A DNA stretch of 63,295 bases from Candidatus Altiarchaeota archaeon (GTDB lineage Archaea > Altiarchaeota > Altiarchaeia > IMC4 > QMZM01). Within the stretch, counting starts at the first letter, position 1. Every line of letters begins with the position of its first letter. This document shows positions 1 to 63,295 of this stretch, one piece after another. Made by a program: the position numbers and the translations under genes. The notes beneath the pieces are model-generated. The model searched no databases, had not been told where the DNA came from, and was given only the letters and a program-made list of their open reading frames with translations. The stretch is taken from positions 1 through 63,295 of the forward strand of contig JAFGDV010000024.1 of NCBI GenBank assembly GCA_016931955.1, in the 5' to 3' direction.

Positions 1-336
1 CAAGGGTGGGGTTGTTCGCCCATTAAAGGGATACGTGAGCTGGGTTTAGAACGTCGCGAGACAGTTTGGCGGCATCTACTGGAAGTGCGGTCTATCTGAG
101 AGGAAGGTTCATTTAGTACGAGAGGAACAATGGATCGCAGCCTCTTGTTTACCAGTTGTCTGATAAGGCATGCTGGGTAGCTACGCTGTAGCCGATAAGG
201 GCTGAAAGCATCTAAGCCTGAAACGGTCCTCGAAAAGAGATAGACTAGGCTCCCGTATAAGACGGGTTTGATAGGCAGGGGGTGTAAGTATCAAGCTTCG
301 GCGAGATATTCAGCCCACCTGTACTAACCGCCGTAT
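1..336 (+). rRNA. rrl: 23S rRNA, 3' portion (truncated by window start; 3' end approximate)
   Basis: Universal domain V/VI motifs: GTGAGCTGGGTTTAGAACGTCGCGAGACAGTT, sarcin-ricin loop AGTACGAGAGGAAC, GCTGAAAGCATCTAAG, terminal GTACTAACCG. Confidence 0.97.
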
Positions 337-378
337 CTAATACATTCTCAGCGATAGATTACCTATACATGGTCTTTT

Positions 379-658
379 GTGGGTAGTGGCTGTGGGGCTT
401 CGCCCTCTTTGGGTGAGGAAGTTCCATCCACCCTTATGCAGCTTTTTCGGGTGCGGCGAGAGCCGCGGTCGCATCTTTAGAGACGAGATGCCTGCCTGCT
501 TTTATGATGCCTTAGGCTGAAGTTGCATGCAGGCTTGTGAAACGAGATGCCCTGCTGGGTGTAAGGCATGCTTTGCCGCTTAGACGAATGCCCCAGAGGC
601 CAACGTCTGATTCTCAGACAAGAAGGCCTACAGAAGATGGACTACTGCCGCTGCCCAC
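379..658 (+). ncRNA. rnpB: Archaeal RNase P RNA, type M-like
   Basis: P1 GTGGGTAGTGGC/GCCGCTGCCCAC; CR-I GAGGAAGTTCCATCC pairs with CR-V ACAGAAGATGGACTA (P4 with bulged U); TGAAAC; GCTTAGACGAATG. Confidence 0.9.
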
Positions 659-668
659 CTAATCCTCA

Positions 669-814
669 ACAGCCTTTTAGTAAAAGGCTGTCAGCAAGAC
701 ACAAAGGCGTCTTGTCTGAGTCGAAACTGAAAGTTTCGCTCAGCGAAAACGGGAATTCACCATAGGTGAATTCAATGTTGATCAAACGAGCCACATACGC
801 TTCGCTAGTGGCTC
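669..814. other. Run of five consecutive hairpins downstream of rnpB
   Basis: Inverted repeats at 669-691, 695-714, 716-743, 753-773, 788-814. Confidence 0.55.
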
Positions 815-880
815 TAAACCCAAAAAAAAACCTTCTTGTCTTTTCTTTTTTTATTACACTATATCTTTATTGTCTGTAAA

Positions 881-2287
881 ATGATCGTGATGAAGTTTGG
901 CGGTACTTCCGTGGGTTCTGCGGAGGTCATAGATAAGGCCACTGACCTTATTATCCAGGAGAAGGATAGGAAGGTTGTGGTTGTTTCTGCTATGGGTGGT
1001 GTCACTGATAGGCTTGTTTCCATGGCCAAGAAGGTTGTTGATCTACCCAATGCCTTGGTGGAGGAGGAATGTAACCGTTTTCATCGTGACTTTCTTGAGT
1101 TTCATAGGTCTGCTGCTGAAGCTGTTATACGGGATGGGCGGGTTCTTGGAGAGGTTATCGCCCGTATTGCTGAGCTTTCTGAGGAGCTTCGTGTTACCTT
1201 GTTGGGTCTCGGTTATCTCGGCGATTTATCCCTTAAGCCCCTAGACTATATTCTCTCATTCGGCGAGCGTCTTTCTGTTTTGATTGTCGCGGGCGCCTTG
1301 GAGTCTAAGGGTGTTAAGGCGAAGGCCCTTACGGGTTATGAGGCGGGTATCATAACTGACTCAAATTTTGGATGTGCCCGCCCTGTTTACAGTAAGATGA
1401 AGGATTCTGTTAAAGCCGCTTTGTTGCCTCTTCTTAAGGCTGGTGTTCTTCCGGTTGTCACTGGTTTTGTGGCCGCCGACAAGAATGCTAGGATCACTAC
1501 CATGGGTAGGGGTGGTTCTGATTATTCTGCTTCTTTGATTGGTCGTTTTCTGGGGGTTGATGAGGTCCAGATCTGGACTGATGTTGACGGTATTCTGTCG
1601 ACTGACCCTAAGATTGTGTCTTCTGTTCAGTTGATCCCTAAGTTGTCGTATATTGAAGCAGTTGATCTCGCATACTTTGGCGCTAAGGTGATCCATTCTA
1701 AGATGATCGAGCCCGCAATGGAGGCTGACATTCCGGTGCGGATTAAGAACACCTTTAATCCTAAAGCGGATGGTACTTTGATTGTTCGTGAGCAGGAGAG
1801 GATTGAGCGTATCATAAAGGCTGTCGCTATTGCGAAGAACATTGACATAGTAAATGTTAGGGGTATGGGTATGTCTGAGACCCCGAACATAGCCGGTAGA
1901 TTGTTTTCTCTTCTGGGGGAGAATAACATAAACATTCCCATGATCTCCGGTTCCTCTGAGTCTAATCTATCCTTTGTCCTTAAGAGGGGTGATGTCTCTC
2001 GGGCGGTGGAGCTCTTAAATGAGTCTTTTGTTGGAAACGGTGTCCGGAGCATTGAGGTCTTGGAGGATGTTTGCATAATAACGGTCGTCGGCGTGGGCAT
2101 GACTGGGACTAAGGGTATCGCCGCCAGGATCTTTCAGACTGTTGCTGATAATGACGTCAATATTATCATGATTGCTCAGGGTTCTTCTGAGGTCAACGTT
2201 TCTTTTGTCGTGAATGCCGAAGACGGTAATAAGGCTGTGCGCGCCTTGCATAAGCGTTTTATCGAAGATGAAATCAGGTCTGGTTAG
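881..2287 (+). CDS. lysC: Aspartate kinase with two ACT domains
   Basis: MIVMKFGGTSVG, VVVVSAMGGVTD, GRGGSDYSA, IWTDVDG; start moved to ATG 881. Confidence 0.95.
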   Translation: MIVMKFGGTSVGSAEVIDKATDLIIQEKDRKVVVVSAMGGVTDRLVSMAKKVVDLPNALVEEECNRFHRDFLEFHRSAAEAVIRDGRVLGEVIARIAELSEELRVTLLGLGYLGDLSLKPLDYILSFGERLSVLIVAGALESKGVKAKALTGYEAGIITDSNFGCARPVYSKMKDSVKAALLPLLKAGVLPVVTGFVAADKNARITTMGRGGSDYSASLIGRFLGVDEVQIWTDVDGILSTDPKIVSSVQLIPKLSYIEAVDLAYFGAKVIHSKMIEPAMEADIPVRIKNTFNPKADGTLIVREQERIERIIKAVAIAKNIDIVNVRGMGMSETPNIAGRLFSLLGENNINIPMISGSSESNLSFVLKRGDVSRAVELLNESFVGNGVRSIEVLEDVCIITVVGVGMTGTKGIAARIFQTVADNDVNIIMIAQGSSEVNVSFVVNAEDGNKAVRALHKRFIEDEIRSG

Positions 2288-3170
2288 GGAGGCGGAGGGT
2301 ATCCTTGAGGGCTCTGGCTACAGGGTTCTTGACTGCAGCGGATTGAGGAGTTGTTTTGACTTATTGGCTAGGAGAGACAAGACCTTGGTTATTAAGGTTC
2401 TCGCCAACATTGATGGTCTGACCAGGAGGTGTTGTCTTGAGTTGCAGAATGTTGCCTTGGTTACTTCCTCTATTCCTCTGGTCCTGGGGGATCACACGAA
2501 GTCTGCTAAGCTTGCTGGCGGTGTCGTCTATGAGCGGTATGGTGTCCATGTCTTGAATAAGGATACGCTTGGGGACGTCATCAACGATGATCTTCCCGTG
2601 GTCTACTCTGTGAGGGGTAATTATTGTGTCAGGATTGATTCCCGTGTCCTGGCTAGGGTGCGTAGGAAGCTTAATCTGACTCAGGAGGGGCTTGCCAAGC
2701 ATCTGGGCGTTTCTAAGCAGAGCATCCACCGCTATGAGTCTTTGGGTAGGGTTTCTCTGGAAGTTATTGATCGTTTGATTGATTTCTTGGAGGATAATAT
2801 TGTCTTACCTAGTGAGGTTTTTTCTTCTCAGCATGTGTCTCATTCGTTTTCTGAGTCGAGGCCTTCTTCCTTGAAGAGGCTGGTCTTGGAGAAGTTTCTT
2901 GAGCTTGGTTTCTCTGCTTCGTTGACTAATGCTCCTTTTGACGTAGTCGCCGTTGAAGGTGATGAGCGTGTTCTGACTTCGGTGAGTGATGACCCTAGGA
3001 GGCTTAGGTTGAGGGTTGAGGTCATCAGTGATGTCTCCAACATGCTTGGAAGCTATGGTGTCTGCGTCAGCAACCGCTGTGAGGAATCCGATGTCGTCAT
3101 TTTGAAGCCTCGTCAGCTTTCTGGGATCCGTGATTCCAGGGAGCTCTTGGATCTTTTGGCAGGCTCTTAG
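2268..3170 (+). CDS. Archaeal HTH-type transcriptional regulator (COG1395-like, Xre HTH)
   Basis: CFDLLARR..LVIKVLANIDGL; HTH LTQEGLAKHLGVSKQSIHRYE; APFDVVA; start at ATG 2268 overlaps lysC end. Confidence 0.8.
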   Translation: MKSGLVREAEGILEGSGYRVLDCSGLRSCFDLLARRDKTLVIKVLANIDGLTRRCCLELQNVALVTSSIPLVLGDHTKSAKLAGGVVYERYGVHVLNKDTLGDVINDDLPVVYSVRGNYCVRIDSRVLARVRRKLNLTQEGLAKHLGVSKQSIHRYESLGRVSLEVIDRLIDFLEDNIVLPSEVFSSQHVSHSFSESRPSSLKRLVLEKFLELGFSASLTNAPFDVVAVEGDERVLTSVSDDPRRLRLRVEVISDVSNMLGSYGVCVSNRCEESDVVILKPRQLSGIRDSRELLDLLAGS

Positions 3171-3207
3171 CCTGCTTTTTAAACAATCAAACCCATATTT
3201 AGTCACA

Positions 3208-3723
3208 ATGAAACCCAAGAAGGGGAGGGACTGGTTATTTGACGACTTCTTCAGGGACTTTGAGGAGGAATTCAGGAGGATCGAAGAGGACCTTTCAAGG
3301 ATCCTTGAGGGTAGCTTGTCTGAGGACAAATTAGGTAAACCGGTCGTCTATGGTTTCTCCATCAATGTGAGCCCAGACGGCGAGCCTCGTATTGAACGCT
3401 TTGGTCATGTTCCTAGGGAGGGTGAACCTCTTGTCTCTGATGAACGAGAGCCTTTGGTCGATGTCATTGAAACCGAGAAGGAGATTCGTGTTGTCGCTGA
3501 GTTGCCTGGAGTGGAGCGGGAAGACATTTCCCTCAAAGTCTCGGGCGACGTTCTTGAGATTGATGTAGACACCGCCGCTAGAAAGTACCATAAGCAGTTG
3601 TTTCTTCCTGTTCGTGTGAAGGAGGACGTCACTAAAGCCACTTACAAGAATGGGGTCTTGGAGGTGAGGTTGTCTCCTGCGGGTCCTCGCAGGAGTCCTT
3701 CTTTCAGGGTTAACATTGACTGA
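3208..3723 (+). CDS. hsp20: Small heat shock protein Hsp20
   Basis: REPLVDVIE, VVAELPGV, ATYKNGVLEV alpha-crystallin motifs. Confidence 0.93.
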   Translation: MKPKKGRDWLFDDFFRDFEEEFRRIEEDLSRILEGSLSEDKLGKPVVYGFSINVSPDGEPRIERFGHVPREGEPLVSDEREPLVDVIETEKEIRVVAELPGVEREDISLKVSGDVLEIDVDTAARKYHKQLFLPVRVKEDVTKATYKNGVLEVRLSPAGPRRSPSFRVNID

Positions 3724-3796
3724 TTTTTATACACTTAAACCCATTACTTATCTCATCTATCTTGTGCTAAACTAAAAAAAATGGAGGTGAGTTATT

Positions 3797-5446
3797 ATGG
3801 CACAGTATTCTGGGCAACCTATTTTTATCTTGCCTGAGGGAGCTTTGAGGACCACTGGAAGGGACGCGCAGCGTAATAATATTATGGCTGCGAAGGCCGT
3901 GGCTGAGACTGTCAGAACTACTCTGGGTCCTAGGGGCATGGATAAGATGTTGGTTGATGACCTTGGCGACATCGTTATCACGAATGATGGCGCCACTATT
4001 GTTGAGGAGATGAACGTGGAGCATCCTGCGGCTAAGATGGTCGTTGAGGTCGCTAAGACGCAGGATGACGAGGTTGGCGACGGCACCACTACCGCCGTTA
4101 TCTTGACTGGTGAGTTGTTGGCTAACGCCGAGAAACTCTTGGATCAGGGTATCCATTCTTCTGTTATTGCCCGAGGTTATCGTATGGCCTCTGCGAAGGC
4201 TCAGGAGTTTTTGCAGGAGATCGGCAGGAAGATTTCCCTCGACGACAGGAAGTTGCTTACCGAGATCGCCATCACTGCTATGACTGGTAAGGGCGCTGAG
4301 ACCTCTAAGGAGTTGTTGAGTGAGCTTTCTGTGAAGGCTATTCAACAGATCACGGAGAAGGAGGGTGATAAGTTGGTTGCCGACTTGGATAACGTGAAGG
4401 TTGAGAAGAAGGAGGGAGGCAGTATCGCGGACTCTGAGCTTATTCAGGGCGTGATCGTCGACAAGGAGCGTGTTCATCCGGGAATGCCTAAGCGTGTTGA
4501 GAACGCAAAAATCACTCTCCTGGATGCTGCTATCGAGATTAAGGAGACTGAGACTGACGCTAAGATCCAGGTCACTGATCCTAGTCAGCTGCAGGCTTTC
4601 ATCACTCAGGAAGAGAACATGTTGAAGTCTATGGTTGATTCCGTCGCCAACTCTGGCGCTAATGTTGTTTTTTGTCAGAAGGGCATTGACGATCTTGCTC
4701 AGCATTTTTTCTCTAAGGCCGGTATTTTTGCCGTCCGCAGGGTTAAGAAGTCTGACATGGAGAAGCTTGCCAAGGCTACCAGTGCTTCTATTGTCACTAA
4801 CTTGAAGGATCTTTCTAAGAAGGATCTGGGTTTCGCTAAGTTGGTGGAGGAGAAGAAGGTTTCAGGCGAGGCTATGACTTTTGTCTCTGGTTGTCGTAAT
4901 CCTAAGTCTGTGAGTCTTCTTGTTAGGGGCGGCACTGAGCATGTAGTTGAAGAAGTCGAGCGCGCTGTTAATGATGCCTTGGGTGGTGTTGCCGCTGCTG
5001 TGGAGGTTGGTTTGATTGTTCCGGGTGGTGGTGCGCCTGAGGTCGAGGTCGCTAAGCGTCTTCGTGAGTTCGCGGAGTCTGTTGGCGGCCGGGAGCAGCT
5101 TGCTATTGGTGCTTTTGCTGATGCTTTGGAGGTTGTGCCTCGGACTTTGGCTGAGAGCGCGGGCTTGGATGCTATCGACATTCTTGTGGAACTTAGAGCT
5201 AAGCATGACCGCGGCGACGTTAACGCCGGTGTCTTGGTCTTGGAAGGAGGCGTTGGGGATATGTGGAAGCGCGGTATTGTGGAGCCTTTGAAGATTAAAA
5301 CTCAGGCTGTGAAGTCTGCTTCCGAAGCCTCTGAGATGATTTTGCGCATCGACGACGTTATCGCGTCCAGTAAGCCTAGGGGTGGTATGCCCGGTATGCC
5401 TCCTGGCGGCATGGGTGGTATGGGCGGCGAGATGCCTGAGATGTAG
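3797..5446 (+). CDS. ths: Thermosome subunit (group II chaperonin)
   Basis: [25 protein letters not shown]-terminal GGM tail; GGAGGTGA Shine-Dalgarno upstream. Confidence 0.98.
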
Positions 5447-5454
5447 TCCACCTG

Positions 5455-5486
5455 TTTTTTCTTCTTTTTCTTTTTCTTTTCTTTTG
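5455..5486 (+). terminator. T-rich archaeal terminator after thermosome gene
   Basis: Pyrimidine/T tracts immediately after the stop codon. Confidence 0.5.
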
Positions 5487-5500
5487 TTGATACTTATAAG

Positions 5501-6142
5501 ATGGCTGGTGGTATAGGGGGTAACAGGATTGTGGGGGTATTGCACTTTTGTTCCTTTGGTCTGTTGAGGAGGCTTTATGATTGGGTTCTTTCTTGGGCGG
5601 ATTCGAAGTACGGTTCTGCTGCATTAGCTTTTACTGCTTTCGCTGAGTCTTCTTTTTTCCCGGTTCCTCCTGATATTCTCTTGATTGCTCTTTCTGTTTC
5701 TAAGCCTGAGAAATCTTTTTGGTATGCTTTTGTGGCGGGTTTTTTTTCTGTGTTGGGTGGGATCTTTGGTTATTTTATTGGTCTTTTTTTGTATGACGTT
5801 ATTGGTAGGTTGATTATTGAGGGTCTGGGTTATGAGCAGTATTTCCAAGTGGTTGGGCAATTGTATAGGGATAATGCTTTTCTGGCTATTTTGGGTGCTG
5901 CTTTCACGCCTATTCCTTATAAGGTTTTCACTATTGCTGCGGGTTTTTGGGATGTGGGTTTGTTTTCTCTGGTTGCTGCTTCTTTTATCGGCAGATTTAG
6001 CAGGTTTTTTGTTGTCGGTGTTTTGATTCGTTTTTTTGGTGCGCGGGTTAAGGTCTTTATTGACAGGTATTTTAACTGGCTGACTTTGCTTTTTTTTGTC
6101 TTGGTTCTTTTAGGTTATCTCTGCATAAAGTATTTCATCTAG
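5501..6142 (+). CDS. YqaA/DedA-family (VTT domain) membrane protein; true start may be downstream
   Basis: LRRLYDWVLSWA, FAESSFFPVPPDILL, FTPIPYKVFTIAAG. Confidence 0.88.
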   Translation: MAGGIGGNRIVGVLHFCSFGLLRRLYDWVLSWADSKYGSAALAFTAFAESSFFPVPPDILLIALSVSKPEKSFWYAFVAGFFSVLGGIFGYFIGLFLYDVIGRLIIEGLGYEQYFQVVGQLYRDNAFLAILGAAFTPIPYKVFTIAAGFWDVGLFSLVAASFIGRFSRFFVVGVLIRFFGARVKVFIDRYFNWLTLLFFVLVLLGYLCIKYFI

Positions 6143-6147
6143 AATCA

Positions 6148-6177
6148 TCATATCTTCTTCGCCCAGAATTCGCATTC
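6148..6177 (-). repeat. Gene-end direct repeat copy 1 (reads ECEFWAKKI*)
   Basis: GAATGCGAATTCTGGGC GAAGAAGATATGA on minus strand. Confidence 0.9.
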
Positions 6178-6193
6178 TAGGAGTTGTTCTGTG

Positions 6194-6625
6194 TTATCTC
6201 TGTTTTTTGATTTCTTCTTCTATTGTTTTGAGGAATTTTTCGGCTGTTTTGATTGCGTGTTTGGCTTCGTATTCGGATATTGTGCCTGCTTGGTCGTATA
6301 TTGTGGCGTGTCTTTTTCGTCTTAGTCGGTCGAATGCTGTTATTTCTTTCCGGTATTTGTCGCCTAATGTGGTTTCGGTGAATTTTATCACTGCTAGGTG
6401 TTGTTTTTCGCCTGTTGGTCTGTATCCTTTGGAGAACATGAGGGCTCTTGCTGCCTGTAGGATTGAGTTGTATGCTATTGTGAATGCCCAGTCGATGCTG
6501 TTTTCGTATGTCTTTTTTGCTGTTTCGAGGTCTCTTTTCGCTAGTGTGAGTGAGTTTTCTATTTGTTGTTTGTTGGCTGGTAGTTTTTGTATCATGCCTT
6601 TTCGTTCTAGGTCTTCTGTGTTCAT
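6194..6625 (-). CDS. HEPN domain toxin (MNT-HEPN pair)
   Basis: AYNSILQAARAL helix and R-X4-Y/H-type motif RRKRHATIY; coupled to upstream nucleotidyltransferase. Confidence 0.85.
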   Translation of the reverse strand: MNTEDLERKGMIQKLPANKQQIENSLTLAKRDLETAKKTYENSIDWAFTIAYNSILQAARALMFSKGYRPTGEKQHLAVIKFTETTLGDKYRKEITAFDRLRRKRHATIYDQAGTISEYEAKHAIKTAEKFLKTIEEEIKKQR

Positions 6626-7173
6626 ATTAGTTTTATCTGTTTTTCTTTGAGTATGTTGGTTATGTAGGGGTCTTTTTGTTGTTTTCTTGTTTCGAATTCT
6701 TTTTTGCTGTAGGTGGAGTAGTTTATTTCTCTGTTTAGTTGGTCTTCGAGGCGTCTTATGATCTCAGATAGTCTGTCTTGGTCTGCGTCGCCTATGATCA
6801 TGAGGTCTATGTCGCTTTTTTTTGTTTCTTGGTTTTTTGCGTATGAGCCGTAGATGAATGCCTGCTCTATGTTGCCTATTTTTTTGAGTTCTTTTTTTAT
6901 TTCGTCGCCTATTGCGGTGGTTTTTAGTATTATTTTTTTGAGTTCTTCGTGTATTGGGTTTTTTTTGTCTGCTGTATAGTATCTGATGTTTCCTTGTTTT
7001 CTGCTTTTTATTATTCCTGCTTTTTCGAGGTTTTTGAGCTCTCTTCTGACTGCGTTTGTGTTTTCTTTGAGTTTTCTGGCTGTGTCTCTTAGGTAGTATT
7101 CGTTTTCTGGGTTGGTGAGGAATAGTGTGAGCAGTTTTACTCGTGTTTTGGAGGTTATGATGTGTTCTATCAT
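6622..7173 (-). CDS. wHTH + minimal nucleotidyltransferase (MNT) antitoxin
   Basis: N-terminal ArsR-like wHTH; YGSYAK...SDIDLMIIG; start 7173 or 7182 (the longer ORF reads through repeat copy 2). Confidence 0.88.
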   Translation of the reverse strand: MIEHIITSKTRVKLLTLFLTNPENEYYLRDTARKLKENTNAVRRELKNLEKAGIIKSRKQGNIRYYTADKKNPIHEELKKIILKTTAIGDEIKKELKKIGNIEQAFIYGSYAKNQETKKSDIDLMIIGDADQDRLSEIIRRLEDQLNREINYSTYSKKEFETRKQQKDPYITNILKEKQIKLI

Positions 7174-7213
7174 TGTATACATATTGTACTCAATAGTATA
7201 AAAATTGTATACA

Positions 7214-7251
7214 TCATATTTTTTTGCCCAGAATTCGCATTCACTGAATCC
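7214..7251 (-). repeat. Gene-end direct repeat copy 2 (GFSECEFWAKK, 1-nt shorter A-run)
   Basis: GGATTCAGT GAATGCGAATTCTGGGC AAAAAAATATGA. Confidence 0.9.
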
Positions 7252-7266
7252 TAACATCAGAATAGG

Positions 7267-7293
7267 GGCTTACTTGAATGCCAGCGTCTTCAC
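7267..7293 (-). repeat. Remnant copy of the FIST gene 3' end (VKTLAFK*)
   Basis: 24/27 nt identical to 9836-9862 (VKALASK*). Confidence 0.75.
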
Positions 7294-7703
7294 TGTTTTT
7301 CTGTGATTTTCAGGAATTCTGTGCTTGTGAGTATCTTTATTCCATCGTATTCTTTCAGGTTCAGCAGGTGTTTGTCTCCGGATACTATGTAGTCTGCTTT
7401 GCCTGCTTTTGCGCATTCTAGGATTTTGTTGTCTGCTGGGTCTTCTTTTATGGCGGTTATCTTTTTTTCAGGAGTCGTCAGATGTGATATTGCTAGTAGT
7501 AAGTGGATCATTTCGTTTATCTGGTTTGTGTTGTATCTGAATTTGGGTTTTATCATCACTTTGCGGAATTCGTCTAGGAGGTCTTCTGAAGTTGAGAGTG
7601 TTATTTCTTGGTTCACTGCTTTTTCCAGTATCCGCCATTCTTTTCCGCCGTATTTTATGAACGCTGATATGTGTATGTTGGTGTCGAGGACTGCTTTGAT
7701 CAT
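7290..7703 (-). CDS. vapC: PIN-domain toxin (VapC-like, PIN_3 type)
   Basis: AVLDTNIHISA, DPADNKILECA, YIVSGDKHLL. Confidence 0.92.
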   Translation of the reverse strand: MIKAVLDTNIHISAFIKYGGKEWRILEKAVNQEITLSTSEDLLDEFRKVMIKPKFRYNTNQINEMIHLLLAISHLTTPEKKITAIKEDPADNKILECAKAGKADYIVSGDKHLLNLKEYDGIKILTSTEFLKITEKQ

Positions 7704-7948
7704 CTTTTGGATCGTGTTTCTCTTATCGCATCTTCTATGTCTTCATCAGTTATGTCTTTTCTTGCTGTTTTCTGTGTTAGTTTTTTGAATTCCTCAGTCG
7801 TCGGCATATCCACTTTTTTGAGTATTACTGTATCGTCTTCACCGAATACTGCGAATCGTGTGCCTTTTTTGATTCCCAGTTTTTTCCTTATCTGTTGTGG
7901 TATCACTACCTGTCCTTTTTGGGATATTTTGGTCAGCTCTATGTTCAT
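7700..7948 (-). CDS. AbrB/MazE/SpoVT-family antitoxin
   Basis: TKISQKGQVVIPQQIRKKLGIKKG; ATGA overlap with PIN gene. Confidence 0.92.
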   Translation of the reverse strand: MNIELTKISQKGQVVIPQQIRKKLGIKKGTRFAVFGEDDTVILKKVDMPTTEEFKKLTQKTARKDITDEDIEDAIRETRSKR

Positions 7949-7959
7949 CTTCAACCGCC

Positions 7960-7984
7960 TGTAAGAATGTAAAACTTTCTTACA
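7960..7984. promoter_or_regulatory. Inverted repeat, probable autoregulatory operator of the AbrB-PIN module
   Basis: TGTAAGAA-N9-TTCTTACA directly upstream of the antitoxin start. Confidence 0.55.
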
Positions 7985-8023
7985 TTTATCTATTCACTAT
8001 GCAAGAATAAAAATAGCCCCCTT

Positions 8024-8053
8024 TTATATTTTTTTCGCCCAGAATTCGCATTC
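8024..8053 (-). repeat. Gene-end direct repeat copy 3 (ECEFWAKKI*)
   Basis: GAATGCGAATTCTGGGC GAAAAAAATATAA. Confidence 0.9.
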
Positions 8054-8065
8054 AGATTGTGGGGT

Positions 8066-8296
8066 TTATTTAAGTAGTTTTATTAGGTCTTGTTCTGAGA
8101 TTTTGGCTTGTTTTAGTATTCCTTTTATTGTCCCTATCTTTAGTTCGCCGTGGAGGGGTACTGTGCAGCCGGTTTTCCCTGATTCTGTTTCTTTGGTTAG
8201 AATGACGTGGCTGCCTTTCTGTCTTTTGGGTTTGTAGCCGAGTTTTGTGAGGGCTTTAATAAGCTCCTGCCCTGAGAGCTTTCTTAGTTTTAGCAT
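8066..8296 (-). CDS. hicA: HicA-family toxin
   Basis: LSGQELIKAL, RQKGSH, VPLHGELKIGTIKGILKQA. Confidence 0.93.
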   Translation of the reverse strand: MLKLRKLSGQELIKALTKLGYKPKRQKGSHVILTKETESGKTGCTVPLHGELKIGTIKGILKQAKISEQDLIKLLK

Positions 8297-8501
8297 GCTG
8301 TGTTACCTCGAATACTGTCATTATCGGCTTTTCTTCTGCTTCTTCGGCGGGGAATTCTTCTAGGTATAGTTCTGTGGCTTCTTTTAGGTTGGCTACGGCT
8401 TCGTCTACTGTTTTTCCTTGGCTTACTGTGCCGACTTCGGGGCATTCTGCCACGTACATGTCTTCTTCTTTGTGGAGTATTGCAGTGTATGTTTTTGTCA
8501 T
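8256..8501 (-). CDS. hicB: HicB-family antitoxin (short, no DNA-binding domain)
   Basis: YVAECPEVGTVSQGKTVDEAVANLKEATELYLEE. Confidence 0.92.
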   Translation of the reverse strand: MTKTYTAILHKEEDMYVAECPEVGTVSQGKTVDEAVANLKEATELYLEEFPAEEAEEKPIMTVFEVTQHAKTKKALRAGAY

Positions 8502-8551
8502 TTTTCGGGTGCTGTTAATGTTATTTAGGGCATACAGGTAAATAAAACGTC

Positions 8552-17566: not shown

Positions 17567-18478
17567 TCATGACACACCCCCAACCCTCTTTAACACGACA
17601 TAAAAGACCACACCAGGAAGAGACAACAACAAACACAAAAAAAACACAAACGGAGTCAACAAAAAACCAGAAAAGAAGACCAAGAGCAATAAAAGCTCCC
17701 AGGCAAAGACCCTACCCATGCCAGAATACATCAAAGCCTGAACCACCAATCGATAGGGTGGAAGCCCCTCAGAATGCGGGAAAAATAACCCAACAACAAC
17801 AAAGAAGCCGATCAAAAAACCGAATACGAGAAGAGACCCCAAAAAATACCCTATGTTATCGTATCTAGACTTCAGATAAACAAAAAAAGCTGAGGGGACA
17901 AGCAAGAAAACAAAGAAAAATACGGGATGCACATATTGCATGAAAAACAACGAGAGGATAAGGAGAAAAAGGCCGAAAACGCCCACACAGAGGCTCCTAG
18001 ATACTACTTCATCCCTCTCTCGACTCCACTTTATTCTCTCCTCAAGGATCCTTCTCCCCCCAGCATTCCGTCTCAACAAAAGCCATAAAAAGAAGTAGAA
18101 GACTGGGAGGGACTCAACAAAGACAACAAAACCCAGGACCAGTGTCCCCATAACAACGTGGAGCGCATATCTTAGGACATAAAGCAATGCGAAGAAAGGG
18201 CTCAGGGAACCTGTTCCCTCGATTTTGAAAAACAGTATAGTGCCTGTAAGCTCATACTGGCTGGGGAAGAAACCAGTCAAAGCAGAATAGAAAAAACCAA
18301 ACAAAAAACAAAGAAAGAAAAGACGTCTGCTGGTTACCTTATATAATAGACCATAGACGGCAACCAATAAAGCCACGGTATAGTAGCCAAACAATAGGGG
18401 ATAGGACAAAACAAATACAGTGAAGGTAACACCCAACATAAAAGCAAAAAACACATCCCTCAAATTATTTTTTTCCAT
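17567..18478 (-). CDS. Highly hydrophobic multi-pass membrane protein; candidate partner/immunity of the upstream gene
   Basis: ~9 hydrophobic segments; GGGGGA RBS; follows 18546-21611. Confidence 0.7.
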   Translation of the reverse strand: MEKNNLRDVFFAFMLGVTFTVFVLSYPLLFGYYTVALLVAVYGLLYKVTSRRLFFLCFLFGFFYSALTGFFPSQYELTGTILFFKIEGTGSLSPFFALLYVLRYALHVVMGTLVLGFVVFVESLPVFYFFLWLLLRRNAGGRRILEERIKWSRERDEVVSRSLCVGVFGLFLLILSLFFMQYVHPVFFFVFLLVPSAFFVYLKSRYDNIGYFLGSLLVFGFLIGFFVVVGLFFPHSEGLPPYRLVVQALMYSGMGRVFAWELLLLLVFFSGFLLTPFVFFLCLLLSLPGVVFYVVLKRVGGVS

Positions 18479-18545
18479 TCTATCCCCCTACAAACCAGGA
18501 TACCGTCTCACTAAACACGATTCCAACCATTTTAAATCAAAATCT

Positions 18546-21500
18546 CTATAGTAAAGTATCAAGACCCAAGGATTTAAACACACCATAGATCAGATTTGAG
18601 GCATTCCCAACACAGTCACCGACAAACTCAAAAACCGGCAACCAAATAGGCGTATCCTCGGTCACAGTCTCCACCTTCTCACAGACTAATTCGCCTTCAG
18701 GACAACCAGTGGAGGTATAAAACTCCGACGTCCTGCTGACTTCAGAGTCCAAAGGTTTACTATACTGGTAGGAGTCCTTTCTCATGAATTCATTGGACAA
18801 TGCGGGGTCGTCTAAGCATATGGTCAAGTAGTCGGAACTCAGGAGGGTTCTCTGATCCTCGGGGACGACCTTGGAGAATTTATTGACTAAGTAGTCCAGA
18901 CACCACTGATTCACTTTATTGTCTGGAGTTGAGGCGCCATTTAACAGACCCACAGCAGCGGGGATAAGCCGGAACTCTAACCCATCGAAGCCCTTAGATA
19001 ATCCAATAGCGTTCCCAGTACTTGAAACATCCTTCTCGGCCTCATACTCCAGAAGCTCAAGCATGTGGTTGAGTTCAGGGTAATATGTTAAACGCCTGGA
19101 GCCGTCCTCGAGAACCTCCTTCTCCAACAAAGGCGCATCAACGTTAACGTATAAGCCAGCACCCAGATCCCGGACACAATACTTACCCAGACAAAGCTCC
19201 TTCACATATGCTCCAACGTTAACGTCAAATTCTTCTCCAAGCTCGAACTCCTCTCCCTGGTTCCAGAAGTAGATGCCAGGACGGCCTTCAACGCTGATTT
19301 CTCCTACATCCTTGAACTTCTTACTGGCTGCGAAAGGCAGGAGATTCAATTCAACGTCCCAGTTACCGTCCTCAAGAGAGAAGCCAAGAAGGGGAAGAGA
19401 ATTGCTTTGCGGGCCAGCATTCGGCTTCTCTGCATTATTAGCAGCATTCAGTGAATAAAACAGGTTAACCGGCTGATTCACCGGCTCCCAGTTACCTGCC
19501 CCACTAGCACTTAGTGAATCTTCGTCGACCCGGACATTGTGGCTGCCGTAGAAAGCCTCCAATATTCTATTACCGAAATCGAGACTGAAGCCGGTGAGGT
19601 TCCCATAGGATAAGTTCAGTAGACTTTTCCCGTAATCCAGGACCCCATTGAAGCCGTTATGGTAGCCCTCAACCGTCTCAGCCTGGGAATCCCAGACAAC
19701 ACCGGAATCGCTGCCATACTTGAGGTTCGCGACACTGTTATTGTAGTCCAGGCTGCCGAAGAAGTTGCCATAAGAGCCCTCAATATTCCCTTCAGCATAG
19801 CTCCAGACAAGGCTAGAATCATTACCATAATTGAGATTCGCTACACTATTGTTGTAGTCCAAACCAAACATGAAATCACTGTAGGATCCTTCCAGATTTT
19901 TTCCGCCGTAGTCCCAGACCAGGCTGGAACTGTTCCCAAAACTCAAGCCCATGACGCTGCTGTTGTAGTCCAAGCCCAAGGTGAAGCTCCCATAGGAACC
20001 AGTAACAGCCTTGTCTTTGTAGTTCCACATCAATGCACCCTCGGCGGGAACATACACGCCCAAAACACCAGTATTCAGGTCTATGACTGGTATAATACCT
20101 CCTTGACCGCCTTCCCCGGCTATGACAGGGTCTATAGAGGAGGCAACACACACTCCTAGGGGATCATATACTATACCAGGGCTGTCCTGAGCAGGGATTG
20201 CGGCATTCGGCTGCGTTGGAGCGGGTTCAGGCGGCTGTTCTCTCCGGTATTCTTCAACAGCCTCCTTTATGTCTATCTCTGGCTTATAGTATTCTCTTGT
20301 TAATTCGGCAACAGCCTTCTGGTGGGTTAAGGCCTGGAACTCTTGGAAACCGTTGGCGAGGAATAAGTCGATCTCCTGGCATCTGGCTTCCGCCTTCTCC
20401 AGGGTGCGCTGCCACTTCATCTTCCAGGCGGCGTCCCTGGCCTCCTCGCACCAGGCGTCGATCTTCTCCTTGAATTCCCGGAAGATGGTTTGGTCGTAGA
20501 GCCTCCGGTATTCATTCAAGAGATTCTTTTGCAGCCTGTTCGCCTTATCCCTGAGCTGCTGACTCCAGCGCCTCTTCCTGTCCCTCATCATCAGCTTCTC
20601 CTTCTCTAAGGCTTCCCTCTCCCTCATCTCTAATTCAAGCTTCACGCTCTCCGGGACCAAGACATCAAAGGCCTGTTCGTCAACATTCAATGAATAGTCC
20701 TCGAAGAGCTTCTCTGATTTTTCCCTGAATTCCCTGAAATAGTTTTCATAGAGTTTCTCGTGGTATTTATTCCATGACCCGCCTCTTCCATTTTGCTCCT
20801 TCAAGTATTCATCCCTTAACTGGTTCAGTTCTTCCCTGAAACCCATGTAAGTGGACTCCAGAAGCTCTTTAGCGTAGTCGACTGCGTCCCAGCCAAGTCT
20901 CCCCAGGTTATCCCTCACATAGTAGTGTATTTTATCCATCAAGGCAGTGAATTCATTGTATGCCTTCTCAGATTTCTTGATGAAGCGACGGTAGGCTTCC
21001 TCTGGAGTAATACCCCTGAGCACGCTGTTGGAGAAGAAATAGGTCCTATCATCCATCTTGAAGCCCTCATCTGGGCTGAAATCAAGCTTCAATAGGTTAT
21101 CCTTCCAGGACTCAAGGATTCCAATAGTATTCTTCACCTCCCTTATCTCGGACAAGACCTTATCGTAGGCCCCCTCCACGGCCTTCAGCGGTCGAGAGCT
21201 GCTGTGACCATTCCTCCTAGCACGCCTCTTCTCATTGATCACCCTAAGCCTGCAGACTTCCGCCTGCTTCTCCAGCTCAGCCAGCCTATTCCTCGCAGAA
21301 TCCAGCATAGAAGAATACCTATTAACTGACTCGCTCTCTAATTTCTTGGCTGGAGCCTCCTCTGCAGGAGATTCCTCAACCTCACTGAACAGGCTTTTAG
21401 GATCCTTCTTCAAGCCCATGACTATGAAGAACACCCCCAACGCAACACCTGATGAAGCCAATGGAAGAGACGGTATTGGAATAGACTGCTGCGGCAGTGA

Positions 21501-21611
21501 GCCCTCTTCGTGAGTCTGATACTCGCCCCCTGATTCAGGCTCTATCGGAATAGCCGAAGCCACGGATATCAATACAAACAACGCTGTCACATAAAACCAT
21601 CTGTTCTCCAT
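18546..21611 (-). CDS. Large signal-peptide/coiled-coil protein with 37-aa beta repeats; paralogue of 25975-28953
   Basis: Signal peptide ..SVASA|IPIEP; shared N-terminal blocks; likely start MENRW. Confidence 0.8.
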   Translation of the reverse strand: MENRWFYVTALFVLISVASAIPIEPESGGEYQTHEEGSLPQQSIPIPSLPLASSGVALGVFFIVMGLKKDPKSLFSEVEESPAEEAPAKKLESESVNRYSSMLDSARNRLAELEKQAEVCRLRVINEKRRARRNGHSSSRPLKAVEGAYDKVLSEIREVKNTIGILESWKDNLLKLDFSPDEGFKMDDRTYFFSNSVLRGITPEEAYRRFIKKSEKAYNEFTALMDKIHYYVRDNLGRLGWDAVDYAKELLESTYMGFREELNQLRDEYLKEQNGRGGSWNKYHEKLYENYFREFREKSEKLFEDYSLNVDEQAFDVLVPESVKLELEMREREALEKEKLMMRDRKRRWSQQLRDKANRLQKNLLNEYRRLYDQTIFREFKEKIDAWCEEARDAAWKMKWQRTLEKAEARCQEIDLFLANGFQEFQALTHQKAVAELTREYYKPEIDIKEAVEEYRREQPPEPAPTQPNAAIPAQDSPGIVYDPLGVCVASSIDPVIAGEGGQGGIIPVIDLNTGVLGVYVPAEGALMWNYKDKAVTGSYGSFTLGLDYNSSVMGLSFGNSSSLVWDYGGKNLEGSYSDFMFGLDYNNSVANLNYGNDSSLVWSYAEGNIEGSYGNFFGSLDYNNSVANLKYGSDSGVVWDSQAETVEGYHNGFNGVLDYGKSLLNLSYGNLTGFSLDFGNRILEAFYGSHNVRVDEDSLSASGAGNWEPVNQPVNLFYSLNAANNAEKPNAGPQSNSLPLLGFSLEDGNWDVELNLLPFAASKKFKDVGEISVEGRPGIYFWNQGEEFELGEEFDVNVGAYVKELCLGKYCVRDLGAGLYVNVDAPLLEKEVLEDGSRRLTYYPELNHMLELLEYEAEKDVSSTGNAIGLSKGFDGLEFRLIPAAVGLLNGASTPDNKVNQWCLDYLVNKFSKVVPEDQRTLLSSDYLTICLDDPALSNEFMRKDSYQYSKPLDSEVSRTSEFYTSTGCPEGELVCEKVETVTEDTPIWLPVFEFVGDCVGNASNLIYGVFKSLGLDTLL
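19520..20035 (-). repeat. 111-nt (37-aa) tandem coding repeat, ~4.5 units
   Basis: GSY/GYH/AFY anchors at 20000, 19889, 19778, 19667, 19556; unit GSYGxFxxxLDYNxSVxxLxYGxxSxLVWxY. Confidence 0.85.
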
Positions 21612-21676
21612 TGGAAACACCTCCGCACAAAAATCTAACATAATATATACTACTTTAGAGTATAAAAAGGGGGCTG

Positions 21677-21719
21677 ATCCAGAAAACAGGAATCAGACCC
21701 TAAACCTTCCCAGAGTTAA
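21677..21719. repeat. Module-junction repeat A
   Basis: ATCCAGAAAACAG shared with 22875; AAAC(C/T)TTCCCAGAGTTAA shared with 24329-24346. Confidence 0.65.
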
Positions 21720-21742
21720 AGATGCACCGCTGACTTTTAATT

Positions 21743-22588
21743 CTATTTTTCCACTTGTTCGGTGTCTTTTATTTTTCCAGTTTTGATGTCGAGGGTGGCG
21801 AGGTTTCCCCCGATCGTTGCGTACACGTTCTCTTCTTTCACCAGCAACATATCCAATCCATCAATATATCGTGCATAGACGTGGTTGGTGACTTCTTGGC
21901 CATCCCATGTCATGTAGGAGAGGGGCTCCGCCCACCAGATGTTGTTACCTTCCAGATCGAAGTAGCCGAAGTTGCTTCGATTCATACGCCGATAATCCTC
22001 TTCAACATACTGTTCCCGATCAAAGAATATGAACAAACCCTTGTCATCTGGATGCTTCTCTATCCGGCTTATACGATGACCTGCAAGATTCTTCCTGAAT
22101 AATTCCTCCCTAGAATTCTCATCCATACAAACCAACACCTCAGGATCCTCCTGACTCCGATAAAAAACTCTGTCACCCACGATAGTATACTTACGCTCAG
22201 CGCAGATCTCCAAATACTTACGCCAATCAGGACCACTGAGTTCATTGACGACGATGCGTATCTGGCTACAGACTGTACGAGTATAAAGTCCATCGTGCTC
22301 CGCGTAGTACTCATCGAGGTCGTCTTTCTTGGATATAGTCCACGTGAATAGACCCTTTGGCCCAAGGAACGGATCCCACCAAGCTTTTATGGTTACGCCA
22401 TGAGGGGACACCGCCTCAAAGACATCCCTCCGCTCTTTCTCAGTCTCCTTGGAGAAATCCCACTCAGGCAGACGATTAAATTTGAGGTCCCAATCCTTTG
22501 GGACCACCACTTTCTGTATCCACTCATCCTTAACTCTGACTTCGCCCACCATTTTTCTGCCACCCATATAGTTATGTGAAGCCTCCAT
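21743..22588 (-). CDS. Hypothetical beta-rich protein, candidate immunity protein
   Basis: C-terminal propeller-like blades (FDLEGNNIWW, LDIKTGKI); lies 10 nt after the orphan toxin-like tip. Confidence 0.6.
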   Translation of the reverse strand: MEASHNYMGGRKMVGEVRVKDEWIQKVVVPKDWDLKFNRLPEWDFSKETEKERRDVFEAVSPHGVTIKAWWDPFLGPKGLFTWTISKKDDLDEYYAEHDGLYTRTVCSQIRIVVNELSGPDWRKYLEICAERKYTIVGDRVFYRSQEDPEVLVCMDENSREELFRKNLAGHRISRIEKHPDDKGLFIFFDREQYVEEDYRRMNRSNFGYFDLEGNNIWWAEPLSYMTWDGQEVTNHVYARYIDGLDMLLVKEENVYATIGGNLATLDIKTGKIKDTEQVEK

Positions 22589-22597
22589 TTTTAACCA

Positions 22598-22867
22598 CTA
22601 AAGCTCCGCCCACTTGTATGTCCCAGGTTGCATAGCCTTAAGCATTTCTGGTGTCAGTCCTTTTACTTCCACTTGCAGGGCTCCACCGGAGGTGCCCCAA
22701 GCCTCTACAGGAGCTGAAACGCCAATATCCGCCTCCAATTCGCTGTGCCCTGACAACCCCGACGCCTTATATATTGAGACCTCCGGGTACTTATATGCCC
22801 CAGCCAACCCCCCAGGCAAACTCGCCTCATCAACAAACCGCGTCTTACCCACCCCGCGCAAAACCAA
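22598..22867 (-). pseudogene. Orphan toxin C-terminal fragment (NAD-consuming ART/TNT-like motif)
   Basis: SAPVEAWGTSGGALQV; no good start; begins next to junction repeat B. Confidence 0.45.
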
Positions 22868-22871
22868 GAAA

Positions 22872-23441
22872 CTAATCCAGAAAACAGAAACTAGACTTCA
22901 AACGCTCATAGGCCTCTAAATACTTGTCGAAGTCGGATTTATCGCAGGAGTAGACGATTTTTAGAGAAATGCTCTCTTTTTTTAGTATACCTTGGACTTC
23001 TTTTATTTGCGTATTCGTTGAGTTGTATTTTGTATACCTCATTAAATTTGAGGTAACTCCGAAAATGCTTGAGGCATTGAATTCTTCCAACTGGCCATCG
23101 TACTCCAATATGTGCTCACTGTATGATTTTTCTCCTGTATCCCCTGCTATGGAGGATACCAAAGTCTTGAATTGGGGGATGTGCGCAGTAGAAGCCTTCG
23201 GTAATTGGAGGACAGACAAACGCGCGTTATACGTTCTTGAACCGTTAAAAGGTCCGACCACATCTACGTTACCGCCCATCTTCTGGATTTCCCAATTGGA
23301 GGGACATTCGAAGGAGAAGTCCCCAAAGTTATTAATGCTATAGTCGACTATTCCGATTATATGCCCCCTCTTTTCAACCGCGGACATGATTGCTGCCTTT
23401 ATCTTTTCTGTTTCATTCATCTTAGACGGGTGGTAAGACAC
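22872..23441 (-). CDS. PsbP/DcrB-like domain protein
   Basis: FSFECPSNWE at domain start; KIVYSCDKSDFDKYLEAYERLKSSF terminal helix. Confidence 0.55.
   Translation of the reverse strand: MSYHPSKMNETEKIKAAIMSAVEKRGHIIGIVDYSINNFGDFSFECPSNWEIQKMGGNVDVVGPFNGSRTYNARLSVLQLPKASTAHIPQFKTLVSSIAGDTGEKSYSEHILEYDGQLEEFNASSIFGVTSNLMRYTKYNSTNTQIKEVQGILKKESISLKIVYSCDKSDFDKYLEAYERLKSSFCFLD
22875..22903. repeat. Module-junction repeat B
   Basis: ATCCAGAAAACAG AAACTAGACTTCAAAC; last 16 nt identical to 24317-24332. Confidence 0.65.
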
Positions 23442-24267
23442 CTAGTGAGCTATAGTATCGTATATAACCCCACATGAGGAGTAGTTCCTGCTTAACACAT
23501 TCCGGATCCTTGAGTTCGCCATTCTCCGCATAGATGAGCCCTAAAACGTCTTTATCGTCGGCTATTTGGATCCCTGTTTCTTTGAGCATAGTCTGCTTGA
23601 AGTCCGCCTCTGCCTTAAATGCGTCATAGGTTAGCTCCATCTTAGCATCCGCAAATTTTCGGCCCGCAGAATAAAAGTCTTTTTCCGCGGTTCGTAGGTA
23701 CTCGTTCCATGCATCAAATATCCTTTGGCGATTTTTAACATAAACACCCATATGCGCCATTATGTCCACAGAGGGGTCCCGCGTCAACTCCCTAATCTTT
23801 GCAGGGATTGTATAGATCAACGGAACCTCCACTTTTTTCTTGAGGATTCCAAATACACCTGGCTTCGCCCCGTCTGTGTCGTATGTAGCTAAAAAATCGC
23901 TTATGCCGTAGCAGAACTTTAGATCAGGTAGCTGGTCAACCCCAGACTTCAGTGCAGTTTCTTTGAAGGATTTAATGCACTCGGCTTCCACTTCTTTCCT
24001 GTTGGCGTTGAGTTTTTGTGGCAGCAGATAAGTCATACCCCTAGATATGATGTCATTTACGATGACAGAGATCTCAATGTAAGACCGTGTCTTACATTTA
24101 GGGCACTCACATACATTAAATTGCTCTTTCTTTATTTTGGAGAGCACATCTTTTGGGGATGCCATGACCGACGCATACAGATTTGCGTCGAATTTCTCGC
24201 CACACGCACAGATTAGAGTGGCTTTGCATATTCTTGTCCTAAGAAATTTCAGGATAGTGGACGGCAG
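23422..24267 (-). CDS. CpXC-domain protein; frame is open 34 codons upstream of the first ATG (24165)
   Basis: ICACGEKFDANLYASV (upstream extension) + FNVCECPKC. Confidence 0.6.
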   Translation of the reverse strand: MPSTILKFLRTRICKATLICACGEKFDANLYASVMASPKDVLSKIKKEQFNVCECPKCKTRSYIEISVIVNDIISRGMTYLLPQKLNANRKEVEAECIKSFKETALKSGVDQLPDLKFCYGISDFLATYDTDGAKPGVFGILKKKVEVPLIYTIPAKIRELTRDPSVDIMAHMGVYVKNRQRIFDAWNEYLRTAEKDFYSAGRKFADAKMELTYDAFKAEADFKQTMLKETGIQIADDKDVLGLIYAENGELKDPECVKQELLLMWGYIRYYSSLGVLPPV

Positions 24268-24316
24268 TTAGATATTACTCTAGAGTAGCATATAAACCAA
24301 AGCCTACACGAAACGA

Positions 24317-24346
24317 AAACTAGACTTCAAACTTTCCCAGAGTTAA
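24317..24346. repeat. Module-junction repeat C (spans stop of 24327-24983)
   Basis: AAACTAGACTTCAAACTTTCCCAGAGTTAA. Confidence 0.65.
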
Positions 24347-24983
24347 CTTTCTTCTTCAGCTTCGGGTCAACTTCCAGCAACGGCTTAAATATGTGAGACA
24401 AAAACTTCTCCGGAGCATCAGGCCTAAGAGCCTCAACTACATAATCCCTCAACTTCTGCCTATCAGCGCCCTCCGGCAAAGACCTATAGTATTTGACCAG
24501 TTCTTCTGCACGATTGTATTCAGGATCATAGCCGTGGCCTTGCCAATCACAAAATCTGTTCTTTGCTAGGATATAATCCCGAACCTCGTTCTTCTCCAAA
24601 GCCACTAACAGGAAATCGCGATTACTGAAAGCGGTTCCTCCCCTAAGAGTATTCAGTCGATGAACCACGTCCCATGCGAACTGACCTTCCTCGTCCAGAA
24701 GCTGCCTAATAAGCCCACGACGCTTACCTATGCCCTCAGGCAACTCTTCCTCATAGAAACCAAAATAGGTTGATGCTGCGGCAGCTCTTTCATATCTCTC
24801 CTTAAGCGCTTTACTTATGTCTCCCCCGAATTTATCATAGTACGTATGCCTCACATCCCCCCCATAGTTCGTTAATTCAATAGAGTATTTGAAGTCTCCT
24901 CTACCTACTATGAAATCCACAAGTTTGTCTTCCTTCAGCGCCTTCTTGAATAGAGTCTTGTCGTCCATTTTAGGTTGGTACAT
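24327..24983 (-). CDS. Candidate immunity protein, paralogue of 25098-25973
   Basis: ALKEDKLVDFIVGRGDF repeated as ALEKNEVRDYILAKNRF; LLEVDPKLK. Confidence 0.65.
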   Translation of the reverse strand: MYQPKMDDKTLFKKALKEDKLVDFIVGRGDFKYSIELTNYGGDVRHTYYDKFGGDISKALKERYERAAAASTYFGFYEEELPEGIGKRRGLIRQLLDEEGQFAWDVVHRLNTLRGGTAFSNRDFLLVALEKNEVRDYILAKNRFCDWQGHGYDPEYNRAEELVKYYRSLPEGADRQKLRDYVVEALRPDAPEKFLSHIFKPLLEVDPKLKKKVNSGKV

Positions 24984-25097
24984 ATGATTTATAAGTTAAC
25001 TTAGTTAAATCCAGTGAATCCTCAAAAATCTACAAGAACTCTCTTATCATCAGCCTCAACGACCTTACCCTTCAAGGCCCCTTAGTTTGCCAGAGGA

Positions 25098-25973
25098 TTA
25101 AACCCGTTTTTTCTTGTGTGCTTCGTCTAGTTTTTTCTGGACCAACTTCCTGTTTTCTAAGTGTTCATAGATCCAATCTCTGTCTTTTCTAGGTAAGTTG
25201 TCTACCTCCTCTTTAAGTTTTGGGTCTTGTTCTAAAAGAGCAGTCACAATATACATCACCACCTTCTTCTCGTCTCCAGTTTTGTGAAGATACTCTACCA
25301 AAAAATCCCTGAGATTACCTCTTTCTGGAGAATCGACTGGGAGCGAGAGGAAATAGTTTTCAACATAAGTTTGCTTTCCGGTATCATAAGAGCCTCCCGC
25401 CCACCTGCTTTGATAATCAGTAAATTTTCCTCTGCCAAGGAGAAAATCAATCAGATTATCTTCTCTAAGCGCCCAGAGAAACAAATCCTCATGAGTTTCA
25501 ACAGTTTCCCCTTTTATCGTTCTTAAATCAACTGCCGCATCTCTAGCAAGCTGACTATGCTCCTCCCTTAAGTTCTTTATCAGGGATTTACGACGGACAA
25601 GACGGTCGCTAACATTGTTTTCATACAAAGACCAAAAATAATCCCCAACGGCAGAAACACGGTCAAAGCGCTCTCTTAAAGCAAGTTGAATTTTCTCATC
25701 AGATATCAAACCTTTCTGAATGCACACCCAATAGGGCGTCACTGACTTAGGATCATAGTTATGGTATACATCCTCATAGTCCACCTCATACCTGAAGGGA
25801 TAATCACCCCGACCTAGTATGAAATCCATTAACTCGTTTTTCTTGTCCGCCTTGGCTGCTTTCTTCTTCAAAGCCGTTTCTTTTTCAGCCTGCAACATAC
25901 CAGGGGTCTTCCTCCCCCCCATCTGAGGTTTCTTTACTTCCTTAAACATTTTAGGTGTTAAATAATTACTCAA
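25098..25973 (-). CDS. Candidate cognate immunity protein
   Basis: Starts directly after the toxin-like gene; KNELMDFILGRGDY / EDNLIDFLLGRGKF internal duplication; LLEQDPKLK. Confidence 0.65.
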   Translation of the reverse strand: MSNYLTPKMFKEVKKPQMGGRKTPGMLQAEKETALKKKAAKADKKNELMDFILGRGDYPFRYEVDYEDVYHNYDPKSVTPYWVCIQKGLISDEKIQLALRERFDRVSAVGDYFWSLYENNVSDRLVRRKSLIKNLREEHSQLARDAAVDLRTIKGETVETHEDLFLWALREDNLIDFLLGRGKFTDYQSRWAGGSYDTGKQTYVENYFLSLPVDSPERGNLRDFLVEYLHKTGDEKKVVMYIVTALLEQDPKLKEEVDNLPRKDRDWIYEHLENRKLVQKKLDEAHKKKRV

Positions 25974-25974
25974 A

Positions 25975-36580: not shown

Positions 36581-38536
36581 ATGAAGTTCCTTCAATCCAT
36601 CACGCTGTTGGTGGTCTTCTCCCTGATGGCTTCTGCTCAGCAGCCCCTGGACTGCGATGCTTTGAAGAACAAGGTCTATCCTGGCTCCAAGGACTACAGG
36701 CTTACGAACGCAAACCTCTACTTTGACGTCGCATTGGATGGAACCATTGATGTCAGAGAGGAGGTAACCTACGACTTCTATTCGGGGAGGTTCTCCTTCG
36801 CATACCGGGATATCCGGGTTCCATCCTCTAAGGTATCAGATGTCTACGTCACAGAAGAGGGAGGCGAGATCTGTTACGACTTTTTTCCGAACTACAAGAG
36901 CGACACTGTCCGGATTAAGTGGTACTATGACGAAGTAAACAACAGAGAGAGAACGTTCACCTTACACTATAAGCTGAGAAACATAATCAATGCATACGAC
37001 GACGTTAATGAATTCTATTGGAAGGTGTGGGGTGGGGACTGGGATAAACCAGTAAACAATATCTATGGCGAGATAAGGCTCCCCTATGCTGTGAACGACC
37101 CAATGGAGGTCTACACTTGGGGCCACCCTGAACTGAAGGGCAAAATAGCACTCTCCAAGAACAACACAGTAATCTTTCAGACCTTTAATGTTCCAGCACA
37201 CCAGTGGGTCGAGGTCAGGGCAGTTTACCCGAGCTATGACTATGGAAAAGGAGCGTACACGAACCATGAGACAGGGGAAGGCTTGAAGAAGATAATCACC
37301 AAAGAAGAGAACTACTCAGGGAGTGGTGGGAACGCGTTTACTGTCGTTATCGCGTTATTTGTCCTAGAATGGCTTTTCATATTCATCAGCCCCATACTCT
37401 TCATGATATTCCCAAAACATCGGAAAAAGATAGGTTTGCTCATACTGCTCCTCTTCTTGCTCACATTCTTCGGCTTCTTCGCGATGCCATTACTCCTCGT
37501 CTTAGGCATCTCCTTGAATCCAACATACATCGCACTGCAGGCCATAGCCCTGCTTTCAGCGTTCATGCTCTGCTGGCATCGTTGGGGCAGGGAACCGAGG
37601 GTGGACTACTTGCAGATCTATGAGCGAGAGCCGCCTTATGACTATTCTCCTGCAGTAGTCTCAGCCCTCATGAATCAGCTCACACATGAACCCGATGAGG
37701 CGACGCTTATGGGAGAGATCCTGGACCTAGCCCATAGAGGGTATATAACGATAAAGAAGGTACCGAAGGAAAAATTCTTGGGCGTTTTTGGGAGAGACTA
37801 TGACTTTGAGATAGGCTTCAGCGAACATAAGGCCGACGAAGATACCCCTGAATCTGAGAAGAAACTCTTGGATTTCCTTAAAACAAAGGCAGAGGATAAA
37901 CCTATAACGTTCAAAAAATTGGAGGGGGAGATAAGGAAAACCCCCGAATCATCCAGAGAGTGGTTTAAGGGCTGGAAGAAGACCGTGAAGAAAGACGCTG
38001 AAAAAAGAGGATTCTTTGATAAGGCGACCGGTTTATGGGTTTTTCTGGCAGCTTCCATGATTATTGCTGCATTCTTCTTTATCTATAACTTCATCATCAG
38101 TTTGGTTGTAACAGGCTTCCTAGTCTCTGTGTTGGTTCTCTTGTTCCCGGGGATACTGCCTAAGCGGACGCATGAGGGTGCGTTGCACTTTCTGAGGTGG
38201 ATGAACCTCAAAAAATTCTTGGAGGATTTCAGCCAGCTTAGCAGGATGCCGCCTGACGCAGTAGTCCTCTGGGAGAAGTACCTAGTCTATGCTACATCAT
38301 TGGGTGTTTCAAGGGAGGTTGAAAAAGCCATGGATCAGGTGTTCTCGAAGCTCCCAGAGTCTTCCAGAGCAGTTATGTACGGCGGCATCACCGGTTCAGG
38401 TATGACAGGATTCAGTTCAAGCTTCTCCTCTTCGTTCGCTTCATCCTTCGCCTCTGCTTCCTCGACCTCGGGCAGCGGCGGCTTCAGCGGCGGGGGCGGC
38501 GGCGGGGGCGGAGGAGGCGGAGGAGGAGCCGGCTGA
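36581..38536 (+). CDS. DUF2207 membrane protein
   Basis: DGTIDVREEVTY, EFYWKVWGGDW, WEKYLVYATSLGV, Ser/Gly-rich tail. Confidence 0.9.
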   Translation: MKFLQSITLLVVFSLMASAQQPLDCDALKNKVYPGSKDYRLTNANLYFDVALDGTIDVREEVTYDFYSGRFSFAYRDIRVPSSKVSDVYVTEEGGEICYDFFPNYKSDTVRIKWYYDEVNNRERTFTLHYKLRNIINAYDDVNEFYWKVWGGDWDKPVNNIYGEIRLPYAVNDPMEVYTWGHPELKGKIALSKNNTVIFQTFNVPAHQWVEVRAVYPSYDYGKGAYTNHETGEGLKKIITKEENYSGSGGNAFTVVIALFVLEWLFIFISPILFMIFPKHRKKIGLLILLLFLLTFFGFFAMPLLLVLGISLNPTYIALQAIALLSAFMLCWHRWGREPRVDYLQIYEREPPYDYSPAVVSALMNQLTHEPDEATLMGEILDLAHRGYITIKKVPKEKFLGVFGRDYDFEIGFSEHKADEDTPESEKKLLDFLKTKAEDKPITFKKLEGEIRKTPESSREWFKGWKKTVKKDAEKRGFFDKATGLWVFLAASMIIAAFFFIYNFIISLVVTGFLVSVLVLLFPGILPKRTHEGALHFLRWMNLKKFLEDFSQLSRMPPDAVVLWEKYLVYATSLGVSREVEKAMDQVFSKLPESSRAVMYGGITGSGMTGFSSSFSSSFASSFASASSTSGSGGFSGGGGGGGGGGGGGAG

Positions 38537-39255
38537 TGGACATCCTTTCTGGTGTGGAGATTCATGGGTTAGGTCTTTATTTGAGGGGGCAGAGGACATT
38601 GGTCATAGCGGACTTGCACCTCGGCTATGAGGAGGAATTGATGCGCTTCGGCTACCTTGTTCCTAGATTCCAGTACAATGAGATCATAGAGCACATGGAA
38701 AAGATCCTCTCAGAGGTGGATGCTGAGAAGGTCGTAATAAACGGCGACCTCAAGCACGAGTTCGGCCGGATCAGCGAGCAGGAGTGGACTGAGGTCTTGA
38801 ATTTCTTGGACTTTCTCTCGGAGAGGGTTGAAGAGATCATCCTAGTCAGAGGAAACCATGATACAATCATCGGTCCGATAGCCTCGAAGAGGAAGGTAAA
38901 GATTCAGGAGAAATACTTCATTGGGGAGGATGGGGTCTATATCACCCACGGACACGAGATTCCCTCTGATAACGACTTCAAGAAATCGAGGGTAGTGGTA
39001 ATAGCACATGATCACCCTGCGATCTCTCTCAGGGAGGAGATCCGGGTCGAGAAGGTTAAGTGTTTTTTGAAGGGGAACTGGGGTGATAAGATATTGATTC
39101 AGATGCCTTCCCTGAATTTTGTAACAGAGGGGACGGACCTTACGAAGGAAAAGCCTTTGTCGCCTTTCATGGACCAGGATTTGGACGAATTCGAAGCCTA
39201 CGGCGTGGAGGGCTTTAAGGTGTTCTATTTTGGGAGGATAACTGGGCTCCTATAG
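38536..39255 (+). CDS. Metallophosphoesterase (calcineurin-like)
   Basis: ADLHLG, NGDLKH, RGNHD, HGH, HDHP. Confidence 0.92.
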   Translation: MDILSGVEIHGLGLYLRGQRTLVIADLHLGYEEELMRFGYLVPRFQYNEIIEHMEKILSEVDAEKVVINGDLKHEFGRISEQEWTEVLNFLDFLSERVEEIILVRGNHDTIIGPIASKRKVKIQEKYFIGEDGVYITHGHEIPSDNDFKKSRVVVIAHDHPAISLREEIRVEKVKCFLKGNWGDKILIQMPSLNFVTEGTDLTKEKPLSPFMDQDLDEFEAYGVEGFKVFYFGRITGLL

Positions 39256-39290
39256 GTTATCTTGATATCATCCAATGTATTACAGGGATA

Positions 39291-40733
39291 ATGGAAAAGC
39301 TTTCTGTTGTCGTGGTCTTAGTCATCCTACTAAGCGGCTGCGTGAGTCTAAGAGAGTATCTTTATAGTACGACAAGTCCTGATGTGACATCGTCCACGGT
39401 AACGTCGACGTCGACTTCGACCACCTCTACTTCTACGACTACGACATCCACTACTTCAACAACTCAACCGCCTTTGAAGTATCCTGAACTGCTAGAATGC
39501 GAGAAAAAAAATGGCTATGAAAGAGACGACTGCTTCTATGACGTCGCCGTCGATAGACAGGACTTCACGCTCTGTGAGGAGATCGACGGTAATGTGTTGA
39601 TGACTGTCTGCGTTGCGGCAGAAAAAAAGGACTCGAACATATGCGGCTTCATCAACGACCTGCAGACAAGGGATAAATGCCTTTATGGCGTAGCCGTCAC
39701 CAAGAAGGATGAGAGGGTATGTGAAAGCATAGAGTTGGACATATTAAAGGATACCTGCTACCTGAAGATCTCAAAGAAGAAGGGGGATGAGAAGATATGT
39801 GACAGCATAAGATTTTCCACGATAAGAGATATGTGTCTCAGCGACTGCTCTATAAGGGAGGTCTCTTCTGACCTGATAGGTTCAGTAGGTAAAGACGACT
39901 ACATTGAGGTCAGCATAGAGACCAGAGAATGCGATGGACTGGAGGTTAGCTATAAGGCTGACTTAGAATACCTTTCACTGCTGAATCAGTCAACCAAGAA
40001 AGTCGAATCATCTGAGGAAGGAATAACCTTCAGGTTTAAGTGCGATAGGCCTTGTGAGGAAACGTATCTATACCTGAGGGTCGGGGAGGAAGAGATCATA
40101 GAGAAGGCCGCCTGCATGGGTTTTTCCCCTACAGCGGAGTGCAGTATCCATTTTCTGGCGAATGAATCGCTGCTCGACTCTAGGGTAACAGAGGACATCA
40201 ATGTAACGATACTCGCCGAGGAGTGTATAGGAGAGAAGGTCAATTATTCCATGGAGCCGTTAAGCTTGTATTTCTCTCACTGGGTCTTCAACGGCGCCCT
40301 GAGGGCTAACTCATCCAATAAAGTAAAAAGCGACCTCGAGAGGATAACACTATATTATAGATGCAATGGCACCTACGACGGAATCCTTGTGAAGACCAAG
40401 GTAGGGGATCAGGAGGTGAACAACTACGCTGTCTGCAGGGTTAAGCCGGAGTGTTCTCTCAGGTTCTTGGAGGATAAATCGATGTTGGAGGCGAATGAGG
40501 GTGGTGTGGTTCACCTGACTGTCCTGGCTGAGGAGTGTAGAGAAGAGGAAGTAAAGCACTCAGCCGAATCTGGGTGGCTTGAATTCGTTAACGCTTCTTC
40601 GGGGAGTGTTTCAAGCAATCGGGAGGAGATATCTGTAGAATATCGCTGCAGGAAGTCGACCGAGTTTCTGCTGTACATAAGCATCAACATAGGAAATGAG
40701 GAGATTGTCAGATACGCGCGATGTATGCCCTAG
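39291..40733 (+). CDS. Cys-rich lipoprotein with Thr/Ser linker, ~26-aa Cys repeats and three ~105-aa C-terminal repeats
   Basis: LLSGC lipobox; RDxC..VA..K.D...C..I repeats; CSIRE/CSIHF/CSLRF repeat starts. Confidence 0.8.
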   Translation: MEKLSVVVVLVILLSGCVSLREYLYSTTSPDVTSSTVTSTSTSTTSTSTTTTSTTSTTQPPLKYPELLECEKKNGYERDDCFYDVAVDRQDFTLCEEIDGNVLMTVCVAAEKKDSNICGFINDLQTRDKCLYGVAVTKKDERVCESIELDILKDTCYLKISKKKGDEKICDSIRFSTIRDMCLSDCSIREVSSDLIGSVGKDDYIEVSIETRECDGLEVSYKADLEYLSLLNQSTKKVESSEEGITFRFKCDRPCEETYLYLRVGEEEIIEKAACMGFSPTAECSIHFLANESLLDSRVTEDINVTILAEECIGEKVNYSMEPLSLYFSHWVFNGALRANSSNKVKSDLERITLYYRCNGTYDGILVKTKVGDQEVNNYAVCRVKPECSLRFLEDKSMLEANEGGVVHLTVLAEECREEEVKHSAESGWLEFVNASSGSVSSNREEISVEYRCRKSTEFLLYISINIGNEEIVRYARCMP

Positions 40734-40738
40734 GTAGC

Positions 40739-40831
40739 CTACTTTTTATGCATTCTCTTAAGCTTTTTCCTTCTCTTCCGGAGCTTATGCGTTCGCATCT
40801 TCTGGATCTTTCGCTTTCTTCCACAGGGCAT
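40739..40831 (-). CDS. 30-aa basic protein, mS38/bS22 (AURKAIP1/COX24)-like ribosomal protein candidate (not in ORF track)
   Basis: MPCGRKRKIQKMRTHKLRKRRKKLKRMHKK*; TATA-like TTTATATTAA ~25 nt upstream. Confidence 0.7.
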   Translation of the reverse strand: MPCGRKRKIQKMRTHKLRKRRKKLKRMHKK

Positions 40832-41035
40832 AAGATAAGATTCGGATTCCGTTAATATAAATCACCGCATAATACGTTCTCTGGAGTATTATTATTTCCC
40901 TTAACTACCCAAGAAAAACGAAAAGTATTTATACCAAGAGTTACACTATAGTATATACCGGCAATCTGAGAACGGTGTCAAGCTGTTTCTCGGGATGGTT
41001 GGAAGCCGAGATAAAGTAAATGGTTGGGGGGGAAA

Positions 41036-41956
41036 ATGACATCCTGCAGAGTATGCAATAGCACTAAGCTTATTGTAGACTACCGACACGGTGAAGTAGT
41101 CTGTAGGCAATGTGGACTGGTTCAGGAAGACAAACTCTTTGATTTTGGACCCGAATGGAGGGCCTTCGACGAAGAACAGATGAATAAACGCTCTCGGACG
41201 GGTGGGCCGCTGAAGTTCGCGAAACAGAACATCGGCCTTACCACGGAGATAGACCGATACGACCGAGACATCAAGGGAAGCGCTGTCCCATCTGAGCGAA
41301 AGGCTCAACTCTACCGTCTTAGAAAATGGCAGCGCCGCTCTAGGATGGGCACCTCCGTAGACAGGAACCTATCCATCGCGTTACCTGAGTTGGATAGGAT
41401 GTGTGCGCACCTGAATGTTGCGCCGAATATAAAGGAGGAATGCGCCCGCTGGTACAGGAAGTGCGTTAACCAGGGGATCGTCAGGGGTAGGTCGATAGAA
41501 AGCGTAATAGCAGCCATAATATACATGGTATCAAGGAAGCATCAGCTGCCCAAGACACTCAAGGAATTGGAGGAGGTCTCCGGTGTGAAGAAGAAAGACA
41601 TCGGCAGAAGCTACCGAACCATCTGCAGACGGCTGGAGTTGAAGATGCCTGTCGTCAAGGCTTCAGACTATGTGCCAAGACTAGCATCTCAATTGGGTGT
41701 TTCCGGCAAGACGGAGGCGAAAGCCATGGAGATGCTCGAGAAGGCGAGAAAGAGGGGTATCATCTCTGGAAAGGTGCCTATAAGCATCGCGGCAGCAGCC
41801 ATCTATGTTGCGGGTAGGATGAACGACGACAAGCAGACTGAGACGATAATTGGTGTGGACGAGGTTCCTGAATCCGCTATAAAGAACAGGTACGATGAAC
41901 TCCTCCGGGAGTTCAAGAACAGGAATCTTATCAAAGCCCATCCGATACCTGGTTGA
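41036..41956 (+). CDS. tfb: Transcription initiation factor IIB
   Basis: CRVC..CRQCG Zn ribbon, GPEWRAF B-reader, RLRKWQ, RGRSIE. Confidence 0.95.
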   Translation: MTSCRVCNSTKLIVDYRHGEVVCRQCGLVQEDKLFDFGPEWRAFDEEQMNKRSRTGGPLKFAKQNIGLTTEIDRYDRDIKGSAVPSERKAQLYRLRKWQRRSRMGTSVDRNLSIALPELDRMCAHLNVAPNIKEECARWYRKCVNQGIVRGRSIESVIAAIIYMVSRKHQLPKTLKELEEVSGVKKKDIGRSYRTICRRLELKMPVVKASDYVPRLASQLGVSGKTEAKAMEMLEKARKRGIISGKVPISIAAAAIYVAGRMNDDKQTETIIGVDEVPESAIKNRYDELLREFKNRNLIKAHPIPG

Positions 41957-41980
41957 ATACCTTCTTCTTTTTTTATTTTA

Positions 41981-42631
41981 TTAACCCTTTAATAGTGTGA
42001 TGACGTCCTTAGAAGCCTCTGTCTTTGACACTACTATGAGCAGGTCCCCTTTCCTCAGTATTGCCTCAGGCGAAGCTATTACTATCTCCCCGCCCCGCGA
42101 TATCAGACCTATGACGGCTTCTGAGGGCAACCCTGCGTCCTTTATCTTCCTCCCATCCAAGGCTTCATTGGTCAACCTTATCTCAAGTATCTCTGCCTTG
42201 CCTTTCTCGATGGAAATGATGCTTCTACCCCTGCCCTGGGTTATGGCGTTCTTGAAGTAGCTGACGATCGCGGCTATGGGGCTTATAGCTGCAGTTATTT
42301 CTAAGCTTATATACAGGTCCTGCTTTGTTGGATCATTGACCCTTGAAACAATCCTCTTCACGTTAAACTTCTTGACTATCTGGCAGATGGTTAGGTTTGT
42401 ATTGTCGTCTCTTGTCAGGATAACCACTGCGTCGGCTTTTTCTATGCCAGCGTCCTTCAGGATTTCTGTGTTGCTTCCGTCCCCATGGATTACGAGGGCG
42501 TCCATCGATCCTGCCAACGCCTTAGCCCTTTCCTCGTCCTCTTCAACAACGACGATCTCATGGTCCTCACCTGCCAGATGCTTTGCGAGAGCCGATCCTG
42601 TTTCACCGCAGCCTATGATTATTATATACAT
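41981..42631 (-). CDS. trkA: Trk potassium uptake protein TrkA
   Basis: IIIGCGETG Rossmann motif, GDGS..LKDAGIEKAD, TrkA-C. Confidence 0.92.
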   Translation of the reverse strand: MYIIIIGCGETGSALAKHLAGEDHEIVVVEEDEERAKALAGSMDALVIHGDGSNTEILKDAGIEKADAVVILTRDDNTNLTICQIVKKFNVKRIVSRVNDPTKQDLYISLEITAAISPIAAIVSYFKNAITQGRGRSIISIEKGKAEILEIRLTNEALDGRKIKDAGLPSEAVIGLISRGGEIVIASPEAILRKGDLLIVVSKTEASKDVITLLKG

Positions 42632-42727
42632 TTTGATTACCTATCTCTATTAGACATTGGAATATAAATATGTTGTAACTTAGATTATACACTATTGGTT
42701 AAAAATGCTTAAAAAGGGTGGGAGAGG

Positions 42728-43492
42728 GTGATAGACGAGACCGTGATTAGCAGGCTTATAGTGAAGAACGCTGTGGACGACTTTCTCGCTAGCCTCGAGG
42801 TTGATGTCGCCATCGCCGGCAGTGGACCCTCTGGTCTAGTCGCGGCCAAGTATATTGCAGAAAACAACGCCTCAGTCGCCTTGTTTGAAAGGAAGCTCTC
42901 CGTTGGTGGTGGAATGTGGGGCGGAGGCATGATGTTCCCCAAGATAGTTGTCCAGGAGGATGCCATATCAATCCTTGAAGAATTCAGGATAGACTACACA
43001 GAGGAGGAAGGTATGTTTGTTGCCAACTCCATTGAATCCGTCGCTAAGCTGACTGCTAAAGCGATCGACTCAGGGGCTAAGATCTTTAACTGTATCTCAG
43101 TAGAAGACGTAATCATCCGCGAATCGGGGATCTCCGGCTTCGTGGTGAACTGGAGTTCGGTCGAACTTGCTGGACTGCATGTGGATCCTCTAGCTGTTAG
43201 ATCCCGGTTCTGTGTTGACGCCACCGGCCATCCTGCAGAGGTCTGCCATATCGTCCAGCGGAAGGTGGGTAAACTGCAGACGACTTCAGGCGAGATCGAG
43301 GGGGAAGGATCGATGTGGGCGGAGAAATCGGAGTCACTCGTCGTCGACAATACGCGGGAGATTTACCCCAACCTCTACGTTACAGGCATGGCTGCTAACG
43401 CCGTCTTCGGCTCTCCAAGGATGGGACCCATCTTCGGAGGCATGCTTCTCTCAGGTAAAAAGGTTGCTGAGCTTATCATAGATAGGCTGTAA
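42728..43492 (+). CDS. thi4: Thiazole synthase Thi4 (His-type, sulfide-dependent)
   Basis: GSGPSGL, GGGMWGGG, LHVDP, PRMGPIFGGMLLSG. Confidence 0.95.
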   Translation: MIDETVISRLIVKNAVDDFLASLEVDVAIAGSGPSGLVAAKYIAENNASVALFERKLSVGGGMWGGGMMFPKIVVQEDAISILEEFRIDYTEEEGMFVANSIESVAKLTAKAIDSGAKIFNCISVEDVIIRESGISGFVVNWSSVELAGLHVDPLAVRSRFCVDATGHPAEVCHIVQRKVGKLQTTSGEIEGEGSMWAEKSESLVVDNTREIYPNLYVTGMAANAVFGSPRMGPIFGGMLLSGKKVAELIIDRL

Positions 43493-43497
43493 ATGGT

Positions 43498-44172
43498 TTA
43501 GGTTTCTGAACAGACTTCTCCGAAGACTGTGAACATCGTCACCCCTGCCATGAATGAACCAAGGGCTGTTCCGATTACTGGTATGATGGACAGCACGCCG
43601 ACAACTACTATGTAGTAGAGCACCATAAGCACCCATGGAACGAAGTAATTCAAAGTCAGAATCTTCTTTTTTATTTCCCCGAACTTGAAGGCTGAACCGA
43701 ATTTGTCGTCCTTCACGTATGCTAGAAGCGCCGCAGGCAGCATGTATCCCGCCAGCAACACTAAGACCAGGGAGACTAGTGCGCCTATAATAATCGACCC
43801 GACGGATAGGACAGCCATGCCTTCTGAGCCAGTCTCTGCCCCGCTTATCAGAGCCACTAGAAATGCCCCAAAACTAACTGCCATCACTATCAATGCTGGC
43901 AGCATGTAGATGAGCACTATCACGAAGGCGATTAAACCGCTCACGAAGAGCTTTCCCCAGTCAACCCACTCAGGCAGCTTGAAGTCTTGATTCATCGCAG
44001 TTTTCCCGCATTTTAGATAGAATCCGGTGACCAGCATCTCAACCAGCAGCCCTGGTATGATAAGCAGGGTCAGCAGGAGGGAAGCAATCCCCAATACTAC
44101 TCCAATGGCCAGCGTCTTCGAATCCATGAAGGGTCTTTTGATAGCCCTCTCGTAATCGACCAAATTAACCAC
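43498..44172 (-). CDS. DUF4013 membrane protein
   Basis: AIKRPF, GFYLK, LPEWVDWGKLFVSGL, FGSAFKF. Confidence 0.85.
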   Translation of the reverse strand: MVNLVDYERAIKRPFMDSKTLAIGVVLGIASLLLTLLIIPGLLVEMLVTGFYLKCGKTAMNQDFKLPEWVDWGKLFVSGLIAFVIVLIYMLPALIVMAVSFGAFLVALISGAETGSEGMAVLSVGSIIIGALVSLVLVLLAGYMLPAALLAYVKDDKFGSAFKFGEIKKKILTLNYFVPWVLMVLYYIVVVGVLSIIPVIGTALGSFMAGVTMFTVFGEVCSET

Positions 44173-44251
44173 CTCCGAGTTTTTATTGATGGTATTATTT
44201 GTTTTTGTGGGCTAATATATTTATAGTTGCTCGCCTATTCTATTATTGTAG

Positions 44252-44719
44252 ATGAAAATGAGGCGCATTCAAGAAGGTGTTAAGGGTCAAGCTGCCTTGG
44301 AGTACTTGATGACCTATGGCTGGGCTATTCTCGTGATCCTCATAGTCGGGGTCGTCTTGTGGCAGATGGGGGTCTTCAATCCCGCATCAACGCCTCCAGG
44401 CTGCAGCGGCTTCTCCCACATCGTCCCAGTAGACACAAAACTCAGCGGCGACAAGCTCCAAGTGTTTGTAACCAATGAAGCTGGGACGAGGCTGGAAGTC
44501 ACCGTTGCACCAACAGCGACTATTGGATCTTCAAGTCCTGTTACAGGAACGATTCCTGGATTGATGCGACCTGGTTCAACCAAGGATATCAATTTCACAT
44601 TATCTAATTCGTTTACCTCTGGAGAATACTATCGCGCCAACATCGTCATAAGTTACACAAACCAGTTGTCTGGGATGCCGCATAAGAGTTCTGGTTACTG
44701 TTGGGGTAACGTCGAATAG
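44252..44719 (+). CDS. Archaeal type IV pilin-like protein (class III signal peptide)
   Basis: KG|QAALEYLMTYGWAILVILIVGVVL. Confidence 0.9.
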   Translation: MKMRRIQEGVKGQAALEYLMTYGWAILVILIVGVVLWQMGVFNPASTPPGCSGFSHIVPVDTKLSGDKLQVFVTNEAGTRLEVTVAPTATIGSSSPVTGTIPGLMRPGSTKDINFTLSNSFTSGEYYRANIVISYTNQLSGMPHKSSGYCWGNVE

Positions 44720-44722
44720 TCT

Positions 44723-45973
44723 TCAGAGTTCCCTTAGTTTTTCTTTCAGTTCTGTTATCTTTATTTTCTCTTGTTTTCCGGTGTCCAAGTCTCTTAAGGT
44801 GGCTTTTTCCTCTTTCAGATCCTCTGAGCCGACTATGAGAACGTATCTTGCGTGGATGTCGCCTGCGTATTGTAGGATCTTATCCAGCTTCCGGTTCATC
44901 ACGTCCATGTCTATTATAAGTCCGTCCCTGAGGCTGGATGCTATCCTCAAGGCATCCTCTCTCATGGAGGCATTAACTGGCGCAATAACCGCATCCACTC
45001 GCCTTTCTGGAATCTTTATCTCCTGTAGTTCGAGTGCGTTCATGACGCGGTCGAAGCCGAATGCGAAGCCTACTGCCGGAATCTTCAATCCTGAGAACAA
45101 CTCTATCAGGTTATCGTATCTGCCGCCGCCGCATACCTGGTTTTGGGCTCCGAGGCCGTGAACCCTTACCTCAAAGACTACAGCGGTGTAGTATTCCAGG
45201 CCTCGCACAATACCAAGATTCAATGCGTATTCTATATTCATATAGTCAAGCCAACCCAGGACCTCTTTTAGTTCACTTAGGGCTTCTCTGGCTTTTTTGT
45301 GTCCTCGTAGTAGTTCATCTGCTTTCTGTATTATCCCTGTCATCCCCTTAAGCCCTATCAGGTCGAATATTGCTTTTTCGTCTACTATCTCTTTCAGTTG
45401 CTCTATGTCATCTTTGTCGATGCATGCGATCACCCTGCCCTGTAGTTTTTCTTCTATTCCTAAATCATCCATTAATCCGCGCAGTATTCCTATGTGCCCT
45501 ACTTCCAGCGTGAATTCCAAGCCCAGCTTCTTCAGTGAATCGTATGCGAGAGATATTACTTCGGCGTCGGCTTCCGGTCCTTTTGGTCCTATCAGTTCCA
45601 CTCCAAGGTGCCAGAATTCTCGGTAGCGTCCCTTCTGCGGTCTCTCATAGCGGAACATTGGGCAGAAGTAGTACAGTCTCAGGGGCAGGCGGCTGTCTCT
45701 CAGCTCCTCTGAGTACATCCTGCAGACTGATGCTGTGGCCTCTGGTCTGAGGCAGAGTCTTCTCCCTGACTTGTCTTCGAAGACGTACATGTGTTCCGCT
45801 ATTTCCTCCCCAGACTTCAGCTGGAATAGGTCTGCGTGCTCGAACGTCGGCGTCTGGATCCGCCTGTAGTTGTGGCTTCTGAATACTTCCTCGATGGAGT
45901 CTTCAACGTATTCTCTATCTTCTATCTCATCGGGCGGAAAATCCCGGGTACCCCTTGGTTTTTTTACCTTCAT
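44723..45973 (-). CDS. hisS: Histidine--tRNA ligase
   Basis: PRGTRDF, LRPEAT, FRYERPQKGRYREF, RGLEYY, GGGRYD. Confidence 0.97.
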   Translation of the reverse strand: MKVKKPRGTRDFPPDEIEDREYVEDSIEEVFRSHNYRRIQTPTFEHADLFQLKSGEEIAEHMYVFEDKSGRRLCLRPEATASVCRMYSEELRDSRLPLRLYYFCPMFRYERPQKGRYREFWHLGVELIGPKGPEADAEVISLAYDSLKKLGLEFTLEVGHIGILRGLMDDLGIEEKLQGRVIACIDKDDIEQLKEIVDEKAIFDLIGLKGMTGIIQKADELLRGHKKAREALSELKEVLGWLDYMNIEYALNLGIVRGLEYYTAVVFEVRVHGLGAQNQVCGGGRYDNLIELFSGLKIPAVGFAFGFDRVMNALELQEIKIPERRVDAVIAPVNASMREDALRIASSLRDGLIIDMDVMNRKLDKILQYAGDIHARYVLIVGSEDLKEEKATLRDLDTGKQEKIKITELKEKLREL

Positions 45974-46010
45974 TCCGATATTTTAGAATAGTGATTCTAT
46001 TAAAATAAGG

Positions 46011-46784
46011 ATGGAAAGGTTTGTTTTATTGGTTTTGGCGGTCGCCCTTGTCTTGGGTTGCGTCTCAGAGGACGTTGAGGTGACTACCTCTACAACGCCG
46101 AAGCTCATAGCCGAATGGGGGGATACCGTCCAAGTCAACTACATCGGAAGACTCACTAATGGCTCGGTCTTTGACACATCCTATGAAGACGTTGCCAGGG
46201 AAGCAGGCATCTACAGCTTCTTCAGGGAATATTCACCTTTAAAGTTCACGTTGGGTGACGATGAGATCATCCCCGGCTTAGAGGATGCTGTTGATGGCAT
46301 GTCTGTCGGCGAAAATAAGACCGTCACGTTATCGCCTGAAGACGCCTACGGTGAATGGGATCCTAGTAAGGTGGAGGAGATGGATCGAACCCAGACCAGT
46401 GATCGCGTTGAGGAAGTCTCCCTTGAACTTTTCGTGGAGAACGTGGGTGAGGAGCCCTTCCCTGGTATGATCTACAAAGCTGCACCGTATAACTGGAACA
46501 GGACGGTGCTCGAAATCAACGACGATATTGTAACAATAAGGCATGACCCTGAACCCGGCACAGTAATTAGCACCTCTTTCGGTCTGGCCAACGTCAGCGT
46601 GGATGAACAATTCATCTACGTTAGGGTGAATCCATCTGAAGGAGAATTCGTTTCTACTCCAGTCGGCTGGGCCGAGGTCGTGGATGTCTCAGAGGACGTC
46701 ATTACATTAGATTTTAATCATCATCTGGCGGGTGAAACATTAGTCTTTTACATTAGACTTGAAGGCGTTACCAGAGGGCGTTGA
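46011..46784 (+). CDS. FKBP-type peptidyl-prolyl isomerase (SlyD-like) with lipoprotein signal
   Basis: LVLGC; VNYIGRL.NGSVFDTS; IPGLEDAV; DFNHHLAGETL. Confidence 0.9.
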   Translation: MERFVLLVLAVALVLGCVSEDVEVTTSTTPKLIAEWGDTVQVNYIGRLTNGSVFDTSYEDVAREAGIYSFFREYSPLKFTLGDDEIIPGLEDAVDGMSVGENKTVTLSPEDAYGEWDPSKVEEMDRTQTSDRVEEVSLELFVENVGEEPFPGMIYKAAPYNWNRTVLEINDDIVTIRHDPEPGTVISTSFGLANVSVDEQFIYVRVNPSEGEFVSTPVGWAEVVDVSEDVITLDFNHHLAGETLVFYIRLEGVTRGR

Positions 46785-47802
46785 ATTCCTCTCTCAGTTT
46801 ATAGGTCAGGTCTTTTATGGCCTCACTTGCTCCCCCATTGATCTGTATCTCTGGTTGTATTCCAAGGAGTGTCTTCAATACTGCATAGGAGGATGTTGCT
46901 ACTGCATCCAGGTTGTATCCGCCTTCTAATTCGACTATGAGCCGTCCATCGCATACGTTCTCAGCCAGTCTTTGTAAGCTCTCTGTCATCTTGCTGTATC
47001 CTTTTTCAGTCAACATCAGCTGACCTAATGGGTCTCCTTTATGTGAGTCAAAGCCTGCTGATATCACCATGAAATCTGGCGCGTATTTTTCTATTCTCTC
47101 AAGTATGAAGTTTTCCAACAGATAGAGGTAGTCTGCGTCTCCTGTCTGCGGAGGCACTGGAATGTTCATCGTGTATCCTTCTCCGTTTCCTTCTCCCTTT
47201 TCGTCTGTGAATCCTGTTCCGGGGTATGTTACTCTGGGGTCCTGGTGTATTGATATTACTAGGACGGAGGGGTCTTCATAGAATATTTCTGTTGTCCCGT
47301 TTGCTGCGTGCAGGTCCCAGTCGAATATGCATACCTTCTTTATATCATAGTTTTTCTGCAGGTATTTTATCATTATCGCTACATTGTTGAAGTAGCAGAA
47401 TCCCATCGCTTTATCCCTTGTGGCGTGGTGTCCTGGTGGTCTTACTAATGCGAATGCGTTGTCTGCTTTTTTCTCTGCGACGTATTTTCCTGCAAGGATT
47501 TCGCCGCCCACCGCCAGCCTAGCTATTTCGTATGTTTCCCGTCCGCAGTATGTGTCCCCATCTATCTGCCCCCCTCCTCTCTCGCTTAACTGTTTTATGT
47601 GGTTAAGGTGTTTTTCCGTGTGCACTAATAGTATGTCTTCTTCGCTGCATTTTTCTGGCTTGAGTGTTGTGACTTCTTCTAGTATGCCTGATTGCTTGAA
47701 TAGTTTCATTATCGAGCTGAGTCGTTCTTTTCTCTCAGGATGATAGGGTCCTGTGTCATGTTTCAGATAGTCTTCATGGTATATTACCGCTGTCTTGTTC
47801 AT
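46768..47802 (-). CDS. Histone deacetylase/acetoin utilisation family protein
   Basis: HPE, RPPGHHA, GFCYFNN, DWDLH, SAGFDSH.GDPL, LEGGY. Confidence 0.95.
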   Translation of the reverse strand: MNKTAVIYHEDYLKHDTGPYHPERKERLSSIMKLFKQSGILEEVTTLKPEKCSEEDILLVHTEKHLNHIKQLSERGGGQIDGDTYCGRETYEIARLAVGGEILAGKYVAEKKADNAFALVRPPGHHATRDKAMGFCYFNNVAIMIKYLQKNYDIKKVCIFDWDLHAANGTTEIFYEDPSVLVISIHQDPRVTYPGTGFTDEKGEGNGEGYTMNIPVPPQTGDADYLYLLENFILERIEKYAPDFMVISAGFDSHKGDPLGQLMLTEKGYSKMTESLQRLAENVCDGRLIVELEGGYNLDAVATSSYAVLKTLLGIQPEIQINGGASEAIKDLTYKLREEFNALW

Positions 47803-47925
47803 CTTCTGTGTTATTGTTTCCTCTGCAACCTTAATAAGGTGAAAGGTATATATATGACATTAATAAATATTTAAAAAGTAGTATAATGTTGGGGTGTTGG
47901 AGTTGAGTTACTTTGGGTGTATGGT

Positions 47926-50900
47926 TTGAAGCAGGGGTTGATTTATGCGGTAGTGTTAGGAGTCTTTTTCTTGTCTGTAGGGTTCTCCTTCTCTCAGCTT
48001 TCTGATCCTGAGAACATCAGTTTTTCTGTATCAACCGATAAAGAAATCTATTTTTTGGATGAAATCGTCCGCGTTTCTGTTTCTGCTCCAGGTAATTCTT
48101 CAACTAATCTCTCTATCCTTGATCCTCAGGGAGGGATTTATTCCACCTTCAAGGAAAACTTGGGTAACTTCACGCACCTCTATTCTCCATCTTCTATTGG
48201 AGACTATTCAGTCCACGCTCACTTTTCTTTACTAAATATCAGCTCTAATGCCTCCGCCTTCTTCAAGGTGATCCCTTTTGTGGAGACTAATCCCCTGGAA
48301 AACGCAAGTTTATGGACGGATAAACCCACCTATTATCTGAATGAAATCATCCGCATCTCTGTTTCTGCACCGAAAAACACGACAACGAACCTGACCATAC
48401 GAAACCCCACAGGCAGCCTCTACTCAACCCTAAAGGAGCTTATAGGCTCCTTCACCCACCTCTTCTTCCCTGAATTCTCTGGGAACCACTCAGTCCGCGC
48501 CTTTTTTTCTCTCCAGAATTGGAGCAGCAACTCCTCTGTCTCCTTCTCCGTGCTATCTCCTGCAATAGAAAACGCCACCAATGAATCTGAGGTTCCTGAA
48601 AACCCCCCAGTGTCGCCTCTCGACCTTGCTTCTCTTTCAACGGATAAGGTGGTCTATCAACTAGATGAGACTGTCCGCATATCCCTCTCCGCTCCAGAGA
48701 ATACTTCCACGAATTTGACAATACAAAATCCTCTTGGAGGGCTTTACTCCTCCTTAAAAGAAAAACTCGGTAGCTTCACGCACCTCTACTTGCCAGAGTT
48801 CATAGGAGACTATCTGGTCTTCGCTGAGCTTTCTCTCCACAATGAAACCCGGGATTTGAACACTAGCTTCCAGGTAGTTGCAGAGAATGTCTCAAAGACC
48901 AATATCTCGGAGTCTCTCTTCAACTTGAAAGCAATGAAAAAATACTTCAACGCTAACAAAAACCCGGAATTCATACTCTATTCCAAGAAGAAACCTGAGA
49001 AGGAAAAAATCAAGGCTATCGTGTACTACGGTGGGCAAGAAACGGATATTCAAGCGGAGGTAGAGGAAATGCAAGATGGTAATATCTCCATAAAAATACT
49101 GAAAAAGAGGGCATTCAGAGCAGGGCTATACACACTACAGGTACAGGTTGATGAAGATCACACGATAGAGCGGGAGTTCTCTTGGGGTCTTGTTTCTCTA
49201 AACACACGGAAAAGCATCTATGCGCCCGGAGAGATGGCAGAGTTCATCATTGTTGTTTTAGACAGCGAAGGGCACTCCGTCTGCAACGCTGAGCTCTACC
49301 TGTCGGTTACCGACCCAGAAAACAAAGAGACTATGTACTCTACTTCAGACGGAACAATCTCACCTTCTCAGGAATGCGGGATCTACTACGCCAACTATTC
49401 AACGGAGATAGAGGGAAATCACACAGTAGAAATCACGGCCTTGGTCTCTGGGATGGAGGTAAACTTCTCCACCCATTTCCTTGTTCGGGAGGAATATGGG
49501 TTTGACATCATCAGAACCGCAGAGAGTAAGATTGATCCTACGCAGCAGGAATGGTTTGATGTCTCTGTGGGGATAGAGAGCTTTATCGGTGGAGACGCCC
49601 TGACAGTAGAGGAATCTGTTCCAGCAGAGTTTGAGGTTCTTACCGATGCAGATATCCAGGAGGAAGGCGATACAAAGATCTTAACTTGGAACAAGGAACT
49701 GATAGACGGAAAAACAACGGTAACCTACTCCTACTCTGTACCTGAGATCTGGCCTTACCTCTACACATTAGGTCCACTTGAAATAAACAGCAACTTCAGT
49801 GAAGCACGGCCCTGGTACATCGCAGTGGATCCAAGCTATCCTGCAACTCCAACAGCGTCGAACGACAATGAGGTAACAGAGACGGGGAATACCTTCGTCA
49901 CCAAGAAGACACTAACGGTAACGAAAAACGGCGAGTCTTGGCTGAAAACAGAACATGAATTAGCTACCAGCAACGCGGCCAGGGCAACTGAGTTAAAGAT
50001 TGTCTCCCAGAGTAATGGCGCAATCACTTGCACGAATTCGAGCACAACAGTATATCCCAGTTATACGACGTACTACTGTGAACTGGACATATCGTCTCTA
50101 TCAGACGGAAGCCAAAGCTTCAACCTGCAACTCAGAAGGACAAGTGCATCTGCCGCCACCGCCTATAACAGAAACTGGAGGATATACCTGGAAGTAATTC
50201 CCTCTATTGTAACACTCAAAACCCATGGGAATTCCTCTTATTCTGGGATAGATAAATTCTTTAGTCGCCAGCAGACAATTTTCGTTGAAGCTAATGTAAC
50301 TGCTTCTGACGGCTCTAATATGACAGATGCTACTGTAACCGCCAACTTCACTGTGGGCGGAAGCTTTGAGAAAATCCTTACACTATCACACTACTCTGGA
50401 TCGATCTATAGGGGTAACTGGACTACGAACTCCACTCAGACAGTTGGCGTTTACAACATAAGCGTTTACGCTAACAATTCCGATGGAAACACAACCGGGA
50501 GCAATTCCTTCCACCTCTACTCTGGGGAGAACGTCTCCGCCTACCGCATGGATTGGAACGACGATGGAAGCAACGAGTCCGTGATGGAAAACAGGCATCT
50601 GATAGCCGTGTTCAACGAGACGGATAATACGGATGGATTAATCCTCTACTTAGAGCAAAAGGATTCTAATGTCGGCTACACATTTGGAAAAATCTATGAT
50701 CCGAATTCGATTGGTAGAGGTGAAGTAACCACCACGAACATGAAGGAAATCAGAATCTATGACTTCTCCTTTTCGCAGGAAGGGGAGAACCTCGCCTCGG
50801 TCGACTTGAATATAAAGACTACTGTCAACGACCCCCCGCCCAGCAACCCCGATAAAGTTACGGAAAAAGAAATCAGTAGAGCTGAAAGCACCGGAGTTGA

Positions 50901-53900
50901 TGGAGGAGATAGAGGTTTGGCCTCAGAGCCTTTTTCAGGGATTAACTCAGGACCTGTCTTTGGAGAAAGAACATCTAGTATTGGTTCGGAGCAGATGTCT
51001 CCAACAATCTCATCTATTTATGTTGAACCTTTAAAAGTCGCGCCTGGGGATTTTATGCATGTTTCAGCCGAAGTTTCTGATGGATATGAAATCGAATCTG
51101 TCACCGCTTACATGGGTGGAATCGAGATAATCGAACTGAGATTACTGAATGGCTCAGTCTATAGGGGGATTTGGGGGGGAGACTGGCTGGTTCATGATAC
51201 TGAGAACAGGGAGTATACTACGACAGTCACTGCTACAAATGCTTTGGGGTTTAGTTCTTCCGCCGACGTTGGGTGGAGTGATCCCCCGAATGTTGTCCAG
51301 ATCCATTATCGGTGGAGAAACGATGACAACGGGACATCAGAAAACGATTATCTTTACGTTAATGCCACTACAGGCAATGATTCAACCGCTGAATTGAATA
51401 ACCCTGACAAACCTTGGAAGACAATCAATGAGTCAATAAATTACGTGAAAAACAATCTCTCCCCTCTTCAGAAACCGACAATCATTGAGATCCAGGATTC
51501 AGCAACCTACACTGAGGGGATCCGTCTTGCGGGTATCACAACTTCCAGCACCAACAGGCTTACTATCCGAGGCGCCAAAGACCAGATGCCGACTTGGAAG
51601 AACGACAACAGCAATATCCTGTTTTGCGATTATGATTCTACAAACTCTTATGGTGCATTGGATATTGCCGTCTCCTACGTCACCATTGAGAGGATAAGCT
51701 TTACCGGGACAAAAAATCACGGTGTTAAACTATGTTGGAATAATGTCCATAACATTACCATAAGGAATTGCATATTCCACGATATGACCATTAGCACAGG
51801 AAATTATAACCACAATTCTGTCGGAGTCTATGGGGTGGCACCAGATTCCCAGGTATATAACAATGTGTTTTATAACCTTGTCTATAGCATTAACTTTTGG
51901 GGAAACGGCCCTGTTAAACTCAGAAATAACATCTTCTCTGTTAATCCTTGCTCAAGCGAAGTTGAGATGGCCTTTGTGAACTACAATGCTTATAGTAATA
52001 ACCATCCTGATTCAAACTACAATATATTCCAGCTTAACACGGGCTATCTTGCTGTTGGATCGTGGAATACTCCAACATATTATACCACTCTTGCCGACTG
52101 GCAGGCTTGTTCTATCACGCCGGCGCCGGATCAGAACTCTACTTCAGGCGACCCAAAGTATGTGACTGCTGGAACGGATTTCCACCTGAAATCTGTTTAC
52201 GGTCACTGGACAAGTTCGGGTTGGGTAAACGATTCAGAATCTAGCTCTGGTATTGATGCTGGAGTTCCTTTCAACATCGGCTTTGAGTACACTTATTACG
52301 ATAAGGAAGCTGAAGACAACGGCGATAGAGTGAATATTGGAGCCTATGGAAACACTGATCAGGCTTCTCTCAGCGGTAATTATACAGGATATTGGAATGA
52401 GTATAAGGAGGATGGCACCTGGAAAGCAGCCGAAGATACTTTAGTGCATAATCAGTCGAAAAATGAAGGCATCAGGCTGAGGTTCTCCATCAGGAATACT
52501 GGGACATCGGCTGATAATTACACTTATCGTCTGCAGGTTGCCGCAAGAGGGGATTTTTACAGCTGTGAGAATGTGACTTCTGGCTACTTTTCTGATGTTC
52601 CAACAACTTCTGACGGCTGTGGTTCAGCTGTTGCCTGTATAACCAATGCTACTTGGTTTGAGGATGGCGCCCCCACGATCAGTCAATTAAGCACCCCAAG
52701 CTCCCTTACCTTTGTCCGCGGCGGGATGGTTGAGGACTCCTCAAATCAGACCGACAAGATCACTTTAAACCAAGATACCTTCACTGAAATTGAATACAAT
52801 TTCCAGTTTACAGATAATGCTTCAAACGCCACCACCTATTGCTTCAGGGTTGTAAATGGGGGGGTTGGAGCCTTAGACGGTTATTCTAAAGTCGCTACAA
52901 TCACCACTACTGAACTTACAACTTCCTTCAATCTCACTGTAACGATGAGGACTGAAGACGTTGACTATCTAGTGTACAGATTGCACAACTTTGATTCGAG
53001 TATTGACGATATAAGTGATGTCTGGTCAGATATTGCCGGGACCTTGGGTTCTTCTGTTTCAGATGACAGATATCATTTGGAGAATGGAACCGACGCCTTA
53101 GTGAGTTCGCTGACGGCAGAGCAGTGGAATGACTACACAGCATCAAATTACTCCCTCATCTACGACAACTCCGCCACAGGAGACTCCGTCAACGACAACG
53201 TTATTGCATGGATTAGATTTAATGAAACGGAGAACATCTCATTCCAAGACACTGGGTTGTGGAATTCCTCTTCAGAGGGGTTGAGGATACGATACAACAC
53301 CTCCTCCGCATCGGCAACGGATGAAGTAAATTACATCCTCGCATTCACTACCGGGGGCTATGACACGATACAACAGTGGATGTCCACAGTAGAGGGGGGG
53401 AGTTTCCCGACGGTGAACTTTATGGCTTCTCCTCCAGGAGTCTATCTGAACTCTCCGCAAAATCAGGCAGTAACGAATGACACGACACCGGACTTCAGCT
53501 TCAATGTCGTGGGTTCAGAGTCAACTTATAACTGCACTCTGTATCTGAATGACACTAACAAGGGCAACAATGCCTCAACGCAGAACAATACACCTACAAC
53601 GATAACCTCTACAGCACTCTCTGATGGAACCTACAGTTGGTACGTGAACTGCACTGCCACCGGTTTTGCAGAACAATCGAAGATTAGGGAGATAACGATT
53701 GACACTACCGCCCCGACCACCACTGCAACAGCAATAATCTCCAACGGTTCTTCCTACACATTCGACACATGGACAAACTCTTCCTATGTGAACATAACAC
53801 TAAACTGCTCTGATTCTGGTTCGGGCTGCGACACAACAATGTACTGCACAGACACGACAAATACCTGTGAACCCTATAAAAACTTCAAGCAGGAAATAAA

Positions 53901-56900
53901 CATCTCCACTACTGCAGGGAATCTAACAGACTACCAGGTGAAGATAAATCTGAACTCCTCCAACGTCGGCGCAGGGTTTAACTGGACCAGAGACGAAAAC
54001 GCGACAAGATTCAAGTACTACAACACAAGCTCAGGGAAAGAAACAGGATGCTCTCACTGGATAGAGTCTTGGAACTCTTCTTCAGAGGAAGCAACCATCT
54101 GGGTAAAAGTCCCCTTCCTGGAGAACAACACCAACACAACAATATACATGAACTATGGAAATCCAGATGCAATTTATAACAACACCCAAGGAGGGAATGA
54201 CATATTCCTGTTCTTTGATGATTTTGAGGGTGACATCTTAGATACGAACAAATGGAGTGAGATAGGCAGTGGAGGGTCGTATTCTGTCTCCGATTCAATA
54301 CTAACCGTAACTGGCGGAGCGAGTGGTTGGGAGACAATAATAGGTAAAACACGATACGCCATGCCTAAAGAATTCGGGTATCGTGCAAAGATGACAGAAA
54401 CAACCGTAACGAATATAGTGATAGATGATAGAGATGCTCAAGGGAATTTCCAAGGTTTAGGATATGATTGGGCTAAATGGTCATATTGGGATGAGAAAAA
54501 CTACTCATGTGGGCATGATGGCAGCGAAACCGGTGATGCGAGAACTTCGGATTTAAGCAACTTTACTTTGCTGAAATTAGTATGGACTAGCACAGCCGTT
54601 AAATTTTATGAGGATGGTGTGCTCAAAAAAACATTAACCACAAATGTGCCCCAAGACACTTGCGCCCCTCTTTTTGAAGGATATTTCAACTCGTCAAAAG
54701 TATACATCGATTGGGTCTTCGTGCGAGAATATACCTCCATCGAACCAACAATCTACTTTGGCTCAGAAGAATCCCCTTCAAACATACAGATTACGAAAGA
54801 AGGGATAAGCTACATCCGATACCGATCAAACGATACTCTCGGAAATTTGGAGGACACAAAGAACCAGACAATAAAGATCGACTACACACCAGCGCAGATA
54901 ACTATAGTTAATCCAGAGAATGACACGAATCTCTCCTCTGAAACAACTTGGACATGGATCAACGTCAGCACAGACGAAAACGCAGTCTGCAAATATAATC
55001 TAACAAACTCAAACTTCGACTACGCTTCACAGGGAACAACGTTCACGAATACAAGTGGGATGGCGCATTCATTCAACTACTCCGGGTTAGCGGATGGGCA
55101 GACTTATACATTATACTATAAATGCAACGACTCCACAGCAGGAAACATCAATCCAAGCTCAGTGATGCACACCTTCGGAGTCAACAAAACTGTTACTTTT
55201 CACATCGACCTGAACTCCCCGGACAACGAAACAGCGACGGATGACTCAACACCTGACTTCAACTTCACAGTCTCTGGTTCAAAATCCCTCTACGTCTGTG
55301 AACTGTTCATAAATGACTCAAGCTACGGCAAAACAGACTTCATAAACGTCGGACACATAGACGACGGGGGATGGGTGGAGAGCGTGTGGGGAGATGGAAC
55401 ATACATATATTCAGCAGACTATGCTGGACTGCGGGCATACACATTCAACGGAACAGATTTTAATAAAACAGGATACATAGACGACGAAGAAAATGAATTG
55501 GGGGTGTGGGGAGATGGGACATACATATTCCTAGCAAATCAGGATGGCGGGTTGAGGGCCTACACATTCAATGGAACCAATTTCACCAACGTAGGACACA
55601 TAGATGATGGAGGGAATGGAGTCGGAGTGTGGGGAGACGAGACATATATTTATCTGGCAAACTCTGGTGATGGACTTAGAGCCTACACATTCAACGGGAC
55701 AAACTTCACCAACGTCGGCTGGATAGACGACGGAGGGAACGGGGTCGATGTGTGGGGCGATGGAACATACATATACCTAGCAAACTATGCTGACGGATTG
55801 AGAGCCTACACATTCAACGGAACAAACTTCTCTAATGTTGGGCACATAGACGACGGAGACGAGGGATATGGAATAGGGGTGTGGGGAGATGGGACATACA
55901 TATATCTAGGAAACTACGGTGATGGTCTTAGAGCTTACACATTCAACGGGAGCAATTTCACAAATGTTGGACACATATACGACGGCGGATTCGGACAGGG
56001 GGTGTGGGGGGATGGGACGTACATATATCTGGCAAACGAGTTCGACGGGCTTAGAGCCTACACATTCAACGGAACAAACTTCTCTAATGTTGGGCACATA
56101 GACGACGGCGGAGTTGGTTGGGGAGTGTGGGGAGACGGAACATACATATATCTAGCAAACCATGATGATGGTCTGAGAGCATACTCATTTACTCCTTCTG
56201 CTTTAAACAACACACCAACAACAATCACGGCAAACTTAAATCTATCAGATGGAGTTTATAACTGGTACATAAACTGCACAGCAAATGGCGCTACGAACCA
56301 ATCAGAGATAGGAGAAATCACAATAGATGCAACCCCGTCGACTACCAACGCCTCAGCAGTCAAAAACGATTCCACAACATACACCTTCGACACGTGGACG
56401 AATTCAAGCTACGTGAACATCACACTGAGCTGTGACGACGGATTAGGGATAGGATGCGACACAACACAATACTGCACAGACACGACAAACACCTGCACTC
56501 CCTCATGGTTCAACAGCTCATGGCTCTACCGACAACCAATATACATCTCAAATACGGCAGGAAATCTAACAGATTACCAAGTCAAGATAGAGCTGACTTC
56601 TGCGAATGCTGGCTCCCACTGGAACTGGACAAACAACGGATCAGATATACGGTTTACATACTACAACATAACCGGCGGAACCGAAACAGAATGCCTCCAC
56701 TGGATTGAATCATGGAATTCTACCTCAGAGACGGCAACAATCTGGGTGAAAATACCATTCATAGAAAACAACACAGACACCATAGTAAACATGTACTACG
56801 GAAACACCGGCGCAGCCTACAACAACACACAAGGCGGAAACAACACCTTCCTCTTATTCGACGACTTTGATTCGCTTACTGGTTGGAGCGGCGACACCGC

Positions 56901-59900
56901 TAACTTCGACACCAGCAACGGATACCTTTTAGCCACCAACAACACAGACAGCTTCCACAAAATCTACAAACCATTCACTGAAAATGTAGCCATATGGGAG
57001 ATAAAAGCACGCATCAACGGCACCGACTCAGCAGACCAAATCTGGAGACTCTACCCCTTCTACAACAATACCCTCTCCTATTGGGATGTCAATCTAGCAG
57101 AACCGGGGGGAGGGAACGTAATCGCACTTGAAAAAAATGGAGGAGCAACTGGTAGTAGCCCTGGTATACAAGACACATACTGGCATGATATAAAAGTTAC
57201 CCGAAGTTCTTCAGCTGACTGGAGGGTATACGTTGATGGAACAGGAGTAATAAGCACGACAGACGATATGTGGCCAACTGCGACCTACATTGGGATTGAG
57301 TACAAGCAGCTAACTTCAAATGATTACATCGCATGGGATACTCTCCGAGTACGCAAATACGCCAGCCCAGAACCAAGCGTGAGCATCGGAGGAGAAGGAA
57401 GCTCAACAACAATACAGGTAACAACCGAGGGGACCTCGTACATCCGATACCATTCAAACGACTCACTAGGAAACCTGGAGGACACAAAGAACCAGACGAT
57501 AAAAATCGACACTACTGCTCCAACGATAAACTTTGTCTCTCCAACCTCCTCAGGCAACCTCTCACAGAACTGGATCGCAGCCAACGTAACCGCACTAGAC
57601 GGTGGAGTAGGACTTGACACAATAAAACTGACACTATGGAACTCAACAGGAGGAATAGTACAAAGCAACACATCGCAGACTTCCCCGCTGTTCGTAAACC
57701 TCACTTCCCTGTTGGAAGGAACCTACTACCTGAACGCCACAGCAAACGACACCTTTGAACACACAAGCACAACAGAGACAAATACAATAACATTAGACAC
57801 AACCAAACCAACCATAATACTTCAGTCGCCAGAGAACATAACCTACAATACAACACTGATAAACCTGAACGTCTCCGCAGACGACATAATAGACACCTGG
57901 TGGTACTCCCTCAACAGCGGAACAAACATAACCTTCACACCCAACACCACAATAATTGCAGAATATGGCTCAAACCATCTGATAGTCTACGCCAACGACA
58001 CAGCAGGAAACGAGAACTCATCAGAGATATACTTTAGCACAAGCAACTACCTAGACGACTGCTCAATACTAAACGAACCAGGAACAACCTACTACCTACA
58101 AAAAGACATAATAAACTCCACCAAAACAACGTGCATAAACATCACAGCAAACAACATAATACTAGAAGGACAAGGACACACAGTAGACGGAATAAACACC
58201 ACCTCAACCTATGGAATATACATACTTCGACCAAGCCAACAAACAACAAACATAACAGTGAAAAACTTAGAGATAACAGACTGGTACAATGGTGTTGCAA
58301 ATTACTACGCTAACAATAACACATTCTACAATATAACATCCGAACTAAATTACTATGGTGTGTACTTTGGTTATACTAATTACACCAACTTAACTGAGAG
58401 TACCATCTCAAATAGTCTCATCGGCTTATGGATGCTCTATTCAAGTTTTAATACGGTCTATAATAGCACATTCACGTCATGTTCCTACGAAGGAGTGCGC
58501 ATAGGCGCCGACTCAACGTATAACATATTCTCAAACATGACCGTAAGCAATGGTCTGAACAGAGGAATCTTTATCGAATATGCTCAGAACAATACAATAA
58601 AAGACTCACGAATAGAAAACAATGCAGGTAGTGGAATTTACGTGTATTGGGCTGGATTCAGTCCTACAGAAAACAACAAAATCTATAACAATCTCTTCAA
58701 CAACACAAACAACTCCATCATAAATATGTTCACAGCCTACATAAACAACTGGAACACCACAAACCAGACTGGAACAAGAATCTATTCCTCTGGAACAAAC
58801 ATTGGAGGAAACTACTGGACCAATGCTACAGGAACAGGATACTCAGATACCTGCAACGACACAAACGAGGACGGATTCTGCGACGATCCCTACACATTAG
58901 CAGCAAACAACACAGACTACCTACCACTAAGCAACAAATACAAAGCCGACTGGGTCGAGGTCACAACATGCAGAAACCTCAACGAATCCGGGAAAACATA
59001 CCAACTCAGCCAAAACGTCTCCTCTCCAGGAACCTGCTTCACCATCCAAGCAGACAACATCACCTTAAACTGCTTAGGGTACACAATAAATTATTCTCAG
59101 TCCTCTGTAGGTTATGCAGTAAACAATACGGGCTACAACTATACGAAAATAAAGAACTGCAACATAGTGCAAGGAAACACCAGCCAATCCAACTCCTACG
59201 GCATCCGCTTCAATAAAACAATAAATGGGTCAATAGAAAACAACACCATCCAGACTTCGGGCAGTTCCAGCTGCTATGGAATCTATATCCTTAACTCGAA
59301 TAACACAAGGTTTTATAAAAACAATATAACGACGACCGGCTACTACGGCTACGGAATACGAATAGACTCTTCCACAAACGCTAACTTCACAGACAACATC
59401 ATATCAACTTCAGACTTCTATGCGAGAGGCATATACCTCCTCAACTCCTCAGACAACACAATCTACAACAACACCATCTCCACCGCAAGCAACGCCTGGG
59501 CCTTCGCCGTGGGAATGTACGCATCCAGCAAAAACACGCTAAAGGAAAATAAATTCACTACAACTCATGCCCAAAGCATAGGAGTCCTAGTCCCGGCAGA
59601 ATACAACATAAGCGAGTCTTACTTCAACCACTCAATAGACTCAAGCAACCTCGCACACGGAAAACCCATCCTCTACGTATTCAAAAACGACTCCGTTACC
59701 CTGGAAAACCTCAACAACACCTACGGCCTGATCTATGTGACATCCTCAAGGAATGCGACAATAAGGAATATAACAGTAGCCGGCTTAGACGGGATATACT
59801 TGGCTAACACATCAGATTCAACCATAGCCAACTGCACACTCAAAAACACAACAAGCAAAGGCATCGGCGTATATTATAGCTCATCCAACAACAGAATAGA

Positions 59901-62900
59901 GAACAACACAATATCAACCAACTCCCCGGAAGGCTACCCAATAGAAGTGGGCAGAGCCTCCAACAACATAATCCAAAACAACATCCTCACAACCTACGCA
60001 TCCTGGGACATAGGACTCAACCTCTGGGGGCCGGGCTCAAACAACAACATTACAAACAACAAAATAACAACTCACGCAGGTTGGAGAGCTGAAGGTGTCT
60101 ATATAGCACTTAACGCAAACAACAACACATTTTACAACATCACAGTACAGACTTCAACATGCTCCTACTGTTACGGCATAGACTTCGACTCAGTCTCAGG
60201 CAACAGATTCATCAACTCAAACATAAACGCCGGCACAAGCTACGACATTTACATAAGAGGAACAGAAGACTACATAAACTACATCATAAACGGCACATTC
60301 AATCAATCGGATATAGGATTCGAAAACTCCTCAACAACAAACAAAATAGAAGTACAATGGTACCTAGACGTCTACGTAAACGACACCTTGAGTAATCCCA
60401 TAGATCAAAGTGACGTAACAGGCTGGATGGATAACAGCAGCCAAGCCTTCTTCAACCAAACCAATGCAACAGGATACATCACAAGACAGACTCTGACGGA
60501 ATACCTCCAGAATGCATCACAGGTCTATCCAACGAATGTCACATACTACACGAACTACACAATAAACGCAACCAAAGCAGGTTACACAGAAGAAACCAAA
60601 CAAGTAAACCTAACAGCAAGCAAAAGCATTTACCTGACATTATCCAGAGAAAATAATCCACCCAATAAACCAACACTAAACAGCCCAGACAACGCCAGCT
60701 ACGTAAACATGAACTTTGTTCTCCTGAACTGGACCTGCACGGACCCGGACGGAGACAACATGACGGCGTACATATACGGAGACAACAGCACAGCGACCAC
60801 TCTTATAAACACCACCACAGGCTGCGTGAACGGCTCATCCTACACATTCAACCGGACTGGATTAGGAGACGACATATATTATTGGAAGATCACGTGCAAT
60901 GACTCCTCCTTAGCGAACACATCTGACACGTATGAGTTCATGACGGGCTGCAACCCACCCAAATCCGGAAACTGGAACATCAACAGCACACTCAACTGCC
61001 AGGACATAACCAGAATATCAGAAGTCGACTTAGTGATAGGCAACAACGGAGGCGTAACCTTCAATAACGTTAATCTGACACTACAAAAAGTGACAGTCCA
61101 AGCAGGAGGCGTACTAAGATTCCAGAACTCCAAAAATTCTGTAACACACAACAACAACTGGACTATCAGCGGAACAACCTATGTCAACCATACGACCCAC
61201 CACATAAACACAACAACCAACGGCGCAATAGGCATAACAGTAACCTCCGCCGGAGCCTTCTATATTTACAACAACTCAAACATCACCAACGGAGAAGGAG
61301 TAGGAGGCAACAGCACAGCACACTTCTTCTTCCAAATAGATCCCGGAGCGACATTCCAAATGAACGATTCCGTACTAGAAGAATGCGGTTTTGCCGGAGA
61401 AGAGAACCAGAAAGGCTTATTCATACAAACAGACAATGTCTGGATAGGAAACAACACAATAACAAACAACTACATAGGAATCTACTTGAATGCATCAGAC
61501 AACAACACAATAAAGGATAACACAATAAAACAAAACCAATACGGAATCCTCCTCTATTCCTCAGCAAACAACACCATATACAACAACCTACTAAACAACA
61601 CAAACAATTTTTATTTCGCTGGAACAAACTACACAAACTATTGGAACACCACCAACCAGACAGGGACGAGGGTATATTCTTCTGGAACAAACATTGGCGG
61701 CAACTATTGGACCAACGCCACTGGAACCGGTTACTCAGACACCTGCAACGACACAAGCTATGACGGATTCTGCGACGACCCATACATTTTAGCAACAAGC
61801 AACAGAGACTATCTGCCACTAAGCAACAAATACACGGCAACTGCCTTCCACATCGACCTGAACTCCCCACCAAACCAGACGACTACAAACGACAACACAC
61901 CAGACTTCAACTTCAATGTTACTGGAATAACAATCACTTACACCTGCGAATTGTTTATAAATGGCACTGGTTATGAAAACAGATGGTTCTTGGATTCAAG
62001 CATAGTATCAGGGCTGGGGGATGTCGGCGGGCGTTCAAAGCCAGAAGTATATCAGAAGGACGGGGTATGGCATCTTATCTCTGGGGAAATGGATGGTGTG
62101 TTCAACGGCTACCAGTGGAATGGGATACAATGGGTATCGAATTCAAGCATAGTATCTGGGTTGGGTAGTATCGGCTGGAATTCAGACCCGACAGTATACC
62201 AGAAGGATGGGGTATGGCATCTTATCTCTGGGGAAAGTGATGGTGTGTTCAACGGCTACCAATGGAACGGAACACAATGGGTATCAAATTCCAGCATAGT
62301 ATCCGGGCTGGCTAATGTTGGCGGGGAGGGGTATTCGTCCCCAACAGTATTCCAAAAGGATGGGACATGGTATCTGATAGCTGGGGAATGGGATGGTGTA
62401 TTCAACGGCTACCAGTGGAACGGAACACAATGGGTATCGAATTCCAGCATAGTATCCGGGCTGGGGGATGTCGGCACGCATTCAATCCCAGAGGTATATC
62501 AGAAGGACGGGATATGGCATCTTATCTCGGGGGAACAAGATGGTGTGTTCAACGGCTACCAGTGGAATGGGATACAATGGGTATCGAATTCAAGCATAGT
62601 ATCCGGGCTGATTAAGGTCACCACGATTTCAGCCCCAGCAGTATACCAAAAGGAGGGGGTATGGCATCTGATAACAGGAGAACAGTATGGTACGTTCTAC
62701 GGATACCATTGGGATGCTCTGAACAACACACCAACAACGATAACTGCAAACCCTGCGCTGTCAGACGGAACATACTACTGGTACATAAACTGCTCTGCTT
62801 CCGGATTTACGAACCAGTCGAAGATCAGAGAGATAACAATCGATGCGACGCCTCCGATAACAAACGCAACCGCATTAATATCCAACGGCTCAGCTTACGT

Positions 62901-63295
62901 CTTCGACACATGGACCAACTTCACCTACGTGAACGTCACACTAAGCTGCGACGACGGCACAGGAACAGGATGCAATACAACACAATACTGCACAGACACA
63001 AACAACACATGCTCACCCAATATAACATACACAACACATATACAGATCACCCAAGAAGAAACCAGCTACATCCGATTCAGGAGCAACGACACTCTTGGAA
63101 ACCTAGAGGATGTGAAGAGCGAGACAATAAGGATCGACACCCAACCACCAGAAATAAACTTTGTAGAACCAACAACAGAGGCAGGTAACCACTCACAGGA
63201 TTGGATCTCGGCGAATGTGACCGTAGTAGATCATAACCTGGACACGATAAACCTTACGCTGTGGAACTCCACCGGAAGGATAGTACAAAGCAACA
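47926..63295 (+). CDS. Giant secreted multidomain surface protein (>5100 aa, runs off window end)
   Basis: TTG start MKQGLIYAVVLGVFFLSVGFSFSQ signal peptide; frame 1 read open wherever checked and the ORF track lists no terminated frame-1 ORF here; Ig-like, beta-helix, DUF2341-like and propeller modules; abundant N-x-S/T. Confidence 0.9.
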   Translation, partial: MKQGLIYAVVLGVFFLSVGFSFSQLSDPENISFSVSTDKEIYFLDEIVRVSVSAPGNSSTNLSILDPQGGIYSTFKENLGNFTHLYSPSSIGDYSVHAHFSLLNISSNASAFFKVIPFVETNPLENASLWTDKPTYYLNEIIRISVSAPKNTTTNLTIRNPTGSLYSTLKELIGSFTHLFFPEFSGNHSVRAFFSLQNWSSNSSVSFSVLSPAIENATNESEVPENPPVSPLDLASLSTDKVVYQLDETVRISLSAPENTSTNLTIQNPLGGLYSSLKEKLGSFTHLYLPEFIGDYLVFAELSLHNETRDLNTSFQVVAENVSKTNISESLFNLKAMKKYFNANKNPEFILYSKKKPEKEKIKAIVYYGGQETDIQAEVEEMQDGNISIKILKKRAFRAGLYTLQVQVDEDHTIEREFSWGLVSLNTRKSIYAPGEMAEFIIVVLDSEGHSVCNAELYLSVTDPENKETMYSTSDGTISPSQECGIYYANYSTEIEGNHTVEITALVSGMEVNFSTHFLVREEYGFDIIRTAESKIDPTQQEWFDVSVGIESFIGGDALTVEESVPAEFEVLTDADIQEEGDTKILTWNKELIDGKTTVTYSYSVPEIWPYLYTLGPLEINSNFSEARPWYIAVDPSYPATPTASNDNEVTETGNTFVTKKTLTVTKNGESWLKTEHELATSNAARATELKIVSQSNGAITCTNSSTTVYPSYTTYYCELDISSLSDGSQSFNLQLRRTSASAATAYNRNWRIYLEVIPSIVTLKTHGNSSYSGIDKFFSRQQTIFVEANVTASDGSNMTDATVTANFTVGGSFEKILTLSHYSGSIYRGNWTTNSTQTVGVYNISVYANNSDGNTTGSNSFHLYSGENVSAYRMDWNDDGSNESVMENRHLIAVFNETDNTDGLILYLEQKDSNVGYTFGKIYDPNSIGRGEVTTTNMKEIRIYDFSFSQEGENLASVDLNIKTTVNDPPPSNPDKVTEKEISRAESTGVDGGDRGLASEPFSGINSGPVFGERTSSIGSEQMSPTISSIYVEPLKVAPGDFMHVSAEVSDGYEIESVTAYMGGIEIIELRLLNGSVYRGIWGGDWLVHDTENREYTTTVTATNALGFSSSADVGWSDPPNVVQIHYRWRNDDNGTSENDYLYVNATTGNDSTAELNNPDKPWKTINESINYVKNNLSPLQKPTIIEIQDSATYTEGIRLAGITTSSTNRLTIRGAKDQMPTWKNDNSNILFCDYDSTNSYGALDIAVSYVTIERISFTGTKNHGVKLCWNNVHNITIRNCIFHDMTISTGNYNHNSVGVYGVAPDSQVYNNVFYNLVYSINFWGNGPVKLRNNIFSVNPCSSEVEMAFVNYNAYSNNHPDSNYNIFQLNTGYLAVGSWNTPTYYTTLADWQACSITPAPDQNSTSGDPKYVTAGTDFHLKSVYGHWTSSGWVNDSESSSGIDAGVPFNIGFEYTYYDKEAEDNGDRVNIGAYGNTDQASLSGNYTGYWNEYKEDGTWKAAEDTLVHNQSKNEGIRLRFSIRNTGTSADNYTYRLQVAARGDFYSCENVTSGYFSDVPTTSDGCGSAVACITNATWFEDGAPTISQLSTPSSLTFVRGGMVEDSSNQTDKITLNQDTFTEIEYNFQFTDNASNATTYCFRVVNGGVGALDGYSKVATITTTELTTSFNLTVTMRTEDVDYLVYRLHNFDSSIDDISDVWSDIAGTLGSSVSDDRYHLENGTDALVSSLTAEQWNDYTASNYSLIYDNSATGDSVNDNVIAWIRFNETENISFQDTGLWNSSSEGLRIRYNTSSASATDEVNYILAFTTGGYDTIQQWMSTVEGGSFPTVNFMASPPGVYLNSPQNQAVTNDTTPDFSFNVVGSESTYNCTLYLNDTNKGNNASTQNNTPTTITSTALSDGTYSWYVNCTATGFAEQSKIREITIDTTAPTTTATAIISNGSSYTFDTWTNSSYVNITLNCSDSGSGCDTTMYCTDTTNTCEPYKNFKQEINISTTAGNLTDYQVKINLNSSNVGAGFNWTRDENATRFKYYNTSSGKETGCSHWIESWNSSSEEATIWVKVPFLENNTNTTIYMNYGNPDAIYNNTQGGNDIFLFFDDFEGDILDTNKWSEIGSGGSYSVSDSILTVTGGASGWETIIGKTRYAMPKEFGYRAKMTETTVTNIVIDDRDAQGNFQGLGYDWAKWSYWDEKNYSCGHDGSETGDARTSDLSNFTLLKLVWTSTAVKFYEDGVLKKTLTTNVPQDTCAPLFEGYFNSSKVYIDWVFVREYTSIEPTIYFGSEESPSNIQITKEGISYIRYRSNDTLGNLEDTKNQTIKIDYTPAQITIVNPENDTNLSSETTWTWINVSTDENAVCKYNLTNSNFDYASQGTTFTNTSGMAHSFNYSGLADGQTYTLYYKCNDSTAGNINPSSVMHTFGVNKTVTFHIDLNSPDNETATDDSTPDFNFTVSGSKSLYVCELFINDSSYGKTDFINVGHIDDGGWVESVWGDGTYIYSADYAGLRAYTFNGTDFNKTGYIDDEENELGVWGDGTYIFLANQDGGLRAYTFNGTNFTNVGHIDDGGNGVGVWGDETYIYLANSGDGLRAYTFNGTNFTNVGWIDDGGNGVDVWGDGTYIYLANYADGLRAYTFNGTNFSNVGHIDDGDEGYGIGVWGDGTYIYLGNYGDGLRAYTFNGSNFTNVGHIYDGGFGQGVWGDGTYIYLANEFDGLRAYTFNGTNFSNVGHIDDGGVGWGVWGDGTYIYLANHDDGLRAYSFTPSALNNTPTTITANLNLSDGVYNWYINCTANGATNQSEIGEITIDATPSTTNASAVKNDSTTYTFDTWTNSSYVNITLSCDDGLGIGCDTTQYCTDTTNTCTPSWFNSSWLYRQPIYISNTAGNLTDYQVKIELTSANAGSHWNWTNNGSDIRFTYYNITGGTETECLHWIESWNSTSETATIWVKIPFIENNTDTIVNMYYGNTGAAYNNTQGGNNTFLLFDDFDSLTGWSGDTANFDTSNGYLLATNNTDSFHKIYKPFTENVAIWEIKARINGTDSADQIWRLYPFYNNTLSYWDVNLAEPGGGNVIALEKNGGATGSSPGIQDTYWHDIKVTRSSSADWRVYVDGTGVISTTDDMWPTATYIGIEYKQLTSNDYIAWDTLRVRKYASPEPSVSIGGEGSSTTIQVTTEGTSYIRYHSNDSLGNLEDTKNQTIKIDTTAPTINFVSPTSSGNLSQNWIAANVTALDGGVGLDTIKLTLWNSTGGIVQSNTSQTSPLFVNLTSLLEGTYYLNATANDTFEHTSTTETNTITLDTTKPTIILQSPENITYNTTLINLNVSADDIIDTWWYSLNSGTNITFTPNTTIIAEYGSNHLIVYANDTAGNENSSEIYFSTSNYLDDCSILNEPGTTYYLQKDIINSTKTTCINITANNIILEGQGHTVDGINTTSTYGIYILRPSQQTTNITVKNLEITDWYNGVANYYANNNTFYNITSELNYYGVYFGYTNYTNLTESTISNSLIGLWMLYSSFNTVYNSTFTSCSYEGVRIGADSTYNIFSNMTVSNGLNRGIFIEYAQNNTIKDSRIENNAGSGIYVYWAGFSPTENNKIYNNLFNNTNNSIINMFTAYINNWNTTNQTGTRIYSSGTNIGGNYWTNATGTGYSDTCNDTNEDGFCDDPYTLAANNTDYLPLSNKYKADWVEVTTCRNLNESGKTYQLSQNVSSPGTCFTIQADNITLNCLGYTINYSQSSVGYAVNNTGYNYTKIKNCNIVQGNTSQSNSYGIRFNKTINGSIENNTIQTSGSSSCYGIYILNSNNTRFYKNNITTTGYYGYGIRIDSSTNANFTDNIISTSDFYARGIYLLNSSDNTIYNNTISTASNAWAFAVGMYASSKNTLKENKFTTTHAQSIGVLVPAEYNISESYFNHSIDSSNLAHGKPILYVFKNDSVTLENLNNTYGLIYVTSSRNATIRNITVAGLDGIYLANTSDSTIANCTLKNTTSKGIGVYYSSSNNRIENNTISTNSPEGYPIEVGRASNNIIQNNILTTYASWDIGLNLWGPGSNNNITNNKITTHAGWRAEGVYIALNANNNTFYNITVQTSTCSYCYGIDFDSVSGNRFINSNINAGTSYDIYIRGTEDYINYIINGTFNQSDIGFENSSTTNKIEVQWYLDVYVNDTLSNPIDQSDVTGWMDNSSQAFFNQTNATGYITRQTLTEYLQNASQVYPTNVTYYTNYTINATKAGYTEETKQVNLTASKSIYLTLSRENNPPNKPTLNSPDNASYVNMNFVLLNWTCTDPDGDNMTAYIYGDNSTATTLINTTTGCVNGSSYTFNRTGLGDDIYYWKITCNDSSLANTSDTYEFMTGCNPPKSGNWNINSTLNCQDITRISEVDLVIGNNGGVTFNNVNLTLQKVTVQAGGVLRFQNSKNSVTHNNNWTISGTTYVNHTTHHINTTTNGAIGITVTSAGAFYIYNNSNITNGEGVGGNSTAHFFFQIDPGATFQMNDSVLEECGFAGEENQKGLFIQTDNVWIGNNTITNNYIGIYLNASDNNTIKDNTIKQNQYGILLYSSANNTIYNNLLNNTNNFYFAGTNYTNYWNTTNQTGTRVYSSGTNIGGNYWTNATGTGYSDTCNDTSYDGFCDDPYILATSNRDYLPLSNKYTATAFHIDLNSPPNQTTTNDNTPDFNFNVTGITITYTCELFINGTGYENRWFLDSSIVSGLGDVGGRSKPEVYQKDGVWHLISGEMDGVFNGYQWNGIQWVSNSSIVSGLGSIGWNSDPTVYQKDGVWHLISGESDGVFNGYQWNGTQWVSNSSIVSGLANVGGEGYSSPTVFQKDGTWYLIAGEWDGVFNGYQWNGTQWVSNSSIVSGLGDVGTHSIPEVYQKDGIWHLISGEQDGVFNGYQWNGIQWVSNSSIVSGLIKVTTISAPAVYQKEGVWHLITGEQYGTFYGYHWDALNNTPTTITANPALSDGTYYWYINCSASGFTNQSKIREITIDATPPITNATALISNGSAYVFDTWTNFTYVNVTLSCDDGTGTGCNTTQYCTDTNNTCSPNITYTTHIQITQEETSYIRFRSNDTLGNLEDVKSETIRIDTQPPEINFVEPTTEAGNHSQDWISANVTVVDHNLDTINLTLWNSTGRIVQSN
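48019..48880 (+). repeat. Three tandem MG2/Ig-like domains at the N-terminus of the giant protein
   Basis: S.STDK..Y.L.E.VR.S.SAP.N..TNL.I..P.G..YS..KE..G.FTHL. Confidence 0.8.
55339..56196 (+). repeat. Seven ~123-nt (41-aa) LVIVD-like repeats, probable 7-bladed beta-propeller
   Basis: F.NVGHIDDGG....VWGDGTYIYLAN..DGLRAYTFNGT. Confidence 0.9.
61984..62715 (+). repeat. Five ~147-nt (49-aa) Trp-rich repeats, probable beta-propeller
   Basis: Units start 61984, 62131, 62278, 62431, 62578: WVSNSSIVSGL..VG..S.P.VYQKDG.WHLISGE.DGVFNGYQWNG.Q. Confidence 0.9.

Follow-up and report, generated by a model that had tools for sequence, protein, structure and literature searches.

An open reading frame at the end of an archaeal contig carries two kinds of repeated scaffold, A and B, each present both in empty copies and in copies interrupted by further folded domains. 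It probably encodes a glycosylated surface rod in which A and B are split domains that display swappable ligand-binding heads and serve attachment. The window analyzed (63,295 nucleotides) is the entire contig C40 of a metagenome-assembled genome of Candidatus Altiarchaeota in 46 contigs. The initial annotation described three copies of scaffold A (empty, with a seven-repeat insert, and with a five-repeat insert) and three of scaffold B (two with DUF2341-like inserts and one empty) within this single frame, and the analysis recovers all six modules where it had placed them (A1 at residues 1841-1933, A2 at 2428-2807, A3 at 4644-4979, B1 at 1934-2324, B2 at 2808-3201, and B3 at 4980-5077). The features are as follows.

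47917..63294, forward strand: putative giant surface-protein open reading frame, 5126 aa, with a signal-like hydrophobic N-terminal segment; truncated on its 3' side where the contig stops
53437..53715, forward strand: scaffold A copy 1, empty, Ig-like Pfam Big_13 (33.9 bits, cut-off 27, residues 8-90; pLDDT 96-98 in model me8a88d112bbb)
53716..53877, forward strand: scaffold B copy 1, N-half (half-HMM BN, 95.6 bits; pLDDT 92-97)
53878..54777, forward strand: B1 payload, DUF2341 followed by a domain of predicted ConA-like lectin/glucanase fold
54778..54888, forward strand: scaffold B copy 1, C-half (half-HMM BC, 73.0 bits; pLDDT 84-97)
54889..55197, forward strand: spacer beta-sandwich domain "C"
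55198..55326, forward strand: scaffold A copy 2, N-half (half-HMM AN, 74.3 bits)
55327..56202, forward strand: A2 payload, seven repeats of ~41 aa, an LVIVD-like propeller as a lead only
56203..56337, forward strand: scaffold A copy 2, C-half (half-HMM AC, 86.7 bits)
56338..56505, forward strand: scaffold B copy 2, N-half (half-HMM BN, 98.6 bits)
56506..57405, forward strand: B2 payload, DUF2341 and a second domain whose sequence differs from its B1 counterpart
57406..57519, forward strand: scaffold B copy 2, C-half (half-HMM BC, 73.5 bits)
61846..61974, forward strand: scaffold A copy 3, N-half (half-HMM AN, 71.1 bits; pLDDT 87-93 in model md92135a573f8)
61975..62718, forward strand: A3 payload, five repeats of ~49 aa, predicted five-bladed beta-propeller (model pLDDT 84-98)
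62719..62853, forward strand: scaffold A copy 3, C-half (half-HMM AC, 93.2 bits; pLDDT 89-96)
62854..63147, forward strand: scaffold B copy 3, empty (NF047446 barrel_OmpL47 over residues 26-94), aligned with two further empty copies from the same genome

The frame stays open across 5126 codons and runs past the contig end, with Pfam matches to NosD/Beta_helix, DUF2341, and Big_13. It contains 256 N-x-S/T sequons, compared with 117.7 +/- 8.8 in shuffles, a load that suggests heavy N-glycosylation. No Pfam match to RTX/HemolysinCabind, a T1SS signal, or a retention module was obtained in the 5126 aa, whose own C terminus lies outside the window. Full-length paralogues from the same genome (C42, C38, and C21) finish with cysteine-rich repeats, a single membrane-spanning helix, and a tail on the cytoplasmic side. 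Contig C42 was considered as the continuation of the frame; it opens with a homologue of the window's final domain, but as the sequences differ, a direct join is unsupported. GC content is equal in scaffolds and payloads (0.41-0.49 throughout).

Scaffold A is an Ig-like domain of the Big_13 family (PF19077), the matching residues of A1 covering profile positions 19-102 of 102. The copies can be recognized on both sides of the inserts by tiled BLASTP: the N-halves of A1 and A2 match at 55% over 40 aa (E 2.7e-10) and those of A2 and A3 at 59% over 49 aa (E 4.4e-14), the C-halves of A2 and A3 with the starts of the following B domains match at 71% over 89 aa (E 9.7e-36), and the stretch from the A1 C-half to the B1 N-half matches its A2-B2 counterpart at 60.5% over 238 aa (E 4.3e-83). 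When the three A and three B copies were aligned with MAFFT, the inserts appeared as single gaps in the empty copies, and A kept 47 invariant columns, B 52. The insertion points are thus directly visible from empty and filled copies in one gene, as had been anticipated. Inserts were read in 20 filled A modules; each begins immediately behind the conserved aromatic position of a "...CELFIxxxxY" motif, and 16 have glycine as their first residue. A sequence search of the PDB gave a single, insignificant match for scaffold A (E 0.65) and none for scaffold B.

Scaffold B resembles in sequence the OmpL47 and chitobiase C-terminal type and is not counted as a member. The score of B3 with the NCBIfam OmpL47-type model NF047446 (33.8 bits, E 3.4e-8) lies below the cut-off of 40, and PF13290/PF13287 is present in many of the homologues that the B profile retrieved. 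The B2 C-half and the residues beyond it match the corresponding part of B3 at 67% over 90 aa (E 5.8e-31). The B domain of each module is followed by the spacer C, which is found again along the chain (residues 2288-2363 against 5040-5114, and 3163-3251 against 5039-5126) and has only a weak match to Pur_ac_phosph_N (E 5e-4).

The halves on the two sides of an insert had been taken to form one domain, and this withstood the structural comparison. Single-domain models span the empty copies (Big_13 at residues 8-90 of A1 and the OmpL47 type at 26-94 of B3), and in the modelled filled copies the halves have AlphaFold2 pLDDT values of about 84-98, in alignments that contained empty copies and so lean the models towards one closed domain. 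Model 1 (A1 with B1, from an 81-row alignment) has a mean pLDDT of 87.1 and a pTM of 0.73, with 92-97 for the N-half and 84-97 for the C-half of B. The A3 part of model 2 (A3 with B3) reaches 84-98, whereas the B3 part is poor (39-55) because the alignment is thin and noisy; many empty B copies spoiled the propeller columns in MAFFT trials, so a 27-row alignment was used for this model, with the poor B3 as its price. The predicted strands of the empty A1 (E30-37, E40-49, E54-57, E64-74, E77-80, and E84-88) are mirrored one by one in the filled A3 (E31-38, E41-44 ... E291-293, E296-300, E308-318, E321-324, and E328-332). The A3 insert lies between strands E41-44 and E291-293, at what is a single hairpin (E40-49) in the empty copy, and from this agreement the insert would open the tip of one hairpin. 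As modelled, a stalk beta-sandwich is interrupted by a whole domain and its flanks complete one fold, which is the arrangement that defines a split domain.

Folded as separate chains, the two A3 halves scored 0.37, compared with 0.01 for the best control, a result graded as weak support and obtained with a custom alignment for a class of folds, the Ig-like, that is abundantly solved. Three runs agreed in at least 98% of contacts, with a partner pLDDT of at least 74. In the benchmark, 116 of 157 solved complexes attained the mark of this test, as did 2 of 215 mismatches; among scores of 0.60 or less, only 18 of the 157 attained it, together with both mismatches. Taken together, the confidence values, the strand pattern, and the weak complex score suggest that the halves are in contact.

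The A2 payload forms an array at 55332-56189 (Tandem Repeats Finder; period of 123 nt, 7.0 copies, 73% matches) and is 69% identical to a copy on contig C5 and 73% identical to that of P0300. It has no Pfam match at E<=1, the LVIVD repeat (PF08309) included, and its Atlas feature similarity to LVIVD clusters (0.85-0.89) stays under the 0.9 line. The array of the A3 payload lies at 61994-62669 (period of 147 nt, 4.6 copies, 79% matches), and a fifth, more diverged repeat is read in the protein sequence. In the AlphaFold2 model, DSSP assigns this payload a four-strand pattern five times over, as in five-bladed propellers, and the model aligns with 3qed_A over 228 residues (Z 21.3, rmsd 2.7). Foldseek with model 2 returned the fucose-lectin propellers RSL, AFL, and PLL (E about 1e-6), which with TM values of at most 0.52 and a large rmsd are treated as leads only. 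No meaningful family was found for either propeller in Pfam or NCBIfam. The two repeat families have no mutual BLASTP match at E 1e-6, in keeping with their first description as unrelated. The five-blade domain has 25 short relatives (145-440 aa), none with an A half; the 15 relatives of at least 270 aa that match at least 76% of the query have four to five repeats, exactly five in 12.

Both B inserts begin with DUF2341 (PF10102; 76.1 bits for B1 and 68.9 bits for B2, cut-off 23.4). They align over the first ~115 aa only, at 64%, which fits the proposal that their lectin-like cores differ. The second half of the modelled B1 payload (model residues 256-435) superimposes on 1oq1_A over 177 residues (Z 17.2, rmsd 2.5), and GH16 enzymes and legume-lectin-like domains match it at Z 14-16.5, which speaks for membership in the fold only. 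No Pfam match to Laminin_G was obtained in the B payloads of the window.

Half-domain HMMs (AN, AC, BN, and BC) were used to find sockets and to catalogue their inserts. The genome holds seven A copies (four empty, two with the seven-repeat payload, and one with the five-blade payload) and eight B copies (three empty, four with DUF2341, and one with a DUF4861-like domain). Had homologues always carried the same inserts, the idea of exchangeable payloads would have suffered; in archaeal metagenome proteins searched with the scaffold halves, the inserts differ between homologues. The 81 distinct A modules comprise 64 empty ones and 17 filled ones, the latter with six payload classes between them; Lcl_C, in two sockets of genome G004 from the same family, is a seventh. 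Seven classes therefore occupy the same A hairpin and three kinds of payload occur in B, and at least four of the A classes have no Pfam family. Filled sockets are the minority, also in B (9 of 151 modules), and outside the studied genome 97 A and 212 B modules are empty with their halves adjacent. Two proteins with half scores around 16-22 (P0020 and P0239) were left out of these counts, and two with N-half scores of 20-23 (P0271 and P0272) were kept off the tree by a >35-bit rule but still count in the catalogue, where they bring a "WCYQES" class to five members. P0270 was considered as a filled socket and rejected, its insert being merely further Ig domains.

Nesting of the DUF2341 cassette was found in 1 of 61 genomes of the phylum, the studied one only. 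A profile built from the four socketed copies (B halves, DUF2341, and ConA-like domain) retrieved 13,189 proteins of the library at E<=1e-3, and most of the 150 matches listed cover positions ~56-380 only, that is, without the B halves. Judged from sequence, the payload families occur without a socket too. On a tree of scaffold A (85 columns, with 40 of 78 inner branches lacking resolution), the label "empty" needs 13 changes, of which starred branches force only 3, the alignment being too short to tell single from multiple origins.

Exchange of payloads is most apparent in P0263, P0275, and P0277, where one A socket is empty, holds a 122-aa domain, or holds an unrelated 134-aa domain. P0275 and P0277 are identical at 497 of 532 residues of the N flank and 150 of 151 of the C flank, compared with 26 of 114 aligned residues between the halves, and the divergent tract extends about 10-13 residues into each half (protein-level breakpoints). 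In P0263, an orthologue or paralogue with 443 of 520 identical residues upstream, the same socket is empty. The three proteins fall in starred clades (95 and 98) of the scaffold tree. Read at the protein level, this series of empty, first, and second contents demonstrates whole-domain swapping at a fixed loop, and we infer that recombination took place inside the scaffold halves. For B, a search for close relatives (each flank sharing at least 75% identity across 100 aa or more) yielded no two proteins that differ in their contents.

Recombination between scaffold halves had also been proposed for the studied gene itself, and there it is unsupported. The scaffold paralogues of the genome are only 66-75% identical in DNA and have no long identical tracts, and the seven-repeat modules of A2 and contig C5 (72% over 1461 nt) resemble whole-module duplicates, so that duplication, not swapping, explains the copies in this genome. 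The analogy with antibodies drawn in the initial annotation holds for a framework plus a variable part, but not for programmed diversification; the studied genome gives no sign of programmed switching.

Chimeric joins caused by the repeats might have placed unrelated domains between the halves, given a gene at the end of a contig in a fragmented 46-contig genome and a second assembler whose contigs break inside both repeat arrays (55830-56080 and 62121-62574). These are their only breaks, and all eight scaffold/payload junctions are spanned with 0 mismatches, in contigs of run X1 that, as this run is probably the source sample, are not independent data; the junctions are therefore firm, while the blade counts lack independent confirmation. 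Homologous payloads also stand at the same junctions in unrelated data sets (P0300, P0279, P0320, P0139, and P0141), and with a frame open through 5126 codons the probability of an assembly artefact is close to nil. A very improbable reading is, likewise, that the flanking N- and C-pieces form small units of their own, for instance linkers or half-domains pairing with neighbors, and not one interrupted domain. The weak half-pair score of A3 would agree with it, but the pieces are contiguous in the empty copies and matched end to end by single-domain models, the 97 A and 212 B empty modules elsewhere have adjacent halves, and the halves are modelled with high confidence in a strand pattern equal to that of the empty copy.

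What the payloads do is a separate matter. In a cellulosome-like display they would not be lectins but active enzymes, glycoside hydrolases or lyases that attack polysaccharide outside the cell, and several observations can be read in this way: the top structural matches of the A3 payload are five-bladed GH43, GH62, and GH32 enzymes (Z 18-21), the ConA-like part matches GH16 laminarinases (Z about 16), the stalk contains NosD/pectate-lyase-like beta-helix blocks, and the extra payload of paralogue C42 matches DUF4861 (E 8.7e-11), which we take to be a family from polysaccharide-utilisation loci. Nevertheless, the likeness of the A3 payload to these enzymes is a fold match at 9-14% identity, and neither payload matches a glycoside-hydrolase Pfam family. 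The five A3 blades are mutually 73-77% identical where compared, a degree of likeness that characterizes multivalent lectin propellers rather than enzymes with one asymmetric active site. The GH16 motif, E-x-D-x(1,2)-E, was not seen by eye in the B1 and B2 payload sequences, and the best single match of the ConA-like part, 1oq1, is a galectin-like protein of unknown function. Enzyme display is accordingly considered unlikely. We rate as decidedly improbable that the sockets serve programmed cassette switching, in which single cells or lineages exchange payloads at a high rate from silent donors and the surface varies across the population as in antigenic or phase variation. At least seven payload classes reuse one junction, replacement is clean between proteins with 93-99% identical flanks, and several socket genes of the 1.55-Mb genome are possible donors. 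Against this, the DNA identity of the scaffold copies leaves no long identical arms, no promoterless cassette array is seen, and every copy lies within a long open frame. The contigs of X1, the only run holding the locus (run X2 has next to none of its words), offer no trustworthy alternative joint, each of the four listed having sides of 20-21 letters; as contigs drop rare variants, this counts weakly.

The reading preferred here is that of a rod with split domains. The frame would encode a giant, heavily N-glycosylated fibrous protein on the archaeal cell surface, with a stalk of beta-helix blocks and Ig-like domains in which two stalk types, A and B, act as split domains. Each would be opened at one fixed hairpin, where a whole folded domain buds out before the chain returns and the sandwich is completed. 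The payloads are predicted to have lectin-type folds (five-bladed and seven-repeat propellers, DUF2341 with a ConA-like domain, and a DUF4861-like domain in a paralogue), and these folds, together with analogy, point to ligand binding and a function in adhesion. Most likely, the rod presents an assortment of glycan- or ligand-binding heads to its sides and may thereby attach to partner cells, polymers, or surfaces. Payloads could be exchanged by ordinary homologous recombination or gene conversion, with the scaffold halves as homology arms and other sockets of the same or a foreign genome as donors; dedicated switching machinery would not be needed and is not seen.

A bolder and rather doubtful extension is that the A and B sockets are a cross-phylum "domain exchange standard" of small-genome archaea, the halves being portable homology arms by which domains are traded between genes, strains, and phyla. 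If so, the specificity of a rod could be re-tooled cassette by cassette, as a domain-level counterpart of hypervariable loops, and the socket would be a search key for unknown archaeal ligand-binding domains. Most surface proteins of uncultured archaea are very large and lack annotation, and the sockets offer a rule for reading them: where a Big_13 or OmpL47-like domain is interrupted, its content is a candidate ligand-binding head. The P0263, P0275, and P0277 series is a natural experiment in whole-domain exchange at a fixed socket of near-identical proteins, and the socket hairpin is a naturally validated insertion site for protein engineering.

Nested adhesive domains are known from other surface proteins. 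In RrgA-type tip adhesins of Gram-positive pili and in the I-domains of integrins, adhesive domains sit in loops of stalk-type beta-sandwich or propeller domains, and the present proteins share with them an adhesive-type domain inserted in a loop of a stalk domain. Those insertions have a single fixed payload per site, and to our knowledge no interchangeable family of payloads at one conserved socket has been described for them. The B payload has the order of a surface-protein cassette with DUF2341 and a LamG/ConA-like domain, being DUF2341 and then a ConA-like fold, but is nested in an Ig-like domain here, whereas the cassette is free-standing in most of the 150 matches listed. DUF2341 proteins near archaeal type IV pilus genes have been suggested, on the model of PilY, to be tip adhesins (PMC4858521). 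Adhesin-like proteins of the gut methanogens Methanobrevibacter smithii and Methanosphaera stadtmanae are described as combining Ig-like "archaeal big domains," a right-handed beta-helix, and a membrane anchor (PMC11532034); the architecture found here is similar in these respects, and the words "split," "nested," and "inserted" do not occur in the text of that paper.

The closest parallel is found in bacterial RTX adhesins such as AhLap of Aeromonas hydrophila, FrhA of Vibrio cholerae, and MpIBP. As described for them (PMC12077191; bioRxiv 10.1101/2025.09.30.679566), the chain leaves an Ig-like extender domain to form a ligand-binding domain that juts out from the rod axis, and then goes back to complete the extender; one rod may bear several different heads, and isoforms with swapped ligand-binding domains are reported. 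The likeness lies in the interrupted Ig-like stalk domains, in the several different heads on one rod, and in payloads that can themselves be split, since the DUF2341 domain of P0046/L041 carries extra segments. Unlike the RTX adhesins, the present proteins have an archaeal host and scaffolds of Big_13 and OmpL47-like type in place of BIg extenders, show no Pfam-detected RTX beta-roll, T1SS signal, or retention module, and are anchored, in the paralogues, by a C-terminal transmembrane helix. Their sockets are spread along the rod instead of being confined to a distal ligand-binding region, one gene holds a given socket in both empty and filled form, and the number of sequons suggests heavy N-glycosylation. 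The split domains of RTX adhesins are reportedly also treated by Graham et al. 2024 (Proteins 92:933). The split-domain principle is already known from bacterial RTX adhesins, and the present case is an archaeal, membrane-anchored variant that extends it to archaea; since its scaffolds and anchoring are unrelated to theirs, it points to a convergent use of the hairpin tips of stalk domains.

The archaeal bin G000 (Candidatus Altiarchaeota) comprises 1.55 Mb in 46 contigs, one of which, the 63,295-bp C40, makes up the entire window. A single frame stays open there for 5126 codons, from 47917 to the contig end, with thermosome, TFIIB, and KaiC genes upstream. This giant ORF begins with a hydrophobic, signal-like segment, carries 256 N-x-S/T sequons (117.7 +/- 8.8 in shuffles), and matches Big_13, DUF2341, and NosD/beta-helix blocks in Pfam. 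Long related frames on the G000 contigs C42, C38, and C21 have Cys-rich repeats near the C terminus, after which come a single transmembrane helix and a cytoplasmic tail. From sequence features such as these, the product is read as a glycosylated surface fibre anchored in the membrane. The Cys-rich tandem units before the helix (loci L001, L003, and L004 of these contigs) are of the type C.DG.QN..E..(V/I)DCGG.C..C, and the tail is conserved between C42 and C38. At the N terminus of the giant ORF, three tandem repeats of ~95 aa (aa 37-332, window 48025-48912; 49% identity over 203 aa) are followed by weak MG2/alpha-2-macroglobulin-like matches. Window positions 8552-17258 hold a gene cluster encoding V4R, two FIST-domain proteins, a ferredoxin-like protein, a B12/radical-SAM protein, and a KaiC-type ATPase. 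Two further long frames were recorded, and the smaller ORFs next to them likewise lack a Pfam match:

18546-21641, minus strand: ORF of 1031 aa, no Pfam family at E 1e-5
25975-28953, minus strand: ORF of 992 aa, no Pfam family at E 1e-5

All six modules of the two Ig-like stalk scaffolds, A and B, were recovered where the initial annotation had placed them. A1 and B3 are empty, A2 and A3 hold seven-repeat and five-repeat inserts, and B1 and B2 hold DUF2341 inserts. Once aligned, the halves of the three A and the three B copies match one another (E 1e-10 to 1e-83), and in the MAFFT alignment every insert faces a single gap in the empty copy. The A2 array repeats a 123-nt unit 7.0 times; in A3 a 147-nt unit is repeated 4.6 times, with a further, fifth copy that has diverged. 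The B1 and B2 inserts both match DUF2341 and are alike only over the first ~115 aa, in agreement with the claim that their lectin-like cores differ. Contigs from a second assembler, in the only public run with the locus (probably the source sample), cover all eight junctions with zero mismatches and break only within repeat arrays.

By its Pfam match, empty A1 belongs to Big_13 (33.9 bits against a cut-off of 27, residues 8 to 90). Scaffold B resembles the OmpL47-type barrel of NCBIfam, which scores 33.8 bits, under its cut-off of 40, over residues 26 to 94 of empty B3; bacterial homologues picked up by the B profile contain chitobiase C-terminal-type domains. No solved structure was detectable by sequence search for either scaffold. 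In both empty copies one single-domain model spans the two stretches that become the N- and C-half of a filled copy. Two structures were predicted from alignments that included empty copies, which biases both towards a closed domain. Model 1 (empty A1 and filled B1, 81-row alignment) has a mean pLDDT of 87.1 and a pTM of 0.73, with B halves at 84-97; model 2 (filled A3 and empty B3, 27-row alignment) has a mean pLDDT of 84.3 and a pTM of 0.74, with the A3 part at 84-98. The B3 part of model 2 reaches only 39-55, because its columns held two true relatives and noisy tails. Strand by strand, the prediction for filled A3 follows that for empty A1, and the tip of the A1 hairpin E40-49 would be the point of opening, giving E41-44 and E291-293. 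Folded as separate chains, the A3 halves scored 0.37 (best control, 0.01), with at least 98% of contacts shared between runs and a partner pLDDT of at least 74. Of 157 solved complexes 116 attain this mark, as do 2 of 215 mismatches; at scores of 0.60 or below only 18 of the complexes attain it, along with both mismatches. The runs weakly support a pairing of the halves.

The payloads themselves are predicted to adopt distinct folds. Part of the B1 payload (model 1, residues 256-435) is modelled as a ConA-like lectin/glucanase sandwich, with 1oq1_A as top structural match (Z 17.2, rmsd 2.5, 177 aligned), followed by GH16 enzymes and legume-lectin-like domains. The A3 payload (model 2, residues ~50-291) is modelled as a five-bladed propeller closest to 3qed_A (Z 21.3, rmsd 2.7, 228 aligned); Foldseek also returned fucose-lectin propellers, at low TM. 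The A2 seven-repeat payload has no Pfam match, and its likeness to LVIVD repeats is only a lead. A third B payload, on C42, matches DUF4861 (E 8.7e-11).

Half-domain HMMs and tblastn found seven A copies in G000, of which four are empty, two hold seven repeats, and one holds the five-blade payload. Of the eight B copies found, three are empty, four carry DUF2341, and the remaining one has a DUF4861-like payload. Since these scaffold copies share 66-75% DNA identity, and the seven-repeat modules of A2 and C5 are 72% identical over 1461 nt including the scaffold, they give the impression of entire modules duplicated long ago, not of recent swaps. At the start of a 2843-aa frame open 5' (L001:3-1334, on C42), a related surface protein has an Ig-like domain interrupted by an intein-like (Hint) element (Pfam Intein_splicing E 4.9e-7, 30.1 bits, under the cut-off of 35.8; residues 32-375); the low-complexity middle of this element may be a decayed endonuclease.

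Searches with empty-scaffold profiles retrieved relatives chiefly under DPANN-type archaeal labels (Micrarchaeota, Aenigmarchaeota, Woesearchaeota, Nanohalarchaeota, Diapherotrites, and Altiarchaeales), and the B profile additionally retrieved more distant bacterial ones. Among the 61 species genomes of the phylum in the collection searched, 20 carry A-type domains, and B with nested DUF2341 turned up in G000 alone. When each half had to score above 35 bits and duplicates were discarded, the count was 81 A modules, 17 filled, and 151 B modules (134 distinct), 9 filled. The search with scaffold halves and the catalogue of inserts bore out the proposal of interchangeable payloads, as one A hairpin takes several payload classes across homologues, four of them without any Pfam family. 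Across 20 filled A modules, the inserted sequence starts directly past the conserved aromatic residue closing the N-half, and its first residue is Gly in 16.

Payload classes of the A and B sockets
A, seven-repeat family: G000 copies, P0300
A, five-blade family with 3, 4, or 5 repeats: P0320, P0279, G000 copy
A, DTEDSYSC, ~134-150 aa, Cys-containing: 7 members
A, WCYQES...EEAMWW, ~146-169 aa
A, 122-aa domain: P0275
A, 4 x 50-aa repeat: P0319
A, Lcl_C: two sockets of G004, same family as G000 (37.4 bits in one, cut-off 34.9; 27.9 bits, under it, in the other)
B, plain DUF2341 + ConA-like: P0139, P0141
B, ~500-aa payload with two similar extra segments inside its DUF2341: P0046 residues 332-836; L041 ORF residues 772-1271 (Aenigmarchaeota-labelled contig)

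In the last class DUF2341 is itself interrupted, giving a third nesting level. The DUF2341 + ConA-like and five-blade families occur socket-free too: a profile built on four B copies with their payloads (B halves, DUF2341, and ConA-like) hit 13,189 proteins of the library at E<=1e-3, and among the 150 matches listed most cover only profile positions ~56-380, that is, no B halves; the five-blade domain has 25 short relatives, all without A halves.

Several relatives show further features. The A socket of P0300 (Nanohalarchaeota MAG label, residues 693-1068) is preceded by NosD beta-helix blocks, and its seven-repeat payload is 72-73% identical to both G000 copies; such high identity across phylum labels points to gene transfer or an error in binning. 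In a second filled A socket of P0279 (residues 1308-1510), the propeller blades bear a Cys-rich extra loop, C.NCTGHGYSS.YPYEL. In P0320, a free N-terminal DUF2341 + Laminin_G_3 cassette (residues 1-350) lies upstream of a three-blade A socket. With three or four blades, a five-bladed ring cannot close. At L096 (G005:C19:121500-125600), an A N-half and an A C-half, in two overlapping frames, are separated by ~610 aa, and an Lcl_C-like stretch (E 1.4e-4) precedes the frame change; the payload may be large or broken.

A natural exchange is seen in P0275 (828 aa) and P0277 (840 aa). These are identical at 497 of 532 positions upstream of the socket and at 150 of 151 downstream, and agree at only 26 of 114 aligned positions between the A halves, where P0275 holds a 122-aa domain and P0277 a 134-aa DTEDSYSC domain. 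In P0263 the matching socket is empty, and 443 of 520 upstream positions are identical. The scaffold tree places P0275 and P0277 as sisters (support 95), joined next by P0263 (support 98), and is otherwise weakly resolved (40 of 78 inner branches open). Homologues thus do not always carry the same inserts, and the aligned proteins show that closely related proteins can have a whole domain replaced at a fixed socket. The divergent tract takes in the ~10 last residues of the N-half and the 13 first of the C-half; because of where identity falls off, we infer at the protein level that the scaffold halves served as homology arms. Of the display rod originally envisaged, with payloads diversified by recombination between scaffold halves, the fixed sockets, the whole domains as variable parts, and the exchange between relatives are upheld, whereas the recombination mechanism is unproven at the C40 locus.

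The founding paper on split domains is reportedly that of Graham et al. (2024, Proteins). The novelty of the plug-in principle was overstated, as RTX adhesins of Gram-negative bacteria are already described with ligand-binding domains that "project out of companion split domains," mostly Ig-like extenders, with several payload types on one rod and payloads that may be split too (PMC12077191). A 2026 preprint reports adhesin isoforms differing only in a carbohydrate-binding or vWFA head, with ~28% identity there (10.1101/2025.09.30.679566). Methanogen adhesin-like proteins have Ig-like stalk domains and beta-helices, and split, nested, or inserted domains go unmentioned in the paper describing them (PMC11532034). 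Our literature searches, to which this statement applies, returned no description of split-domain sockets in archaea. The giant ORF shares the working principle of the RTX adhesins but stands outside the family: its scaffolds and archaeal host differ, Pfam returned neither an RTX roll nor a T1SS signal nor a retention module for the ORF, whose 3' end is cut by the contig end, and the C-terminal transmembrane-helix anchor seen in G000 paralogues sets its type apart. By analogy, the archaeal sockets would represent a variant of the split-domain principle known from RTX adhesins.
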